Shown here one piece after another: positions 1 to 64,000 of a stretch of 64,000 bases of DNA. The stretch spans positions 1 through 64,000 of the forward strand of contig JBEKXF010000010.1 of NCBI GenBank assembly GCA_049512315.1, given 5' to 3'. This stretch comes from Candidatus Aminicenantales bacterium (GTDB taxonomy: Bacteria; Acidobacteriota; Aminicenantia; Aminicenantales; Saccharicenantaceae). Positions within the stretch are counted from its first letter, which is position 1, and every line of letters starts with the position of its first letter. The notes below the pieces were generated by a model. The model had not been told where the DNA came from and did not search any database. It saw only the letters and a list, made by a program, of their open reading frames with translations. Position numbers and translations under genes: made by a program.

Positions 1-1035
1 CTCCGCGAACTGGCCTCGCAGATCGACATGCGCCGGCGTGAAGCCCAGGGCGAGGGCGGCGGCGCATCGTCGGACCAGGTCATGGTCTGCCTGAGCTCCC
101 ACGGGCCCAACAGCGAAAAACTCCTGCGCTACGGTTCCCGGCTGGCGGGCAAATTCAACCGGAACTGGTACGCCGTCTATGTCCAGACGCCGTCCGAAGA
201 AGCCACGGTCATCGACGCCGGGACCCAGCGATACCTCTCGGATACCCTGACCCTGGCCAAGCAGCTGGGCGCCATGGTCTTCACCTACAAAGGAGAGGAC
301 ATCGCCGACACGATCCTCCGGTTCGCCAGGGAATACCGCGTGGGCCACATCGTCGTGGGCAGGGCCCGTCCGAAGCCCTTGTGGAAAAGGATCGGCCGCA
401 ATAAGGCCGTCGTCGAAGACCTGATCAAAAGCGCCAGGGGGGCCACGATCATCGTCCTGGACACCTGCGAGGATCTGCCGGTCGATGTGCTGCCACAGCC
501 GGAGATCCCCGAGGAGGAGCCGCCACCCGCCCCGGACGACGGGTGCGGGACCCAGGCGGCCGACCGGCCCCTGTTGAGCCAATGGATCTCGCCTCAACGC
601 ATCGTGATCTGGGCCGATCTCGTCGAGAAGGAGACCGTTCTCCGGACCCTGGCCGCGACGTTCGGACGAGCGGACGGAGTCGAGGACCGGGAAGCTCTCT
701 TTGCCTCTATCATGAAGCGGGAAGAGCAGGGCTCGACGTTTTTCAACGAGGGGGTGGCCTTCCCCCATGTCCGCGTGGACGGACTGGCCGCTCCGGCCGT
801 CGCCCTGGGCCTGACTAAGGAGGGCGTCTCCGATGTCGCGACGGACAAGCCCATCGACCTCGTCTTCCTCATCCTGTCTCCTGTCGAGGCTCCCGACACC
901 CAGGTAAAGCTCTTGGGTTTGACGAGCCGGGCCGCGCAGAGCAGGCACCTGATGCAAGCCCTCCGGTCGGCCAGGACGCCCGAAGAAGTCTTATGCGCCC
1001 TCCGGGAATGGGAAGGGGCGATAACCACAGGATGA
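1..1035 (+). CDS. KdpD-type universal stress domain fused to a PTS EIIA domain (5'-truncated by window edge)
   Basis: Frame open from base 1 (LRELASQID...). KdpD USP-like VMVCLSS..LLRYGSRLA..WYAVYV, then EIIA-like STFFNEGVAFPHVR with the phospho-His. No kinase domain before the stop. Confidence 0.8.
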   Translation, partial: LRELASQIDMRRREAQGEGGGASSDQVMVCLSSHGPNSEKLLRYGSRLAGKFNRNWYAVYVQTPSEEATVIDAGTQRYLSDTLTLAKQLGAMVFTYKGEDIADTILRFAREYRVGHIVVGRARPKPLWKRIGRNKAVVEDLIKSARGATIIVLDTCEDLPVDVLPQPEIPEEEPPPAPDDGCGTQAADRPLLSQWISPQRIVIWADLVEKETVLRTLAATFGRADGVEDREALFASIMKREEQGSTFFNEGVAFPHVRVDGLAAPAVALGLTKEGVSDVATDKPIDLVFLILSPVEAPDTQVKLLGLTSRAAQSRHLMQALRSARTPEEVLCALREWEGAITTG

Positions 1036-1105
1036 CCCCCGACGCCCGCTGATCAGCAGCCGCTGCCATCGACTTAGCACGATGGCGTAAGCCATAGGGA
1101 TTATT

Positions 1106-1591
1106 TCAAGGGATCGCGACGCGGATGGGCGTCGGCTTAAGGACCCTGGCCAGCTCTTTCGGGTCGAGGCCGACGAGGAATCCGCGCTTGCCGCCGTTGA
1201 TGTAGATTTTCGGGAGCTCCAGGATCGTCTCCTCAACGTAGACCGGCATCTCCTTGCGCAAGCCGAATGGCGAGGTCCCGCCGACCATGTAGCCGGAATG
1301 CCTCTGGGCGGTCTCCGGCGTGCAGGGCTGGACCGTCTTGACGCCGAGCGTCCTGGCCAGCTCCTTGGTCGAGATCTCGCGATCGCCGTGCATGAGGACG
1401 ACGAAGGGACGTTTGGCATCGTCCTCCATGACCAGCGTCTTGATGACGATGTGCTCATCCACGCCGAACTCGCCGGCGCAGGTCGCCGTCCCTCCCCGCT
1501 CGATATACTGATAGGGGTGCTCCGTGAATTCCACTCCCGCTTGCCTCAGCACCCGCACCCCCGGCGTCATCGGGGTCTTGTCTTTGGGCAT
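1106..1591 (-). CDS. ybaK: Cys-tRNA(Pro) deacylase YbaK/EbsC
   Basis: IKTLV and GYMVGGTSPFG motifs, INGGKRG; 161 aa. Confidence 0.9.
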   Translation of the reverse strand: MPKDKTPMTPGVRVLRQAGVEFTEHPYQYIERGGTATCAGEFGVDEHIVIKTLVMEDDAKRPFVVLMHGDREISTKELARTLGVKTVQPCTPETAQRHSGYMVGGTSPFGLRKEMPVYVEETILELPKIYINGGKRGFLVGLDPKELARVLKPTPIRVAIP

Positions 1592-1761
1592 TTCAATCCT
1601 TCCGTGTGATTCATTATATGTCAGTCCGGGTCCGACGGGAAGTCCCGAGCTGGGCTGTGTGTCGGTGTGGGATGCCGATCGGCGAGAAAATGATTCGCCC
1701 CAGGCGTTCTCTTCTTTGAAGGCATCGCTCTTCGCCGATGTATTGGGGGCTCAGAGATGCC

Positions 1762-1800
1762 TTGACATACACACGATTATGTGTTACACATTTTTGTGTG
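1762..1800 (+). promoter_or_regulatory. sigma70-like promoter of the TA pair with overlapping ACAC..GTGT inverted repeats (probable antitoxin operator)
   Basis: TTGACA at 1762-1767, 17 nt spacer, weak -10; ACAC-N8-GTGT and ACACA-TTTT-TGTGT palindromes. Confidence 0.55.
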
Positions 1801-1814
1801 TTCCGGAGGCGGTC

Positions 1815-2060
1815 ATGGACAAAAGGAACCTGACTCTTTCCCTTCCCTATGACCTTGTGAAAAGGGCCAAAGAGATGGCCGTACGCGAGGAGCGCTCGCT
1901 CAACGACTACGCCCGCGAGGCCCTCGAAGAAAAGATCGGCCGATCCTCGGGCTACGTCAAGGCCATGGAAAGGCAGCTTCGATACCTAGAAAAGGGATTG
2001 AAGCTGGGGACCGAGGGCCGGAAGCCGGCGGAACGGGATGACGTCCATGAAAGAAAATAG
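1815..2060 (+). CDS. Ribbon-helix-helix antitoxin (VapB/CopG-like)
   Basis: GGAGG RBS then MDKRNLTLSLPYDLVKRAKEMA..SLNDYAREAL; 81 aa; overlaps the downstream PIN gene. Confidence 0.8.
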   Translation: MDKRNLTLSLPYDLVKRAKEMAVREERSLNDYAREALEEKIGRSSGYVKAMERQLRYLEKGLKLGTEGRKPAERDDVHERK

Positions 2061-2469
2061 GATTTTCCTGGATACGGACATCCTCGTTTACGCCTACGAT
2101 TCGAGCGCCGGCCGGAAACACGAAATTGCGAAGGACTTGGCCATCGGGCTCTGGCGCTCCGGCGGCGGACTCCTGAGCACGCAGGTCCTTCAGGAGTTCT
2201 TTGTCACCGTTACCAAGAAGATCAAGGCCCCCATGAACGCCGGCCTGGCGCGGGAGATCGTCGAGGACATGTTGACCTGGGACGTCATCGTCAACGATGG
2301 GGATTCGATCCTTCAGGCCATCGACCTCCGGACGCGCGAAAAGCTCTCTTTTTGGGACGCCCTCATCATCGCCGCGGCCATCCGGGCGGAAGCCCAAATT
2401 CTCCTATCGGAAGACCTCCCTCACGGGCGGAGTATCGGAAACGTGACGATCCGCGATCCATTTCTCTGA
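2047..2469 (+). CDS. vapC: PIN-domain toxin (VapC family)
   Basis: IFLDTDILVY, QVLQEF, SFWDALI, LLSED acidic PIN motifs. Confidence 0.88.
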   Translation: MKENRIFLDTDILVYAYDSSAGRKHEIAKDLAIGLWRSGGGLLSTQVLQEFFVTVTKKIKAPMNAGLAREIVEDMLTWDVIVNDGDSILQAIDLRTREKLSFWDALIIAAAIRAEAQILLSEDLPHGRSIGNVTIRDPFL

Positions 2470-2495
2470 ACTACCGGGACGGCCGTCCCCCGCCC

Positions 2496-3926
2496 TCAAT
2501 GGTCCTCGGGCTCTTCGTGGACGATGACGTGATCGACCGAGGGGATCTCCCTCTTAATGGTTTCTTCGATCCGGGTCGAGATCCGGTGGGCCTCGATGAT
2601 CGGTACGTCGCGGTCGAAACCGCAGTGGAGCGAAACCGCGATCTTGTCGCCCTGGCGCCGGATCATGACGCTGTGGCAGCACGGCCGGCCGACGATCTCG
2701 TCGGCCACTCTGCGTACGATCTCAACTATCTTGGGCTCCTGAGCGGTCACGTCGAGGCCGCTGCCGATGCCCGTCCCCCGCGACTCGATGTGTGTGTTCA
2801 CCCACTTGATGGCCGGGATATCCGTCCGGAGGTCCTGCTCGATGTGGCTGGCCAGCTCGTGGGCCTGATGAAGGAGAAGATGATCATCGACTTCCAGGTG
2901 AAGATCGACGTAGAGCTGGCCCTTGTCGTCGTGGACGCTGATGTTGTGGGCGGGGATGAGGTTCCTGTCGGCCACGGCCCGGACCCGCCGGGCGATCGTC
3001 TCGCGCTCGCTCTCGCGCGGGTCGGTATGGACGACGACGTCCGCGCCCGGCGCGACGGCCTGGATCCGGGCTTCGACGGCCTCGGCGATGGCGTGGGTCC
3101 GCTCGAAGCTGAGGTTGCGGTCGACCTCGACGTTCATGTCCACGAAGACGCGCGAACCCGAACGCCGGACGCGGACCTGGCCCGTCTTGATGACCCCGTC
3201 GATGCCGGCGGCCGCGGCGTTGATCTTTTCCGGCAGCCCGTCCGGGGCGCTGTCGAGGAGGGCGTCAACCGTCCGCTTCCCCAGTTTGAAGCTGACGAAG
3301 AGGACGATGAAAGCGACGCCGAGGGCCGCGGCCGCGTCGGCCTTCTGGAGGATCGGAGCCTGCCGCGGCAGGACGTGCTGGCCGAGCCAGACCAGGCCCA
3401 GGCCTGCGAGGACGACGGCAGAGCTCCAGACGTCCGTCGAGAAGTGGAGGGCGTCCGCCTCGAGAGCCTGGCTGCGGTGCTTGCGGGCCGCCCGGGACAG
3501 CATCCGCGAGCGGCTGATATCGACCGCGATGGAGACGATGACGACGAGAAAGGCCCAGGCGTTGGGGGTGATCTCGACGTGCCGGACGAAGATCCGGACG
3601 ACGGCCTCATAGACGATCCAGACGCAGGTGACGACGAGGAGCAGGGTTTCGATGAGCGCGGAGAAATTCTCGACCTTGCCGTGGCCGTAGGGGTGGGCTA
3701 CGTCGGCCGGCCGGTCGGAGACCCGGACGGCCAGGTAGGTGATGAAGGCGGCGACCAGGTCCAGGCCCGAATGGGCGGCCTCGGCCAGGATGCCGAGTGA
3801 CCCCGTCAGAAGACCGGCGGCGAGCTTCATCCCGGTCAGGCCCAGGGCTGCGAAGACCGAGCTCGCGGCGGCGGACTTCTTTTCCTTGACGGACAACTCG
3901 ATGGTCGCTGGATCGCTGCCGGTCAC
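2496..3926 (-). CDS. Cation diffusion facilitator transporter with tandem C-terminal metal-binding domains
   Basis: AEAAHSGLD, HPYGHGK, ADALHFSTD motifs; three C-terminal domain repeats ending HTDP/HIES/HEEP. Confidence 0.9.
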   Translation of the reverse strand: MTGSDPATIELSVKEKKSAAASSVFAALGLTGMKLAAGLLTGSLGILAEAAHSGLDLVAAFITYLAVRVSDRPADVAHPYGHGKVENFSALIETLLLVVTCVWIVYEAVVRIFVRHVEITPNAWAFLVVIVSIAVDISRSRMLSRAARKHRSQALEADALHFSTDVWSSAVVLAGLGLVWLGQHVLPRQAPILQKADAAAALGVAFIVLFVSFKLGKRTVDALLDSAPDGLPEKINAAAAGIDGVIKTGQVRVRRSGSRVFVDMNVEVDRNLSFERTHAIAEAVEARIQAVAPGADVVVHTDPRESERETIARRVRAVADRNLIPAHNISVHDDKGQLYVDLHLEVDDHLLLHQAHELASHIEQDLRTDIPAIKWVNTHIESRGTGIGSGLDVTAQEPKIVEIVRRVADEIVGRPCCHSVMIRRQGDKIAVSLHCGFDRDVPIIEAHRISTRIEETIKREIPSVDHVIVHEEPEDH

Positions 3927-4000
3927 GGTGGATCAAAACCTCGGTAGGATTGTCATTTTATCACAGCCGGTCCGGCCAGGCAACGCATCGCGGCATAGGG

Positions 4001-4037
4001 AGAGGGACAGTCCCCTCCCGGGGGGACAGCCCCTCTT
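4001..4037. repeat. Intergenic palindrome related to the hairpin at 8165-8202
   Basis: AGAGGGACAGTCCCCTCCCGGGGGGACAGCCCCTCTT vs AGAGGGAGAGTCCCCTCCGGAGGGGACTCTCCCTCTT. Confidence 0.6.
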
Positions 4038-4155
4038 TATCGGCGCCGCGTCCGGTTGACTTTTCAGCGCTCCCTCGTCTATATTTTGCCCGCCCGGCGA
4101 TATCAACCCAATGCGGCGTCCTTTCACGCGGACTCCGGCCGGGAAGGAGGGCTCC

Positions 4156-5493
4156 ATGAGTTCGGTCTTTCTGGCCCGGCTGCAATTCGGGCTCACGGCG
4201 GGATTCCACTTCCTCTTCCCGCCGACGACGCTCGGGCTCACCCTCGTCATCCTCATCCTGGAATCCCTTTACCTGCGCAAGAAGGTCGAGATCTACAAGG
4301 ACGTCTCGAGCTTTCTCGTCAGGATCTTGGGCGTCGTGTTCGTCATGGGTGTCGCGACCGGGATCGCCCTCGAGTTCGCCTTCGGCAATAACTGGTCGGC
4401 CTACTCGCGGGCGGTCGGAGATATCTTCGGCGCCCCCCTTGCCGCCGAAGGCGTCTTTTCCTTCTTCCTGGAATCCGTTTTCATCGGCATTCTTGTCTTC
4501 GGACGCCGGCGCGTGACCCCGAAGGTGTACTGGCTCTCGGCCTTCCTGGTCTTTTTTGCCTCCCACCTCTCCGGGCTCTGGATCATCATCGCCAATTCGT
4601 GGATGCAAACTCCTGCGGGGTTCCGGATGGAGGCGGGGCGGGCCGTCCTCACGGACTTTTTCCAGGCCGCGTTCAATCCCTCGACCGTGGTCCGCTTCGT
4701 CCACACCATCCTCGGCGGCTGGATCACCGGGTCGCTCCTCGCGGCGGCGATCGCGGCCTGGTATCTGCTCAAGGGCAAGGTGCGGGAGAAGGCCGATGTG
4801 CTTCTCAAGGCGTCGCTTGCGGTCTTCATCGTCGCGGCCGTCCTTCAGCTTGGGAGCGGCCACGTCCACTCCGTCCAGGTCACCCGGACCCAGCCGGAAA
4901 AGATGGCCGCCTTCGAAGCGCTCTGGGAAACGAGGACGAACGCGCCGTTCACGGTCTTCGGCATCCCGGACGAGAAGGCCGAAAAGACGCGTCTGGCCGT
5001 CCGCGTTCCCGGGTTGCTCAGCTTCCTGGCCGGCTTCGACACCCACACCAAGGTCCTCGGCCTCCATGATTTCCCGACAGAGGAGCGTCCTCCCGTGCTC
5101 CTGCCCTTCGCGGGCTACCACCTCATGATCCTCTTCGGCTTCCTTTTTATCCTGATGGCAGGCCTCGGGATCATCCTGTCTGCCCGGAAAAGGCTCGCGG
5201 ACAGCCGTTGGTACCTCAAGCTCCTGATCTTCGCCATTCCCCTGCCCTTCCTCGCCAACGAATTCGGCTGGATCGCGGCCGAGGTCGGGCGCCAGCCATG
5301 GGCCGTTTTCAGGGTCCTCAGGACCGTTGACGCCGTGTCCAAGGTCGTTCCGGCCGGGGACATCGTTTTTTCCCTGGTCCTGTTCACGGCCATTTATGCG
5401 CTCATCGCCGCGGCCGGAGTCTCGATCATCCTCAAACTCGTCAGGCACGGGCTCGATGAACACCCCGCGTCCGGGCCGCAAGGAGGGGTCTGA
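4156..5493 (+). CDS. cydA: Cytochrome bd ubiquinol oxidase subunit I
   Basis: AAGGAGG RBS; LARLQF..FHFLF, ANSWMQTP, QPEKMAAFE, GWIAAEVGRQPW. Confidence 0.95.
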   Translation: MSSVFLARLQFGLTAGFHFLFPPTTLGLTLVILILESLYLRKKVEIYKDVSSFLVRILGVVFVMGVATGIALEFAFGNNWSAYSRAVGDIFGAPLAAEGVFSFFLESVFIGILVFGRRRVTPKVYWLSAFLVFFASHLSGLWIIIANSWMQTPAGFRMEAGRAVLTDFFQAAFNPSTVVRFVHTILGGWITGSLLAAAIAAWYLLKGKVREKADVLLKASLAVFIVAAVLQLGSGHVHSVQVTRTQPEKMAAFEALWETRTNAPFTVFGIPDEKAEKTRLAVRVPGLLSFLAGFDTHTKVLGLHDFPTEERPPVLLPFAGYHLMILFGFLFILMAGLGIILSARKRLADSRWYLKLLIFAIPLPFLANEFGWIAAEVGRQPWAVFRVLRTVDAVSKVVPAGDIVFSLVLFTAIYALIAAAGVSIILKLVRHGLDEHPASGPQGGV

Positions 5494-6503
5494 TGGAAAC
5501 CTGGGACCTGCTCCGTAACATCTGGTTCATCCTGGTCGGCGTCCTTCTCGCCGGGTATTCCGTATTGGACGGTTTTGACCTCGGCGTCGGCATCCTCTTT
5601 CCTTTCCTGGCCAAGAACGAAGACGAGAAGAAATCTTTGGTCCGGTCCATCGGCCCGGTCTGGGACGGGAATGAGGTGTGGCTGCTCACCGGCGGGGGTG
5701 CCCTGTTCGCGGCGTTCCCCCACGCGTACGCGACCGTCTTCAGCGGCTTTTACCTGGCCCTGATGCTCGTCCTCTTCTCGCTCATCCTGAGGGCCGTTTC
5801 GCTCGAGTTCCGGAGCCACGCCGTTAGGAGCAAAAAGCTCTGGGAGGCGGCCTTTGTGGCCGGAAGCTTCATCCCGGCTTTGCTCTTCGGGGTCGCTGTC
5901 GGGAACGTGGTCGTGGGCATTCCCATCGACGCGCGGATGGAATACGCCGGGGATTTCTTCACGCTCCTCCGGCCGTTGCCGCTCGTCTTCGGACTGCTCG
6001 GGCTGGCTACTTTCCTCCTTCACGGGAGCACGTGGGCGGCGCTCAAGACCACGGGCGAGCTCCAGGCGCGGGCCAGAAAAACGGGCCGGACCGCAACGGC
6101 GGTTCTGGGAGGTTTATTCCTGATTTCCTTTTTCGCCGTCTGGATCTATCTCCCCGAAGCGCTCAAAAGGATTCCGGCGTGGATCTTCTCGGTTCTGGTC
6201 ATCGCGGCCCTGATCCTTCTTCGGCCGGTCTCCAAAAAGGGAAAGGACGGCCTGGCTTTCGCTCTTTCGTCGGCGGTCTTCCTCTGCCTCTGGGGCGTCG
6301 TCGGGGCCATCCAATATCCCCTTCTCATCCGGGCGACCGACCCTTCCCTGAGCCTGACCATCACGAACGCCTCGTCGAGCGCGCTGACGCTCAAGGTCAT
6401 GCTCATCATCGCCCTCGTCGGCATGCCGCTCGTCATCGCCTACACAATTTACGCCTACCGTGTGTTCAAAGGGAAAGTCGGCCTCGACGAATCCGGCTAC
6501 TAA
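5493..6503 (+). CDS. cydB: Cytochrome bd ubiquinol oxidase subunit II
   Basis: LDGFDLGVG, IGPVWDGNEVWL; translationally coupled to cydA. Confidence 0.95.
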   Translation: METWDLLRNIWFILVGVLLAGYSVLDGFDLGVGILFPFLAKNEDEKKSLVRSIGPVWDGNEVWLLTGGGALFAAFPHAYATVFSGFYLALMLVLFSLILRAVSLEFRSHAVRSKKLWEAAFVAGSFIPALLFGVAVGNVVVGIPIDARMEYAGDFFTLLRPLPLVFGLLGLATFLLHGSTWAALKTTGELQARARKTGRTATAVLGGLFLISFFAVWIYLPEALKRIPAWIFSVLVIAALILLRPVSKKGKDGLAFALSSAVFLCLWGVVGAIQYPLLIRATDPSLSLTITNASSSALTLKVMLIIALVGMPLVIAYTIYAYRVFKGKVGLDESGY

Positions 6504-6594
6504 TAGCGAAGGCACATCATTCCGGCGTTGCATCCCTGCCTCATTTCATATATGATACTCACTGACATCGCGACCGGATCATCAGGAGGCCAAC

Positions 6595-8160
6595 ATGAAA
6601 AAGCTGACCGCGATCGCCGGCCTGCTCCTCATCGCCTCGATGGCCTCGGCCCAGACGGCCAAGGTCATGAGCGGTCCCTTCGACGAGGCGCTGGCCCGGG
6701 CCAAAAAGGAAAACAAGCTCATCCTCCTCGATTTCTTCTCGGGTGGCTGAGGGGCCTGCAAACTGCTGGTTCAGCAGTTCTACCACAACCCCAAATACGC
6801 CGATTTCCTCAACAACAACGTCATCCTTTACCGCGCTTCGCGCGGTGACAAGATCGGGGACACAATCTACGAAAAATTCAAAATCCAGGGTACGCCGACC
6901 GAACTCTTTGTCGACAAGGACGGAAACGAAGTCGACTGGATCGTGGGCTACGGCCCTCCCCCCGACAAGTTCTTGGTAAAGGTCCAGAAAGTCCTCGCCG
7001 GCGAAGAGACATACAAGGCGCTCTCCGCGCGATTCGCCCAGGAGCCGACGAACGTCGAAGTTCTCTTCAAGCTCGGCCGGAAGTACAGCTCGCGATTCAC
7101 GCCCGAGATGACGGCCAAAGGCAAGGAGCTTTACCAGAAGGTTATCGCCCTCGACCCCGACGGGAAGGCAGGGTCTTACACCGACGACTACCTCAAGGCC
7201 CAGATCCCCTACACTCAGGGGGCAGAATTCGAATTGGGCCAGGCGAGCATATACGACCGCAAGCCCAACCCGGCGCCCCTACAAGCCTTCATCAAGAAGT
7301 ACCCGGCGAGCGCGCTCGTCAAGAACGCCTACTCCTACCTGAGCTATTACTATGGTTATCAAGCACCCAAAGAAGAGGCGACAAAGTTCTTCGAAGAATA
7401 CTCGTCCAAGTACCCGGATGACCGCAATGCCATCGGCGCCTATGTCGAACGGATCATCAAGGACAAGGAGCCCATCGACAAGGGAATCAGCCTGGCCGAG
7501 AAACTCAAGGAACTGGGCGGCTATCCGCGGAACCCTGAATACCAGCAAAACCTGGCCCAGCTCTATGCCCTCAAGGGCGACCCGGCCAAGGCCGAAGAGG
7601 AATACGGCCAGGACTTCATTGACGGCTACGTCTCGGACGCGGTCAACGCCCTGACGGGCTACGCGAATTTCTGGCTCGAACAAAACAAGAACCTGGACAG
7701 TGTCGAGTCCGCAGCCGACCTGGCCGTCAAAATGGCTCCCGCTTCCCAGCGGTACACGCTCCAGACCGTGGCCGGGATCTACGTAAAGCTGAACAAGACC
7801 GACAAAGCCCTCGCTGTCTACGGACCCGAGTTCATCAAGAAGAACATGGGGGACCAGAGCGTTCTGGCGAGTTACGCGTCCTTCTGGAACCGGCAGGGGA
7901 AGAACCTCGAGAGCGCCCTGGAGGCCGCCCGGAAATCCGTGGAGCTCACCTCCGATTACTACAACAATTACACGCTGGCGAACATCCTGTTCAAAACGAA
8001 GAAGTATGAGGAAGCCCTGGAATACGCGGAGAAAGCGGTCGAGCTCGTCAAGCCCATGGCCGTGAAATACGAGGGCTTTTCCACCCAGCAGTACGAGAAA
8101 CTCGTCAAGGACATCAAGGGCGCTATTGCCGAAGAGAAGGCCCCGGCAATCAAAAAGTAG
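6595..8160 (+). CDS. Exported thioredoxin-fold selenoprotein (UxxC) with C-terminal TPR-like helical repeats, 521 aa, Sec at codon 52
   Basis: AGGAGG RBS, ATG 6595, signal peptide MKKLTAIAGLLLIASMASA; ILLDFFSGG-TGA(6748-6750)-GACKLL; frame stays open through QGTPT (cis-Pro loop) into ORF 6943-8160. Confidence 0.85.
6751..6792 (+). promoter_or_regulatory. Putative bacterial SECIS element
   Basis: Perfect 8-bp stem AACTGCTG(6761-6768)-GTT-CAGCAGTT(6772-6779) starting at the 11th nt after the UGA, G in the apical loop; possible basal GGGG/CCCC pairing. Confidence 0.7.
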
Positions 8161-8164
8161 CCTC

Positions 8165-8206
8165 AAGAGGGAGAGTCCCCTCCGGAGGGGACTCTCCCTC
8201 TTTTTT
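8165..8206 (+). terminator. Rho-independent terminator
   Basis: Long perfect inverted repeat followed by a T-run immediately after the TAG at 8160. Confidence 0.85.
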
Positions 8207-8315
8207 CACCCCGTTTGACTTCCTTCGTCCGGTCCCTTATATTGGCCTTAGGCGTGGGGCAAGGGTTGTTTTCGAGACCCGCCCCCCCTGGGTCTCCCAG
8301 GCCGCAGTGGATGAT

Positions 8316-9011
8316 ATGAGAATCTGCGTTCGTTCGGTGCTCTGGACCCTCCTCCTCGCGGTTTTCCTTCTCCTTCTCGCTCCCCAGCCGAGGCCCGTCA
8401 CGGGATCTCCCCGGCAGGCCGCCGCGGCCGGCGACTCCGCCGCCCTCGACGAAAGAGTCCGGAACTTCCTCCAGTCCCAAAAGGACCAGTGGCGCGAGGA
8501 GAACGTCACCGAGGCCGACGGCCGGTTCCTCTATGACCTCATCCTCAAGCGCCGCTACACCCGGGCCCTGGAGATCGGGACATCGACGGGCCGGTCCGGG
8601 ATCTGGCAGGCCTGGGCCCTCAGCAAGACCGGGGGCAGGCTCGTGACCCTCGAGATCGACGAGTTCCGCCACCTCCGGGCCGTCCAGAATTTCAAGGCCT
8701 CCGGGCTCGAAGCGTGCATCGACGCCCGGCTGGCCGACGCCCACGAACTCATCGAGGAGCTTCCCGGCCCCTTCGATTTTGTCTTTATCGACGCCGACAA
8801 GAACTGGACCCTGAATTATTTCAAGGCTCTTCTGCCCAAGCTCGAGGTCGGCGGTTGCTTCGCCGTCCACAACGTCGTCAGCCTCGGCTTCATGCGGGGC
8901 ATCCGGGACTTCCTGGAATACGTCCGCAGCTTGGACTCCATGGAGACCATCATCGACACGTCGTCCAGCGGCGGGATTTCGCTGAGTTTCAAGAAAAAAA
9001 GACCGGCTTGA
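8316..9011 (+). CDS. Class I SAM-dependent O-methyltransferase (COMT/CCoAOMT-like) with N-terminal hydrophobic signal
   Basis: ALEIGTSTGRSG, FDFVFIDADK, VHN; N-terminal LWTLLLAVFLLLLA. Confidence 0.85.
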   Translation: MRICVRSVLWTLLLAVFLLLLAPQPRPVTGSPRQAAAAGDSAALDERVRNFLQSQKDQWREENVTEADGRFLYDLILKRRYTRALEIGTSTGRSGIWQAWALSKTGGRLVTLEIDEFRHLRAVQNFKASGLEACIDARLADAHELIEELPGPFDFVFIDADKNWTLNYFKALLPKLEVGGCFAVHNVVSLGFMRGIRDFLEYVRSLDSMETIIDTSSSGGISLSFKKKRPA

Positions 9012-9124
9012 CGCGCACGCTCCTCTCCCGTTATAGTCCCTCTTCCCAGCATTCCATCGACCGGCGCCGCCCGTCTGCGCCCTGCTGAAAGCCGGGCGGG
9101 CGGAAACCCGGGAAGGAGAGGACG

Positions 9125-10036
9125 ATGAAGCGCACAAAGAGATTCTTCCTGGCCCTCGCTGCCGCCGCGGCCCTCGCCCTGGCGTCGGCCCAACCCGCCT
9201 TTCCTCTCGAAAGGCCCGCCCCAGGCCAGGTCCTGGAAGGTCTCCACGTGACAAGTCCCATCCTGGGCCGGGACGTCAGCTACGCGGTCTACCTGCCTCC
9301 GGATTACGCGACGTCCACGCGCCGCTACCCCGTCGTCTATCTGCTCCACGGCTACACGGACAACGAGTCGGGCTGGATCCAGTTCGGCGAAATCAACCAG
9401 GCTGCGGACCGGGCCATCGCCGACCGCGAGATCCCGCCGATGATCATCGTCATGCCCGACGGCGGCGTCACCTGGTATGTCAACGATTATCAGAACAGGG
9501 TCCGATTCGAGGACATGTTTGTCCAGGAATTCATCCCCCATATCGACGCCTCCTTCCGGACCCGCCCGGAGCGGGAGTTCCGGGGTGTCGCCGGCCTGTC
9601 GATGGGCGGCTGGGGGACGCTCGTCTATGCCCTATCTCACCCGGAGCTGTTCTCGGCCTGCGCCGCCTTCAGCGCCGCCGTCTGGCCGGACGAGGAGATC
9701 CTGGCGATGAAACAGGACGCGTGGGATAAGGTCGTCGGCCCGGTCCTCGGACCCGGCCTCGCCGGCAAGGCCCGGCTGACGCCTCATTTCCGCAAGTACA
9801 GCCCGCTGGCGCTGGCCGGTGCTCTGCCCGAGGAATCCTTGAAGAAAGTGCGCTATTACATCGACTGCGGCGACAAGGATTTTCTCATTAGGGGCAACTG
9901 TGCTCTTCACATCCTTCTCCTCGACCGCAAGATCCCCCACGAGTTCAGGGTGCGCGACGGCGCCCACACCTGGACCTATTGGCGCACGGGGATTATCGAC
10001 GGTCTGAAGTTCATCGGGGAGAGCTTCCGCAGATAG
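9125..10036 (+). CDS. Secreted alpha/beta-hydrolase esterase (CE1/FrmB-like)
   Basis: Signal peptide; YPVVYLLHG, GLSMGG nucleophile, DCGDKD, GAHTW. Confidence 0.9.
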   Translation: MKRTKRFFLALAAAAALALASAQPAFPLERPAPGQVLEGLHVTSPILGRDVSYAVYLPPDYATSTRRYPVVYLLHGYTDNESGWIQFGEINQAADRAIADREIPPMIIVMPDGGVTWYVNDYQNRVRFEDMFVQEFIPHIDASFRTRPEREFRGVAGLSMGGWGTLVYALSHPELFSACAAFSAAVWPDEEILAMKQDAWDKVVGPVLGPGLAGKARLTPHFRKYSPLALAGALPEESLKKVRYYIDCGDKDFLIRGNCALHILLLDRKIPHEFRVRDGAHTWTYWRTGIIDGLKFIGESFRR

Positions 10037-10144
10037 GACCCTGGAGGGATCGTCGGAGTGCTCAAACGACCCTCCGCCTGATCAACTGGCCTGGAGTGCG
10101 CGTGTCTCAAGAGGCCTAGATCCCGGTTGTGTCAGAAGAATTTC

Positions 10145-10202
10145 TTGACAGCCAACCCTGAATCTACTACATTTTGTGTGGATATTTATGGAGACACACA
10201 AA
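10145..10202 (+). promoter_or_regulatory. sigma70 promoter plus downstream 8-bp inverted repeat operator
   Basis: TTGACA(10145-10150)-17 nt-TACATT(10168-10173); TTTGTGTG(10173-10180)-N14-CACACAAA(10195-10202). Confidence 0.6.
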
Positions 10203-10356
10203 TCTTGGTGGGGTAGTCTGGAATTCTTTCCTGACCGAGGGCCATTTCGTACCCGGAAGCCCCTAATTTCGATCACCGGGGAGAATTCAAGGGATCGGGC
10301 CCACGCCCGACTAAAAAGCTCACGCGACAGATTCTGCCCCGGACAATAAGAGGTCG

Positions 10357-13300
10357 ATGGCACAGCCGGAAACAGGAGCCCAGACGATGGTCGGGAAGCC
10401 CATCGTCCTCATCGTCGATGACGACTTGTCCTACATCGAAAAGCTCCAGCGGGCCCTCCGGGACCAATACGCCGTGCATACCACGACGAGCGGCGTCGAG
10501 GCCATCAAGATCATCAAGGCCCTGCCCGAGGTCCATGTCCTCATCGTCAACGAGGACCTCCCCCGGATGAAGGGGACCGAGCTCCTCCGCTTCCTCCACG
10601 AGATGTTCGACAAATCCGATTCCATCATCAAGATCCTGCTGACGGATTCCGGGTCGAATGGGACGGTCGCCGACCTCGCGAGCTATGGCCGCATCGACTA
10701 TACCTGCGCCAAACCCGCCGACCCGGCCGAGATCCGGCGCAAGGTCGGATTTCTCATCGCCCAGAGGTCCCACGAAAAGCGGACGTCGATGCGGGTGAAC
10801 CTCAACGGCCCTTCGGACATCCGGATCGAGACCGGCGGGCCCGGCGAGGCCAAGGTCATTAATCTCAGCGAAAGCGGAATGTTCCTCCAGACCATGTCCT
10901 TTTTCCCTGAAGGCGCCTCAATTCCGCTGACGATCACCCTTCCCGACGGCCGGCAATACCCCATGAGCGGTCGGATCGTCCGGCAGGATATCGACCAGGG
11001 CGGTGTCGGCGTCGAGTTCCAGACGATCAATGATCAAGGCCGGCGCTCGATCCTCCAGTTCCTGTCCGATTATGTCACGGTCCAGGACCTCGCCGAGCTC
11101 AAGCTCCGCTATCCCTTCCTCAAGACCGACGACATGGTCCTGTTCTCCGACACCTTCAAGATCGAGTCCCTCCTTCGCGAAGCCCTGAGGGGGGGAGTGG
11201 AGATTGCCGTCATCCATTCCGAATCGAGGAATCCCGAGATCCTCGAGTTCTCCGACCTCAAGCCGCCCGCCGTGTGCACTCTCAAGGGGGAAGACCTGAA
11301 CGTCAAGTTCAAGACGTCCAACCTCATCTTTGTTTCCTTCCAGATCGGCTACGCCACCTACAACTTCGAGACCATGGTCTCCCGGATCACGCCTGACGGC
11401 GGGAAGCTCGTCTGCCTTTATCCGAGGGTCATGTTTTACTCGGAGAAGCGGACCGAAAAAAGGATCAGTCCGAACGGGAACCTCCGGGTCGAGATCCCCC
11501 TGCCGCCTCCCTTCAACAGCAGCATCACGGGCCGGATCACCGACATCAGTCCCGGCGGAGTCAGCTTCATCGCCGACTCCCACGCCCAGGTCCTGCTGAA
11601 AGGCACGCCCCTCGAGACCCTGTCCATCATGAACGGCGACCGGCTTCTCTGGAAGGAAAACGGAGAGGTGCGCTACGTGGCCAGGGCCGGAGAGGGGACC
11701 CTGTACGGGATGAAATACGGCATCCAGTTCGGGATCGGCCGGGTGAACATCCAGTCTGTCCAGGCGCCCGAGCTTGATTACGAGCATTCTGATGAAGGTC
11801 CTCCGGGTCCGTCCATGATCTTCCCAAGCACGAGCTTGGGCGGTGAACTCAGTAAGCTCGTCCACATGCCGCCGCAAGTCCTCCGCATCGAGAGCCGGCG
11901 CGGCGAGGAGATCGTCGGCCTTCTGAATTCTTCCCTTCCCCTGGACGAGAAGCCCGTCCCCGTCGTCGTCGTTCCCCCCGCCTTTGGAAAAACCAAGGAA
12001 GTCCTCTTCGGCCTGGCCCTGACTCTCGTCCAGAACTTCCGCGCCCTTGGAAAACCGCTGGCGGTCATCCGCTATGACGGCATCCGCAGAAAGGGCGAGA
12101 GCCATAAGGACCCCGAGGCTTCCGAGCCTCCCTACGAAATGCTGAAGGCCAGCACCAGCCAGGGAGCTGAAGATATTAGAACCGTTCTGGACTGGCTTCA
12201 ACTCAACTCCAAGATCAAGGCGAGCTCGGTCATCCTTGTCACGTTTTCCCTTTCGGCCCTGGAAGCTCGGGTCGTCCTGAGAGATGACGTCTATCGCCGG
12301 CAGATCAATTATTGGATATCCTGCATGGGCTCCCTGGAATTCAGGGACATGATGAACCGGATCAACTGCGGGTTGGATGTCCTCGAACAGTATCAACTCG
12401 GCATCAAACTGGGCATCTATCCCATCCTGGGCAATCTGATCAGCCACGAGTTCTATGCCGCCGATGTCATCGCCAATGCCGTGGGGACCCTGGAGCAGGC
12501 CCGGGAGGACATGCGCCACCTCGATCTCCCGATCACCTGGATCTACGGGCAATACGACCAATGGATCAAATCGGAATTCATCCGCGACGTGATGAGCGTT
12601 CAGGCCAACGCCCTTCGCGAAGTGATTGCCGTCCCTATCGGGCACAACGCCCGGACGTCCCAGGAAGCCCTCCGGTTGTTCGGCACGATCACGTCACTCA
12701 TCCATCGCTCCCTGCACAAGACGATGATCCAGCCGATCCTTCCCTCGAAGAAGGACATGGAAGTCATGCGGCGCTCTGAGAAGGACAGGCTCCCGCCCCG
12801 GAACCTCAAGAACAAGAAAGCCTATTGGCACCATTACCTTGTCGGTGAGAATAACCTCCTCGGCTTCGACATCATGGCCATGTCCGACGATTATCAGCAG
12901 CTGATGGAGGACCAGCTTCAGGCCCTCGAGCTTGAGTCCACCGACCGTCTCCTCGACCTCGGGGGAGGGACCGGAAACTTCGTCGAGCACCTCATCGAGA
13001 GCGGCCGCGACCTGCCCGCCCAGATCACCATCGCCGACCTGATCCCGGACGCTATTAAGCAGGCCCGGGAAAAACTCCTCTCCCGCTACGACATCCTCAG
13101 CGAGCCGGGACGCCTCGACTTCCTGGGCCTGGACCTCGAGATGAGCCGGTTCCTGCCTGTCGGCCGCTTCCTCGAAGGGGAAGTCGGGAGCTTCGAGGAG
13201 ATGGCCGACAAAATCGAGAACTTGACGCTCGACAGCGCCATCAAGATCCAGGCGGCCTATTCCCCCCGGCTCCACAGGATTCTCCGGGGCGAGCCCATCA

Positions 13301-13902
13301 CTCCGTCGGCCGACGACTGGCTGAAGAGGCAGTTCGACCTTCATGAATACCGGACCATCGTCGACTTCAACCAGGCCGCCCGTTATGTCCGCCGGCTGAC
13401 CAATAAGAAGCCCCCGTTCCGCAGGCTGGTCCTGCCCGGATTTCTCGAGGGGAATCTCCATCTCCCTTTCAAGGCGGGCTGGTACAACAAGGTCCTCATG
13501 AGCCTTGTCCTCTCCTACATCTTCGACCCGGCCGAGACCCTCCGCGAGGTCCGACGGATCATCAGGCCGGGGGGCCGGCTCGTTCTGTCGAGCATGCGTC
13601 CGGACACCGACGCCTCGGGGCCCTACACGCGGCTCCTGGAGAAAATCGAAACGATGCCCGAGGAAGCTCTGCCGCCGGACTGGCCCAAGGCCCGGCTTCT
13701 CGATTCTATGCGTTCTTTCCTCAACGACGCTCAGGCCCTTTCAGACTTCGAAGAAGCGGGGACTTTCGATTTCTTCGACCCGGACAAGCTCGACGGCCTG
13801 CTCGAAGAAGCCGGCTGGAAAAGAATCCGGATGATCCCGAGTTTCGGAGATCCCCCCCAAGGTTATATCGTCCTGGCAAAGGCGAGGGAAACCAATGACT
13901 AG
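10357..13902 (+). CDS. Multidomain protein: atypical receiver - PilZ - YcgR-like/PilZ - LuxD-like acyl-thioesterase - SAM methyltransferase
   Basis: IVDDD..IVNEDLP..AKP; RTSMR/NLSESG and RTEKR/DISPGG PilZ motifs; RYDG..GES, TFSLSA, YDQWIK, IGHN; LLDLGGGTGN. Confidence 0.75.
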   Translation: MAQPETGAQTMVGKPIVLIVDDDLSYIEKLQRALRDQYAVHTTTSGVEAIKIIKALPEVHVLIVNEDLPRMKGTELLRFLHEMFDKSDSIIKILLTDSGSNGTVADLASYGRIDYTCAKPADPAEIRRKVGFLIAQRSHEKRTSMRVNLNGPSDIRIETGGPGEAKVINLSESGMFLQTMSFFPEGASIPLTITLPDGRQYPMSGRIVRQDIDQGGVGVEFQTINDQGRRSILQFLSDYVTVQDLAELKLRYPFLKTDDMVLFSDTFKIESLLREALRGGVEIAVIHSESRNPEILEFSDLKPPAVCTLKGEDLNVKFKTSNLIFVSFQIGYATYNFETMVSRITPDGGKLVCLYPRVMFYSEKRTEKRISPNGNLRVEIPLPPPFNSSITGRITDISPGGVSFIADSHAQVLLKGTPLETLSIMNGDRLLWKENGEVRYVARAGEGTLYGMKYGIQFGIGRVNIQSVQAPELDYEHSDEGPPGPSMIFPSTSLGGELSKLVHMPPQVLRIESRRGEEIVGLLNSSLPLDEKPVPVVVVPPAFGKTKEVLFGLALTLVQNFRALGKPLAVIRYDGIRRKGESHKDPEASEPPYEMLKASTSQGAEDIRTVLDWLQLNSKIKASSVILVTFSLSALEARVVLRDDVYRRQINYWISCMGSLEFRDMMNRINCGLDVLEQYQLGIKLGIYPILGNLISHEFYAADVIANAVGTLEQAREDMRHLDLPITWIYGQYDQWIKSEFIRDVMSVQANALREVIAVPIGHNARTSQEALRLFGTITSLIHRSLHKTMIQPILPSKKDMEVMRRSEKDRLPPRNLKNKKAYWHHYLVGENNLLGFDIMAMSDDYQQLMEDQLQALELESTDRLLDLGGGTGNFVEHLIESGRDLPAQITIADLIPDAIKQAREKLLSRYDILSEPGRLDFLGLDLEMSRFLPVGRFLEGEVGSFEEMADKIENLTLDSAIKIQAAYSPRLHRILRGEPITPSADDWLKRQFDLHEYRTIVDFNQAARYVRRLTNKKPPFRRLVLPGFLEGNLHLPFKAGWYNKVLMSLVLSYIFDPAETLREVRRIIRPGGRLVLSSMRPDTDASGPYTRLLEKIETMPEEALPPDWPKARLLDSMRSFLNDAQALSDFEEAGTFDFFDPDKLDGLLEEAGWKRIRMIPSFGDPPQGYIVLAKARETND

Positions 13903-16411
13903 CAAGGATTTCGACTTCGAAGAACGGCTTTATCTGGAAAATAACCTGAGGGGCCGTGTTCGGCTCATCATCATTTCGAGCGCGATTCTTTACCTTTCTT
14001 TCGTAATCCTGGACACGGTCTACGCCTCTCCATTTTTTTCAAGGTTTCTCGTCATCCGCCTGACTGTCCTGGCCGCTCACGCCATTCTCTTTGCCTGGCT
14101 CAGCCGCGCCAAGACAAACCGTAGCTGCGCGAACATCGCCATCGCCTTGGCCCTTTTTGATGTCGGCGGAATCGCCATCATGATCTGGTCGCAGAACAGC
14201 TATGTCCAGGGCCTGTACATCATCGTCATCGGTTTGGTCGTGTCCGTCCCGCTGACATTCCGTGATACTGTCTTCCTCTATGTCATGATCTGGTTGAGCT
14301 ACGTCCTTCCCAGTTTCTTCAATTTAACCAGGGTCGGCTGGCTAAATGTTATTTACAATCTCTTTTTCCTGACGTCCCTTATCCTGATCGGCACCCTGGG
14401 GTCCTACGTCATGGACCGGCTGCGGCGCCGCGAGCTCCGGAGCCGCGCCCAGCTCGAGGAGATGACGGGCAAGCTCCAGGAGTCGAACGCGAAGCTCAAG
14501 ACCCTGGACGAGCTCAAGACGCAGTTCTTCGCCAACGTCAATCACGAGCTCCGGACGCCCCTGACCCTGATGCTCGCGCCGCTCCAGATGATCCTGGATA
14601 ACAAGATGGGCAAAATTTCTCCGGTCTTGAAGGATACGCTCGAGACCATGCAGCGCAACGGCTACAAGCTCCTCAAGCTGATCAATAACCTGCTCGACCT
14701 GACCAAGCTCGAGGAAGGGAAGATGAGGCTCAAGATCAAGGCGGTGAACTTCATCGAATTCACGAGCGCCCTCCTCTCGTCCGTCAAGCCCCTGGCCGAC
14801 CAGAAGCAGATCAAGCTTTTTTTCCAGCACCCTCCGCAAGCCATCGACCTGACCATCGACCCCGACCAGTTCGAGAAGGTCACCCTCAACCTCCTCTCCA
14901 ACGCCCTCAAGTTTACGCCGAAGGGCGGGAGGATTACCATCTACATTGAGGACAAGGAAAAAACGGTCGTCATGGCGGTCGTGGATACGGGGATCGGCAT
15001 CCCGGCCAACATGCTCGAAACCATCTTCGACCGTTTCTCACAGGTCGACGGGTCCATGTCCCGGCCCCAGGAAGGGACGGGGATCGGGCTGTCCCTGGCC
15101 CGGGAGATCGTCGCCCTCCATCAGGGGACCATCCGGGCCGAGAGCGAGCTCGGGCAGGGCTCCCGGTTCATCGTGGAAATTCTCAAGGGCGAGGACCACT
15201 ATCCGGCGGACGTCCTCGACCGGCGACAGGATGAACAGCCCGTCGGCCTCAAAAGGAGAGTGACAGACGTCCAGGAGCCGCGGGTCCAGGACATCGTCAC
15301 CGACTTCCACCGGCTCCAGCTCGTCGACCTCGAGCGGGTGGAAATCGAGGCCGCCGGCAGCGGCACGAAAACCCACGACGCCCTGATCCTCGTCATCGAC
15401 GACAACCCCGAGGTCCTCAAGCTGATGAAAATGCTCCTGAGCGACGAATTCGACCTGGAGATGACGACCTCGGCCGAGAAGGGGCTGGCCCTGCTCAAAG
15501 AAAAGAGCCCCGATCTCATCCTTTGCGACGTCATGATGCCCGGAATGGACGGCCATGCGTTCTCCCGGGCCGTCAAGGCCGACGAGGCCCTGAAACACGT
15601 CCCGATCATCCTTGTGACGGCACGGACGGGGGCCGAGATGCTCGCCCAGGGCATCCAGGCCGGCGCCGACGATTACATCTCGAAGCCCTTCGATTCCGTC
15701 GAGCTCAAGGCCCGGATCCGCTCCCTCCTCAGGTTCCGTGAGGTCGAATCGGAATTGGCTCTGGCCAACCGGAACCTCAGGATGAGGACCTCGGACCTCG
15801 TCGACCAGCAGCGCTCCCTGTTTCTGTCGACGGTCAAGTCCCTGGTTTCCGCCATCGACGCCAAGGACGAATACACCCGGCATCATTCCACCCGCGTCAC
15901 CGAGTTCACCCTGAAGATCGCTTCAAAGATGAACTTCAGCGAGAAGGAAACCAGCGATCTCGAGCTGGCCGCTCTTCTCCATGATGTCGGCAAGATCGCC
16001 GTCCCGGAAAACATCCTCAACAAGCCGGGAAAGCTGACCGATGCGGAGTTCGCCCTGATCAAGGAGCACCCGGCCCGGGGGGAGAGCATTCTCAGGCCGG
16101 TCATCGAGCTCAAGAATATCGCCCATGTCGTCCGCGCCCACCATGAGCATTACGACGGCACCGGGTACCCCGACAGACTGAAAGGCCGGGAGATCCCCCT
16201 CGGGGCCCGGATCATGGCCGTCGCCGACGCCTACGACTCCATCACCTCGGAAAGGCCCTACCGGAAGGCCGCCTCCCACCACTACGCGGTGAAGGAGATC
16301 ATCCGTTGTTCCGGGGCGCAGTTCGACCCCGAGGTCGTGGAGCATTTTCTCGAGGTCAGCGGCAGCCTCGTCCAGGAGCAGGGCCAGGGGTCCACGCCGA
16401 CGGAAGCCTAA
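13895..16411 (+). CDS. Membrane hybrid histidine kinase with receiver and HD-GYP c-di-GMP phosphodiesterase domains
   Basis: About 6 N-terminal TM segments; NHELRTPL, NLLSNALKF, DTGIGI, GTGIGL; ILCDVMMP; HDVGK..HHEHYDGTGYP; 8-bp overlap with upstream gene. Confidence 0.92.
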   Translation: MTSKDFDFEERLYLENNLRGRVRLIIISSAILYLSFVILDTVYASPFFSRFLVIRLTVLAAHAILFAWLSRAKTNRSCANIAIALALFDVGGIAIMIWSQNSYVQGLYIIVIGLVVSVPLTFRDTVFLYVMIWLSYVLPSFFNLTRVGWLNVIYNLFFLTSLILIGTLGSYVMDRLRRRELRSRAQLEEMTGKLQESNAKLKTLDELKTQFFANVNHELRTPLTLMLAPLQMILDNKMGKISPVLKDTLETMQRNGYKLLKLINNLLDLTKLEEGKMRLKIKAVNFIEFTSALLSSVKPLADQKQIKLFFQHPPQAIDLTIDPDQFEKVTLNLLSNALKFTPKGGRITIYIEDKEKTVVMAVVDTGIGIPANMLETIFDRFSQVDGSMSRPQEGTGIGLSLAREIVALHQGTIRAESELGQGSRFIVEILKGEDHYPADVLDRRQDEQPVGLKRRVTDVQEPRVQDIVTDFHRLQLVDLERVEIEAAGSGTKTHDALILVIDDNPEVLKLMKMLLSDEFDLEMTTSAEKGLALLKEKSPDLILCDVMMPGMDGHAFSRAVKADEALKHVPIILVTARTGAEMLAQGIQAGADDYISKPFDSVELKARIRSLLRFREVESELALANRNLRMRTSDLVDQQRSLFLSTVKSLVSAIDAKDEYTRHHSTRVTEFTLKIASKMNFSEKETSDLELAALLHDVGKIAVPENILNKPGKLTDAEFALIKEHPARGESILRPVIELKNIAHVVRAHHEHYDGTGYPDRLKGREIPLGARIMAVADAYDSITSERPYRKAASHHYAVKEIIRCSGAQFDPEVVEHFLEVSGSLVQEQGQGSTPTEA

Positions 16412-16420
16412 GCGCGAAGG

Positions 16421-17779
16421 TCAGCCGATCTTTTTCGCTTCCTGCTTGAAGTCCTGTTGCCAGAGGATAAAGCCCGTTACGTTGCCTTTCTGGTCGCTCA
16501 GGAACTGGATCCGGACATAAGGGTCGACGGAGAAAAAGAAGGTCTGGCTTTCGACGAAAAACCTGGTCGGTGCCTGCCCTGTCGGCCGGATGACCAGATA
16601 ATAATCCTCGTAGCTGACGTCCAGAATATAATCCGGAGAGATCTCGTAGTGGCCGACGTACTGCCGGTAGATCGAAGGGTCGAGCCGGTAGAGGGGCCTC
16701 TCCCGGGGCCTGAAATCCGGCCACTCGTAGGCTGTTGAAACACTCCGGAGAATCTCCTCGGTGATCAGAAAGCCGTTGTCGCTGTTCGTCATGACCACGG
16801 CGCCCTGCCCCTTGTAGGGATAAACGTCGAGCGAACAGGTGAATCCTCGGGTCCGGCCCTGGAGATGGAAACGGATGTCCGTCCCGGCCCCCTCGATCTC
16901 GAATCCGAGCCCCCTGTTCCCAGCCTGGGGCGTGAGCATGGCCCGGGCCTGGCCGGCGGTCAGGACCTTCCCTCCCTTGCCCATCGCCGTCCGCAGGATG
17001 TCAGCCGCGAAAGAGAGAAGGTCGGACGGGCTCGTCCAGAGGCCGCTCGCGGCTGCGGCTGGAGAGTCGGTCCATTTCCCCTCGATTGGTCGGCCATCGC
17101 GGCCGTGGCCGGAGGCCGCGTTGATCTTCATGGCCTCGGGCAACGGCGCCGTGAATGTGCTGTTCTTCATTCCGAGCGGGCCGAGAACAGTTTCGTTCAT
17201 GAGCGAAGGGAAAGAGGAAGACGTCACGCTTTCAAGAAGCTTCGGGAGCAGGTCAAAACCCGAGGCACGGGTCAGGATCCCGCGCAGCGTGGTCCCATTC
17301 TTCCCGGCGAGATCCGTCCGGGTCAGGTCTGAGCCGTGAAGCCGCGCGCTGACGTCCGCGTCCAAGTCGAGCCGGCCCTTGTCCACCAGCTGAAGAGCTG
17401 CCGCGGCCGCGACCGGCTGGCTGAGCTCGCCGGCCTGGAAGATCGTATCCGCCGTCACGGGCTCCCGGGAGTGCGAGTCGCGGACACCGTAACCCCCAGC
17501 CCATTCGAGGGCGTTCCTGTCCATGACGGCGATGCCGAGCCCGGGGACCTTATAGAATTGCATCCGGGCGTCCAGGGAGAGCTTTTCAGGCCTCTGGCCC
17601 TTGAGGTAGATCGCCCGGAGCAGGCCGTTCTCGACCTTCCGGATCCTGCTCTTGGTCAGGGACTCCTGACGGGTCTCGCAGCCCACGGCCAGAAAAACCA
17701 GGGCCGATATTCCAAGAATGGCACAGCCATGGATACTTAAGGAGAGGCCATGCAGTCGGGAGGGAAGCCGCGTCGTCAT
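16421..17779 (-). CDS. Beta-lactamase-family serine hydrolase-like lipoprotein with degenerate active site and DUF3471-like tail
   Basis: LAVGC lipobox, VPGLGIAV, AASGLWTSPSDL; SxxK position reads ELSQ. Confidence 0.75.
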   Translation of the reverse strand: MTTRLPSRLHGLSLSIHGCAILGISALVFLAVGCETRQESLTKSRIRKVENGLLRAIYLKGQRPEKLSLDARMQFYKVPGLGIAVMDRNALEWAGGYGVRDSHSREPVTADTIFQAGELSQPVAAAAALQLVDKGRLDLDADVSARLHGSDLTRTDLAGKNGTTLRGILTRASGFDLLPKLLESVTSSSFPSLMNETVLGPLGMKNSTFTAPLPEAMKINAASGHGRDGRPIEGKWTDSPAAAASGLWTSPSDLLSFAADILRTAMGKGGKVLTAGQARAMLTPQAGNRGLGFEIEGAGTDIRFHLQGRTRGFTCSLDVYPYKGQGAVVMTNSDNGFLITEEILRSVSTAYEWPDFRPRERPLYRLDPSIYRQYVGHYEISPDYILDVSYEDYYLVIRPTGQAPTRFFVESQTFFFSVDPYVRIQFLSDQKGNVTGFILWQQDFKQEAKKIG

Positions 17780-18023
17780 AAAGTCATTTTAGTCCGGTCC
17801 GGCCGGTTTCTCCAGATAAATTTGGGAGGGCCTAAGAACTCTCGTGCGGGTGGCGAGGTGCGGAACGAAGGGCTGAGGGGAATGGCCGGAGCGATAGAAG
17901 CAAAATGCGCAGGGGGCGTTCCCGGAGGAGGGCGTTTGGAGGGCCGAGGCAGGACCCGTCGACCTCTTTATCTCTTGACGGCGGCCGGGCTTTGCTATAG
18001 AAATTTCTTTTCCGGAGGACAAC

Positions 18024-19265
18024 ATGGCCCACATCGAACCTTTCAGGGGCGTCCGGCCCCGACGCGATCTCGCCCATCTCGTCGCCGCCCCGCCCTACGA
18101 CGTCCTGAGCTCCGAAGAAGCCCGCGAAATGGCCGCCGGAAACCCCTACTCGTTCCTTCATGTCGGCAAGCCGGAGATCGACCTCCCGCCGGGGACGGAC
18201 CCTTACGATGATGCCGTCTACGCCAAAGGCAAGGAGAATTTCGAGCGTTTCCTCAGGGAGGGAGTCATCTTCCAGGATCCCACGAAGAATTTCTATATCT
18301 ACAAACAGGTTTGGGGCGATCACACCCAGGTCGGCCTCGTGGCTGCCGCGTCCTGTCAGGATTATCTGGACGACATCATCAAAAAGCATGAGCTGACCCG
18401 GCCGGACAAGGAAAACGACCGGATGCGCCACATCGAGACCCTGGAGGCCCAGACGGGCCCGGTCTTTCTCACTTATTGCCGGGCCCAGGCGATCGACGAT
18501 CTGATCGCCGAGGGCATGACCGTTCCCCCGGACTACGACTTCACGACCGGAGACGGCGTCCACCACGTTTTTTATGTCGTGGCGGTCCCTGAGCTCATCG
18601 CCAGGGTCAAGGCCGAGTTCGGGAAGCTCGGCTGTCTCTATGTTGCCGACGGCCACCACCGGTCAGCCGCCGCCACCCGCATCAAGGTCAAGCGCGACAA
18701 CGAGAATCCCCTTCATACCGGACGGGAAGAATACAGCTTCTTCCTGGCCGTCATTTTTCCTCATAACCAGGTGAAGATCCTCCCTTACAACCGCGTCGTC
18801 AGGGACCTCAACGGCCTGAGCGTCGAGGCGTTCCTGGGCAAGGTCGACGAAAGATTCATCCGGCGGCCGGCTGATCACAAGGCCCCGGCGAAAAGCAAGG
18901 AATTCTGCATGTTCCTCGACGGCGAGTGGCATCTTCTCGAAGCCCGGCCCGGGACGTTCGACGCCGATGACTCGATCGGATCCCTTGACGTCTCTATCCT
19001 CCAGATGAACCTCCTCGGGCCCGTGCTTGGCATCGCCGACCCCAGGACGGACAAGCGCATCGACTTCGTGGGCGGGATCCGGGGCACGGCCGAGCTCGAA
19101 CGGAAGGTCCGGGGCGGTCAATTCAAAGTCGCGTTTTCGCTTTTCCCCACGACCATCGACCAGCTTTTCGCGGTCGCCGACAGCGGCAAGACCATGCCGC
19201 CCAAGTCCACCTGGTTCGAGCCCAAGCTCAAGGATGGCCTCGCCGTCCACATGATCAGCGAATGA
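18024..19265 (+). CDS. DUF1015 family protein
   Basis: PPYDV, IKKHELT, YVADGHHR, MPPKSTWFEPKL. Confidence 0.9.
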   Translation: MAHIEPFRGVRPRRDLAHLVAAPPYDVLSSEEAREMAAGNPYSFLHVGKPEIDLPPGTDPYDDAVYAKGKENFERFLREGVIFQDPTKNFYIYKQVWGDHTQVGLVAAASCQDYLDDIIKKHELTRPDKENDRMRHIETLEAQTGPVFLTYCRAQAIDDLIAEGMTVPPDYDFTTGDGVHHVFYVVAVPELIARVKAEFGKLGCLYVADGHHRSAAATRIKVKRDNENPLHTGREEYSFFLAVIFPHNQVKILPYNRVVRDLNGLSVEAFLGKVDERFIRRPADHKAPAKSKEFCMFLDGEWHLLEARPGTFDADDSIGSLDVSILQMNLLGPVLGIADPRTDKRIDFVGGIRGTAELERKVRGGQFKVAFSLFPTTIDQLFAVADSGKTMPPKSTWFEPKLKDGLAVHMISE

Positions 19266-19966
19266 CGCACACCGCGCCCCGGAAAAAGGGAAAGGGCCGG
19301 GCGGCCCAGCACCGCCGTCCCGTCCCTCCGGCGCTCCTGGCCAGGATCGAGAATGAAGCCCGGGGCTTCTTCCTCGACTCCCGGGGCAGCCACGATTGGG
19401 ACCATACCGAGCGGGTCCTTCGTCTCTGCCTGAGGATCGGCAGAAAAGAGAAGGCCGACCTCGGCGTCCTCTCGCTAGCCGCCCTCCTCCATGACATCGG
19501 ACGGGGGGAAGAGGACCGCTCGAGCGGAAGGGTCTGCCACGGCCGGGCCGGCGCCGCGATGGCCGGAAAGCTTCTTGCCGCCTACGGCCTCGATGCCGGG
19601 ACCGTCCGGGACGTCGTCCATTGCATCCGGACGCACCGTTTCCGGAAAAGGGCGGTCCCGAAAACGCTCGAGGCGAAGGTCCTCTTCGACGCCGACAAGC
19701 TGGATTCGATCGGGGCCGTGGGCATCGGCCGGGCCTTCCTGTTCGCCGGGGAGGTCGGGGCGCGCCTCCACGACAAGAGGATCGACGTCCGCAAGACAAA
19801 GCCCTATACCCGGGACGACACCGCTTACCGGGAGTTCCTCGTCAAGCTCGGCCGGGTCAAGGGCAGGATTTTCACCCGCGAGGGGAAGCGCATCGCGGCC
19901 GAGCGGCACCGGTTCATAGTCGGTTTCTTCGACCGTCTGAACAGGGAAACGGACGGCATCCTGTAA
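19262..19966 (+). CDS. HD-domain phosphohydrolase
   Basis: HDWDHTERV, LLHDIG, DADKLDSIGAVGIGR. Confidence 0.88.
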   Translation: MTHTAPRKKGKGRAAQHRRPVPPALLARIENEARGFFLDSRGSHDWDHTERVLRLCLRIGRKEKADLGVLSLAALLHDIGRGEEDRSSGRVCHGRAGAAMAGKLLAAYGLDAGTVRDVVHCIRTHRFRKRAVPKTLEAKVLFDADKLDSIGAVGIGRAFLFAGEVGARLHDKRIDVRKTKPYTRDDTAYREFLVKLGRVKGRIFTREGKRIAAERHRFIVGFFDRLNRETDGIL

Positions 19967-20016
19967 ACCGCGGGCCCGCGGATCCCTGCCCGGGCGGACG
20001 CCGCGAGGAGGGGGCC

Positions 20017-21657
20017 ATGGAGTGGCACCAGGTCTATAATCCCCTGCACAGCGTCTGGCTCTCGACCGCCGTCGCCGCGCTGCCGATCGTCATCCTTCTC
20101 GGCGGTCTGGCCCTGCTCCGGCTCAAGGCCCATGTCGCGGCCCTCCTCGGGCTCGCCGCGGCCCTGCTCGCGGCCGTCCTCGGGTTCACGATGCCCGCGG
20201 GGATGGCCCTCCGGACGGCCGGGCTGGGCGCCGCCTACGGCCTCTTCCCCATCGGCTGGATCATCCTCAACGTCATCTTCCTCTACGATCTCACCGTCGA
20301 GAAGGGGTATTTCAAGGTCATGCAGGACAGCCTAACCGGAATCACCCGGGACCGCCGGCTCCAGCTCCTCCTCATTGCATTTTCTTTCGGCGCGTTCTTC
20401 GAAGGCGCGGCGGGGTTCGGGACGCCGGTCGCCGTCACCGCGGCCATCCTCATCGGCCTCGGGTTCGCGCCTCTCGCCGCCTCAGGGCTCTCGCTCATTG
20501 CCAACACGGCGCCCGTGGCCTACGGCGCGCTCGGGACGCCGATCATCGCCCTGGCCGGCGTCACGGGGCTGGACATCCGGGAGCTCAGCGCCATGGTCGG
20601 GCGTCAGCTCCCGTTTTTTTCCGTCCTCATCCCCTTCTGGCTCATCTGGGCCTTCTGCGGGTTCAAGAAAATGAGGGAGGTTTGGCCGGCGCTTCTTGTC
20701 GCGGGGGTCTTCTTCGCCGTCCCCCAGTGGCTGATCTCAAACTTCCACGGCCCCTGGCTCGCGGGCGTCGGCTCGGCCGTCATCTCCATGGCCGCCCTCG
20801 TCGCGTTCCTCCTGAAATGGCGACCCAAGACCTTTTATGGTTTCGCGGGCGAAGGAGAGGTGGCGCTTTCTTCCCTTCGGCATTCCCACCCGGCCACCGG
20901 GGTCGCTCGCGCCTGGCTGCCATGGCTCGTTCTGAGCGTCTTCGTTTTTCTCTGGGGGACCCCCCAGATCAAGGCCGTCCTCGATGGGATCTCCGTCATC
21001 CGCTACCCGGTCCCGGGGCTGGACAGGCTCATCTTCCGCGTTCCCCCTGTCGTCGCCAAGGACACGGCCGAGGCGGCAGTATTCACCTTCAACTGGCTCT
21101 CGCTGACCGGAACGGGCATATTTGCCGCGGCCGTCCTGTCGGGGTTCCTGATGTCGTTCAGGCCGAAAGGGCTCGTCCGGGCTTACGTGAAAACGCTCAA
21201 GCGGGTCCGGTTCTCGCTTTTCACGGTCGCCGCCATGCTCTCACTCGGCTATGTCACCCGGTATTCCGGGCTCGACGCGACGCTCGGACTGGCCTTCGCC
21301 CGGACGGGAATTCTCTATCCCTTCTTCGGGACCCTTCTCGGCTGGCTTGGCGTGGCGATGACAGGTTCGGACACGTCATCCAACGTCCTTTTCGGGAGCC
21401 TTCAGAAGATCTCGGCCGGCCAGCTCGGCCTGAGCCCCGTCCTCATGGCGGCGGCCAACAGCTCCGGCGGGGTCATGGGCAAGATGATCGATGCCCAGAG
21501 CATCGTCGTCGCCAGCACCGCGACGCGCTGGTACGGCCACGAGGGCGATATCCTCCGCTACGTTTTTTTCCACAGCCTGGCCCTGGCCGTCCTGATGGGC
21601 CTCTTCGTGCTGCTCCAGGCCTACGTCTTCCCCTTCACGCGGCTCGTCGTCCGCTGA
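20017..21657 (+). CDS. lldP: L-lactate/glycolate permease (LctP family)
   Basis: GAGGAGG RBS; FFEGAAGFGTP, ANTAPVAYG, TGSDTSSN, GKMIDAQSI. Confidence 0.92.
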   Translation: MEWHQVYNPLHSVWLSTAVAALPIVILLGGLALLRLKAHVAALLGLAAALLAAVLGFTMPAGMALRTAGLGAAYGLFPIGWIILNVIFLYDLTVEKGYFKVMQDSLTGITRDRRLQLLLIAFSFGAFFEGAAGFGTPVAVTAAILIGLGFAPLAASGLSLIANTAPVAYGALGTPIIALAGVTGLDIRELSAMVGRQLPFFSVLIPFWLIWAFCGFKKMREVWPALLVAGVFFAVPQWLISNFHGPWLAGVGSAVISMAALVAFLLKWRPKTFYGFAGEGEVALSSLRHSHPATGVARAWLPWLVLSVFVFLWGTPQIKAVLDGISVIRYPVPGLDRLIFRVPPVVAKDTAEAAVFTFNWLSLTGTGIFAAAVLSGFLMSFRPKGLVRAYVKTLKRVRFSLFTVAAMLSLGYVTRYSGLDATLGLAFARTGILYPFFGTLLGWLGVAMTGSDTSSNVLFGSLQKISAGQLGLSPVLMAAANSSGGVMGKMIDAQSIVVASTATRWYGHEGDILRYVFFHSLALAVLMGLFVLLQAYVFPFTRLVVR

Positions 21658-21659
21658 TA

Positions 21660-22592
21660 TTAGCCGACAATCTTGCTCTGGCCTTTGTACTTGTCCTCGA
21701 TGCGCTCCTTGGGCAGGAACTCGTTTTCCAGGGCCCGGTATTCCTTGAGACCGACGAAATCCGTATATTCCTCGAAAGACGAGACCCACTGCGTCTGGCC
21801 GGGCAGGGTGCCGGTCGGCGACGCCTTGAGCGCCTTGAAGAAGTTCAGCAAGGCCTTGTGGGCGACCATGATAGAGGCCACAGGGATGGAGACCCGGCCC
21901 ACGCCCATCTTCGCCAGCTCGGGGATCGGGATGAGCTCGGTCTTCATCCCGGTGATGGCGTCCATGAGGTTGACCGAGAGTGGCCCCTTGATCGACTTGA
22001 CGGCGATCTCGATATCGGCCCGGCTCCTGATGCCGTCGATGAAGGCGACGTCGGCGCCGGCCTCGAGATAAAGGTTGCAGCGCCGGACGGCTTCTGTTAG
22101 GCCCATGCCGGCGAAAACATCGGTCCGGGCGTTGATGATAAAATCTTTGTCCAGCCCGTCCCTGACCATGGCGCAGGCCCTCACCTTCCCGGCCATTTCC
22201 TCGGCCGGGATGACCTCCTTGCCGGCCATGTGGCCGCACCGCTTGGGGAAAACCTGGTCCTCGATGTTCATTCCGGCCAGGTCCATGGCGATCAGGCGCT
22301 CCGTGATCCAGGCCGCGTTGACGGCGTTGCCGCCGCCGGTGTCGATGTCGGCCATGACGGGGATCTTGACCGCCTGGGCGATGTTCCAGGAGATGTCCAG
22401 AACGTCCTTCATCCGGAGAAGCCCGACATCGGGCTTGGCGATATAGGACCCGGCCAGGCCGTAGCCCGAGATCTGGATGGCCTCGAAGCCGGCCTTCTCG
22501 ATGACCTTGGCGCTCAGGGCGTCATGGCACCCGGGGACGGCCACGGCCCGACGCTCCATGATGGCTTTTTTCAAGATGGTCGTTTTTTTCAT
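21660..22592 (-). CDS. Isocitrate lyase/PEP mutase family C-C lyase (PrpB-like; candidate citramalate lyase)
   Basis: HDALSA, ADIDTGGG, IEDQVFPKRCGH, INARTD. Confidence 0.85.
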   Translation of the reverse strand: MKKTTILKKAIMERRAVAVPGCHDALSAKVIEKAGFEAIQISGYGLAGSYIAKPDVGLLRMKDVLDISWNIAQAVKIPVMADIDTGGGNAVNAAWITERLIAMDLAGMNIEDQVFPKRCGHMAGKEVIPAEEMAGKVRACAMVRDGLDKDFIINARTDVFAGMGLTEAVRRCNLYLEAGADVAFIDGIRSRADIEIAVKSIKGPLSVNLMDAITGMKTELIPIPELAKMGVGRVSIPVASIMVAHKALLNFFKALKASPTGTLPGQTQWVSSFEEYTDFVGLKEYRALENEFLPKERIEDKYKGQSKIVG

Positions 22593-22713
22593 GTTTGATG
22601 ACTCCTTTTCACGAAAAAATACCCTCACATTCTAGCGTATTCGCCGCCTCGGGAAAAGGGGGGGACCGAGCGAGGGCTCGGGCGGCGCGCGCCGCGGCCC
22701 AGGCCGGGGTCGT

Positions 22714-24327
22714 CTATTGGCAGGACATGCGGTAGAGACTGTTGCCCTTGTTGTCGTAGATGATGAAGGCGGGAAGGTCCCGGACCCGGATCCTGCGCAC
22801 GGCTTCCATCCCCAGGTCCGCGAAGTCCACGACTTCGGACTCCAGGATGTGCTCCTTGGCCATGAGCGCGGCCGCCCCGCCGATCGTCCCCAGGTAAAAG
22901 CCGTTGGAGAGGCGGCAGGCTTCGATGACGGCCTCGGCCCGGTTGCCCTTGGCCAGCGTCACCCGCGAAGCGCCGGCCTTCATGAAATCGGCGATATATC
23001 CGTCCATGCGCTGGGCGGTCGTCGGCCCGAAACTCCCGGACGGCAGGCCCCGGGGCGTCTTGGCCGGGCCGGCATAATACACCGGATGGGCCCGGAAGTA
23101 GGCCGGGAGAGGACGGCCCTCGTCGAGCATCTTCTTGAGCCGGGCGTGGGCGATGTCCCTGGCCACGATGAGCGTTCCGTTGAGGACGAGCCGGGTCCCG
23201 ACGGAGTATTGAGAGAGATCCGCGATGATCGCCTCGATGGGCCGGTCCAGGTCGATCGGGATGCCGGGACCGAAATCGAGCTTTTCGAGCCTGGCCAGGA
23301 AGCGGCCGGGGTTCCGGTCGAGCTTTTCCAGGAAGACTCCGGCCCGGGTGATCTTGCCCTTGATATTGCGGTCGGCGTTGCAGCTCACGCCGATGCCGAC
23401 CGGGAGCGAGCCCGCGTGTCGCGGCGCCCGGATGACGCGGGCCTCGAGGGCGAAATACTTGCCCGTGAACTGGGCGCCCAACCCGTTGGCCCGGGCCAAT
23501 TCCAGAACTCTCGCCTCCCAATCGAGATCGCGATAGGCAGAGCCCTTTCCCGTCGGCACGGTCGTCAGGTCGTCCAAGTATCCCGCTGAGGCCAGCTTCA
23601 CCGTTTTCAAGGTCATCTCGGGCGACGTCCCGCCGATGACGACGGCCAACCGGTAGGGCGGGCAGGCGGCGACGCCGATGGCCTTGATCTTTTCCCCGAG
23701 GAAGCCGGCCAGGCTCTGCTCGCTCTGCAGGAGAGACTTGTTTTCCTGGTAGAGGCTGGTCTTGTTGGAGGACCCGCCGCCCTTGGCCACGAACAGGAAC
23801 CGGTATTCGCTTCCCGGACGAGAGTAAATATCGACTTGCGGAGGGAGGTTCGTCCCGGTATTCTCCTCGTCGAGCATGCCGAGCGGCGCCACCTGGGAAT
23901 ACCGGAGGTTGTTCCTGGCATAGGCCTTGAAGACGCCGCGGGCGAGATAGCGGGTGTCGTCGGCACCGGTCAGGACGGCCTCGCCCTTGTAAGCCACGAC
24001 CGTGGCCGTCCCCGTGTCCTGGCAGGTCGGGAGCTCCCCCTCCGCGGAGATGGCCGCGTTGCGAAGCAGGGCGCCGGCCACGAAACGGTCGTTCTCGGAG
24101 GCCGCAGGATCGCCGAGGATCGCGGCCAGGTTCTCGAGATGGCGCGTCCTGAAGAAGAAGGCGACGTCCGTGAACGCCTCCTCGGCCAGGAGCGTCAGGG
24201 CCGCCGGCTCCACCCGGAGGAAGGTCCGGCCGCCGCTTTTCATCGTCCGGACGCCGTCCCTGATCTTCCGGTATTTGACGGTTTCCCTTTTCATCGGGAA
24301 CAGGGGGTCTTGGGAAAAGCGGGGCAT
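22714..24327 (-). CDS. Class I Fe-S fumarate hydratase (probable mesaconase)
   Basis: PTCQDTG, KGGGSSN, ACPPY, GPTTAQRMD, TIGGAAA; lies in the methylaspartate cluster. Confidence 0.9.
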   Translation of the reverse strand: MPRFSQDPLFPMKRETVKYRKIRDGVRTMKSGGRTFLRVEPAALTLLAEEAFTDVAFFFRTRHLENLAAILGDPAASENDRFVAGALLRNAAISAEGELPTCQDTGTATVVAYKGEAVLTGADDTRYLARGVFKAYARNNLRYSQVAPLGMLDEENTGTNLPPQVDIYSRPGSEYRFLFVAKGGGSSNKTSLYQENKSLLQSEQSLAGFLGEKIKAIGVAACPPYRLAVVIGGTSPEMTLKTVKLASAGYLDDLTTVPTGKGSAYRDLDWEARVLELARANGLGAQFTGKYFALEARVIRAPRHAGSLPVGIGVSCNADRNIKGKITRAGVFLEKLDRNPGRFLARLEKLDFGPGIPIDLDRPIEAIIADLSQYSVGTRLVLNGTLIVARDIAHARLKKMLDEGRPLPAYFRAHPVYYAGPAKTPRGLPSGSFGPTTAQRMDGYIADFMKAGASRVTLAKGNRAEAVIEACRLSNGFYLGTIGGAAALMAKEHILESEVVDFADLGMEAVRRIRVRDLPAFIIYDNKGNSLYRMSCQ

Positions 24328-24338
24328 GGCGGCTCCCT

Positions 24339-25280
24339 TCAGTCCTGGATTTCCATGGATTCGTTGATGTCTTCGAAGCCCGCGATCTCCTTGTAGCCGA
24401 CCATGCCGACGAGCATGTACTCGTTGGTGAGATAGTTGAACTTGAACTCCTTGAGGAGGCGGAAGGCCTCGATCTGGCCCGTGCTGTGGACGTGGGTCCG
24501 CGGGCCCGTGCAGAAGATTTCCGTGTCGCCGACCCGGATCGCGTCTTCCCCACCCGGCGAGATGGGAAGATTCTGGGAGATGACGTCCTTGACCTTGGCC
24601 TCGAGCTCGTGCAGGTCGATGTCGGGCCGCTCGGGAAAGTTGATGACGAAGCCGTGCCGGACGTCGGAGTGGAGGACCTGGCTCTTGTAGTGGTAGTCGC
24701 GCTCGAGGATGGAGACCGTGATGTCCTCGGCCGAGTGGGCCATGAGGCGGTACTTGATGGTCTTGTCCACGATCGCCTTGATGTTCTGGGGGAAGGGCCC
24801 GAAGATCGAGGGCCGGGCCACGAGGATCTCCTCGCCCAGCCCGATGAGGACCTGGGCGTTCATCCCCAGGGCCTCGTAGATCAGGTCGAAATGCTCGACG
24901 ACGACCCGCCGGTTGGCGAGGACGGCGTTCCGGATAGCCTCCTTGATCTTGTATTTCTGCTTGAAGGCGAGCTCGTAGCGGATATCGACATGAAAAGTGT
25001 GTCCGGAAAAAAAATCTTCCGAAGAGAATCCGTAGAGGGGGGTGGGCTTGACGTTTACGCCTTCGTCGTCGTTGGTCAGCTCGAGCCCCGGAAAGAGGCC
25101 CCGGATGAGGGTCGACTTGCCCGACCCTTCCGAGCCGATGATCCCGATCAGGAAGTCCGTCGGCGTCAGGTAGCGCCGAGAGATCTCGTTCGCGACCATG
25201 TAGAGCCGCTGCCTCCCCCGCGGGGCGTAATAGGCGGCGTAGATCAGCGTGTCGTTCCTGGCCGTGGCGAGGTTGTACAT
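24339..25280 (-). CDS. P-loop domain fused to an AlaRS/ThrRS second-additional (editing-like) domain
   Basis: Walker A GSEGSGKST; MAHSAED and FCTGPRTHVHSTGQI. Confidence 0.75.
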   Translation of the reverse strand: MYNLATARNDTLIYAAYYAPRGRQRLYMVANEISRRYLTPTDFLIGIIGSEGSGKSTLIRGLFPGLELTNDDEGVNVKPTPLYGFSSEDFFSGHTFHVDIRYELAFKQKYKIKEAIRNAVLANRRVVVEHFDLIYEALGMNAQVLIGLGEEILVARPSIFGPFPQNIKAIVDKTIKYRLMAHSAEDITVSILERDYHYKSQVLHSDVRHGFVINFPERPDIDLHELEAKVKDVISQNLPISPGGEDAIRVGDTEIFCTGPRTHVHSTGQIEAFRLLKEFKFNYLTNEYMLVGMVGYKEIAGFEDINESMEIQD

Positions 25281-25294
25281 GGCGGCCTCCTCGG

Positions 25295-25606
25295 CTAGAA
25301 GGTGATGTCGAAAAGGGGCGCGTGCTGCTGGGCCCCGTAGATATCGGTCTCGCCGGGCGCGCCCGAGGGGATCCGCCGCCGCAGCGTGACCTTGACCGCG
25401 TGGCTCGGCTCGAAGTAGACGACCCTGAGGATATCGCTCTTGGGGACGCGGTAGAGGCGGGAGATGAGCGCCGCATTGATGATGCGCCTCTTCTTGAAAA
25501 GCTCGTAGAACTCCCGGTCCTTGAACATGATGTCCAGGGTCAGCTCGTACGGCCCCGAATTCTTGGAGCGGATGACCTTGGCGGCTTCGAGGATGTTTCT
25601 TTTCAT
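25295..25606 (-). CDS. DUF4387 family small protein (AtuA partner)
   Basis: IRSKNSGPYELTLDI, DIYGAQQHAPL. Confidence 0.8.
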   Translation of the reverse strand: MKRNILEAAKVIRSKNSGPYELTLDIMFKDREFYELFKKRRIINAALISRLYRVPKSDILRVVYFEPSHAVKVTLRRRIPSGAPGETDIYGAQQHAPLFDITF

Positions 25607-25621
25607 CGTAGCTCCTCGTCC

Positions 25622-26998
25622 TCAGAAAACATGGACCTTCGACGGGAACCCGTCCGGGTCGTCAAGTTCCATCAGGTGATAAAGCGAAAATTCGTACATC
25701 CGCCCCATGGTGATGTCCGAAGGCGAAAACGGGAAAGCCAGGTTCCCCGCCGTGGAGATCCGGCCGGGATAGCCGTAGTGAAGCAGCGTAGACCGGGTCA
25801 CGGAAAGCAGGGCCTCCGCCTCCTCCGGCGTCCGGCCCAGGGCCTCGATGAGGATGCCCAGCTCGTGGGCCGGCGCGTCGCGGTGGGGCTCCAGCTCGCC
25901 CATGACGCCGTCCTTGCCGTACACGTGGAAGAAGACGCGGCCGCGGTTGCCTTCTTTTTTCAGCATGGCCCGGACCTGCCCCTCCACGCTCTTCAGGATC
26001 GCGTCGATCCCCGCGATCATGATGGGGTCCCTGACGCCGGCGATGGTGATGGCCCGGTAGCCGGTGGGGCGGGCGCCCTCGAGCTTGATGAAGTACTTCT
26101 CCGTAGGGACGAACCGGCTGCCGCGGACCTCGACCCGGCCGCCGCCGATGTCGGTGAAAGAGCAGCCGGTGAGGTCGATCTCGCCGCCCGGCCCGGGCAG
26201 ATGATAGGGGTCCGTCTTTTCATAAAGGGTGTGGGCGGCCGTGGATTCGGGGGTGAAGCGCCGGGCGGGCGAAAGGGCCTCCAGGATGAAGGAATCCTGC
26301 CTCAGGGTCCCCAGGGCGCAGTCCGACCCGGACCCCGGCGTCGCGGCGATGGCCGCGCACTCGAGGATCTTGCCGAGATGGAGGGCCAGGCCCGGGTTGT
26401 AGCCGCGCATGATCGGCAGGGCGGCGAAGACGGCCGGGTCATAGCACCGGCCGGCGAGGACGACGTCGCATTTTTTCTTGAGCAAACGGATGATCGGCTC
26501 GATGCCCATCTGGCCGACGATGTATTCGGTCTCGAGAACGGCTTCGCGAGTCAGGTTTGGAACGAACGCCAGCGGCTTGACCCTGCCGCGCCTCATGGCC
26601 CTGAGAACAGTTTCCTTCTTGAAGTCGGCGTAGACGACGCCGAGGCGGAAATGGAGCTTCTCCTCCCGGGCGATCTCCCGGATGATCTCCAGGCACCACT
26701 CCGTGTGGGGCCGCGCCCCCGAGCCGCCGGCCGACCCGACGACGACGGGGATCTTTCGGCGGACACCTTCGGTGATCATGTACCGCAGGTCCCTCTTCAC
26801 CCCCGCCCGGCTGGTGAAGGACTTGCCGACGCCGAGGTAGTAGGGGCCGGGGTCGGTCGAGCCCGCGTCGGCCGCGATGAGGTGCGGCTTCCGGCGGAGG
26901 CCGTTCCGGAAGGACGATTCGGGGAACCCGTAGCCGAGGATGGCCGTGGTCGACAGGATCCGGAACTCGGGGAGTGTTTTTCCTCGGGGTTTATCCAT
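25622..26998 (-). CDS. Acyclic terpene utilisation AtuA family protein
   Basis: ILGYGFP, DAGSTDPGPYYLG, GKILECAA, AAHTLYEK. Confidence 0.8.
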   Translation of the reverse strand: MDKPRGKTLPEFRILSTTAILGYGFPESSFRNGLRRKPHLIAADAGSTDPGPYYLGVGKSFTSRAGVKRDLRYMITEGVRRKIPVVVGSAGGSGARPHTEWCLEIIREIAREEKLHFRLGVVYADFKKETVLRAMRRGRVKPLAFVPNLTREAVLETEYIVGQMGIEPIIRLLKKKCDVVLAGRCYDPAVFAALPIMRGYNPGLALHLGKILECAAIAATPGSGSDCALGTLRQDSFILEALSPARRFTPESTAAHTLYEKTDPYHLPGPGGEIDLTGCSFTDIGGGRVEVRGSRFVPTEKYFIKLEGARPTGYRAITIAGVRDPIMIAGIDAILKSVEGQVRAMLKKEGNRGRVFFHVYGKDGVMGELEPHRDAPAHELGILIEALGRTPEEAEALLSVTRSTLLHYGYPGRISTAGNLAFPFSPSDITMGRMYEFSLYHLMELDDPDGFPSKVHVF

Positions 26999-28238
26999 TG
27001 GACTTCACTTTCAGGACCTGGATCGTCCTTTCCATCTCATTATTCACAATCATGTAGCCCTCGTCAAAACCCATCCCCGGCTTGGCCAGCATGCGCATCG
27101 GCCGGGCCGCCAGGGCGACGTGGACGCAGGCGACGGCCGAGACGTCCGTCTCGTTGCAGGTGCCGCCCTGGTAGGCCTCCATGCCGCGGTCCTTGCAGTA
27201 AAGGACGCTCTCGACCACGTTCTGGATCCCGCCGAGGTCGGGCGTCTTGATCTGGACCATATCGCAGCAGGCGGCGTCCGTGAACTCACGGATGTCCTCC
27301 AGGGTGTTGCAGTGCTCGTCGGCCACGATCTTGACGGACGACCCGAGCGCCTTGAGCCGCCGCCGGATCCGGCCGAGGGCCTCGATCTGGCGGGGCTTCT
27401 CGTCCATGTCCACGGGGCCCTCGATGTAGAGGGGGAAGCCCCCGGCGTCCTTTTCGAGGGAGGCCATGTAGTCGGCGATCTTGTCCATGTCGTAATCGAA
27501 GGCGATGCCGATCGTGCCGTAGACGTCGATGTGGAGGTCCGGGTGGTAGGACGGCCGGCCCCGGAGGGCGACGATGCGCCGGGAGAGCCAGCGGATATAG
27601 GTCCGGAGCTTCTCGCCGCGGCGGCCGAGCTTCTCCTCGACGTTATTGATGAGGGCGTGGGGCAGGACGTCGACTTCTTTGAGGATCATCTTGTCGGCGT
27701 TGGTGTAACGGTCGTCGCCGCTCTGGCCGAAGATCGGCACCCGCCTGGCGATGACGGGCAGGCCGTACTCCTCGCAGACGACCTCGCATTTCAGCTTGTG
27801 CTCGGCTTTGGCCCGGGCGTCGAGGAAGGCCTGCGACAGGCCGTAGCGGATCGCCGTGTGGAGGCGCCGCCCCCGGAAGGTCATCTCCTCGAAGCGCCCT
27901 GCCAGGTCGCGAAAGCGGCCGACGGCGAGGCCTTCGAGCTTCGGGGCGATGGTCTTCTTCAGGAAAGGCAGGTAGGCCCCGGCGAGGAAAAGGGGATCGC
28001 GGCCGCCGACTCCCGAATACTGGACCGCGGCGCAATCGCCCACGGCGACCTGTCCGTCCTCGAGGAGGAGAAGGACAGAGACACACTCCCCCGCGACCCG
28101 GATGCGGGGGAATCCCGGCGTCACCGGCTTTGCCTTGTAAATGAAACCGTCGTGGGCCGCGTTCTTCTTGATGGCCCTCTGGTCGTCGAAGAAGAAGGCG
28201 GATTTTCCCGGAGCGAAGATCGCTTTCTTGATTTTCAT
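26991..28238 (-). CDS. mal: Methylaspartate ammonia-lyase
   Basis: [59 protein letters not shown]. Confidence 0.95.
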
Positions 28239-29683
28239 CTCGGCCTCCCGATCAATTTTCCCTTGCTGACGGCGTAGATGTCGTCGGTCACCATCTGGAA
28301 CGATATCTCCCGCCCCTCGGCCCTGGCCCGCTCGCCGAGCTTCTCCCGGTGATAGGCTAGGATGTCGTTGGTCAGCGGCAGGTTCCCCTTGTGGAAGATG
28401 CGGAGGAAGCCCTCGTTGTCGCGCATGGGCAGCACCTTGCCGAGGTTGTAGATGGAGGGGGCGAAGGGGACGTCGAGGACGCCGGCCTGGAACGCGGCCA
28501 CCGTCCCGGCGGCGATGTCGCCGCCGCCGAGCTCGTAGACCTTGTCCACGAGCGAGCGGACCTCGCGCTTGATGATCTCCACTTCCCTCCGGATCGTCAG
28601 GCTGTCGAACAGGCGCTGGTCGGCGAGCATGCTCACGATCTGGCGAGTGGCCCGGAGCCCCTGGGCGTTGGCCTCCTTGGTCGGGATGCCCATGGCCTCG
28701 TGGGGGCTCTTGACGATGATCTTCTCGGGCCTAGCGAAGGCGGCCACGACGGCCCCCCAGGCGATGACCGAGAAGGCCTTGGCCTCGTCCTCGGGGAAGC
28801 CGCCCATCCACTGATGGAAGACGGTCGTGAATTCGTAGTCCTCGAAAGCGGCCCGCCGGAAATATTCCTCGGCGAGCTCGTTGAGGGACGTGACGGCGGC
28901 GATATCCTGGAGGATGTTCCCGGCCTGACCGTACCCGAGGGTGATGGACTTGACGCCCTGCTCGAGGGCCAGCAGCCCTTCGATGATGCCGATCGCATGG
29001 CTGATGAACGGCGGGACCAGGGTCCCGGTCAGGGGCCCGAACGGCTCCCGGTTGATCCGGACGCCCTGCTCTTCGTAGAGGCCGACCAGGCGGTCCACGT
29101 ACTGCCAGTCCTTGATCGACTTCTCGAGCGGCACTTTCTTGGCGTAGGGGATGTTGTAGGAGATCCCGCCGCCCTCGAAGCTCGTGAAGCCCGCGGCCAG
29201 GGTAATCTCCGCAAGGAGTCTCGCGTCCGGCGTCCCGTGGCGGACCTGGATGGGGCTGACGACGCTGTCGACGACACGCCGGCAGCCGTCCAGCCCGTGG
29301 TTGACGGCCGGGAAGCCGTTGAGGAGCGAGGTCCCGGCGCCCTGGGACTTTTCGATCCCCTTCTGGGCTTCTTCATACCGGTTCTGCCGCGTGTAGGCGT
29401 CGATCGTCGTCGGCAGGAGGTCGGCCTCTCCCTCGGTCTCGAGATAGCGGAGGAGCTTGATGTGCTCGTCGACGAGGGCCACCCCGGCCCGCGGCTGGAG
29501 GAGGATGAGGCCCTTCTCCCGGGCGTTCTTCATGACCGCGGAGAACCTCTTCTCCTCGGGGACCGTCCGGTGATAGCGGACGCCGTCTTCGATCCTCACT
29601 CCCCGGCCCGTCGGCCAGGTCGCGAGCACCTCGCTCCGGATGGCGTCGAATTCCTGGGGTTGAACCTTGGCATTCTTGATCAT
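28235..29683 (-). CDS. glmE: Glutamate mutase epsilon (large) subunit
   Basis: [54 protein letters not shown]. Confidence 0.95.
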
Positions 29684-29687
29684 CTCG

Positions 29688-31100
29688 TTATCCTTTGTTC
29701 GGCAATTCCGTCAGTCTGGAAAGGGCCAGGGCCACCGCCTCGACGGGATGGTCCTCGGCCAGGTTCCCGACGAGCGGGAAAAGCGTCCCGCCGTCCGCGT
29801 AGAAAACGGGCGCTGCGGGGGCGAGCTTCAGCTCTTCCCCCCGCGAGGCCAAGCGTCTGAGCGGCGCCCGCATGACCGTGCTCTCCCGGCACCGCGAGAG
29901 ATAGCCCCCGCTGCCGATGACGGCCTTGACCCGCCGGAGATCCTTGCCTGTCTGGACGAAGACCTTGCCCTGGGGCGTATAGGCTTCGCGCCAGACGCCG
30001 ATGTGACGGAGGGCCGCGTGAAACACGCAGGCCTCGGCCAGGATCCGGTCGAGCGTCTTCTCAGTCTCCCCCGTCGGGAGATAGCCGGTGTCGGCGGAGA
30101 CCTTGGCCACGAAGCTCTCCATGGCCGGCTCCTGAAGCCCGGCCCGGCCGAGCCCTTCCAGGATGTCCTCCCGCGCGGAGTCCCAGAGTGTCCGGGCCGA
30201 CACGCGGAGGCCAAGGTCGCCCTCGACGGTGCGCTTGACCCTGGGCTCGCGGACCCCCTTGAGAACAACCGTGTCCGTTTCCAGGAAGGATTCCGTATTG
30301 GAATAGACGTCTGTCGTGGCGCCGCCCATGTCGATGACGCAGATGTCGTCCCAGTCCGGCCGGACGAGCGGGATGGCCGCGACGAGCTCGTAGACGCCGA
30401 GAGGCGTCGGCTTGGGCCGCGTGCCCAGGGCGTGAACGATATCGGCCAGCCCGCGACCGGCGACGATCCGGTCGAGAAAAATGTCGCGGATCTTTTCCCG
30501 GACCGGTTCGAGGTTCATCTGGCCGATCTCCGGCATGAGGTTTTCCGCCACGAAGACGCTCTTCCTCCTCAGGATCTTCGCGACCCGGGCGGCGGCGGCC
30601 CGGTTCCCGGCAAAAATGACCGGCGTCTCGACCTCCGAGGCCGCCAGGCGCTTCGCGTTCTCGAGGAGGTAGGCGGTGTTCCCGCCGTCCGTCCCGCCGG
30701 CGAGAAGGATGATATCGGGCGGGGCGGACTCGAGGTCGGTGACATCCTCTTCGGTCAGCGAGAATGAGAAGGCCTTGACGACTTTCCCTCCGGCGGACAT
30801 GGCCGCGAGCTTCGCCAGATGGAGGGTCAGGTCGGGGACGAGACCGATGGCGGCGATGGCCAGGCCGCCCTTGGCCGAGGACGAGAAATAGACCGGGACA
30901 TCGCCCGGCACTTCGCCGAGCGTCGTCCCCGGCGGGAGTCCGAGGAGCGCTGTTAGGACCCGGAGAAATCCGTTCGCCAGGCCGTCCTGGGTGGTCGGGG
31001 TCTCCCGCATCTCGAGCACGGCGGACGCCGGGCCGTCGAGGGCGAAGAGCGCCCCCTTCGTCCAGGTGGAGCCGATATCGATGCTGACGGCTTTTCTCAT
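29688..31100 (-). CDS. glmL: Glutamate mutase accessory/reactivating protein GlmL (MutL)
   Basis: [42 protein letters not shown]. Confidence 0.92.
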
Positions 31101-31131
31101 GATCGAACCGCCCTCCGGCGACGCTTGGGCC

Positions 31132-31572
31132 TCATCCCTCCCCGAAGCTCGTCCGGATATCCTGGCGCAGCAGCCCGGCGGCCTGCTTGAGGTCGGAATC
31201 GGCGGAAAAGACACGGTCGAACCCCATGTTGCGGTATTTCGCCTCGACCTCGGCAAAGGGGGTTTTTCCGACGACCAGGTTCCCCCCGGCATATAGGATG
31301 ATCTTGTCCAGCCCCTTTTCGACACAGAGGTCGCGTAGGCCCTGGCAGTCGATCTCCCCGTGCCCGTAGAGCGACGAGATCAGGATGGCCCTGGCGTCGG
31401 TCTCGATGGCCGCGTCGATGAACTCGAGCGGGGAGACCATGACCCCGAGGTTCACGACGCGGAATCCCTCGCCGGTGAAGAAGACTTCCAGGATCCTGTT
31501 GCCGACCGAGTGACAGTCGGCGCCTATGACTCCGAGGACGACGGTCGGGCCGGACATGTTCGTCTTCCCCAT
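31132..31572 (-). CDS. glmS: Glutamate mutase sigma (B12-binding) subunit
   Basis: GADCHSVGN (DxHxxG), SSLYGHG, GGNLVVG; start could alternatively be 31557. Confidence 0.93.
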   Translation of the reverse strand: MGKTNMSGPTVVLGVIGADCHSVGNRILEVFFTGEGFRVVNLGVMVSPLEFIDAAIETDARAILISSLYGHGEIDCQGLRDLCVEKGLDKIILYAGGNLVVGKTPFAEVEAKYRNMGFDRVFSADSDLKQAAGLLRQDIRTSFGEG

Positions 31573-32561
31573 CACCGGTTGAGGAGCTGGCCGATGCGCT
31601 CGTCCACGTGCAGGAGCGAGCCGCGCTCGATCTGATAGTCGAAGGGGATGACCTTGCCGCCCCGCTCGGTGAACGCCTGGACGGCCGAGACGTTCTCCCG
31701 ACGCCTCTGGAGGAGGTGTCCGGGCGGCACGAAAACGACGTCCAGGCTTTCCAGGAACCGGGGGAGCTTCTCTTCGTCGCGGATGAAGAGATGGGCCACA
31801 GGGCCGGAGGCGAGGTCGAGGTCCTTGAGCCTCTCGGTCACGATCCGGAGGAAATATTCGCTCTGGCAGACGACTCCCAGGCGCTGGCCGCGGCCGAGCC
31901 CGGCCATCTCGATGATCGTTTCCTGGCTCGGGGACACGGCCACCTGAAGGATCCTGGACTGGAGGTTGGGCAGCCTGCCCAGGAGCTCGGAGTAGTGGTT
32001 GGTCGTCGTCAGGATAAGGTCGAAATCCTTCAGCCGCTCTTCCGGTTTGGGGTCGGCCGCCAGCTCGTCGAGGAGCATGGGCGTCACCTTGATCCGGGAC
32101 AGGAACCCGAGCTGCCTTTCGAAGATGGCCAGGGCCTCAGGGACGTCATCGACGGCGGCCACGTGAAAATTCTCCAGGCGCTCCTCGCGCTCCATGATCT
32201 TAAGGTCAACGATGGTCTGGACCTCCCGATAAGAGAATTTCATGTTCTTGAGCTCGTCGAGAAGGCGGTCGATGAGGGCCACCGCGCGCTCTTTCCGGCC
32301 TGCCGGGAAAACGTCCTGGCGCGACGAGACGAAACTGCCGCGGCCCTGCACCGCCTCGATGATCTTGTCGCGGGACAGGGCCTCGTAGGCCCTCTTGATC
32401 GTCCCCCGGGCGATCTTGAGCTCGGCCGCGAGGTCCCTTTCGGCCGGAAGCTTGTCGCCCGGTTTGAGCTCGCCGCTCCGGATGAGAGACGTGACCTGCT
32501 GGATGATTTGCCTGTAGGCGGGAGCTTGGCTTTGCTTGTCGATGCTGATTTTGGTTGACAT
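31572..32561 (-). CDS. GntR family transcriptional regulator with long C-terminal effector domain
   Basis: PAYRQI..GELKPGDKLPAERDLA..RGTIKRAY..QGRGSFV. Confidence 0.92.
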   Translation of the reverse strand: MSTKISIDKQSQAPAYRQIIQQVTSLIRSGELKPGDKLPAERDLAAELKIARGTIKRAYEALSRDKIIEAVQGRGSFVSSRQDVFPAGRKERAVALIDRLLDELKNMKFSYREVQTIVDLKIMEREERLENFHVAAVDDVPEALAIFERQLGFLSRIKVTPMLLDELAADPKPEERLKDFDLILTTTNHYSELLGRLPNLQSRILQVAVSPSQETIIEMAGLGRGQRLGVVCQSEYFLRIVTERLKDLDLASGPVAHLFIRDEEKLPRFLESLDVVFVPPGHLLQRRRENVSAVQAFTERGGKVIPFDYQIERGSLLHVDERIGQLLNR

Positions 32562-32579
32562 GGTCCATTCGCTCCTTTA

Positions 32580-32652
32580 TGGTCTAGTCCATTATAGACC
32601 AATAAAAATCAGATTGCAAGTGGTATATATTTTCGTGTACAATGGACTATCT
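32580..32652. promoter_or_regulatory. Divergent promoter region with putative GntR operators
   Basis: TGGTCTA-N8-TAGACCA (32580-32601); TAGTCCATT(32585-32593) recurs inverted as AATGGACTA(32641-32649). Confidence 0.6.
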
Positions 32653-32675
32653 ATAAGGCAAGGGAGACTCAAGCC

Positions 32676-35600
32676 GTGACGCGCGCTGAATCAAAAAAGT
32701 CCGGTCCCCCCGTCCGCGGACTGAAAACCCTCCTCAGGGAGTGGTCCACTCGGGATTCCGGCGGGAGGCCGCTCGGGACGGTCGCCGCCGATCTCGTGGC
32801 CGCGGCCCAGGCCGCTTCCTCCCCGGGAAAGGCCCGCCCCATCGGCCGCGAGCTGGCCCGCGAGTTCCTGAACACGACCGGCGACCCCCGCTTTCTCCGG
32901 GTCCTCGGCGAAGGCCTGCCGGAGCGCTGGGCCGAGGCCGCTTTCCGTCTTATCCAGGCCTCAGGCTACTCGCTGAACGTCCTCTTCTCGAGCCGGGTCA
33001 GGGAGATCCCGCGGCGGGTCCTCTTCCAGGACATGTCCAGGCCCCTTCCCTCTCAGTGGACGTACGAGGAAGCGGACCGCCACGTCCGGGAGATCGCCGG
33101 CGCTTTTTATTCCCTGGCCGCGGCTGACGGGGTTCGGCCTCGCGTGGCCATCTTTTCCGAGAACCACTTCGAGACTGCCTGCGCCGACCTGGCCTGCCTT
33201 TTCTTTGACATCCTGGTCACGCCGCTCAATCCACATTTCCGTCCGGACGACCTGAAATGGATCTTCGACAGGCTGGACATCAATATCGCCGTCACCGACA
33301 CGGCCGAGCGGGCCGCCGCTCTGGCGGAGCTCCGCGGCCGGACCGCCCGGAAATTCCGGATCCTGGTCGTGGAGCCCGGACTAAGGCCGGCCGACGACGG
33401 CACGCTTTTTCTCGGAGAATTCTGCAAGCGCCTGAGCCTCCGCCAGGTCGACGCCATCCTGGCCGGCCGGAAGAGGTTCAAGCTCAATGAGGTCGCCACG
33501 GTCATGTTCACCTCGGGCAGCACGGGGGCGCCGAAGGGCGTTTCCTTTTCCATTTATCAACTCGTCGCCAAGCGGTTCGCCCGGGCGGCCGCCCTGCCCG
33601 CCGTGGGCGAGGACGAGGTCTTCCTGAGCTTCCTGCCGCTCTACCACACCTTCGGCCGCTACTTCGAGATGCTCGGGGCGATCTATTGGCGCGGGACGTA
33701 CGTCTTCGCCGGCAACCCCTCGGCCGAGACCCTGCTCTCCCTTTTTCCCAGGATCAACCCGACGGGTTTCGTCAGCGTCCCCGTCCGCTGGGCCCAGCTG
33801 CACGAGAAATGCCTGGAAAAGCTCGACGGCCTGCCGCCGGACGCCGACCACGCCCAGGCCCTCCGCCCGGTCATCGGGACGAGGCTTCGCTGGGGGCTGT
33901 CCGCGGCCGGCTACCTGGACCCCCGGGTGTTCCATTTCTTCGAACGGAACGGAATCGCGATCTGCAGCGGCTTCGGCATGACCGAAGGCACCGGGGGGAT
34001 CACTATGACCGTCCCGGGCCGCTATGAAGAGAACGCGCACGGGCTTCCTCTTCCCGGGACGCGGGCCCGGCTGGCGGCCGACGGCGAGCTCCAGGTGAGC
34101 GGGCACTACATCGCCCGCTACCTCGAAGACAAGGGCCCGGGGGATATCATTCCTTACCCGAAGAGCCCCAAGACCGACTTCTGGCTGGCCACGGGCGACG
34201 TCTTCCGGGTCCTGCCCAGCGGCAACTATGAGATCGTCGACAGGATCAAGGACATCTACAAGAACAACCGCGGCCAGACGATCGCCCCCCGCAAGGTCGA
34301 GAGCAAGTTTGCCGGCGTCCCCGGGATCAAGCGGACCTTTCTCGTCGGCGACGGCCGGCCGTACAACGTCCTTTTTGTCGTCCCAGATCGCGGGGATGAG
34401 GTCCTCCGGTCGGCCCTCAAGGGGGCCAACGAGCGCAGCTATTTCCGCCGGATCGTCAGCGCCGCCAACATGGACCTCGCTCCCTATGAGCGGGTGATCA
34501 ACTTCGCTGTCCTCGAACGGGACCTCGACCCGGCGAAGGGAGAGCTGACGGTCAAGGGGTCGTTCAACAGGAAAAGGATCGGGGCGAATTTCGCCGGCCC
34601 GATCGAGGAGCTCTACCGGGCGAGCTTCGTCGACCTCGTGGGAAGGGATGTCCGGGTCCGGGTGCCCCTCTGGCTCTACCGCGACCTGGGGATCCTCGAG
34701 GACGAGATCGTGCTCGAGAACGACGGGCTCCACGACGTCAACCGGGACCTGCGCCTTCCGCTCCGGAAAGGCCCCGACGGGACATGGCTCGTCGGCGACC
34801 TGGAGTACGAGGTCACGGGCAGCGTCATCGACCTCGGGGTTTTCGCCCGCCAGCCGTATCTCTGGGTCGGCAACCCGGCCCTCATCCGCTTCTGCCCTTG
34901 CAAGGAAGGCTGGGACGTCCCCGTGGAGCCCGTTTCCGAGAGGGTGAATCTGCCCTGGGAGCGGCGGAAAATCTACGCCCCGGAAGAGCTGCCGAAGCCG
35001 CCGGGGATCAGGGACCCCGGGGTCCTCCGGCTCAACACCCTGTTGTCCCTGGCCCTCTTTTCGGGCCCGGCCGAGGCCGCGGCCGCTCTGGGCGAGGTCG
35101 AGGGGCTTTTCGGCGAATCGGAAAACCTCCGTGTTTCGACGCTCATCCGCCGCCGTCTGGAAGCGCTGGCCAGGCATCCGGAGGAGCGGGTCCGGTGCTG
35201 GGCTTACAGGCTGCTCCTTCTCGACGAGCCCAAACCCGGCTACGGCGAGTCGCTGCCGGCCTTCGTCCAATCGGGTCTGCCGTTCCTCAACGAGGAGAGC
35301 ATCGAGCGCATCGTCTCCTCCAAGCTCGGCCAGGGCCGTTTCGATTCCCTGCGGCAGCGCATGTGCGCTTACCGGGAGAAGCTCGAATGGCCGGCCTCCG
35401 CGCCCATCCGCGGGCAGATCGAGAGGATCCTGCGGCTGTTCGTCGATTTCGCCCGGGTCCACCCGCCTTATCACAGCAGCGTCCGGGCCGAGCTCGCGAG
35501 CTGGGTCCTGCATAAAAGCGACCCGGTCCTCTCGGAGAAAGCCCGGGCCCTCCTCGATGAGCTCAACCGGGATTTCGAGGCCCATGTTTCCGAGGGGGCC

Positions 35601-37325
35601 CCGGCCCTCGGCCGCGAAGACTGGGAGACCCGGATCGTCTTCGAGGACGGCATCGGGCCCGACGAATCCGCCAGTCTTCTCGGGATCTTGACCGACCCCC
35701 TCTTTCTCCGGCAATCCGTCCTCCTCGCCTACGAGCGGGAGCGCTTCAGCCCGGCGGAGATCGCGGCCGGGGGAGTCTGGGTGTCCAGGGTCCCGACCTC
35801 CGCCCGCCGGCCCCACTACCGGGTGAGCGTCAACACCCGGACGGGAAGGCACTTCGACCTCCGTCTCGTTTTCGGGGAGGAGTGGCGGACCCCGGAGGGA
35901 ACGGAAACCATCCTCTGGCTCATCGCCCTGGCCAATTACCCCTACGGCCGGAGGATCCTGCCCCTGCCCGGCGCCTGGCGCCCCGACCTGGGAGCCATGA
36001 CCTGGCGGTATTCGGGCGATCTCACCGTCTGGGAGAAGATCCGCGAACTCTCGAGCCGCAGGGAGAAAGACTTGGGCCCGCCGCCCCCCCAGGTCTGGCG
36101 CAAGCTGTTCATCGACGCCTTCGCCGCCTTCTTCCGGGCCGCCGATTACGGCGGGTTCCAGATCGTCCCGGGGCCCGTCTCACCCTTCAACGTCATCGTT
36201 CCCGAGGACGATTTTGAGGAGGCGGCGGTCATCGCCTCGCTCGAGGGCTGGCGTCCCTACGACGGACCGCTCTCCCTCGTCCGGCCCATGCTCGACAACT
36301 TCTACAGGAAAGCGGCAGCCGGCTATCCCTGGGTCATCAAGTTCCTGGACGTGACCTGGATCTTCGACGCCTGCTTTGAAGCCCTCGGTCACGAGAAGGC
36401 AGGGGCTTTTCTCGACCGTCTCTCTCAGGACTTGGCCGATGAAGCTCTCCCGGGCCCGGAAGTCAAGGACCTCCGGGCCGCGCTCGATTCCTACCTGGAT
36501 TATTTCCGCAAGAATTTCATGGTCCCGATCCCGGCCCTTAACGCGATCAACAAGTACAAGGACTGGGAGATCTCCCGCGCTCTGGCGCCGCCCCAAGCCC
36601 GGGAAGAGAAGATCCTGGAGCTCATCGAGGGATACGGGCTCGGCCGCTATCCGGAAATCGTCCGCTATTACTTCTACCGGCACACGTATTTCGCGGGACT
36701 CGGCGGCCGGGTCTGCACGGCTTTCGACCGCCTTCTCGACCGGATGGGGGAAGACGCCGGGAAACCGGCCGTCCAGCTCCTCGAGCTCTCGGACCTCCAA
36801 GCGGTGCTCAAAGAGGACGAGGACCGGCGAGTCTTCAGCAAAATGGTCTTCCCGGGCCTGCCCAGCAGCCCGTCCCTCGACATCGTGAAGCTCGGCGACG
36901 AGGCCGGCCGGCACGTCGTCGTCCACTCCCGGATCACCGACGCCGAGGGCGGCGCCTACACGTTCAGCGAGACGCTCGACCCGGCGGACATCGGGCAGAT
37001 CTACCGCCTCTTTTTCAAGGAAAATTATCCCAAGGTCATCTCCGAGAAGGACCGCCACTACGTCGTCAAGGACGCGGAGGAGCGGGTCGTCGGCGGCCTG
37101 TGCTACCACGTCATGTACCACAACGTCGTCTTCATCGACGCCGTCGTGGTGTCCTCGCCCCTCAAGGGCCGCGGGATCGGGCGGGCCATGCTGGACGATT
37201 TCTGCGGCCGCATGGCCAGCCACAACGTCACCGTCGTCCTGACCCATTTTTTCCTGCCGGAATTCTTTCTCAAGGCCGGATTCAAAAAGGACAAGCGCTG
37301 GGGTGCCCTCGTCAAGTATCTTTGA
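32676..37325 (+). CDS. Large fusion: long-chain acyl-CoA synthetase-like AMP-binding domain, uncharacterised middle region, C-terminal GNAT
   Basis: MFTSGSTGAPKG, FLPLYH, GFGMTE, LATGD, DRIKD; C-terminal VVVSSPLKGRGIG..FFLKAGF. Confidence 0.8.
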   Translation: MTRAESKKSGPPVRGLKTLLREWSTRDSGGRPLGTVAADLVAAAQAASSPGKARPIGRELAREFLNTTGDPRFLRVLGEGLPERWAEAAFRLIQASGYSLNVLFSSRVREIPRRVLFQDMSRPLPSQWTYEEADRHVREIAGAFYSLAAADGVRPRVAIFSENHFETACADLACLFFDILVTPLNPHFRPDDLKWIFDRLDINIAVTDTAERAAALAELRGRTARKFRILVVEPGLRPADDGTLFLGEFCKRLSLRQVDAILAGRKRFKLNEVATVMFTSGSTGAPKGVSFSIYQLVAKRFARAAALPAVGEDEVFLSFLPLYHTFGRYFEMLGAIYWRGTYVFAGNPSAETLLSLFPRINPTGFVSVPVRWAQLHEKCLEKLDGLPPDADHAQALRPVIGTRLRWGLSAAGYLDPRVFHFFERNGIAICSGFGMTEGTGGITMTVPGRYEENAHGLPLPGTRARLAADGELQVSGHYIARYLEDKGPGDIIPYPKSPKTDFWLATGDVFRVLPSGNYEIVDRIKDIYKNNRGQTIAPRKVESKFAGVPGIKRTFLVGDGRPYNVLFVVPDRGDEVLRSALKGANERSYFRRIVSAANMDLAPYERVINFAVLERDLDPAKGELTVKGSFNRKRIGANFAGPIEELYRASFVDLVGRDVRVRVPLWLYRDLGILEDEIVLENDGLHDVNRDLRLPLRKGPDGTWLVGDLEYEVTGSVIDLGVFARQPYLWVGNPALIRFCPCKEGWDVPVEPVSERVNLPWERRKIYAPEELPKPPGIRDPGVLRLNTLLSLALFSGPAEAAAALGEVEGLFGESENLRVSTLIRRRLEALARHPEERVRCWAYRLLLLDEPKPGYGESLPAFVQSGLPFLNEESIERIVSSKLGQGRFDSLRQRMCAYREKLEWPASAPIRGQIERILRLFVDFARVHPPYHSSVRAELASWVLHKSDPVLSEKARALLDELNRDFEAHVSEGAPALGREDWETRIVFEDGIGPDESASLLGILTDPLFLRQSVLLAYERERFSPAEIAAGGVWVSRVPTSARRPHYRVSVNTRTGRHFDLRLVFGEEWRTPEGTETILWLIALANYPYGRRILPLPGAWRPDLGAMTWRYSGDLTVWEKIRELSSRREKDLGPPPPQVWRKLFIDAFAAFFRAADYGGFQIVPGPVSPFNVIVPEDDFEEAAVIASLEGWRPYDGPLSLVRPMLDNFYRKAAAGYPWVIKFLDVTWIFDACFEALGHEKAGAFLDRLSQDLADEALPGPEVKDLRAALDSYLDYFRKNFMVPIPALNAINKYKDWEISRALAPPQAREEKILELIEGYGLGRYPEIVRYYFYRHTYFAGLGGRVCTAFDRLLDRMGEDAGKPAVQLLELSDLQAVLKEDEDRRVFSKMVFPGLPSSPSLDIVKLGDEAGRHVVVHSRITDAEGGAYTFSETLDPADIGQIYRLFFKENYPKVISEKDRHYVVKDAEERVVGGLCYHVMYHNVVFIDAVVVSSPLKGRGIGRAMLDDFCGRMASHNVTVVLTHFFLPEFFLKAGFKKDKRWGALVKYL

Positions 37326-37338
37326 GGGCGCGTCCCGT

Positions 37339-37367
37339 TTGACATCGGCTTTTTGAAAAGATATACT
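37339..37367 (+). promoter_or_regulatory. sigma70 promoter of pckG
   Basis: TTGACA-17 nt-TATACT. Confidence 0.7.
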
Positions 37368-37450
37368 TCCCTCCTCGATTCTCAGGATAACGCGTTGATA
37401 ATCATGGAGATGGCTGGATCCGGCGACGGGCCCGCGGAGAGACGTGAGGC

Positions 37451-39223
37451 ATGATCTCGGCGGCTGACCGTTGGGTCGAAGAGCAGGAGCGGCTGGCAAA
37501 ACCGGCCCGCGTTTACTGGTGCGACGGCTCGGAGGGCGAGGCCTGGCGTCTCCTCGAGATCGGCCTGAACGAGGAGCGGTTGAACGGCCCCGTTTTCCAG
37601 AAGCTCAATCATAAGGCCTGGCCCACAGCCTACCTTCACCGCAGCAATCCGACCGACGTCGCCCGGACCGAGAAAGTGACCTTTGTCTGCCATTCGAGCC
37701 GCGACGCCTCCGGGCCGAACAACAACTGGATGGACCCGGCCAAGGCCAAAAAAATGATGGCCAAGCTTTCGGACGGCTGCATGGCCGGCCGGACCATGTA
37801 CATCATTCCCTACATGATGGGCCACCCCGACTCGCCCTACGCCAAAGCCTGCCTCATGGTCACGGATTCGAGCTACGTCGCGGTCAGCATGCGGATCATG
37901 ACCCGGATCGGGACTCCCATCCTCGACAAGCTCCGCAACCGCGAGGATTTCATCAAGGGCTTCCACTCGATCGGCGACCTCGACCCCAACCGCCGCTACA
38001 TCATGCACTTCCCAGAGAAAGGGCTCGTCTGGAGCGTCGGTTCGGGCTACGGCGGGAACGCCCTCCTCGGCAAGAAGTGCGTCTCGCTCCGGATCGGCTC
38101 CTACCTCGGTTACCGGCAGGGATGGCTCGCCGAGCACATGGTCATCATGGGCATCGAGGACCACCGCGGCAATGTCACCTACGTCACGGCCGCCCTGCCG
38201 AGCGCCTGCGGCAAGACGAACCTGGCCATGATGGAGTCGGCCCTGCCCGGCTTCCGGGTCTGGACGCTCGGCGACGACATCGCCTGGCTCAACATCGGGC
38301 CCGACGGGCGGCTGTGGGCCATCAACCCCGAGGCCGGCTACTTCGGCGTCGCCCCCGGGACCTCGATGAAGACCAACCCCAACATGATGCGGACGATCCG
38401 GCGGGGCGCCTTCAACCCGACCCTGTTCACGAACGTCGCCCTGGACACGGACACGAACGAGCCCTGGTGGGAGGGCATCGACGGCCCGGTCCCCCCGCAC
38501 CTCCTCGACTGGCAGGGAAAACCCTGGACACCGGCCTCAGGCACGAAAGGCGCGCACCCCAACTCGCGGTTCACGGCCGCGCTCATCAACTCCCCGATGC
38601 TCTCGAAAGAATATGACAATCCCCGGGGCGTCCCCATCTCGGCCATTATCTTCGGCGGTCGGCGGACCCAGCTCATTCCGCTCGTCGTCGAGAGCTTCAG
38701 CTGGGCCCATGGCGTCTTCCTGGGCGCGCGGATGGGCTCGGAAACGACGGCCGCGGCCACGGGCCAGGTCGGGGTCGTCCGGCGCGACCCGATGGCCATG
38801 CTCCCCTTCTGCGGCTACAACATGGCCGACTACTGGCGCCACTACCTAAACATGGGGAACCGGCTGACCCGGCCGCCGAGGATCTTCTCCGTGAACTGGT
38901 TCCGGGTCGACGAGCGCGGCAAGTTCATCTGGCCCGGGTTCGGCGACAACATGCGGGTCCTCAAGTGGGTCGTCGACCGGGTGAACGGGGCCGTGCCGGC
39001 CCGCGAAACCCCCGCCGGTCTCGTGCCCAGGGTCGAGGACCTCGATATGACCGGCCTCAGCCTGCCGAAGGACAGCCTCGAGAAGCTCTTCGCCGTCGAC
39101 ATGAGGGAATGGAAGCCGGAGGTCGACGACATCCGGGCCTTTCTCAAGCCCTATCGCAACCGCCTGCCCTCCGAGATCCGCGACGAATTCGAGCGGCTCG
39201 AGCGCCAGGTCCGGGCCAAATGA
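37451..39223 (+). CDS. pckG: Phosphoenolpyruvate carboxykinase (GTP)
   Basis: GSGYGGNALLGKKC, WLAEHM, PSACGKTNLAM, GDDIAW, HPNSRF, RDPMAMLPFCGY. Confidence 0.96.
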   Translation: MISAADRWVEEQERLAKPARVYWCDGSEGEAWRLLEIGLNEERLNGPVFQKLNHKAWPTAYLHRSNPTDVARTEKVTFVCHSSRDASGPNNNWMDPAKAKKMMAKLSDGCMAGRTMYIIPYMMGHPDSPYAKACLMVTDSSYVAVSMRIMTRIGTPILDKLRNREDFIKGFHSIGDLDPNRRYIMHFPEKGLVWSVGSGYGGNALLGKKCVSLRIGSYLGYRQGWLAEHMVIMGIEDHRGNVTYVTAALPSACGKTNLAMMESALPGFRVWTLGDDIAWLNIGPDGRLWAINPEAGYFGVAPGTSMKTNPNMMRTIRRGAFNPTLFTNVALDTDTNEPWWEGIDGPVPPHLLDWQGKPWTPASGTKGAHPNSRFTAALINSPMLSKEYDNPRGVPISAIIFGGRRTQLIPLVVESFSWAHGVFLGARMGSETTAAATGQVGVVRRDPMAMLPFCGYNMADYWRHYLNMGNRLTRPPRIFSVNWFRVDERGKFIWPGFGDNMRVLKWVVDRVNGAVPARETPAGLVPRVEDLDMTGLSLPKDSLEKLFAVDMREWKPEVDDIRAFLKPYRNRLPSEIRDEFERLERQVRAK

Positions 39224-39699
39224 AGCTGGACGCGGCGACATTGATCCACACGTGGGGGCTCCCCACCGCGACCTTTGTCTACTGTTTCGCGAGCGGCCTC
39301 CTGCCCTTCGTCAACGCCGAGGCCTTCCTGGTCATCATCTCCTCGGCCCTCCTCACGAAATCCCAGCTCCTGATGGTCACGGCCCTCGCCACCCTGGGCC
39401 AGATGACGGCCAAGTGCACCATGTATTCCGTGGCCCGGACGTCCTTCAAACACCCGCCCCAAAAATACGAGGACAAACTGGCGCGGGCCCGGGCGAAGCT
39501 CGAGGGGTGGCGCTACGGGTCGGGGTTCTTCATCTTCGTCAGCGCCAGCACCGGCTTCCCCCCGCTCTACATCATCAGCATCCTGGCCGGGATGCTCAAG
39601 ATGAACTTCGTCACTTTCCTCGTCTTCGGGCTGGCCGGGCGGTTCGTCCGGTTCGGGATCGCGCTCCTCTTCCCGCAGCTCCTCAAAAGCCTGTTCTAA
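39220..39699 (+). CDS. DedA/VTT (YqaA-like) membrane protein
   Basis: ATGA overlap with pckG; hydrophobic; GRFVRF C-terminal motif. Confidence 0.75.
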   Translation: MKLDAATLIHTWGLPTATFVYCFASGLLPFVNAEAFLVIISSALLTKSQLLMVTALATLGQMTAKCTMYSVARTSFKHPPQKYEDKLARARAKLEGWRYGSGFFIFVSASTGFPPLYIISILAGMLKMNFVTFLVFGLAGRFVRFGIALLFPQLLKSLF

Positions 39700-39711
39700 A
39701 AAGAAGGTGGA

Positions 39712-40950
39712 TCAGCGGTCGATGATGACCGCGATGGCGTACTGAAGCGACGTGCCGTCCTGGAGCTTGACCGGGAGGGTGGAGATCCCGATCCGCCGCA
39801 GCGTTGCGTCCTTGAGCCCTTTCCGAAGAAGCCCTCCGATCCCGTCGAGCGTCTGAAACATGAAGAAGAACTCTCCGCGCCGCGGAGCGGTAGGACGGGC
39901 GGCGCCGGCCTTTTTCCGCTCGCTGATCAGAAGATCGGCCTGCCGGCAAAGCTCGTCATCGAGCTCGAGGCGCCGGAGGCTCATCCGGGCCCTGATCTCA
40001 TTCGCGGCCGTGAGGACGATCAGCGTGCGGTCCAGGTCGTCCGGTCCCGCAGTAGGGTCATCGGCGACGAGGAGGGCGCAGACATAATAGGCTCCGCCCG
40101 GATATTCGCGGGTCCGGATGAAGCCGATGCCTATCCCCGCCCGTCTGTACCGGCCGAGGTCCGCGTTCGTGAGCGCCGCCGTGATATCGTCCAGGTCCGC
40201 GCCCATGGCGAACCGCATAAGGGCCTCCCCGAAGAAGGCCGGCACCGCCGGTAGCTCCCGGCCGGCGGCCCGTTTGAGGGCGTAGCTCTGGGCCGTCTCG
40301 TTGAGCGTGTCGAGGAGGACGAGCGGCGGCAGGTTCATCTTTCGCCTGGGCTCGTTCATGGCACGGAGAACGATGCCTCGGGCCTCTTTTTCGTCTCGCC
40401 GGACCAGACCGCGGGCGAAGTCCTCGGTGACGAAATAGGAGCCTCCCTTTCCCCGGACGATGCCGATCCCGACCTGGTCGAAGTCGGGGTTCAGGACATT
40501 CTCCCGGTGGCCGGGGCTGGCCATGAACGATTGATGGATGGCCTCAGGGACGGAGGTCCCGCTCCGGGCGACGTTCTCCCCGTTGGCGGCGAAAAGGATC
40601 CCGGCGTCGACAAGGCGGTCCGTGTAGGATTTTCCCGCGGCGGAGGTGTGCATGAGGATGCCGAGCCGGGCCATTTCCGAGCTCTGCCTCCGGGCCAGCA
40701 CCGTGAGCGGAGGGAAAGGTTTCAAAGCCGGGAGGTTCCGGGCCGTTCGCTCCCTGTTGAGGACGAGGAACAGCCCCTTCTCCATCTCCTCGGGAGACGG
40801 CAGGGCGGCGATTTGTCCGCCGGTCCCGCCCGTGCTGCCGCGAAAGATGGCCGGTTGCGCCCCCCAGGCCGAAAAGAGGACGGCGTACAAGAGGACCCGG
40901 CCCGGCTGTTTTTGCCGATCGCCCGCTGCCATGGATGCCACCTCTTCCAT
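39712..40950 (-). CDS. CAP (SCP/PR-1) domain protein with additional degenerate CAP repeats
   Basis: LNRERTARNLPAL, GENVA, FMASPGHRENVL, VGIG..VTEDF; start uncertain. Confidence 0.75.
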   Translation of the reverse strand: MEEVASMAAGDRQKQPGRVLLYAVLFSAWGAQPAIFRGSTGGTGGQIAALPSPEEMEKGLFLVLNRERTARNLPALKPFPPLTVLARRQSSEMARLGILMHTSAAGKSYTDRLVDAGILFAANGENVARSGTSVPEAIHQSFMASPGHRENVLNPDFDQVGIGIVRGKGGSYFVTEDFARGLVRRDEKEARGIVLRAMNEPRRKMNLPPLVLLDTLNETAQSYALKRAAGRELPAVPAFFGEALMRFAMGADLDDITAALTNADLGRYRRAGIGIGFIRTREYPGGAYYVCALLVADDPTAGPDDLDRTLIVLTAANEIRARMSLRRLELDDELCRQADLLISERKKAGAARPTAPRRGEFFFMFQTLDGIGGLLRKGLKDATLRRIGISTLPVKLQDGTSLQYAIAVIIDR

Positions 40951-41134
40951 TTTCGCCGAAAAAGGGAGAAAAGCAAATCCGCCCGGCTTTCGTTTCGGGC
41001 AGGAAGAAATGGGTGTCGGTCATCCCCGATGAACGAACCCTGGGCGAAAAGGGCTCTTCCCCCAATCGGACTTGGCACCGACATGAGGAATTCGGTTATA
41101 ATGACTCGCGTAGAAAAGAAAGGATGATGGCATC

Positions 41135-42175
41135 ATGAGCGCACGGCCAAAGAAAATCGAGGATTTCCGCAAGAAAGACGACCTTCTCGTGATCACCGGC
41201 GCCGGCGGTTTCATCGGCGGGGCCCTGGTCCGCTATTTCTACGACCAGGGTTTCCACAGGATCCGGGCCGTCGACAAGAAGCCCCTTCCCGACTGGTACC
41301 AGAGGACATCCGGCGTCGAAAACCTCTGCCTAGACCTAAGCTATCGCGACAATTGCGTCCGGGCCTGCGAGGGCGCCGCCGAAGTCTATCAGCTCGCCGC
41401 CGACATGGGCGGGATGGGCTTCATCGAACGCTTCCGCGTCGAATGCCTCCGGAGCGTCCTCATCAACACCCACATGGTCGAGGCCGCCTACAAGGCCGGC
41501 GCGGACCGCTACTTTTTCTCCTCCTCCGCCTGCGCCTATAACGTTGAGCTGCAGAAGGATACGCATTCACGGGCCCTCAAGGAGTCGGACGCCTACCCGG
41601 CCATGGCCGAGCGCGGCTACGGCTGGGAGAAGCTCTTCTCGGAGATGGTCTGCCAGGAGTACCGGGCCGAGCGCGGGTTCCAGACGTTCATCGCCCGGTT
41701 CCACAACGTCTACGGCCCGAACGGCACCTGGGACGGCGGCCGCGAGAAGGCGCCGGCCGCCCTCTGCCGCAAGGTCCTCGAGGCCCGCGACAACGGGAGC
41801 TTCGCGGTCGAGATCTGGAGCGACGGGACCCCGACCCGGAGTTTCCAGTTCATCGACGACTGCGTCGAAGGGATCGACATGATCATGCACTGCGACCGGC
41901 TCATCGCGACGCCCATCAACCTGGGCTCGAGCGAGCTCGTCTCGGTCAACGAGCTCCTGTCGATCATCGAGGAGGCGGCGGGCTTCAAGGTCAAAAGGAG
42001 CTACGACCCGGCGGCGCCGAAGGGCGTCGGCGGCCGCAATTCCGACAACACGATGATCAAGGAGATCCTGGGCTGGGAGCCGTCGACCCCGATCCGCAAG
42101 GGGATCGCCAGGACCTACGCCTGGATCGAGGAGCAGTTCGCCCTGCGCAAGGCCGGGAAGCGGACGGTCGTCTAA
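41135..42175 (+). CDS. NAD-dependent epimerase, GDP-mannose 3,5-epimerase-like
   Basis: TGAGGFIG, LAADMGGMGFI, SSACAY, YGWEK, GGREKAPAALCRK. Confidence 0.88.
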   Translation: MSARPKKIEDFRKKDDLLVITGAGGFIGGALVRYFYDQGFHRIRAVDKKPLPDWYQRTSGVENLCLDLSYRDNCVRACEGAAEVYQLAADMGGMGFIERFRVECLRSVLINTHMVEAAYKAGADRYFFSSSACAYNVELQKDTHSRALKESDAYPAMAERGYGWEKLFSEMVCQEYRAERGFQTFIARFHNVYGPNGTWDGGREKAPAALCRKVLEARDNGSFAVEIWSDGTPTRSFQFIDDCVEGIDMIMHCDRLIATPINLGSSELVSVNELLSIIEEAAGFKVKRSYDPAAPKGVGGRNSDNTMIKEILGWEPSTPIRKGIARTYAWIEEQFALRKAGKRTVV

Positions 42176-42255
42176 CGGCAGATTGACGTTCCGTTCCCGG
42201 ACGGCGTATGATTGGGGACGATGTCTGTCGGCAATCCCAACATCCGGAGGGAACG

Positions 42256-42921
42256 ATGTCCATGAATCCCGCCAAAACCGCCTGGGGTCCAATCCTGGTC
42301 CTGGGAAGCTTCTGGGGGCTATCCGAAGCGGCCCTCGGCATGTACCTTCGCCAATGCGCCTCGACGGTCTCGGGCTCGCTCATGACCGGCGCGGCCCTCT
42401 TCTTCCTGGCCGCCGCCTGGGCGATCTCGCCCCGCCTTCAGGCCATCGCCGGGATGGTCGCCCTGGCTTCGTTCTTCAAGCTTTTTGATGCGATGCTCCT
42501 CGGCCTCCCCGTCCTCCACGGCGCCATCGCCAACCCGATCTTCGCCATCGTCATGGAGGGAGCGGCGTTTTTCCTCCTGATCAGCGTCCTTCAAAAAGGC
42601 CTGACCGCGAAAACCGCAGGACAGGGGCTCGCGGGAGGCCTGACCGCGCTTCTCGCCGTCAACGCCTTCCCGCTGGTCAGGTTCGCCACCGGGATCGCGG
42701 CCTGCAAAGTCCCCGGCACGGCCATCCCCCTTTCTCTCTATTACGCGCCCATCGCCATCATCCTCTCGATCGTTACCGTCCCGGCCGGATTTTGGGCGGG
42801 GACGAGGGTCGCGGCGTTTGAAACGCGTCTTTCATCGTCCGCCCCGGCGAAGTTCGGCTGGGTCTCTCCCGCCGCCTTCGTTCTCTGCCTGGCCGCCCTC
42901 GCCCTTCTGAGACTGGCCTAA
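42256..42921 (+). CDS. Integral membrane protein (about 6 TM, ECF S-component-like size)
   Basis: GGAGG RBS; hydrophobic; GSFWGLSEA N-terminal motif. Confidence 0.6.
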   Translation: MSMNPAKTAWGPILVLGSFWGLSEAALGMYLRQCASTVSGSLMTGAALFFLAAAWAISPRLQAIAGMVALASFFKLFDAMLLGLPVLHGAIANPIFAIVMEGAAFFLLISVLQKGLTAKTAGQGLAGGLTALLAVNAFPLVRFATGIAACKVPGTAIPLSLYYAPIAIILSIVTVPAGFWAGTRVAAFETRLSSSAPAKFGWVSPAAFVLCLAALALLRLA

Positions 42922-42954
42922 CCCGGCCCGACCTTTTTTTCACGGGAGTCCACG

Positions 42955-43581
42955 ATGGAAAAACGATCCGACAAGAAAACTCCCGGCGGCGTCAGCCGCA
43001 GGGATTTCATCAAGGGCGTCGGCACCGGAGCGCTCGGGACGGCCGTCCTGCCCGGCCTCTTCGCCCAGGACGCGGTCCAAACAAAAAAGGGCCGTGTCCC
43101 GGTATTCGACAAGAAAACGATCACCCTGACCGTCAACGGCACCCCCCAGGCCGTCCTCGTCAGAGCGAACGAAACCCTGCTCGACCTCCTCCGCGACCGG
43201 CTCGAGCTCACCGGGACGAAAAGGACGTGCGACCGGGGCGAGTGCGGCGGCTGCACGGTCCTCCTCGACGGGTCCCCCGTCTACGCCTGCATGCTCCTCG
43301 CCATCCGGGCGGACGGGAAGAAGGTCACCACCATCGAGGGCCTGGCCCGGGGCGAGAAGCTCCATCCCGTCCAGGAGGCCTTCGTCGAGCACGACGGCTA
43401 CCAGTGCGGTTTCTGCACGCCGGGCTTCATCATGACGACGTCCGCCTTCCTGGTGAAGAACCCCTCACCGACCCCCGACGAGATCAGGATGGCCCTCTCC
43501 GGGAATCTCTGCCGGTGCGGCAACTACGCCAGGATCTACAAGGCCGTGGCCGCCGCCGCCGAAAAGATGAAGGGGGCGTGA
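42955..43581 (+). CDS. Tat-exported 2x[2Fe-2S] subunit of xanthine dehydrogenase-family enzyme (PaoA-like)
   Basis: SRRDFIK twin-arginine; CDRGECGGC, QCGFCTPG, NLCRC. Confidence 0.92.
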   Translation: MEKRSDKKTPGGVSRRDFIKGVGTGALGTAVLPGLFAQDAVQTKKGRVPVFDKKTITLTVNGTPQAVLVRANETLLDLLRDRLELTGTKRTCDRGECGGCTVLLDGSPVYACMLLAIRADGKKVTTIEGLARGEKLHPVQEAFVEHDGYQCGFCTPGFIMTTSAFLVKNPSPTPDEIRMALSGNLCRCGNYARIYKAVAAAAEKMKGA

Positions 43582-43582
43582 C

Positions 43583-45739
43583 ATGGAATACAAGTACATC
43601 GGGAAATACACGCCTCGAGTCGACGGCCGCAAGATCGTCACCGGGAAGGCCCAGTACACGCACGATATCAGGCTCCGGGACATGCTCATCGGGAAGATCC
43701 TGAGATCACCGCACGCCTCGGCCGAGGTCGTCGCGATCGACCTCGGACCGGCCAGGAGCCTCCCCGGGGTCATGGCCGCGATCCCCCTGGCCCAGGGGAA
43801 GGTCCACTACGCCGGCGAGCAGGTCGCGGCCGTGGCCGCCGTCGACGATAGGACCGCGGAAAAGGCCCTCGCCCTGATCAAGGTCGACTACAAAGTCCTC
43901 CCGGCCGTCGTCGACTGGGAAAAAGCCGGGGAGCCGGGCGCCCCCCAGGTCCGCGACGCAAAGCCGAACGTCGAGAAGTTCAGCGAGGCCGCCCGCGGCG
44001 ACGTCGAGAAGGGCTTCAAGGAAGCGGACGTCGTCCTCGAACGGACCTACCGGACGAATTTCGAGATCCACCACCCGGCCGAGACGCACGCCAGCGTCGC
44101 CTCCTGGGACGGCGACCAGCTCACCGTGTACGATTCGACCCAGGCCGTCCACGGGGTCCACGACGGCCTGGCCCGGGCCCTGAAGATGCCCGCGGCCAAC
44201 GTGACAGTCATCAAAAGGTATATGGGCGGAGGCTTCGGGAGCAAGCTCGGCCTCAACGAGCACACCGTCGTCGCGGCCCGGCTGGCAAGGGAAGCGGGAC
44301 AGCCGGTCAAGATCGTCCTCAGCCGGCGCGACAACTCCCTCTGCGTCGGCTATCGCCCCTCCTCCTGCCAGACCTACAAGGCCGGCGTGAAGAAGGACGG
44401 CACCCTGACGGCCCTGAGCCTCCTCAATTACGCGAGCGGCGGGACGGATTTCGGGGACGAGGTCCTCGAGCCGACGGTCGACCTTTACAAGTGCTCTAAC
44501 GTGAAGGTCGAGGAGTTCTCCGTTTTCACCAACACCGGCGCCCAGCGGGCGACCCGCGCCCCCGGTCATACCCAGGGCATGTTCGGCCTCGAAGGGCTCA
44601 TGGACGAGCTGGCCGCGGCCATAGGGATGGACCCCCTCGAGCTCCGGAAGAAAAATTATTCCACCAAGAACCAGGGCGACACCGGACTCCCCTACTCGAC
44701 GAAGGGGCTCGACAGATGCTACGAGGCCGGGGCCAGGGCCATCGGCTGGGAGCATCGGAACAAACGGCCGGGCGAAGGCAGCGGCCCGATTCGCCGCGGC
44801 CTCGGCATGTCCTCGAGCATCTGGTGGGGGACCGGAGTGCCCGGGACGCTTGTCGACCTCGTGCTTTTCCCGGACATGAGCGTCGAGGTCGTCTGCGGGA
44901 CCCAGGACATCGGTACGGGGACGCGGACCCACATGGCCGTCGTCGCGGCCGAGACGCTCGGCTTCGAGCCGAAGGAGATCACGATCAAGATCGGCAATTC
45001 CGACTCCCCGTGGGCGCCGGCCTCGGGCGGCAGCGTGACGACGCCCTCGGTGGCCCCGGCCGTCCGTGATGCGGCCCTCAAGGCCGTCGAGCGGCTGAAG
45101 CAGGTCGCCGCCAGGAAGCTCAAGGCCAGGCCCGAGGACATCACGATGGAGGGCCGGGCGTTCGCCGTCAAGGGCGCGGACGATAAGTCCGTTCCCTTCG
45201 CCGACGTCTATCGAGACCTCCGCCGGGAGACCGTTTTCCACGGGGAGAGGTCCGATTTTCCCGAAGACAAGTACGCTTTCAACACGTTCGGGGCCCACTT
45301 CGCCGAAGTCGAAGTGGACATCGAGACGGGCAAGGTCCGCGTCCTCAGGTACGCGGCCGCCCACGACAGCGGCCGGATCATCAACCGGCAGACGGCCGAG
45401 AGCCAGGTCATCGGCGGGATCACGCAAGGACTGAGCGCCGGGCTCTTTGAGGAACGGGTCATGGATTCGACGACGGGCCATCCCGTCAATCCCAACCTCC
45501 GCGACTACAAGATCGCAACGTCGCTCGACATCCCCGAGATCACCACGATCTTCGTGGACGTCGTCGACGACAAGCTTAACAACCTGGGCGCGAAGGGGCT
45601 GGGGGAGCCGCCCCGCATCCCGAGCTCGGCGGCCATCGCCAACGCCGTGTACAACGCGATCGGCGTCCACGTCCGGGAGATCCCGATGACGCCCCAGCGG
45701 GTCCTCCAGGCCCTCAAGCGGAAGGAGGCCGGGTCATGA
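43583..45739 (+). CDS. Molybdopterin-binding subunit, xanthine dehydrogenase family (PaoC-like)
   Basis: GGGFGSK, RAPG, GTQDIGTG, AKGLGEPP. Confidence 0.92.
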   Translation: MEYKYIGKYTPRVDGRKIVTGKAQYTHDIRLRDMLIGKILRSPHASAEVVAIDLGPARSLPGVMAAIPLAQGKVHYAGEQVAAVAAVDDRTAEKALALIKVDYKVLPAVVDWEKAGEPGAPQVRDAKPNVEKFSEAARGDVEKGFKEADVVLERTYRTNFEIHHPAETHASVASWDGDQLTVYDSTQAVHGVHDGLARALKMPAANVTVIKRYMGGGFGSKLGLNEHTVVAARLAREAGQPVKIVLSRRDNSLCVGYRPSSCQTYKAGVKKDGTLTALSLLNYASGGTDFGDEVLEPTVDLYKCSNVKVEEFSVFTNTGAQRATRAPGHTQGMFGLEGLMDELAAAIGMDPLELRKKNYSTKNQGDTGLPYSTKGLDRCYEAGARAIGWEHRNKRPGEGSGPIRRGLGMSSSIWWGTGVPGTLVDLVLFPDMSVEVVCGTQDIGTGTRTHMAVVAAETLGFEPKEITIKIGNSDSPWAPASGGSVTTPSVAPAVRDAALKAVERLKQVAARKLKARPEDITMEGRAFAVKGADDKSVPFADVYRDLRRETVFHGERSDFPEDKYAFNTFGAHFAEVEVDIETGKVRVLRYAAAHDSGRIINRQTAESQVIGGITQGLSAGLFEERVMDSTTGHPVNPNLRDYKIATSLDIPEITTIFVDVVDDKLNNLGAKGLGEPPRIPSSAAIANAVYNAIGVHVREIPMTPQRVLQALKRKEAGS

Positions 45740-46709
45740 GAGAGTTCAGGATCGCCCAGCCGAGAACGGTCGACGAGCTGGCGGCCCTCCTGGCCGAGAC
45801 CGAGGAGAAAACGGCCCTCATGGCCGGCGGCACCGACCTCATCGATGAGCTCAAGAGCGGCGTCGCCGGGCCGGACATCGTCGTGGACATCCAGGGGATC
45901 GAGGCGCTGGCCGGGATCGTCCCGGACAAAAACGGGCTGAGGATCGGGCCCATGACCAGGGTCGCGGCCTTGGCCGAGGACGCCGCCGTGGCCCGGGATT
46001 ATCCAATCCTGAAGGAGGCCGCGCTATCGCTGGCGACGCCCCAGCTCCGGAATGTGGGCACCGTCGGCGGGAACCTCTGCCAGAGGCCGCGCTGCTGGTA
46101 TTATCGCGACCCGGAGGTCGTCTGCCGCAAGAAGGGCGGGGCCCTCTGCTTCGCCTTCAGGGGCCGGAACAAGTACCACGCGATCATGGGCGGGAGCGGC
46201 TGTTACATCGTCTACCCCTCTGACCTCGCCCCGACCCTGATCAGCCTCGGCGCCAAGATCACGATCGGAAGCGCCAAAGGCGACAAGGTCGTGCCGCTCG
46301 AGGATTTCTACAAGCCCCCATTCGTCAACGTGGAGAGGGAGAACGTCCTCGCCGCGGGCGAATTCCTGAAGGACATCCGCGTCCCGGCGCCGAAGCCGGG
46401 CCAGAAGGGGACCTACGTCAAGCTCAAGGAGCGCGGGACGTGGGATTTCGCGGTCGCGTCGGCGGCGGCGACCGGCGTCGTCAAGGGCGGCGTTTTCTCC
46501 GAGATCGCGATCATCGCCGGCGGCCTGGCCCCCATTCCCTGGCGGATGAAGGCGGCCGAAGACATCCTCCGCGGCAAGCCCGTCACCGAGGCGCTGGTCA
46601 GGCAGGCCGCCGACGAGGCCCTCAAAGCTGCGACGCCGCTGGCCGAGAACGCCTACAAGATAGATCTCGCCGCCGCGGCGATCAGGCGGGCCGTCCTCGC
46701 CCTCTTAGA

Positions 46710-46713
<4 letters not shown>
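45736..46713 (+). CDS. FAD-binding subunit with Cys-rich [4Fe-4S] insert (PaoB-like)
   Basis: AGGTDL, RNVGTVGGNLCQRPRCWYYR..CRKKGG..C..GC. Confidence 0.9.
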
Positions 46714-47761
<1,048 letters not shown>

Positions 47762-47765
<4 letters not shown>

Positions 47766-48364
47766 TCTGGGTCACGGTGTTGGCGGCCGGCGAATCCCGG
47801 AGGATGGGGACGCAGAAACTCCTCCTTCCCTTCGGCGAAACCACGGTCATCGAGGCCATCGTCCGGACCGCGCTTGATTCGGAGGCCGAGGGGACGGTCG
47901 TCGTCCTGGGGGCCAACAGAGAGAGGGTCCGGGGCGTGCTCAAGTCCTATCCCCTGGTTTTCGCGGTCAACAAAGACTATCGGCTGGGCATGCTCTCATC
48001 GATCCAGGCCGGATTCAGGGCCCTCCCAACTGACGCGGAGGCCGCGGTCATCATGCTCGGCGATCAGCCGACCATCCCGGCCCGGGTCCTTGACGCCCTC
48101 ATCCGGGCCTACAGGGAAAGCCGGCGCGGGATCGTCGTCCCGGTCCATGGAGGGCACCGCGGCCACCCCGTCCTGATCGACATGAAAAATAAGGACGAGG
48201 TCCTCGGCCTCGACCCGGGTATCGGCCTGAGGCAGCTTCTGCGGACCCATCCGGAAGATGTTCTGGAGGTCGCGGTCTCTTCGCCCGAAGTCCTCAAGGA
48301 TATCGACCGTCCCGAGGATTACCGGGAAGAGGTCGATCAAAGCTCTAAGGCTCATCGCAAATAA
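47762..48364 (+). CDS. mocA: Molybdenum cofactor cytidylyltransferase
   Basis: LAAGESRRMG..KLLL, LGDQP, GHPV, DID. Confidence 0.85.
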
Positions 48365-48432
48365 CTTGACAGCGCTTTTTTCGGACCTTCATCATCGCCG
48401 TTACACGATGTCACGTCTATGGTCCTGCTCCC

Positions 48433-49581
48433 TCAGCGCAGGCGCTCCATGCGGGTCGCGCGCTTCAGGATGCGGTCGGGCATGACCCGGACGCCGATGC
48501 CGGGGCCGTTCGGGATGTCGATGAACCCGTCGGGGCCGAGGAAAACGGGCGGCTCGGCGATGTCCTCGGCGAAATAATTGCTCGTCTCGGAGGTGTCGCC
48601 GGGCAGGGTGAACCCTTCGGCCGTCTGGAGGTGGATGTTGACGGCCCGGCCGATACCCGTCTCGTCCATCCCGCCGGACCAGACGTCGATGCCGCGGTCG
48701 GCGCAATAGCGGGCGATCCTCATGGACTCCATCAGGCCCCCGACCCTCCCCTGCTTGATGTTGATGACCCGGCAGGCGCCGAGGGCGATGGCCGCGGCCG
48801 CGTCGTCCGGGCCGTGGATGGATTCGTCGAGGCAGATCGCGGTCTTCATCTCCTTCTGGAGGGCGGCGTGCTGGAAGATGTCGTTATAGGAAAGCGGCTG
48901 TTCGATCATCATCAGGTCAAAGGCGTCGAGCTCTTTGAGATGGGAGATGTCGGCGAGCGAGTAGTCTCCGTTCGCGTCGACCATGAGCCGCAGGTCGGGG
49001 AAACGGTTCCGGACGGCCCGGACCCAATCGACATCCTGGCCTTTTTTGATCTTCATTTTGACTCGATGGTATTTTTTGGCCACGGCACTCTCGACCGCGG
49101 CCAGGAGCTCGGCCTGCGTCTCCTTGAGCCCGATACTGATCCCCGACATGATCTTCTTCGCCGGCCGTCCCAGGAGCGCGTGGAGAGGAATCCCTTTCTG
49201 GGTCGCGATCATGATCAGGAGGCCGTTCTCGATCGTCGCCTTGGCCATGCCGTGGCCGCGGACGTGGCGAAAACGGCTTTCGAGCTCGCCCAACGTAATC
49301 CCCGGCTCGACAAGCGGAAGAAGAAAATCCTTAATGATGTGGCGGGCCGTGTCATTCGTCTCGTAAAAATAGAACGGGTCGGGGTCGGAAACGCATTCGC
49401 TCCAGGCCGCGACGCCGCCGGACTCGAGCCGCATGAGCATCGCTTCCTTGTCGGTCCAGACATAGACGCTCGTCCCGAACGGGGCGACGAAGGGCAGCTT
49501 GACGGTGATGAGGTCGATATGGTCGAGCTTGGGGACGGCGAGCTTTTCAAGGGCGGCGGTCGGCGACGGGCTGAGGGTCAT
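48433..49581 (-). CDS. menC: o-succinylbenzoate synthase / N-succinylamino acid racemase (enolase superfamily)
   Basis: KMK, VDAN, EQP, CLDES, NIKQGRVGG, GGMDETGIGRA, PGDTS. Confidence 0.8.
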   Translation of the reverse strand: MTLSPSPTAALEKLAVPKLDHIDLITVKLPFVAPFGTSVYVWTDKEAMLMRLESGGVAAWSECVSDPDPFYFYETNDTARHIIKDFLLPLVEPGITLGELESRFRHVRGHGMAKATIENGLLIMIATQKGIPLHALLGRPAKKIMSGISIGLKETQAELLAAVESAVAKKYHRVKMKIKKGQDVDWVRAVRNRFPDLRLMVDANGDYSLADISHLKELDAFDLMMIEQPLSYNDIFQHAALQKEMKTAICLDESIHGPDDAAAAIALGACRVINIKQGRVGGLMESMRIARYCADRGIDVWSGGMDETGIGRAVNIHLQTAEGFTLPGDTSETSNYFAEDIAEPPVFLGPDGFIDIPNGPGIGVRVMPDRILKRATRMERLR

Positions 49582-49740
49582 GCGGTCCTCCTGGCGGAAT
49601 GAATGTCAAGGAACGTTCAAGCAGCCGGAATGGTAATTCGGCCCGGGCGGCGGTGTCAAGGCGCGCTTCCCCCCTCCTCGCTTCCCCCTTTGTCCTCGGG
49701 CCGCATCTGTGCTATATATCGCTCGAAGAGAGGTGCGGGA

Positions 49741-50502
49741 ATGAAATCACACGTGAAAGCGTTCGTCATGGTTTCTGCCATCGTCCTCCTGATGGCCGGC
49801 CTGGCCTTCTCGCAGGAGACGAAATCCCTGACCCGGCAGGGCGACGACCTCTTCGACCAGCGCGGCGACCTGGCCAAGGCTAAGGAAGGGCTGGCGAAAT
49901 ACCAGGACGCCCTGCTCAACAACGAGGACGCCTACGGGGTTTACTGGAGGATGGCCCGGATCGAGTATTGGATCGGCGACCACGCGACCGACAAGAACGA
50001 AAAGCAAAAGGTCTTCGGGATGGGAATGTATCATGCCAAGAAGGCCGTGGCGCTCGGCCCGGAAAGGCCAGAGGGCCATTACTGGCTCGGCGTGAACTAC
50101 GGCAGCTACGGCGAGGCTAAGGGCGTCCTTAAGAGCCTTTCGCTCGTCACGCCCATCAAGGAGGAGATGAATAAAGTCCTGGCCCTCGACCCGACTTTTG
50201 ACGACGGCGGCGCCGACCGGGTGCTGGGGCGCCTGTATTATGAGCTCCCCGGGTTGTTCGGCGGGAACAACAAGAAGTCCCTCGAGCACCTCCTGAAATC
50301 CAAGGACATGGGCCCGCGGGTCGGCCTGACCCGGATCTACCTCGCCGACACCTACCTGGCCCTGAAGCATGTCGCGAAGGCCCGCGAGGAGCTCGAGTTC
50401 GTCATCGCCATGGAGCCCGACCCCAAGCTCATCCCGGAAACGGCCCAGGAAAAAGGCATGGCCCGGGACAGGCTCAAGGCCAAGGAATTTCAGAAGAAGT
50501 GA
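49741..50502 (+). CDS. Secreted TPR protein (TRAP TatT component-like)
   Basis: Signal peptide; GHYWLG, DRVLGRLYYELPGLFGG. Confidence 0.7.
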   Translation: MKSHVKAFVMVSAIVLLMAGLAFSQETKSLTRQGDDLFDQRGDLAKAKEGLAKYQDALLNNEDAYGVYWRMARIEYWIGDHATDKNEKQKVFGMGMYHAKKAVALGPERPEGHYWLGVNYGSYGEAKGVLKSLSLVTPIKEEMNKVLALDPTFDDGGADRVLGRLYYELPGLFGGNNKKSLEHLLKSKDMGPRVGLTRIYLADTYLALKHVAKAREELEFVIAMEPDPKLIPETAQEKGMARDRLKAKEFQKK

Positions 50503-51200
50503 CTGAACGAGCAAACGAGGACGCGGCCCGGGAGGCATGCGGGGAAACGGCCTTAGCCGCGAGAGCGGTCCGGGTCCTCTTCGAAAACGAGGGCATCCTG
50601 GCCGTCGACAAGCCCGAGGGCGTCCTATCCATCTCCGAGGCGGGAAAAGGCGGCCTTCCCGAGCTGCTGCGCGATGTCTACCCCGGGAAGCTTTACCCCG
50701 TCCACCGCCTCGACAGGGAGGCGAGCGGGGTGATCGTTTTCGCCAAAGATCCCGGGATGCACCGCCACCTGAACGGCGAGTTTGACCGCAGGTCCGTACG
50801 GAAGACCTACCTGGCCCTGAGCCACGGAGTGATGGAAAGCAACCGCGGCGTCATCAACAAGCCCATCCGGGCGTTTGGGTCGGGGAGGATGGGGGTGGAC
50901 GTGAAGCTGGGCAAGCCGTCGTCGACGGAATTCAAGGTGTACGAGCGGCTGAAGGGGTACACCCTCGTCCGGGCCTACCCGCTCACCGGCCGGCGCCACC
51001 AGATCCGCGTCCACCTCTACAGCCTCGGGCATCCGATTGTCGGCGACCTGAAGTACGGGGACCGGGCGGCGCAGGAAAAGTTTCCGAGGTTGATGCTTCA
51101 CGCCAAGGAGATCGAGTTCGACCTGCCCGGCGGCGAACGACTGAAGATCGAGACCCCCGTGCCCGAATCGTTCGACGCCGTCCTGAGGAGCCTGCGATAA
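50499..51200 (+). CDS. RluA family RNA pseudouridine synthase
   Basis: VDKPEG, VHRLDREASG, TGRRHQIRVH, HPIVGD, LHA. Confidence 0.92.
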   Translation: MTERANEDAAREACGETALAARAVRVLFENEGILAVDKPEGVLSISEAGKGGLPELLRDVYPGKLYPVHRLDREASGVIVFAKDPGMHRHLNGEFDRRSVRKTYLALSHGVMESNRGVINKPIRAFGSGRMGVDVKLGKPSSTEFKVYERLKGYTLVRAYPLTGRRHQIRVHLYSLGHPIVGDLKYGDRAAQEKFPRLMLHAKEIEFDLPGGERLKIETPVPESFDAVLRSLR

Positions 51201-51202
51201 GC

Positions 51203-52444
51203 CTAAAAAAGGTGGCCGAAGTTGAAGTAGATGCCCGTGCCTTCGCGGCTGAAGCCCATATCGAAGCGGGCCACGAAATTCTTCAGATAGTAGCGAAGTC
51301 CCCAGCCGGCGTCGAAGACGGGCTTCTTGAGGGTGATCGCGCTCCAGGACGGCCAGACCAACCCGCCCTCCGCGAAAATATTGCCGCCGATCCGCTTCCA
51401 GATCGGGAATCGGTACTCGGCGCAACTCAGAAATTTGCCGTTGTCCATGAACCGATTGAGGGCATAGCCGCGCATCGCGCTTGGTGTCGACCCGCCGCCG
51501 AGCGTGGACAGATCCCATAGCGGGATGTTCGAGCCCGAGATCTTCTGGACGAGGGCGCGCACGGCCAAGACCGCCTTCGGGAAGAAGAGCTGGGTGTAGG
51601 ACCGGAGGTCCAGGGTCATTCTGTAGTACTTCCCGACCTTGTTCCCCACAGCCCGGCCGGCGAAATCGTTCTGGATGAAGAACCGGACGCCGCGGGTGGG
51701 GTGGATCTGGCTGTTCGACGTGTCGTACCGGAAGACCAGGGAAAGGTAGGGCGAGAACTTTGTCCCTTCGCCCTGCAGGAGTTCCGTGAAGGGTCTGTCC
51801 GGCGCGACGTTGAACGTCCTGTAGCGGCGGAGGACGTAGGCGCCCTCGAGGACGAGCGCGGGGCTGAAGCCGTGGCCGAAGGTGACCCCCAGCTCTTCCT
51901 TGAGGTCGGAAGCGACCGTTTCGTTGTCCTTGACCGAATCCGGGCCGACGCCGTAGAACTTGTACTGGACGTACTTGTCGTATTCGGCCCGCAGGTCGAA
52001 TGACAGTCCATAGCGCTTTCCCTGGCGGATCTCCGTGTCCGGGATGGAAAAGGTGAAGACGTACCAGCGCTCGCCCTTGCTCGAGTTGAAGAGGATGAGG
52101 TCGAGGGACTCCTTGCGGCCGAAATAGTTAACGAACTTTCCTTTGCCGCCGTAGCCGACCCCGATGTCCGAGTCGTACATCAGGATCGGGAAGCCGCTGA
52201 AGGACCTTTTGATTTCGGGGGCGGAGCCGGAGGTCTGAGCGGAGGCGGAGCCGGCCGTCTGACCGGAAGTTGAAGAGACGGGCGGGAGGGGATCGTCGGC
52301 GGCGTGGGCCGGAGGCGGGGCAAGCACAAGGGAAATAAGGATGGAGGGGATGACGAGAATGACGGAGATGAAGGTGGAGCCGGGAACCGGTGATCTCGCC
52401 CGGCCGGGCGGTTCTTTCATTTTTAGGGTGCCCCCAGCATCCAT
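51203..52444 (-). CDS. Omp85/BamA-TamA family beta-barrel lacking POTRA domains
   Basis: MRGY, AEYRFP, GWGLRY, RFD, C-terminal FGHLF. Confidence 0.8.
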   Translation of the reverse strand: MDAGGTLKMKEPPGRARSPVPGSTFISVILVIPSILISLVLAPPPAHAADDPLPPVSSTSGQTAGSASAQTSGSAPEIKRSFSGFPILMYDSDIGVGYGGKGKFVNYFGRKESLDLILFNSSKGERWYVFTFSIPDTEIRQGKRYGLSFDLRAEYDKYVQYKFYGVGPDSVKDNETVASDLKEELGVTFGHGFSPALVLEGAYVLRRYRTFNVAPDRPFTELLQGEGTKFSPYLSLVFRYDTSNSQIHPTRGVRFFIQNDFAGRAVGNKVGKYYRMTLDLRSYTQLFFPKAVLAVRALVQKISGSNIPLWDLSTLGGGSTPSAMRGYALNRFMDNGKFLSCAEYRFPIWKRIGGNIFAEGGLVWPSWSAITLKKPVFDAGWGLRYYLKNFVARFDMGFSREGTGIYFNFGHLF

Positions 52445-52521
52445 CGTTTCCCCTATTTAACTCATCCCGGCGGGGGTATTGTCAAGTGCCTTTTACCTTA
52501 TTATTTCGGTGGTCTGAGAGC

Positions 52522-52764
52522 TGGGGTCGGGCCTCAGTATCTTATTGAAAAATAATAAAACATCAATTTCCCAGGGCCACTTTAAAGTCTTAAGTCCTCG
52601 TTTTATGCCCAGAAAATCGGGACTAAAGGAGAAAATAAGTAGGTTCCCCGTAGACTCCTTAAGTCCCCATTTTTGACCCTAAAAAGTAGGACTTAAGGCC
52701 AAAAAGTAGCTCCTAAAAAGAGTTAACTCTATCCTTTTCTATAGGATGCTGAGGCCCGACCCCA
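52522..52764. mobile_element. MITE/REPIN-like AT-rich element bounded by 24-bp inverted repeats
   Basis: TGGGGTCGGGCCTCAGTATCTTAT (52522-52545) vs revcomp of 52741-52764 TGGGGTCGGGCCTCAGCATCCTAT (22/24); two internal TTAAGTCC..GGACT(T/A)AAG hairpins. Confidence 0.65.
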
Positions 52765-52930
52765 AAATATTGCAGCTAATTACCGAAATTGAATTGATTC
52801 GACGGCACGTTTGGTTTATTCTGGTTACCTATGACCCGCATATCCGCGGCTTCGCCAAGGCTCGAGCATCTCATCTATCTCATCCTATTCGTTTCCCTCA
52901 TCCCGCGCGCCTCCCTCCTTTCTCCCTTCC

Positions 52931-54448
52931 ATGGACGATAGAACCCTGCCCAACCCCGACCTCGAAGGCCCGGTCATCCTCGACCGCTCCCACCACTCCA
53001 TCTCGCGGCGCGACATCGATTACGACGCCCTCAAGGTCCTCTATCGCCTGAGCGGCCACGGCTTCATCGCCTATCTCGTCGGCGGCGCCGTGCGCGACCT
53101 CCTTCTCGGCCGCCGCCCCGCAGACTTCGACATCGGCACGGACGCCCACCCCAACCAGATCAAGAAGCTCTTCCGGAACGCCTTCCTCATCGGACGCCGC
53201 TTCCGCCTGGCCCACATCAAGTTCCAGGGCGGAAAGGTCATCGAGGTGTCCACGTTCCGGAGGAAGCCCGACGAAGAGGAGCTCCGGGCCGAGCGCGAAG
53301 AGGAGATGAGGACCTCAGAAGCGGAGCGGGCCCGGGACGCCGCCGAAAGCCCGGGTCACGCCTCTCTTGACGGCTCGCCGGTAGAATCAGAGGTCGAAAT
53401 CCCAGCCGCTTCCGGACCTGAGCAGGATGCCACGGGACCTGAGATCGAACAGGCAGGCGAACCTGACACCGCACTTTCGCCACCCCCTTCTCTGCCCGCT
53501 TCACCGCCCTATCCCCAAAAATCGATCCCGATCCCCGGCCGTCCCCCTCTCAAGCCCATCGCCTTCGGCACCCCCCAGGAAGACGCCTTCCGGCGCGACA
53601 TCACGATTAATGCCCTGTTCTACGACATCGCCACCTATTCCGTTATCGACTACGTCGGCGGCCTCGACGACCTCCGCCGCGGCCACGCCCGCATCATCGG
53701 CGACCCCGACGAGAGCTATACCGAGGACCCGGTCCGGATCTGGAGGGTCATCCGCCACGCCTCCCGCCTCGGCTTCACGATCGAGGAGCGGACCGAGCGG
53801 GCCATTCCGTCCCATCTCCACCTCCTGGCCAAGTCGGCCGGATCGCGCCTTTTCGAGGAACTGAACAAGGACATGAAGTCGGGCCAGTCCCGCCCGTTCT
53901 TCGAGCTGGCCCGGGGCAACTTCATCCTTCCCGTCATCCTCGGCGGGATCGGGGACTTTTACCAGCGCTCCGACGACGCCTTCGCCCGCCTCTCCGAGAA
54001 TCTGGCCGCCATCGACGACGCCGTCGCTCGCGGCGCCGCCCCGGCCCAGGAGCTCATCTACGCCCTTCTGATCTGGCCCTGGGCCAAGACCGTCCTCGCC
54101 GACACCCTGGGGGACAAGCCCAAGGTCCTCTATGAGGCCTTCCGGGAAACGAGGCCCGCGACCCAATTCCCCAAGAGCATCCTCCTCAACGCCGTTCAGA
54201 CGCTCGTCATCGTCGAGCACATGCTCGAGGCCCTGACCACCGGCCGGATGCGCTGGGCCCTGAAAAAGCGGGCCCATTTTGCCGGCGCCTCCAAGATCTG
54301 CTCCCTTCTCGTCCAGGGCACGTTCGGCGAGGGCGAGGACCCCTTCGAGCGGATCTTCGATGAGCGGTTCGGTTCGGGCCGGCCGCCGGAAAAGCGCCGC
54401 AGGAGGAGGCCCCGCCGCCGGAAATCCCCCGCCCCCCCAGCTATCTGA
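52931..54448 (+). CDS. pcnB: Poly(A) polymerase I
   Basis: VGGAVRDLL..DFD, PAP signature LIGRRFRLAHI, RRDITINAL, EDPVRI, Arg-rich C-terminus. Confidence 0.9.
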   Translation: MDDRTLPNPDLEGPVILDRSHHSISRRDIDYDALKVLYRLSGHGFIAYLVGGAVRDLLLGRRPADFDIGTDAHPNQIKKLFRNAFLIGRRFRLAHIKFQGGKVIEVSTFRRKPDEEELRAEREEEMRTSEAERARDAAESPGHASLDGSPVESEVEIPAASGPEQDATGPEIEQAGEPDTALSPPPSLPASPPYPQKSIPIPGRPPLKPIAFGTPQEDAFRRDITINALFYDIATYSVIDYVGGLDDLRRGHARIIGDPDESYTEDPVRIWRVIRHASRLGFTIEERTERAIPSHLHLLAKSAGSRLFEELNKDMKSGQSRPFFELARGNFILPVILGGIGDFYQRSDDAFARLSENLAAIDDAVARGAAPAQELIYALLIWPWAKTVLADTLGDKPKVLYEAFRETRPATQFPKSILLNAVQTLVIVEHMLEALTTGRMRWALKKRAHFAGASKICSLLVQGTFGEGEDPFERIFDERFGSGRPPEKRRRRRPRRRKSPAPPAI

Positions 54449-54602
54449 TCCGAGCGGTGTCAGGAGGTCAAGGGCGCGGGACGTGCGCAACGCGCTCTCT
54501 CCAGCGACCTTCCGGATGAATGTTGAATCCGAAGTCCGTTAACTTTATAATTCCTGAATCCACGGGCCCGCCTGCCCGGAAGGGCGAACGAGGAGAAAAG
54601 GA

Positions 54603-55874
54603 ATGGAAAACCCGAAGACGAGGACATTGACGCTCGGCGGCTGGACCGGCCCCCGCATCCTGAGCTTCATCTCCGGCGCCGGCATGATCGCAGCCTCGGC
54701 CCTGACCATCCGCCACTTTTTCCTGGCCAATTACCCGGCCACGATCTTCACCGGCTCCTTCTGCGACATCAGCGCCTTCTTCAACTGCGACAGCTCGGCC
54801 TTCTCGCCCATTTCCCAGGTCCTGGGCGTCCCGCTCGGCTATTTCGGACTGTTCCTGGGGGCCCTGGTCACACTCGGCGCCGTCATCCCCTCCGAGACCT
54901 TCGAGCGGACGAATAGATTCCTGGCGCTCCTCAACGTTCTGGGCGTCATCGGCCTCTTCCTTTATTCGGTGCTCGTCCTCGGCAGCCTCTGCCTTCTCTG
55001 CTCCGGCTTTTACTTTTTCTCGATCCTGAGCTTCGTCCTCTTCTGGGTCTACGGGACCGGCCGCGAAGAGCGGAACCTCGCCGCCCGCTGGCTCCGGCCG
55101 TCCCTCAAGCTTCTCGTCGTCTTCGCCTTCATCGCCGCGGCCGGGGCCTACGGTTTCGTCCAGTACCACGACGCCAAGAAAGAAGCCCAGATGGGGACGG
55201 TCTCGAATATCGTCAGGCAGTTCTATGAGCTTCCCAAGGTCGCCTCGCCGAGCTTCCTCTCGCCATACTGGTCGGTGAAGTCCACGGAAAGGTTCGAGGA
55301 CGCGGCCATCCAGATCGTCGAATACGCCGACTTCCTCTGCCCCGACTGCCTCTACCTTGCCCAGCAGATGGACAAACTGAAGAAGGAGTTTGTCGGCAAG
55401 ATCAACGTCGCCTTCCAGTTCTTCCCGCTCGAGGGGCTGTGCAACACGGTCGTCCCCGAGAAGGCCAACCTCCACCCCGGCGCCTGCGAGATGACCTATA
55501 TCGCCGCCGGCAACCTGGCCCGCTTCCCCGAGATCCACGACGAGATCTGGGCCAATTTCCGGTCGGCCCGGAACCCGGAATGGCGCCGGGCCCTGGCGCA
55601 GAAATACGGCACGGAGCAGGCCATCGGTGACCTCAACGTCCGGGACCTCGTCGAGCGGATCATCAACACCGGGGCCGAATACGATAAGACCTCCGACAAG
55701 TATTCGCACGGCATCCGGTCGACGCCGACCGTCATCATCAACAACCGGATGATTATCGGCACGCTTCCCTACCAGCACTTGAGGGCCATCTTCCAGGCGT
55801 TGGTCGACGAGCGTGAGGGCGGAGAGAAAAAATTTATCGAGAACTGGGTGCCGCCGGCCCGCCGGAAAAAATAA
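54603..55874 (+). CDS. VKOR - DsbA/thioredoxin fusion
   Basis: CDISAFFNC, GVP, CLLC (VKOR); ADFLCPDC, FFPL, STPT (DsbA-like). Confidence 0.88.
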   Translation: MENPKTRTLTLGGWTGPRILSFISGAGMIAASALTIRHFFLANYPATIFTGSFCDISAFFNCDSSAFSPISQVLGVPLGYFGLFLGALVTLGAVIPSETFERTNRFLALLNVLGVIGLFLYSVLVLGSLCLLCSGFYFFSILSFVLFWVYGTGREERNLAARWLRPSLKLLVVFAFIAAAGAYGFVQYHDAKKEAQMGTVSNIVRQFYELPKVASPSFLSPYWSVKSTERFEDAAIQIVEYADFLCPDCLYLAQQMDKLKKEFVGKINVAFQFFPLEGLCNTVVPEKANLHPGACEMTYIAAGNLARFPEIHDEIWANFRSARNPEWRRALAQKYGTEQAIGDLNVRDLVERIINTGAEYDKTSDKYSHGIRSTPTVIINNRMIIGTLPYQHLRAIFQALVDEREGGEKKFIENWVPPARRKK

Positions 55875-55875
55875 T

Positions 55876-56012
55876 CAGGGGGGGGATACAATCCTGTGGC
55901 CCTCTCAGAATACCTCTCAAAATAGGCCACCCCCTAAACGCGGAGTGCCTCTAACAAACTACTTATTAGTCTTCCGGTCTATATATCCGCGACAGAGTAT
56001 TGTGTCCCCCTG
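55876..56012. repeat. Intergenic element bounded by GGGGGA(T/C)ACAAT inverted repeats
   Basis: GGGGGATACAATCCT (55881-55895) vs revcomp GGGGGACACAATACT (55996-56010). Confidence 0.6.
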
Positions 56013-56016
56013 TGTT

Positions 56017-56865
56017 TTAAAGCCAGAGGGAGGCGGTCTCCGGGACGGAGGCGCGGTCGACGAGGCTGAGGGCGCCCCGGGCGCAGGCGTTCCGGCAGAT
56101 CCCGCAGCCGTAGCATTTCTTCCAGTCGATCCGGGCTTTCGCCTTCCTCTTGTGCGGATAGTAGGCGTCGAACGGGCAGAGCTTGGCGCACTCGCCGCAG
56201 CCGCCGCATTTGTCATCGTCCACCCGGGCCAGGTATTCGGAGCGGAACATGACGGGCGTCTTGTGGGTCAGGCTCGTCCTCATCGCCATGCAGCCCGGAA
56301 GCGAGCAGTTGCAGATGCCGCCCAGGAACGGCGTCATGAACGTCCAGACCGTGTGGCACAGCCCTTCCTCCTCGTTCTCCCGCATCAGGGCCAGGGCTTC
56401 CTCCCTGGGCATGAACTCGAGGCCGCCGGTGCCCGGCCCGATCAGGTAGGCCGGGTCGATCTCCCGGAGAAGCTCGACCATCTCGCCGCCCCCCGGGGCC
56501 AGGCTGATCCCGTAGCAGTAGCGGTGCTCGGCGCCGAACGCGACGTGACGGCAGATGCAGGCGAGGCGGACGACCGAGGTAGTGAAGCCTAGGATCTTTT
56601 CGATGTCCTCGATGGGCACGACCTGGCCGAAGTGGTTGATTTTCTGTTTCGCGGTGATGCTCCGCCGCAGGCCGCGGGTGATGAACGGCGGGATCTTATC
56701 GACTATTCCGAGGGCCCGGTCGCCCTTGGCGATATGGTCCGGAGATTCAAAGAAGCGCTGGATGAACCGCCGCCGCCGGAGGTCGCTGAGGAGGTCTTCG
56801 GAGTAGTTACGGGCGTCCAGGTACCACTTTTTCCCTTCCCCGTGCTGATGGCAGAAATCGCACAT
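56017..56865 (-). CDS. 4Fe-4S dicluster domain protein
   Basis: MCDFCHQH, CICR, ICNC..GC, CGGCGECAKLCP, CYGCGICRNAC. Confidence 0.85.
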   Translation of the reverse strand: MCDFCHQHGEGKKWYLDARNYSEDLLSDLRRRRFIQRFFESPDHIAKGDRALGIVDKIPPFITRGLRRSITAKQKINHFGQVVPIEDIEKILGFTTSVVRLACICRHVAFGAEHRYCYGISLAPGGGEMVELLREIDPAYLIGPGTGGLEFMPREEALALMRENEEEGLCHTVWTFMTPFLGGICNCSLPGCMAMRTSLTHKTPVMFRSEYLARVDDDKCGGCGECAKLCPFDAYYPHKRKAKARIDWKKCYGCGICRNACARGALSLVDRASVPETASLWL

Positions 56866-56908
56866 CGTCCTGAGCAATGAGTAGCACACCTCCCCGCCAA
56901 TAGCAACC

Positions 56909-57055
56909 AAGATGGGGCCAAATCTTCATTCTTGCACTTTTTCTGTCCATTCGGTGGGGCCATATCTCGGCTATATAACAGGTATTAATATAGTTAATTT
57001 GTTTCTATGGGGTCAGGTCTTGCAAAAAATAAGAGTGTGGGTTTGGCCCCATCTT
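56909..57055. repeat. AT-rich element bounded by 14-bp perfect inverted repeats
   Basis: AAGATGGGGCCAAA (56909-56922) / TTTGGCCCCATCTT (57042-57055); internal TGGGGTCAGGTCTTGC. Confidence 0.6.
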
Positions 57056-57159
57056 TTGGCCCCGTCGTTAACGCAGGGGAAATCGAGTTGCCGACGCAAA
57101 AAAAATGACCCATAACTCACTAAATATAATATAAATATGAAATTATGCTGAAAAATTGC

Positions 57160-57221
57160 TTGACATACTGTATAACACACATTATAATATGTCACATATG
57201 ATAGTTGAGACAAACAGTATG
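57160..57221 (+). promoter_or_regulatory. Consensus sigma70 promoter with probable PadR operator
   Basis: TTGACA(57160-57165)-17 nt-TATAAT(57183-57188); CATACTGT(57164-57171)..ACAGTATG(57214-57221). Confidence 0.75.
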
Positions 57222-57321
57222 AATGAAATTGCAAGAAGCACGATGCTTGCTCGCGTGAATGGCCTTATGATTCACTGCAAGGCTGACCGCGGGCCGAGCC
57301 AGTTGACAAGGAGGCCGAGAC

Positions 57322-57660
57322 ATGGAACCTGAAATCGGCAATTTCGAGACCGAGATGAACCGGGGGTTCCTCCAGATCCTGGTCCTGGCCCTTCTCGAGA
57401 AGGACATGTACGGCTACTCGATGGTCCGGACCATCCGGGAGCTGGGCTACGAGGTCGAGGAGAACACCCTCTATCCCCTGCTCCGCCGCCTCGAAAAGAA
57501 CGGCTGGGTCCGGAGCAAGTGGGACGTCAGCGAGGACCGGCCCCGCAAGTTCTACGCCATCACCGACGAAGGCCGGACCCTCAGGACCCAGCTTCTCGCG
57601 ATCTGGAAAAAACAAGACGAGATCCTGAAACATCTCATGGAGGAGAAAAGCCATGTTTGA
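57322..57660 (+). CDS. PadR family transcriptional regulator
   Basis: AAGGAGG RBS; MYGYS, TLYPLLRRLEKNG, PRKFYAITDEG. Confidence 0.92.
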   Translation: MEPEIGNFETEMNRGFLQILVLALLEKDMYGYSMVRTIRELGYEVEENTLYPLLRRLEKNGWVRSKWDVSEDRPRKFYAITDEGRTLRTQLLAIWKKQDEILKHLMEEKSHV

Positions 57661-58615
57661 AAAGCTCGAAGCCTACCTCGAGGAGATCAGCCATTTCCTT
57701 TCCGGCCGCGGGGAGCGGGAGGAGATCCTGTCCGAGATCCGGAGCCACATCCTGGAAAAAGCGACTCAGGAACATGGGCAGGTCACGGACGCCTCACTCG
57801 ACAAGGTCATCGCCGCCTATGGCCCGGCCCGCCGCGTCGCCGAAAAGTACCTCGACGGCCGGCCGATCATCGCCCCGGCCTACAAGCGTTACCTCTTCCG
57901 CTATACGACGCTCCTCTTTGCCGTCCACACGCTCCTGACCGTTATCGGCGTCATCTTCAAGGAGAGCTTCATCCTCTTCCCCTTCCTCTTCATGCCGCGC
58001 CTGGGCGTCATCGAGGCCCTGATGTACCTGCCAACGGCTTTCCTGACCGACCTCGGCGTCGTCGCCCTCGTCCTCTACTTCATCACCCAGAGCGGCAAGG
58101 ACGTCAGGCTCCCCTGGCCGAGGCTCGGCGTCGACCTCGACGAGGTCAAGCCGCCCAATAAGAACGTCCTCCTCAGCCGGATCGGCACGGCCGTCGGGGC
58201 GGTCATCATGCTCGCCTTCACCGACTTCGCCCTCTATCTCTTCGCCAAGCACCAGACCATCTTCTTCGTCAACCTGAATTGGAACGACCCGCGTCCCCTG
58301 TTCACCCCGGAGGCCGGCCAGAGGATCTCACTCGTCGTTATCGCCATGTTTGCCGCCTCAACGATAGCGCTCCTGTTCAAGCTCTTCATGCGCTCCCGCT
58401 GGGTGGATATCGGCTCAGGCGTTGTGTCGCTCGCCCTGATCGGCCTTCTCCTCCGCCAGCCGTTCGAAAACCTCTTCGCCGTCAACATCGCCGAGCGCTT
58501 CCTGCCCAAGATCAAGTTCGGATTGCGATTCATGCTGCTCTTCATCGCCTCGATGGTCACCGTCAAACTCATCAAGAACGTGGTCTGCATCGGACGGAAA
58601 AAGCTGGCCAAATGA
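57653..58615 (+). CDS. PadR-associated membrane protein with N-terminal HAAS-like domain
   Basis: YLEEI..EILSEIRSHI..YGPARRVA followed by several TM segments; overlaps padR. Confidence 0.75.
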   Translation: MFEKLEAYLEEISHFLSGRGEREEILSEIRSHILEKATQEHGQVTDASLDKVIAAYGPARRVAEKYLDGRPIIAPAYKRYLFRYTTLLFAVHTLLTVIGVIFKESFILFPFLFMPRLGVIEALMYLPTAFLTDLGVVALVLYFITQSGKDVRLPWPRLGVDLDEVKPPNKNVLLSRIGTAVGAVIMLAFTDFALYLFAKHQTIFFVNLNWNDPRPLFTPEAGQRISLVVIAMFAASTIALLFKLFMRSRWVDIGSGVVSLALIGLLLRQPFENLFAVNIAERFLPKIKFGLRFMLLFIASMVTVKLIKNVVCIGRKKLAK

Positions 58616-58621
58616 AATCCG

Positions 58622-60013
58622 TCACCTCCCGCGGATGTTCGCCCTGCCGAAAAAACTCATTCGCGGGGACGGGGGCTGCGCCTCCGGTCCGGCGAGCGCG
58701 GCCGGCGGCATCCGGATGTCCTTGATCCCCTGCCTGAACGCCAGGTTGACGGCGAAGACCGCCGCCGTGGCTTTGGGCGAGGCCCGGAGCGAAGCCCGCG
58801 CGACGCGCTGAACGACCCGCGGGTAGGAGAAGAATTTCTTCCTGACCCAAGCGCATCTTTCGATGAGCTCCTGCCGGGACATGTTTTTCGGCTCGAAACA
58901 GGCGTTGTCTGTCATATACCTGCTCCAGTCCCGTTCAACGAGCCGGCCCTCGCTCTCGAGCCTCGCATGGAGCGGTGTCCCGGGATACGGGACGAGGATG
59001 TTGATCTGGGCCGTATCGATCCGGCTCTCCAGGGCGAACTCGAGGGTCCGCGGGAAGACCGTCTCGTCGTCGTTGTCGAAGCCGAAAATGAAGGCCCCGA
59101 TGACGCAGATCCCCCGAGCGTGGAGCTTCCGGACGGTCTCTTTGTATACGGCCGCCCGGTTCTCGCCCCGGGCGAGCTTGGTGAGCCGCGCCTGGGCGAC
59201 GACGGACTCGAAGCCGACGAACACTCCGGCGCAGCCGCTCCTCTCCATCAGGTCCAGCATCTCGCCGTCCTTCGAGATATTCCACGAGGCGTTGCCGACC
59301 CATGCCTTCCGGAGCGGGATGAGGCCCCGGAAAAGCTCCTTGAAATAATCCGTCTCCTGGGCGACGTTGTCGTCGTTGAGAACGAAGATATCCCCATCGA
59401 GCGCCCGGACCTCCTCGATGACCTCCTCGACGGGCCGGCACCTCGTCCGCGCCCCGAAAAGGGCCGTGATAGAGCAGAATTCGCAGCTGAAGGGGCAGCC
59501 CCGCGTCGCCTGGACGGTGTTGATCGTGATGTAGTCCTCTTTCCTGAGCAGGTCCCTCCGGGGGACCGGCAGGCCGGCCAGGTCTGAGCTATTCGACGAC
59601 CGGTAGACCTCCCGGAGCGCGCCCGTCTCGAAGTCCCTGAGGAGCCCAGGCCAGGTGTCCTCGGCCTCGCCGACGACGATGGCGTCCGCCTCGCGCGCCG
59701 CCTCCTCCGGGCAGGCCGTCACGTGCATCCCGCCGAGAACAACGGGGACCCCCCTTTCTCGATATTCCCGGGCGATCTCGTAACCCCTTTTGGCGTTAGG
59801 GGTCAAAACCGAGATCCCCACGAGGTCGGCGGGGGGGTCGTAGGCGATTGCTTCACGCTCATCGTCAACGATGGAGATTTCGGCTTCCGGAGGGCAGAGG
59901 GCCGCGACCATCGTCAACCCCATGCCAGGGTAGCGTTGGACTTTGGGTTGATTCCTCCGGAAGGACGTCGACCCCGACCGGCGCGCCGACGGATAGATCA
60001 ATTGAATTCTCAT
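58622..60013 (-). CDS. B12-binding domain radical SAM protein
   Basis: VVLGGMHVT, VGEAE, TRGCPFSCEFC, GFES, PYPGT. Confidence 0.9.
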   Translation of the reverse strand: MRIQLIYPSARRSGSTSFRRNQPKVQRYPGMGLTMVAALCPPEAEISIVDDEREAIAYDPPADLVGISVLTPNAKRGYEIAREYRERGVPVVLGGMHVTACPEEAAREADAIVVGEAEDTWPGLLRDFETGALREVYRSSNSSDLAGLPVPRRDLLRKEDYITINTVQATRGCPFSCEFCSITALFGARTRCRPVEEVIEEVRALDGDIFVLNDDNVAQETDYFKELFRGLIPLRKAWVGNASWNISKDGEMLDLMERSGCAGVFVGFESVVAQARLTKLARGENRAAVYKETVRKLHARGICVIGAFIFGFDNDDETVFPRTLEFALESRIDTAQINILVPYPGTPLHARLESEGRLVERDWSRYMTDNACFEPKNMSRQELIERCAWVRKKFFSYPRVVQRVARASLRASPKATAAVFAVNLAFRQGIKDIRMPPAALAGPEAQPPSPRMSFFGRANIRGR

Positions 60014-60201
60014 CTCGGCTCTCCCCCAATCCGACCATATTATGGTGACCCCGGGGAGCCGAGTTGTCAAGAAGATGTCAAGATTTCGTAAAAAGCCCTT
60101 TACACCACGGTTTTCCTGGAACTCGATTGCGGCTACTGGGGCCCGGACTCCGAAGCTAAGATGCGGGAAAAAATGAAATAAAAAGGGGCAGGTGTCCCTC
60201 T

Positions 60202-61032
60202 TTATCCTCGGGGCCCGTTTTTCGCGATCTCGGCCCGGATGGCCGCGTCCAAGCCGCCGGGATGCCGCCGGTAATGGGCTTCAAGCCGGCTCGAATCCTC
60301 ATGGGCCTTCCCGTACGCCCATCCCCCGGACATCAGCCGCCGCTCGTGGAGCTCATGGAGCAGGATAAATCGCCGCTCCTCCGGCCTGACGTCGTCGTCG
60401 ATCCAGACTTCTTTCACCGGGATGAAATCGTAGACCTTGTCGTGCCCGCCTTCCGTGAAATCGATGAAAAAGACGTCCCGGACGAGCTCGCCGTCGACGA
60501 CCCAGACCTTGACGCCGGCGCTCCAATCCTCGAGAAGCTTCTCGTGGATGCGGGCGACGAGCTCGCTGGTCCGGTGCGCGGCCGCCAGAGAAGCTCCCTC
60601 CCGCCCCGCCGCCGTTCCGAGCCGCTCGGCTTTCTCGGCCTTGTCGGCTTCGTCCAGGGCGCTGTCATAGGCGACACCCCCGGCCATCAGTTTGTTCTCG
60701 ATGAGAAGATGGTCAATGAAGAACCGCTCTTCGCCGGGGGCGTTCTCCTCGTCGAGCCAGAATTCGCCGGCCGGGATGAACCGGAAGTTATAATGTTGTC
60801 CAAAGTTCGTGAATTCCTCGTCGAGGTTCTCCCGGACGTATTGACCGTTAACGACCCAGACCTCAAAACCATCGACCCGCCCGGACATCCTGAGATATGG
60901 CTTTCCGGGGACGGAAGGCGGCAGGACGCGCGCGCCCGGAGGAGCGGCACATCCTCCCATGAGCACGACCGCCGCCAAGGCCGCGCAGAGGATGGCCCGG
61001 ATGAAGGTCCGAGGCCCGCTCTCATGTCTCAT
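60202..61032 (-). CDS. Hypothetical lipoprotein with a tandem duplicated domain (HExxE in the second copy)
   Basis: LMGGC lipobox; internal repeat VWVVNG../VWVVDG.. Confidence 0.65.
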   Translation of the reverse strand: MRHESGPRTFIRAILCAALAAVVLMGGCAAPPGARVLPPSVPGKPYLRMSGRVDGFEVWVVNGQYVRENLDEEFTNFGQHYNFRFIPAGEFWLDEENAPGEERFFIDHLLIENKLMAGGVAYDSALDEADKAEKAERLGTAAGREGASLAAAHRTSELVARIHEKLLEDWSAGVKVWVVDGELVRDVFFIDFTEGGHDKVYDFIPVKEVWIDDDVRPEERRFILLHELHERRLMSGGWAYGKAHEDSSRLEAHYRRHPGGLDAAIRAEIAKNGPRG

Positions 61033-61912
61033 GGTTGTTGTTCGCGGCCGGCACTTCTCTCCGGACCCGTTCCTGGATGTCCTTGAGCGAGGCGTAGCTT
61101 TCCATGAGGTCCGGCAGGTACTCCGTGCTCGTCACGAAGGTCCAGAGATAGGCCACGACGGAGTAGGTCTGCCCCGTCGAAAAGTTATCGATGTCGATGG
61201 CGATGAAGAGGACGAGGAGAAAGATACCCAGAAGGAAGAGCCGGATCAGTCCGAAGTTCAGGGCCCCCAGGTTGGCGATCTTCCTCTGAGGCCGGGCCAT
61301 GCCCTCGTAGTAGGCCCGGACATCGCGGATGTCCTTCCGGGCGAAGATCTCGAAGACGCCCTCCCGCATGTCGTGGAGTTCTTTCTGAAGCCCCATCACT
61401 TTCCCGCTGTAGAAACGGTTGATCACCGCGAGCGGAAAGACGATGAGCAGGCAGGTGAGCGAGATCCTCCAGTCGAAGAAGGCCAGGGCGATGGCCGTGC
61501 CCCCCAGGTCGAAGCCCTGCTCGATAAAGTCCGGGACGCGGCGCTTGAGGAAGGTCACGTAGTCCCGGGAAAGCTCGACCCGGGCGGCCGTCTTTGCGAC
61601 GTCGAGGCCCTTCTCGCGGCTCGACTCGGTCACCTCGACGGCGATATTCGTGAATATCTTGAGATAGATCTTCTCGTCGATCGACCGCCGGGCCGCGCCG
61701 ACGCCCGAATTGATGGCGAAGACCCCGATCCAGAGGATCAGGGGAACGGTGTAGGAGATGTGGTCCTTGGCCCCGAAGAACGCGATGAGCCGGTCGAGGA
61801 GGCGGCCGAACAGGGTCGGCTCCACGATCCAGGCCAGCTTCTCGACGACAACGAGAGAGACCGCGAAAAAGAAGGCCCGCCGGTACTTGCGGATGATCTC
61901 GACTAATCTCAT
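61022..61912 (-). CDS. ABC transporter-like six-TM domain protein without a nucleotide-binding domain
   Basis: P-x-LFGRLLD start, RRSID, C-terminal YLW..LP; 296 aa. Confidence 0.65.
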   Translation of the reverse strand: MRLVEIIRKYRRAFFFAVSLVVVEKLAWIVEPTLFGRLLDRLIAFFGAKDHISYTVPLILWIGVFAINSGVGAARRSIDEKIYLKIFTNIAVEVTESSREKGLDVAKTAARVELSRDYVTFLKRRVPDFIEQGFDLGGTAIALAFFDWRISLTCLLIVFPLAVINRFYSGKVMGLQKELHDMREGVFEIFARKDIRDVRAYYEGMARPQRKIANLGALNFGLIRLFLLGIFLLVLFIAIDIDNFSTGQTYSVVAYLWTFVTSTEYLPDLMESYASLKDIQERVRREVPAANNNHET

Positions 61913-61934
61913 GGATTTAAAACGACGGCGCGCT

Positions 61935-62309
61935 TCACGGCCGCTGATTGATGTCGGTCTGCTGCTGGCTTTCCCGGGCCGCCTGCTTGAGGTAGAGGAC
62001 CGTGGCCTGGGCGACGATGAAGATGACGAACCCCATGATGAGGAGGCTCAGGGCGATCAGGGCGACCGCCTTGGCGTTCGAGACCTTCCGGGCGAGCCCC
62101 TGGGGGGCGAGGGCGTCGAAGGCCCATTTCCCCACGAAGATGATCATGATCGTGATCCCGAGGGCGAGTCTGTAGCCGTATTCTTCTCCGTGGGCGTAGC
62201 TCGAACGGGTGATGTGGAAGAAGGGCGAGACGAGCCAGATGGCGAACAGGAGCATGATAACCGTCAGGGTGGTGCCGACGATCTTCTGGCTCTGGGTCTG
62301 GGTATTCAT
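61935..62309 (-). CDS. Small 3-TM hypothetical membrane protein
   Basis: Three hydrophobic segments, co-oriented with neighbours. Confidence 0.6.
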   Translation of the reverse strand: MNTQTQSQKIVGTTLTVIMLLFAIWLVSPFFHITRSSYAHGEEYGYRLALGITIMIIFVGKWAFDALAPQGLARKVSNAKAVALIALSLLIMGFVIFIVAQATVLYLKQAARESQQQTDINQRP

Positions 62310-62496
62310 CCCGGCTCATTTTACTCCATCGTCCATGAAATAAATAGGTCCGGGACCGCCACAATTACCCATCCGACCCCATGGATCCCCATGAAAAACG
62401 CCTTGCGGTTTTTACGGCACCCGACTATAACTTGAGGCATGGCGCGCGCCGCTAGGGACAGGGGGGAACGGCTTTAATTTAGCCTGTGAGGTGTTC

Positions 62497-63930
62497 ATGA
62501 AAAAAGCTGCACGGACGCAGAGAATCTTGTTCGTTTCCGCCCTGCTGGTTCTTTTCGCGGCGTCGCTCGCCGCCGACGAAACGACCGACAAGGTCGACAA
62601 ACTCTTCGCCACGTGGGACAAGACGACGTCGCCCGGGGCGACCCTGGCGGTCATCAGCGACGGCCGGATCATCTACAAGCGGGGCTACGGGATGGCCAAG
62701 CTCGAGGACGGGATCGTCATGACCCCGGACAAGATCTTCGATATCGGCTCGGTCTCCAAGCAGTTCACAGCAACGTGTGTTGTAATGCTAGTGCGCGATG
62801 GGAAGATCTCGCTTGACGACAACGTCCGGAAATTCATCCCCGAGCTCCCCGACTATGGAACGCCGATCACCGTCCGCCATCTCCTCCACCACACGAGCGG
62901 CTTCCGCGACTACAACGCTCTGCTCGAGCTGGCCGGGTTCCGGGACGATTCCGACTGCCCGACCGTCGAGGAGGCCCTGGACGCCATCTGCCGCCAGAAA
63001 AAGCTCAATTATCCCCCCGGCCAGGAATATTCCTACACGAACACTGGCTACTTCCTGCTGAGCCAGATCGTCGAGCGGGTGAGCGGGAAATCGCTCAACG
63101 CCTTCGCCCAAGAGCGCATTTTCAAGCCCCTCGGCATGGAGCATACCCTCTACCAGGACAACCACACCCAGGTCATTAAGGACCGGGCGACCGGTTACGA
63201 TCCCGACGACCAGGGCTTCAAGATCGACATGAGCAATTGGGACGAGACGGGCGATGGGAACGTCTACACGTCGGTCGAGGACCTCTATCTCTGGGACCAG
63301 GCCTTCTACAACAACAAGCTGGGCAAGGGTGTCATGGACATGCTCCACACGACGGGCACGCTCAATAACGGGAAGCCGATCGATTACGCCTTCGGCCTAG
63401 TCGTGACAGAATACAAGGGCCTCAAGGTCGTCGAGCACGGCGGCGCCTGGGCGGGGTTCCGGGCGGGGATCGTCCGCTTCCCCGATGAAAAATTCTCGGT
63501 CATCTGCCTGGCCAATCTGGGCACGGTGGACCCGTCGGGGCTGTGCTTCAAGGTGGCCGACATCTATCTCGCCGGAAAGCTCAAGGAGCCGGAGAAGAAG
63601 GAAGAGAAAAAAGCCGAGGCCGCCGCCGTCCCGGAAAAGGACCTGGCACGGCTCCGCCCTCTCACGCCCGCCATGCTCAACGATTACGCAGGCACATACG
63701 TCAGCCCCGAACTCCTCGACGCGCGCTACCAGATCAGGGTCGACAAGGACAAGCTCGTCCTGAAGACGAGGACGATCCCGCGAGCCGAAATGAAAGCCAT
63801 GGCGCCGGATAAGTTCATCGAGCCCGAAAGCGGGGCCAACATCGAGTTCGTCCGCGGCAAGGGCGGGAAAGTCACGGGCTTCAAGCTCGCCGTCGGCCGG
63901 GCCGCCGGCATCGAATTCGTCAAGAGATAA
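62497..63930 (+). CDS. Secreted beta-lactamase-family serine hydrolase
   Basis: Signal peptide; IGSVSKQF (SxxK), YTN, HGG motifs intact. Confidence 0.9.
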   Translation: MKKAARTQRILFVSALLVLFAASLAADETTDKVDKLFATWDKTTSPGATLAVISDGRIIYKRGYGMAKLEDGIVMTPDKIFDIGSVSKQFTATCVVMLVRDGKISLDDNVRKFIPELPDYGTPITVRHLLHHTSGFRDYNALLELAGFRDDSDCPTVEEALDAICRQKKLNYPPGQEYSYTNTGYFLLSQIVERVSGKSLNAFAQERIFKPLGMEHTLYQDNHTQVIKDRATGYDPDDQGFKIDMSNWDETGDGNVYTSVEDLYLWDQAFYNNKLGKGVMDMLHTTGTLNNGKPIDYAFGLVVTEYKGLKVVEHGGAWAGFRAGIVRFPDEKFSVICLANLGTVDPSGLCFKVADIYLAGKLKEPEKKEEKKAEAAAVPEKDLARLRPLTPAMLNDYAGTYVSPELLDARYQIRVDKDKLVLKTRTIPRAEMKAMAPDKFIEPESGANIEFVRGKGGKVTGFKLAVGRAAGIEFVKR

Positions 63931-63940
63931 AGAAGGGGCC

Positions 63941-64000
63941 ATGGCAAAAATAACAATGCTCGGGACGGGGCTCATCGGCATGTTTTACACCCGGACGCTC
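63941..64000 (+). CDS. Gfo/Idh/MocA-type oxidoreductase N-terminus (truncated by window end)
   Basis: MAKITMLGTGLIG Rossmann GxGxxG start after an AAGGGG RBS. Confidence 0.55.
   Translation, partial: MAKITMLGTGLIGMFYTRTL

Follow-up and report, generated by a model that had tools for sequence, protein, structure and literature searches.

We describe a gene of a Candidatus Aminicenantales bacterium in which an in-frame UGA at codon 52 almost certainly specifies selenocysteine (Sec), as judged by comparative sequence analysis. The gene is intact, and these comparisons indicate that it belongs to a real, conserved and mis-annotated selenoprotein family of exported thioredoxin-TPR proteins. The explanation that we find best overall, and consider probable, is an exported Sec reductase/isomerase with a TPR client arm, co-inherited with selA and selD. 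Positions (Table 1) are those of the window, the whole 64,000-nt stretch of DNA analysed; G, C and L numbers are our handles for genomes, contigs and loci, and G000 is the source genome.

Table 1. Positions of the gene, its elements and relevant neighbours (window coordinates unless a contig is named)
Feature	Position	Strand	Remark
cydAB (cytochrome bd), upstream neighbour	4111..6503	+	neighbour by local synteny; probably outside the system
Ribosome-binding site AGGAGG	6584..6589	+	5 nt upstream of ATG
Full gene, 521 aa, UGA read as Sec	6595..8160	+	ATG at 6595
Signal peptide, general secretory type	6595..6651	+	MKK, hydrophobic core, A-S-A before Q20; by eye
Thioredoxin-fold domain, residues about 20-136	6652..7002	+	PF13098, PF13899
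Active site U52-G-A-C55	6748..6759	+	TGA = 6748-6750
Bacterial SECIS upper stem, 8 bp	6761-6768 paired with 6772-6779	+	18 nt after UGA
SECIS GUU loop	6769-6771	+	3 nt
GTPT, thioredoxin cis-Pro loop position	6889..6900	+	xTPT consensus in alignment; cis state inferred from family
TPR-like alpha-solenoid, about 20 helices, no Cys	7012..8139	+	domain matches, model
Intrinsic-terminator-like hairpin and T run	8184..8211	+	after stop; consensus match only
VKOR fused to DsbA-like thioredoxin domain (CPDC)	54603-55874		domain search
Stand-alone exported DsbD N-terminal domain	G000:C1:8527-9180 (L001:2925-3578)	-	PF11412, CxxxxC pair

Reading frame, codon 52 and SECIS hairpin

According to the initial annotation, the gene begins with a strong ribosome-binding site and an ATG at 6595, upstream of the ORF track that starts at 6943, carries a TGA at the first Cys position of a CxxC motif and continues through GTPT to 8160. 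The sequence bears this out. AGGAGG is seen at 6584-6589, and the ORF list begins the gene only at GTG 6943 (405 aa); the frame 6595-8160 comprises 521 codons with a single internal stop, the TGA of codon 52 (6748-6750; residue context LILLDFFSGG*GAC, with U-G-A-C at codons 52-55), followed by GTPT at residues 99-102 and the stop codon TAG at 8158-8160. Most orthologues likewise have a GGAG-type site ahead of this start, and full-length orthologues within the order are 505-549 aa long. The protein database entry (P0002) is exactly the same truncated 405-aa product. When UGA sites were screened for read-through genome-wide, codon 52 was the top match with a neighbouring Cys, so that its occurrence is not due to chance. 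Sequencing error, a concern raised at the outset, was addressed with independent contigs: among the rows listed in this comparison, beyond which there were 103 weaker difference rows, those of two runs from other studies (X3 record 7 and X4 record 9) span the codon, retain the TGA and show 0 differences. The best-matching sequencing runs are peat metagenomes, with no RNA run among the matching runs listed, and the named close relatives are mostly labelled Ca. Aminicenantes or Aminicenantales.

The initial annotation had also named the Sec machinery and the identity of codon 52 in homologues as points to be checked. The machinery proved complete: selA, selD and selB lie in one cluster on contig C1, each above its profile cut-off, and a tRNA-Sec gene lies on contig C17 of the same genome. 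As to the homologues, codon 52 is either TGA or Cys. TGA is found in the orthologue loci examined and, across 201 Aminicenantales genomes, in 148 of the 150 matches listed, the other two not covering the codon; 27 weaker matches of the order fall outside those 150. Metagenomes yielded at least 127 matches in 108 distinct contexts, retrieved with a pattern that required the hairpin and left the third codon base open, and all 127 read TGA, with no TGG or TGC among them. Within another family of the phylum, the orthologues of G233 and G173 (selA found) carry TGA and those of G223 and G253 (selA not found; genomes 90% and 88% complete) carry TGC/TGT, that is, Cys, at 54-62% identity across the domain. 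The codon persists even in orthologues and paralogues that are as little as about 30% identical, and the coding sequence to either side of it is conserved. A quick tree showed clustering, with 3 changes as against 17.5 after shuffling; it does not order the events.

The UGA is followed by a hairpin of -16 kcal/mol. Among 35 distinct sequences, 92.9% of cells are paired, and changes on both sides are seen in 5 of the 8 pairs. The first G of the loop is invariant (35/35) even though the residue encoded there may be V, G or D. Every slid control does less well than the helix; the shuffle test is inflated by the relatedness of the sequences. For bacterial SECIS elements, the consulted portion of PMC13188914 gives a loop of 3-9 nt with G among its first two positions, an upper stem of 4-16 bp, a spacing of 16-37 nt and an MFE <= -7.5, and the present hairpin (GUU loop, 8 bp, 18 nt, -16 kcal/mol) falls within these values on all four counts. 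Rfam gave no match in the window. Our SECIS pattern search was specific to this family and blind to other selenoproteins; a codon-bias table drawn from 58 sequences was set aside as partly circular, these sequences having been chosen by the hairpin pattern.

Could the UGA be read as Trp, Cys or Gly, by a variant code or a special tRNA, to give a protein without selenium? All four site-covering database relatives among the 120 listed do show W. However, these four proteins come from contigs of 1.4-2.3 kb and probably, as the simplest account, reflect gene calling under code 4; the genome uses TGA more than any other stop, in 483 of 892 long genes, no UCA-anticodon tRNA besides the tRNA-Sec was called, and the metagenome matches offer neither TGG nor TGC. 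We therefore regard this reading as highly improbable. The commonness of TGA as a stop, the Sec machinery, the conserved TGA, the SECIS hairpin and the Cys orthologues together make error or an altered code very unlikely. Were the TGA a genuine stop, or the result of a pseudogene lesion or of faulty sequencing, with only a TPR fragment being made, this would suit the database labels of stand-alone TPR proteins for the downstream fragments (116 of the 120 matches listed do not cover the site), but this reading can be dismissed given the conserved codon, the coding sequence on both sides, the covarying hairpin and the independent contigs that agree on TGA.

Architecture and comparison with known proteins

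The initial annotation's proposal of an exported UxxC thioredoxin-TPR selenoprotein agrees with the predicted architecture, in which a signal peptide, PF13098, U-G-A-C and a TPR solenoid are all present. The signal peptide lacks a twin-arginine motif and is conserved across orthologues; distant orthologues (L012-L015, L031) have a lipobox-like Cys. When the read-through translation was searched, Thioredoxin_2 (PF13098) matched residues 36-126 above its cut-off (E 3.7e-11), and TPR families matched close to the C-terminus. Residues 52 and 55 are the sole Cys/Sec positions of the protein. The AlphaFold model, built with 74 sequences (mean pLDDT 93.8), shows a thioredoxin fold followed by about 20 helices. 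Its catalytic domain is nearest to DsbH (2ju5; Z 16.7, rmsd 1.9, 115 aligned), with many ordinary thioredoxins (Z 14-15) within about 2 Z units of that match and DsbD-gamma (1vrs) at Z 14.1. Foldseek and VIA returned generic TPR and thioredoxin matches only, none of them to the whole protein. Domain search of the window gave no match of the protein to the DsbA family, and the protein weakly matched DsbD (NF001419) in its C-terminal part.

The protein is thus of a broad kind already known, the thioredoxin-fold UxxC selenoprotein. The thiol:disulfide interchange selenoprotein (WP_011366075.1) has the same Thioredoxin_2 domain (PF13098) with UxxC and a SECIS in the coding region; by description, the present protein would be set apart by its signal peptide and its 375-residue TPR solenoid. 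Other selenoprotein families with a related thioredoxin domain are the Trx7/PDZ (seleno)protein NF041199, which is CxxU with a PDZ domain, and TsoB (NF045694), a rhodanese/DsbD fusion with other Sec motifs; scores against these two were 19-54 bits, as against cut-offs of 300 and 805. None of the NCBIfam (seleno)protein families of June 2026 exceeded its cut-off for this protein or four relatives, the best match of this protein being TsoB (40.7 of 805 bits). The families of the selenoprotein-neighbourhood paper were compared through NCBIfam.

Among Cys-based proteins, CnoX/YbbN is alike in joining an N-terminal thioredoxin domain to a C-terminal TPR domain, and its combination of holdase and redox logic is, by analogy, plausible here too. 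As described in the part of PMC8129009 consulted, CnoX has two five-helix TPR subdomains and hands clients to cytoplasmic GroEL/DnaK, whereas the present protein is larger, has about 20 helices, Sec and a conserved signal peptide (judged by eye); no CnoX entry occurred among the sequence or fold matches listed. Chlamydia DsbH (PDB 2ju5) is alike in its catalytic fold and export and, like other DsbH/DsbD-gamma-like reductases, is exported and combines a thioredoxin fold with a dithiol-type site of the xxxC form, as found here. By contrast, it is single-domain and Cys-only, and the DsbH family NF043050 gave a score of 22.4 against a cut-off of 190. Signal peptide, Thioredoxin_2/7 and TPR tail also occur together in exported Cys thioredoxin(-TPR) proteins from Bacteroidota and further phyla (PDB 2kuc; Atlas clusters); a profile match to one of them extended over 358 columns at 98.6% probability. 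They differ in having WCxxC, about 40% domain identity or less and, mostly, a shorter chain or tandem thioredoxin domains. Such Cys relatives, which have all three elements, are widespread and uncharacterised. Related exported Cys proteins, P0122 among others, have two or three tandem thioredoxin domains in a PDI-like layout.

Shorter UxxC thioredoxin-TPR relatives (about 340-440 aa; L012-L015, L031-L033 and L120) occur in other Acidobacteriota families; they have a hairpin with a GAY loop, and some have lipoprotein-type signals. Two orthologues with 71-75% identity and the same neighbours, L036 (CAZGJS010000001.1) and L040, are found in records labelled Eubacteriales and Terriglobales, which are probably mislabelled or misbinned.

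The literature searched held no description of an Aminicenantes selenoprotein, a TPR selenoprotein family or a periplasmic DsbD-linked selenoprotein. The table of 119 selenoprotein families in a 2026 review, which classes selenoproteins by architecture, has no TPR entry, and the review makes no mention of Acidobacteriota or Aminicenantes. Aminicenantes go unmentioned in the consulted portions of deep-Sep, the ISME J 2016 survey and the Group 4 hydrogenase paper, as does TPR in that of deep-Sep, and the BSepDB supplement, as far as consulted, has no Aminicenantia row; in the online BSepDB, the sequences may be filed simply as thioredoxins. The architecture is missing from the selenoprotein inventories in the portions examined, though it may be listed there by a generic name.

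Co-distribution with the Sec trait

Across the 201 Aminicenantales genomes, the gene and selA were found together in 78, the gene without selA in 2, selA without the gene in 8 and neither in 113, where a gene match was counted at E < 1e-30 and selA above its cut-off; 10 weaker matches were not counted. Since the genomes are related, this two-by-two table counts few independent losses. Whole genera are without both gene and selA (0/23 in g186), and close orthologues showed no Cys version. The eight genomes with selA only, all of them 85-91% complete and in 130-510 contigs, gave no strong match, two of them having weaker relatives. The pattern indicates that the family was gained and lost together with selA/selD across the order. 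The two are also linked in position: the gene directly follows selD in G427, G367, G489, G469 and G378, and several further genomes have it no more than about 12 kb from selA. Up to eight copies occur per genome, often in tandem, with TGA in each copy examined. Loci L084 (G306:C81) and L085 (G404:C15) are tandem arrays of four paralogues, all with TGA, whose motifs are U-G-G-C, U-P-S-C, U-G-A-C and U-G-S-C; a thioredoxin-reductase-like gene adjoins. At L126 and L127 (G333:C86, G404:C23) there are longer paralogues that run on for about 670-680 codons beyond the TGA, a length that suggests an extra C-terminal domain.

The usual sustainers of Sec use, according to the consulted portion of PMC13188914, are FdhA, frequently the sole selenoprotein, and SelD as an alternative. 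Here, an internal TGA was found in SelD of one in 86 genomes (G423) and in none of the 150 FdhA-type matches listed (264 further), which include Sec-positive genomes with true FdhA. FdhA and SelD thus both being Cys forms, the case fits neither usual anchor. MvhD was without a stop in 147 of 148 matches, the remaining one being partial, and Prx/TlpA had TGA in none of 118, in 22 Sec-positive genomes.

Within the source genome, sequence screening points to the gene as the sole convincing selenoprotein found. Its SelD is a Cys form; the molybdopterin enzymes, Prx/TlpA and other thioredoxins have no internal stop; and MvhD, yqeB and selU were not found, selU being found in none of the 21 genomes searched for it. 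A search for GrdB/PrdB (0/101) carries no weight, as its control was also silent. All UGA sites of this one genome, which is 96.6% complete, were screened by coding potential, nearby Cys and hairpin geometry, and candidates were judged by eye; the remaining ones look like operon junctions or true stops. In simulation, the screen recovered 219 of 224 sites in large and 45 of 54 in small proteins with a nearby Cys, as against 1372 of 1675 in large and 129 of 327 in small proteins without one; given the low recovery in the latter case, it may have passed over small proteins whose Sec stands alone. We consider it fairly likely that the gene is the sole or dominant Sec client.

Neighbourhood and proposed function

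The recurrent neighbour of the gene across families is the sel cluster. At its head in the source genome is the stand-alone exported DsbD N-domain gene, which coordinate comparison places directly upstream of selA in all 34 selA-positive genomes of the family and in 8 others; in G427 it lies beside the thioredoxin-TPR gene. It persists in Sec-less relatives (22 of 23 in genus g186), and is therefore not specific to the thioredoxin-TPR selenoprotein. The DsbD/CcdA transmembrane domain (PF02683) was not found in G000 (96.6% complete) or five congeners; it is present in 129 of the 201 genomes of the order. A PF13386 match in G000 was rejected as a conduit, since it is a His-rich membrane protein without a Cys pair. 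The genome also holds ccsA/resB-like cytochrome c assembly genes (G000:C54:1216-3416) and several multiheme proteins, while no CcdA/DsbD membrane domain was detected, which leaves no evident heme-site reductant.

Several other features of these regions may be recorded. SelD of the source genome (G000:C1:5760-7088; L004:1369-2697, minus strand) has an N-terminal extension with five Cys (CICNPKEPCPC...C.C), also seen in G427, which may be a module that binds metal or selenium. Next to the tRNA-Sec gene is an integrase/resolvase-like region (G000:C17, about 44700-49600, from ORF text); the tRNA-Sec gene lies away from selAB and may serve as an integration site. The window further contains a methylaspartate cluster (25622-32561; glutamate mutase, methylaspartate ammonia-lyase), a xanthine-dehydrogenase-like Mo hydroxylase cluster (42955-48364; no yqeB was found in the genome) and, at 10357-13902, a gene, kept downstream of the thioredoxin-TPR gene in the family, for a 1181-aa protein in which receiver, PilZ, acyltransferase-like and methyltransferase domains are fused.

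In thioredoxin motifs the first residue is the nucleophile and the second resolves, and DsbD N-domains exchange disulfides with thioredoxin folds. DsbH is described, in the consulted part of PMC5193440, as a reducing oxidoreductase resembling DsbD-gamma. From the DsbH-like fold, thioredoxin chemistry and DsbD N-domain exchange taken together, we infer a periplasmic disulfide reductase/isomerase whose TPR arm binds clients and whose partner is the DsbD N-domain, a mechanism that we judge reasonably likely. UGA 52 is almost certainly recoded by SelB and the hairpin just downstream; the chain would be exported unfolded via the general secretory pathway and fold in the periplasm. There, the U52 selenolate would attack disulfides or oxidised cysteines of envelope proteins and C55 would resolve the mixed intermediate, while the TPR solenoid would hold the client or partner. 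The protein would then act as reductase/isomerase and, through this arm, as chaperone, and would represent the thioredoxin-TPR layout in an exported form that uses selenium. On genomic evidence, its likeliest redox partner would be the exported DsbD N-domain of the sel operon, with electrons coming from CcdA or full DsbD where present. The lack of a DsbD/CcdA conduit for re-reduction in the genus is the main gap in the reductase reading, and the U-G-A/S/G-C dipeptide does not discriminate a reductase from an oxidase.

This gap would vanish if the selenoprotein were an oxidase or a scavenger of peroxide or oxygen stress, recycled by VKOR-DsbA or acting beside cytochrome bd, for no reducing conduit would then be needed. 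The VKOR-thioredoxin fusion encoded in the window, which likely represents an oxidative folding pathway, could be counted in its favour, as could cydAB, found upstream in part of the family: cydA and/or cydB precede the gene in G000, G207, G334 and G402 of the same family and at loci L040 and L043. However, this adjacency is absent at L036, L037, L038, L041 and L089 and at 13 of 13 loci from other families or G378; being kept in only part of the family, cydAB was set aside as a functional partner. Of the role suggested by the initial annotation, envelope redox fits, but oxygen defence, which had been deduced from cydAB, is weakened by this distribution. The linkage that is kept is to DsbD_N and the sel genes, and the nearest folds are DsbH and classical thioredoxins, with no match to the DsbA family. 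An oxidase or scavenger is in our view unlikely.

Still less probable is that the selenoprotein handles envelope selenium or metal, with Se/S species being reduced or carried by it on behalf of the Sec pathway. Such a role would explain the position of the gene after selD and near selA, and would accord with the extra Cys-rich segment of SelD. But if the protein is the sole Sec client, the loop would serve only itself, and neither selU nor yqeB was found. That a sole client should lie in a cluster with the sel genes has a precedent in FdhA (in the part of PMC5029168 consulted) and needs no such role, and the 375-residue TPR arm and up to eight paralogues per genome point to protein clients.

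Returning to the exported reductase/isomerase, we tentatively entertain a wider scheme, on balance somewhat doubtful: the whole Sec apparatus (selA, B, C and D) would be kept for the exported thioredoxin-TPR family alone, without a selenium enzyme of energy metabolism; lineages losing Sec would lose the gene rather than revert to Cys; and the protein would form a periplasmic relay with the stand-alone DsbD N-domain, fed, in a genus without DsbD/CcdA, from another electron source.

Gene callers split this architecture in two in hundreds of records. The Sec trait here follows an envelope protein-folding/redox factor, not FdhA or SelD, which makes these bacteria a clean case for why Sec is kept, for which related genomes offer a natural Sec/Cys pair, and prompts one to ask how anaerobes of peat and sediment deal with a selenol in their periplasm. 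In this order of uncultured anaerobes, Sec use appears to be anchored by the gene, which may be the main reason that these bacteria keep their Sec machinery.

Follow-up and report, generated by a model that had tools for sequence, protein, structure and literature searches.

Two overlapping genes on a contig of a Candidatus Aminicenantales bacterium raise the question of whether an acyl-processing enzyme may be controlled directly by the second messenger c-di-GMP, and whether the membrane-bound sensor encoded next to it perceives the product of that enzyme. The window, i.e., the whole stretch of DNA that was analyzed, comprises 64,000 nucleotides. A preliminary description of the locus had reported an 8-bp overlap of the two genes and a particular series of domains in each of them. 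The ORF coordinates confirmed that 8 nt are shared between the end of gene 1 and the start of gene 2, and the domain architecture was confirmed by the ORFs and Pfam (Table 1). What is directly observed or computed below concerns domains and their motifs, folds, the linkage of the two genes, and the operons of relatives. With moderate confidence, we favor the explanation that the pair is a self-contained c-di-GMP module, in which the sensor encoded by gene 2 lowers the messenger and the PilZ-gated LuxD-like hydrolase/methyltransferase encoded by gene 1 reads it.

Table 1. Positions of the two genes, their domains, and the putative promoter in the window
Feature	Positions	Strand	Details
Sigma-70-like promoter match	10145..10173	+	TTGACA-17-TACATT; in the 320-nt gap 5' of gene 1; consensus match only, 10/12
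Gene 1	10357..13902	+	1181 aa; REC, PilZ, linker, PilZ, LuxD-like hydrolase, SAM methyltransferase; ORF translation and Pfam
Receiver domain of gene 1 (residues 17-130)	10405..10746	+	Pfam Response_reg, E 7.5e-11; Asn65 at the phospho-acceptor position
PilZ domain 1 (residues 140-236)	10774..11064	+	Pfam; R142xxxR146, N169-L-S-E-S-G174
Linker (residues 237-361)	11065..11439	+	125 conserved residues; without family match
PilZ domain 2 (residues ~362-460)	11440..11736	+	second Pfam PilZ stretch; R365xxxR369, D396-I-S-P-G-G401
LuxD-like alpha/beta hydrolase (residues ~503-789)	11863..12723	+	triad Ser631, Asp734, His763; conserved PPAFGKxKE
Class I SAM methyltransferase (residues ~819-1179)	12811..13893	+	motif I LDLGGGTG; helical insert of ~90-130 residues
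Gene 2	13895..16411	+	838 aa; 6-TM input, HisKA, HATPase, REC, HD-GYP; ORF translation and Pfam
Membrane input (residues 1-175)	13895..14419	+	six hydrophobic segments; periplasmic domain absent; resemblance to MASE in language-model features only
Histidine kinase core	14516..15181	+	HisKA 208-275 with H217; HATPase_c 322-429 (Pfam)
Gene 2 receiver (residues 498-609)	15386..15721	+	Pfam Response_reg; Asp545
HD-GYP domain (residues 650-814)	15842..16336	+	HD_5, E 1.7e-44; H696-D697, H749-H-E..D-G.G-Y-P759

Conservation of the gene pair had been set beforehand as a test on which the initial proposal could fail, and the pair passed it. In other genomes, gene 1 is immediately followed by gene 2 at 32/32 orthologous loci; 31 of these were seen directly, and the remaining one is cut by the contig end, with the first 92 residues of gene 2 found. 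Moreover, full-length gene 2 was also absent from all five same-family genomes that lack gene 1 (5/5). The full-length gene 1 orthologues are 50 to 92% identical, and a profile search of genome contigs with a 9-sequence alignment gave close Aminicenantes orthologues throughout its best 80 rows (57 loci). A GGDEF domain gene was located just past gene 2 in 14 of the 32 orthologous loci, and at one locus of genus g2 (L039), gene 2 and a gene encoding 7TM-PAS-GAF-GGDEF share 4 nt at the gene 2 stop. Overall, gene 1 and gene 2 are a real unit. In the genome studied here, this unit consists of two genes, because the neighbor 3' of gene 2 is convergent. An esterase gene (9125-10036) and a TPR gene located upstream were also considered as members; they recur in closer relatives only (the esterase in 8/32 orthologous loci) and were treated as synteny.

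The preliminary description had also placed both genes behind one promoter. The site listed in Table 1 is a consensus match only; a promoter-consensus scan over positions 9900 to 16700 found 4 such sites where 1.0 was expected. Metatranscriptome contigs of a relative with ~93% identity span the junction between the two genes; contigs are weak evidence of a single transcript, and the library may contain DNA. Three metatranscriptome runs, all from one study, contain 6 to 7% of the words of the stretch, parts of which were left uncovered by the contigs of the ~93% identical strain.

The protein encoded by gene 1 is predicted to be soluble, with zero transmembrane segments in a hydropathy scan, and its regulatory half opens with a receiver. 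This domain keeps D21-D23, T96, and K119. However, the end of strand 3, where the phospho-acceptor Asp is expected, is occupied by Asn65, which aligns with the phospho-acceptor Asp of the gene 2 receiver; the preliminary description had recognized the domain and overlooked this substitution. Among 120 gene 1 orthologues, Asn occupies this position in 102, Ser in 9, and Asp in 7, whereas P0127 and P0128, which are more distant relatives, have an Asp. In this lineage, the gene 1 receiver has lost its phospho-acceptor Asp and probably acts without phosphorylation, e.g., in docking or dimerizing. Since P0127 and P0128 retain the Asp, the two genes of this branch were probably linked ancestrally by phosphotransfer from gene 2.

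Two further stretches of gene 1 match PilZ (PF07238; 68 bits against a cutoff of 22.5, E = 1e-18). Both had been reported with intact RxxxR and (D/N)xSxxG motifs, and both motif pairs proved to be nearly invariant, with R142/R146, N169/S171/G174, R365/R369, and D396/S398/G401 each conserved in 118 to 120 of the 120 orthologues. The linker that separates these domains (residues 237 to 361) had zero Pfam matches up to an E value of 10; its place corresponds to that of the PilZN/xPilZ domain in YcgR-like proteins. It could be argued that the PilZ domains do not bind c-di-GMP and are interaction modules only, in which case the genes would represent an ordinary pair of a kinase and a receiver protein. 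The receiver at the start of gene 1 and the Asp retained in P0127 and P0128 are in line with such a pair. Nevertheless, we consider this very improbable in view of the conservation of the binding motifs in both PilZ domains, the Asn65 of the gene 1 receiver, and the sister clades, which lack the receiver and still retain PilZ domains together with HD-GYP or GGDEF neighbors. As for the c-di-GMP module that we favor, the genome has seven GGDEF genes and is therefore able to make the messenger; no match to GGDEF, acyl carrier protein (ACP), or PPTase was found within the window.

The third part of gene 1 had been described as a LuxD-like alpha/beta hydrolase, and this was borne out by both sequence and fold. 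Residues 542 to 748 match Pfam Acyl_transf_2/LuxD (PF02273) with 28.4 bits against a cutoff of 20.3, a family also matched by 5 of 45 sampled relatives at E ≤ 1e-5. When the PDB was searched by sequence, LuxD (1THT) was the sole match, with 18% identity. Ser631 pairs with Ser114 and Asp734 with Asp211 of 1THT, His763 is invariant within the family, and the nucleophile motif F-S-L-S-A aligns with A-S-L-S-A of LuxD. A structure model of the hydrolase (pLDDT 95.9) was compared with 48,161 chains, among which 1THT ranked first (Z 30.0, rmsd 2.7, 273/293 residues). The second-best match had a Z of 25.8; carboxylesterases were placed just under LuxD (Z 25-26), and feruloyl esterases and PET hydrolases were also among the fold neighbors. 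The triad Ser631/Asp734/His763 is conserved in 120/120 gene 1 orthologues, and in 48 diverse family members, the Asp and His are invariant and the Ser is at least 90% conserved. The hydrolase is a LuxD-like domain and not a LuxD orthologue, because its score with the NCBIfam LuxD equivalog NF052253 (24.6 bits) lies far under the cutoff of 420.

Next to the hydrolase, several class I methyltransferase Pfam models cover residues 847 to 1155, and sets of 48, 85, and 95 family members show little or no variation at the G-x-G-T-G core of motif I. The model of this domain (pLDDT 94.4) has a Rossmann-type class I fold, with a best fold match (Z 20.4) that extends over 200/382 residues and leaves the helical insert unmatched. 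Foldseek and VIA searches with the model returned generic class I methyltransferases only. The PDB sequence search gave motif-level matches only, the best being LahSB at 2e-4, and no subfamily was assigned. The gene 1 methyltransferase resembles only generic small-molecule methyltransferases, and the fatty acid methyl ester named earlier as its product was a guess that these matches do not support.

Methylation masks a carboxyl group that an esterase unmasks in BioC/BioH of biotin synthesis and in CheR/CheB. The catalytic domains of gene 1 might likewise act on one carboxyl, which the methyltransferase would mask and the hydrolase unmask, with c-di-GMP setting the balance. The fusion of an alpha/beta hydrolase and a putative carboxyl-type methyltransferase in a single chain would fit such a switch, as would the rank of the carboxylesterases just under LuxD and the weak similarity of the methyltransferase to NCBIfam BioC, confined to motif I (E 6e-6, 26 bits against a cutoff of 185). 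However, the fold search puts LuxD, an acyl-ACP thioesterase/transferase, 4 Z units ahead of every esterase, and LuxD is the only PDB match at the sequence level; moreover, the ligase and ACP of the sister operons described below produce thioester substrates rather than methyl esters. We therefore regard a methyl-ester switch as quite unlikely and prefer a hydrolase that would act on a thioester.

The hydrolase-methyltransferase core was found in 323 representative clusters at E ≤ 1e-30, mainly from uncultured lineages such as Aminicenantes, with one relative labeled Spirochaetia. PilZ was found in 32 of 45 sampled family members and was undetected at E ≤ 1e-5 in the other 13. In a sister clade of ~30 to 35% identity, a truncated FadD-like ligase, an ACP, and often a B12 radical-SAM enzyme are encoded between the two genes. 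The ligase gene is immediately downstream in 45/48 loci, the B12 radical-SAM gene is downstream in 24/35 and upstream in 2 more, an HK-REC-HD-GYP gene is found in 24/27, and an ACP gene (PF00550, E 5e-11) occurs in 38 sister loci. The three exceptions among the 48 loci carry a PPTase and two cNMP-GGDEF genes, and in a third clade a PPTase and GGDEF cyclases take the place of the ligase and its companions. HD-GYP or GGDEF neighbors were present in every clade seen, backing the c-di-GMP theme of the preliminary description, and the acyl ligase, ACP, or PPTase genes in the operons of relatives back the acyl chemistry that it had assigned to gene 1. As far as gene content can tell, the ligase/ACP operons of the sister clade and the PPTase/GGDEF operons of the third clade support a carrier-bound acyl chemistry that may be under c-di-GMP control.

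A query of this genome with the sister-clade ligase gave no orthologue, only 24 to 33% matches to long acyl-CoA ligases. Because this query gave no ligase orthologue and the window no ACP or PPTase match, the acyl donor is assumed here to be housekeeping acyl-ACP. The equivalent query with the sister-clade radical-SAM enzyme gave 37 to 41% paralogues, one of them in the window (58622-60070); it stands alone, with ligase and ACP absent beside it, and was not accepted as a member of the system.

Matrix production is a classical target of c-di-GMP, and a further possibility is that gene 1 tailors a carrier-bound or esterified compound other than a fatty acyl group, in a c-di-GMP-controlled modification of the matrix or envelope. 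Candidates would be an aromatic or amino acid, or an acyl group of a polysaccharide or protein. The ligase family activates many acids, as models for MenE, DHB-AMP ligase, and amino-acid adenylation also match the sister ligase, and the feruloyl esterases and PET hydrolases among the fold neighbors of the hydrolase point the same way. We nevertheless think a substrate of this kind unlikely, since the closest family of the sister ligase is the long-chain fatty-acid-CoA ligase (E 1.7e-54), the best match of the hydrolase is a myristoyl-ACP thioesterase, and the genes on either side of the pair in the window include none for a glycosyltransferase or for exopolysaccharides. A fatty-acid-type substrate for gene 1 is thus the one that we prefer.

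In gene 2, H217 and D545 are each present in 30/30 orthologues, H696-D697 in 29/30, and the residues of the GYP motif in 26 to 29 of the 30. The receiver Asp and the HD and HHExxDGxGYP motifs, by which an RpfG-type REC-HD-GYP protein is recognized, are all intact. According to one study, the phosphodiesterase activity of REC-HD-GYP proteins depends on receiver phosphorylation (10.1101/2021.11.05.467447). The hydropathy scan placed the six hydrophobic segments of gene 2 within residues 24 to 173, with very short loops. Pfam gave zero matches for this region up to an E value of 10, and a language-model search ranked the MASE8 cluster first (0.96, 194/256 features), which is a lead only. The membrane input is the least conserved part, with a median identity of 48%, compared with 78% in the cytoplasmic part of the same protein and 72% in the catalytic half of the enzyme, and its divergence is uncorrelated with that of the enzyme (Spearman -0.08, n = 29). 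Loci of the same genus share only 46% in the TM part, yet one locus of another genus shares 74%. In addition, sister-clade sensors with a cytoplasmic identity of 57 to 58% have no detectable TM match to gene 2. Judged from these sequence comparisons, the membrane domain of gene 2 evolves independently of the gene 1 enzyme.

These results bear on the closed autoinducer loop put forward in the preliminary description, in which gene 1 would make a diffusible fatty acid methyl ester and the TM input of gene 2 would sense it, lowering c-di-GMP and feeding back on gene 1. If true, quorum sensing would operate here with no transcription factor involved. Such fatty-acid signal logic has precedents in the Rpf and Phc systems; moreover, a synthase-like enzyme and a membrane-embedded sensor without a periplasmic domain are always co-encoded here, and the acyl chemistry is plausible, as a thioesterase and a methyltransferase are the minimal set for a methyl ester. 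However, the low conservation of the input, its divergence independent of the enzyme, the identities within and between genera, and the sister sensors without a TM match all argue against the loop. No exporter gene is encoded beside the pair, and nothing points to the product. Sensing of the gene 1 product by gene 2 is thus unsupported, and we consider the closed loop unlikely. It is also doubtful that the pair and the sister operons are a new cell-cell or membrane-homeostasis circuit, in which a c-di-GMP-gated synthase would make a methylated lipid and the membrane domain of the partner would sense it. Were this the case, the loop would close wholly through the second messenger, without a transcription factor, and the fast evolution of the TM part might reflect signal diversification, by analogy with peptide-pheromone specificity groups. 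Instead of a diffusible signal, we lean towards a product that the cell itself uses in its lipid or envelope chemistry.

In the self-contained module that we favor, a cue perceived at the membrane would make gene 2 autophosphorylate at His217, from where the phosphoryl group would pass to Asp545 in the receiver of the same protein. Phosphorylation of Asp545 would switch the fused HD-GYP phosphodiesterase, and the c-di-GMP level would change. Gene 1 could then read this level through its two canonical PilZ domains, located ahead of the two catalytic domains. The binding of c-di-GMP by gene 1, the direction of its regulation, its substrate, and its product are points that we infer, and c-di-GMP could either activate or inhibit the enzyme. 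The LuxD-like serine hydrolase/acyltransferase (Ser631-Asp734-His763) would remove an acyl group from a thioester, whose carrier is most likely ACP, and the SAM methyltransferase domain would methylate the acyl compound or its acceptor, giving a methylated fatty-acid-type product as the putative output. Overall, the observations of the preliminary description are confirmed, and its interpretation is partly supported.

Most of the known effector enzymes of c-di-GMP synthesize or export polysaccharides. With an acyl-thioesterase/methyltransferase gated by PilZ, c-di-GMP would exert direct post-translational control over lipid or acyl-carrier chemistry. The gene pair hints at an unexplored connection of this messenger with lipid-type chemistry, within a large family whose members nearly always come with a c-di-GMP-degrading or -making enzyme of their own. 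The author of the preliminary description knew of no described system with this architecture, and a literature search, with most subscription journals outside its scope, agreed with this in finding no paper, as judged by title or abstract, on the PilZ-LuxD-like-methyltransferase architecture or on c-di-GMP in Aminicenantes. Being compact, the two-gene unit is testable by heterologous expression, and the product may be approached through the five-gene sister operons.

Several known systems share parts of this design. Like BcsA cellulose synthase and Alg44, gene 1 has canonical PilZ domains in or gating an enzyme, and post-translational gating by c-di-GMP would be expected. In contrast to these proteins, it is soluble, it combines a receiver with two PilZ domains, and its output comes from a LuxD-like acyl hydrolase and a methyltransferase instead of a glycosyltransferase; moreover, the neighboring gene encodes a dedicated phosphodiesterase. 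In YcgR-like PilZN-PilZ receptors, a divergent PilZ-like domain precedes PilZ (10.1101/814665), and in gene 1 a conserved region of ~125 residues similarly precedes PilZ domain 2; however, this region has no Pfam match, and the protein is an enzyme rather than a flagellar brake. The pair resembles the Xanthomonas Rpf system (RpfC, RpfG, RpfF) in combining a membrane hybrid kinase, a receiver, and an HD-GYP domain with an adjoining fatty-acid-type enzyme. Unlike in Rpf, the kinase, receiver, and HD-GYP domain are one polypeptide in gene 2, and gene 1 is not a crotonase-type RpfF and is placed downstream of c-di-GMP by its PilZ domains. The Ralstonia Phc system (PhcB, PhcS) offers an analogy in its SAM methyltransferase gene adjoining a sensor kinase gene, and a methylated fatty-acid product of the pair is conceivable; Phc is not known to have a PilZ, LuxD-like, or HD-GYP part. 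The analogies to Rpf and Phc drawn earlier hold as functional resemblance and no further; an RpfF (crotonase-family) domain is absent from gene 1 and the flanking genes. Finally, LuxD, the myristoyl-ACP thioesterase/acyltransferase of the lux fatty acid reductase, is the best match of the hydrolase in both sequence and structure, whereas the gene 1 domain is only 18% identical to it and is fused to PilZ and methyltransferase domains. Among the neighbors of the pair in the window, luxC, luxE, and luciferase genes were not seen. LuxE accompanies LuxD, and the sister operons resemble lux in this respect, with an acyl-adenylating enzyme encoded after the LuxD-like gene.

Gene 1, encoding a receiver, two PilZ domains, a LuxD-like hydrolase and a class I methyltransferase, and gene 2, encoding a TM-HK-REC-HD-GYP sensor, overlap by 8 nt as ORFs. 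The 320-nt gap that separates gene 1 from an esterase-family gene on its 5' side contains a single good sigma-70-like match. Since the next gene 3' of gene 2, a member of the beta-lactamase family, lies on the opposite strand with its end 10 nt away, the unit consists of two genes in the window. This convergent neighbor, which carries DUF3471, has one paralogue in the window. The remaining neighbors are of housekeeping type (cytochrome bd oxidase, cation efflux protein, DUF1015, lactate permease and fumarase). We also observed a 920-aa fumerase ORF whose first 430 residues had no Pfam match; either the ORF was called too long or its N-terminus bears an unusual extension. Two metatranscriptome contigs (12871-14315 and 13195-14401; contigs from three runs of one study), approximately 93% identical to the stretch, span the gene 1/gene 2 junction. 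They give only a weak hint of cotranscription and leave a single transcript unproven, with DNA possible in the libraries.

Features of the gene pair and of other loci in the window
Feature	Position	Strand	Description
Esterase-family gene	9125-10036		5' of gene 1
Sigma-70-like match	10145-10173		TTGACA-17-TACATT, gap 5' of gene 1; consensus match only
Gene 1	10357..13902	+	ORF, 1181 aa
Response_reg	gene 1 residues 17-130		Pfam, E 7.5e-11
PilZ	gene 1, two stretches, best 140-236		Pfam, E 1e-18
Acyl_transf_2 (LuxD family)	gene 1 residues 542-748		Pfam, 28.4 bits vs cut-off 20.3
Class I methyltransferase	gene 1 residues 847-1155		several models, split by insert
Gene 2	13895..16411	+	ORF, 838 aa
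Six hydrophobic segments	gene 2 residues 24-173		very short loops, ahead of HisKA
HisKA, HATPase_c, Response_reg, HD_5/HD-GYP	gene 2		Pfam; HD_5/HD-GYP E 1.7e-44
Beta-lactamase family + DUF3471	16421-17779	-	convergent neighbor of gene 2
Fumerase + Fumerase_C	22714-25476	-	domains begin only at residue 431
VKOR fused to DsbA/thioredoxin-like domain	54603-55874	+	single ORF
B12-binding radical-SAM	58622-60070	-	~40% identical to sister-operon enzyme
Beta-lactamase family + DUF3471	62491-63930	+	paralogue

No NCBIfam equivalog model reached its cut-off for either protein. Gene 2 orthologues conserve H217, D545, the HD pair and HHExxDGxGYP in 26 to 30 of 30 cases. The receiver that the preliminary description had assigned to gene 1 is a real domain, but Asn65 replaces its phospho-acceptor Asp, as seen by BLASTP against gene 2's own receiver. 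Of 120 orthologues, 102 have N here, 9 have S and 7 have D; the receiver retains its acidic pocket (D21-23) along with T96 and K119. Since P0127 and P0128, two relatives farther off (39 to 40% identity) that also bear a receiver, still have the Asp, the gene 1 receiver in this lineage seems to be an Asp-less decay product of a phosphorylatable one.

Close homologues come from sources named mostly Candidatus Aminicenantes or Aminicenantales. Gene 1 was present in 38 of 201 class genomes, all 38 within one order, and a family profile run over 401 phylum genomes gave 10 positives, likewise all in that order; both surveys are samples, and the failure to find gene 1 in the remaining genomes does not prove its absence there. 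Its occurrence across genera of the order is patchy (g1, 3/3; g2, 16/16; g3, 0/15). Linkage was evaluated at 32 orthologous loci of other genomes, omitting 3 of the 35 other orthologue-bearing genomes (short contig or partial match) and the second gene 1 copy of G186, a genome with two copies on separate contigs (C2 and C12). Gene 2 lies directly after gene 1 in 31 of the 32 loci, mostly overlapping; at the remaining one the contig stops 273 nt past gene 1, by which point 92 N-terminal residues of gene 2 are encoded. With gene 2 as the query, five genomes of the same family that lack gene 1 gave a full-length match in 0/5, the best matches covering single domains at 31 to 45% identity. In these samples, gene 2 thus lies behind gene 1 at every locus and has no full-length counterpart where gene 1 is missing, so the pairing on which the preliminary description depended held. 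Same-family genomes without gene 1 include four (G055, G061, G081 and G181) with 8 to 11 gene 2 matches each at E<=1e-30, mostly to the HD-GYP domain; these appear unusually rich in HD-GYP proteins. At locus L035 (genome G168), the gene 2 orthologue aligned as separate segments, residues 1-444 and 538-834, a pattern suggestive of a deletion near the receiver start.

The sole PDB sequence match of the hydrolase was LuxD, the myristoyl-ACP thioesterase of Vibrio harveyi (PDB 1THT; E 0.0016), with Ser631 aligned over Ser114 and Asp734 over Asp211. A search of 48,161 chains, independent of Foldseek, with an AlphaFold model built from 95 sequences (pLDDT 95.9) also placed 1THT on top (Z 30.0, rmsd 2.7, 273/293 residues; next match, Z 25.8). 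Ser631, Asp734 and His763 are kept in 120/120 orthologues, and in 48 diverse family members the Asp and His are invariant and the Ser is at least 90% conserved. LuxD itself was rejected, given an equivalog score of 24.6 bits versus a cut-off of 420; the domain is LuxD-like and distinct from LuxD. The methyltransferase model (pLDDT 94.4) shows a class I fold in which motif I is conserved; it also includes a helical insert, which was unmatched in fold searches. PDB sequence and fold searches returned only generic small-molecule methyltransferases (best Z, 20.4 over 200/382 residues), which point to no specific methyl acceptor. In G043, a genome of the sister clade described below, the enzyme is encoded by two overlapping ORFs (L064:5887-9211), a PilZ-hydrolase (662 aa) and a methyltransferase (461 aa); therefore, the two halves can be separate proteins.

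The hydrolase-methyltransferase half belongs to a family that numbers 882 representative clusters when the cut-off is E<=1e-3 and 323 when it is E<=1e-30. All 45 sampled members have the methyltransferase, 32 have PilZ and only 3 have a receiver, indicating that the PilZ-enzyme fusion is old and the receiver a local addition. The most informative evidence on the system is the operons of these relatives. The sister clade (approximately 30 to 35% identical to gene 1), sampled as two same-order genomes (G026 and G043) and 61 metagenome loci, has the gene order PilZ-hydrolase-methyltransferase, ligase, acyl carrier protein (ACP), often a B12-binding radical-SAM enzyme, and TM-HK-REC-HD-GYP. The ligase is a truncated FadD-like adenylating enzyme (best family, long-chain fatty-acid-CoA ligase; E 1.7e-54), and the ACP has 90 aa (PF00550; E 5e-11). 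Counting loci with enough downstream DNA, the ligase was present in 45/48, the radical-SAM gene in 24/35 (plus 2 upstream) and the sensor in 24/27; the ACP was found in 38. In a third clade (L164, L165 and L168), without the sister-operon genes, a phosphopantetheinyl transferase gene immediately follows the enzyme gene, and two genes for cNMP-binding GGDEF cyclases precede it. Closer to the window, a 7TM(HisKA_7TM)-PAS-GAF-GGDEF gene of genus g2 (L039:12073-14145, genome G115) has a 4-nt overlap with the stop of the gene 2 orthologue, forming a predicted three-gene effector/phosphodiesterase/cyclase operon; in 14/32 orthologous loci, gene 2 is closely followed by a GGDEF domain gene. An orthologue of the L039 cyclase is lacking in the window's genome, which has 7 GGDEF genes elsewhere. 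That genome also has four paralogues (37 to 41%) of the sister-operon radical-SAM enzyme; the one in the window is isolated, having neither a ligase nor an ACP near it. Overall, in each clade seen, the enzyme is paired with a c-di-GMP-making or -breaking enzyme, and carrier-protein machinery joins them in two of the clades; this supports a carrier-bound acyl group as the probable substrate of gene 1 and c-di-GMP as its regulatory input.

Beyond domains, motifs, folds and linkage, we infer that the system most likely works as follows. Gene 2 would sense a membrane cue and phosphorylate its own receiver, thereby altering HD-GYP activity; an HD-GYP census describes the activity of REC-HD-GYP enzymes as phosphorylation dependent (10.1101/2021.11.05.467447). 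Gene 1 would read the resulting c-di-GMP level through its two PilZ domains, which would gate LuxD-like acyl transfer or hydrolysis, plus methylation. Since a ligase or ACP dedicated to the system is missing from the window, the acyl group presumably comes from housekeeping acyl-ACP, which is also the donor for LuxD.

The membrane cue had been proposed to be the gene 1 product itself, a claim that found no support. Over the 32 loci, median identity to the window is 48% for the TM input of gene 2, versus 78% for its cytoplasmic part and 72% for the catalytic half of gene 1. TM divergence is not tied to that of the enzyme: the identity of the TM part correlates with the other three parts at a Spearman rho of -0.05 to -0.26, versus 0.81 to 0.90 among those three (n=29, dropping L035, L049 and L057, in which gene 2 is incomplete or split; with non-independent kin, these values are descriptive only). 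For the TM part, identity is 46% in loci of the same genus but 74% in one locus of another genus. This divergence argues against a simple, conserved ligand-receptor pair. The same pattern is also expected of diversifying signal-receptor pairs; therefore, the closed loop in which gene 2 would sense the gene 1 product appears weakened, no more.

The literature search, which left subscription journals largely outside, found no published description of the gene 1/gene 2 architecture, and the available parts of a PilZ census (10.1101/814665) and of the HD-GYP census (10.1101/2021.11.05.467447) do not mention it. The signalling parts, PilZ gating and kinase-REC-HD-GYP, are already known; the new element is their wiring to an undescribed family of output enzymes.
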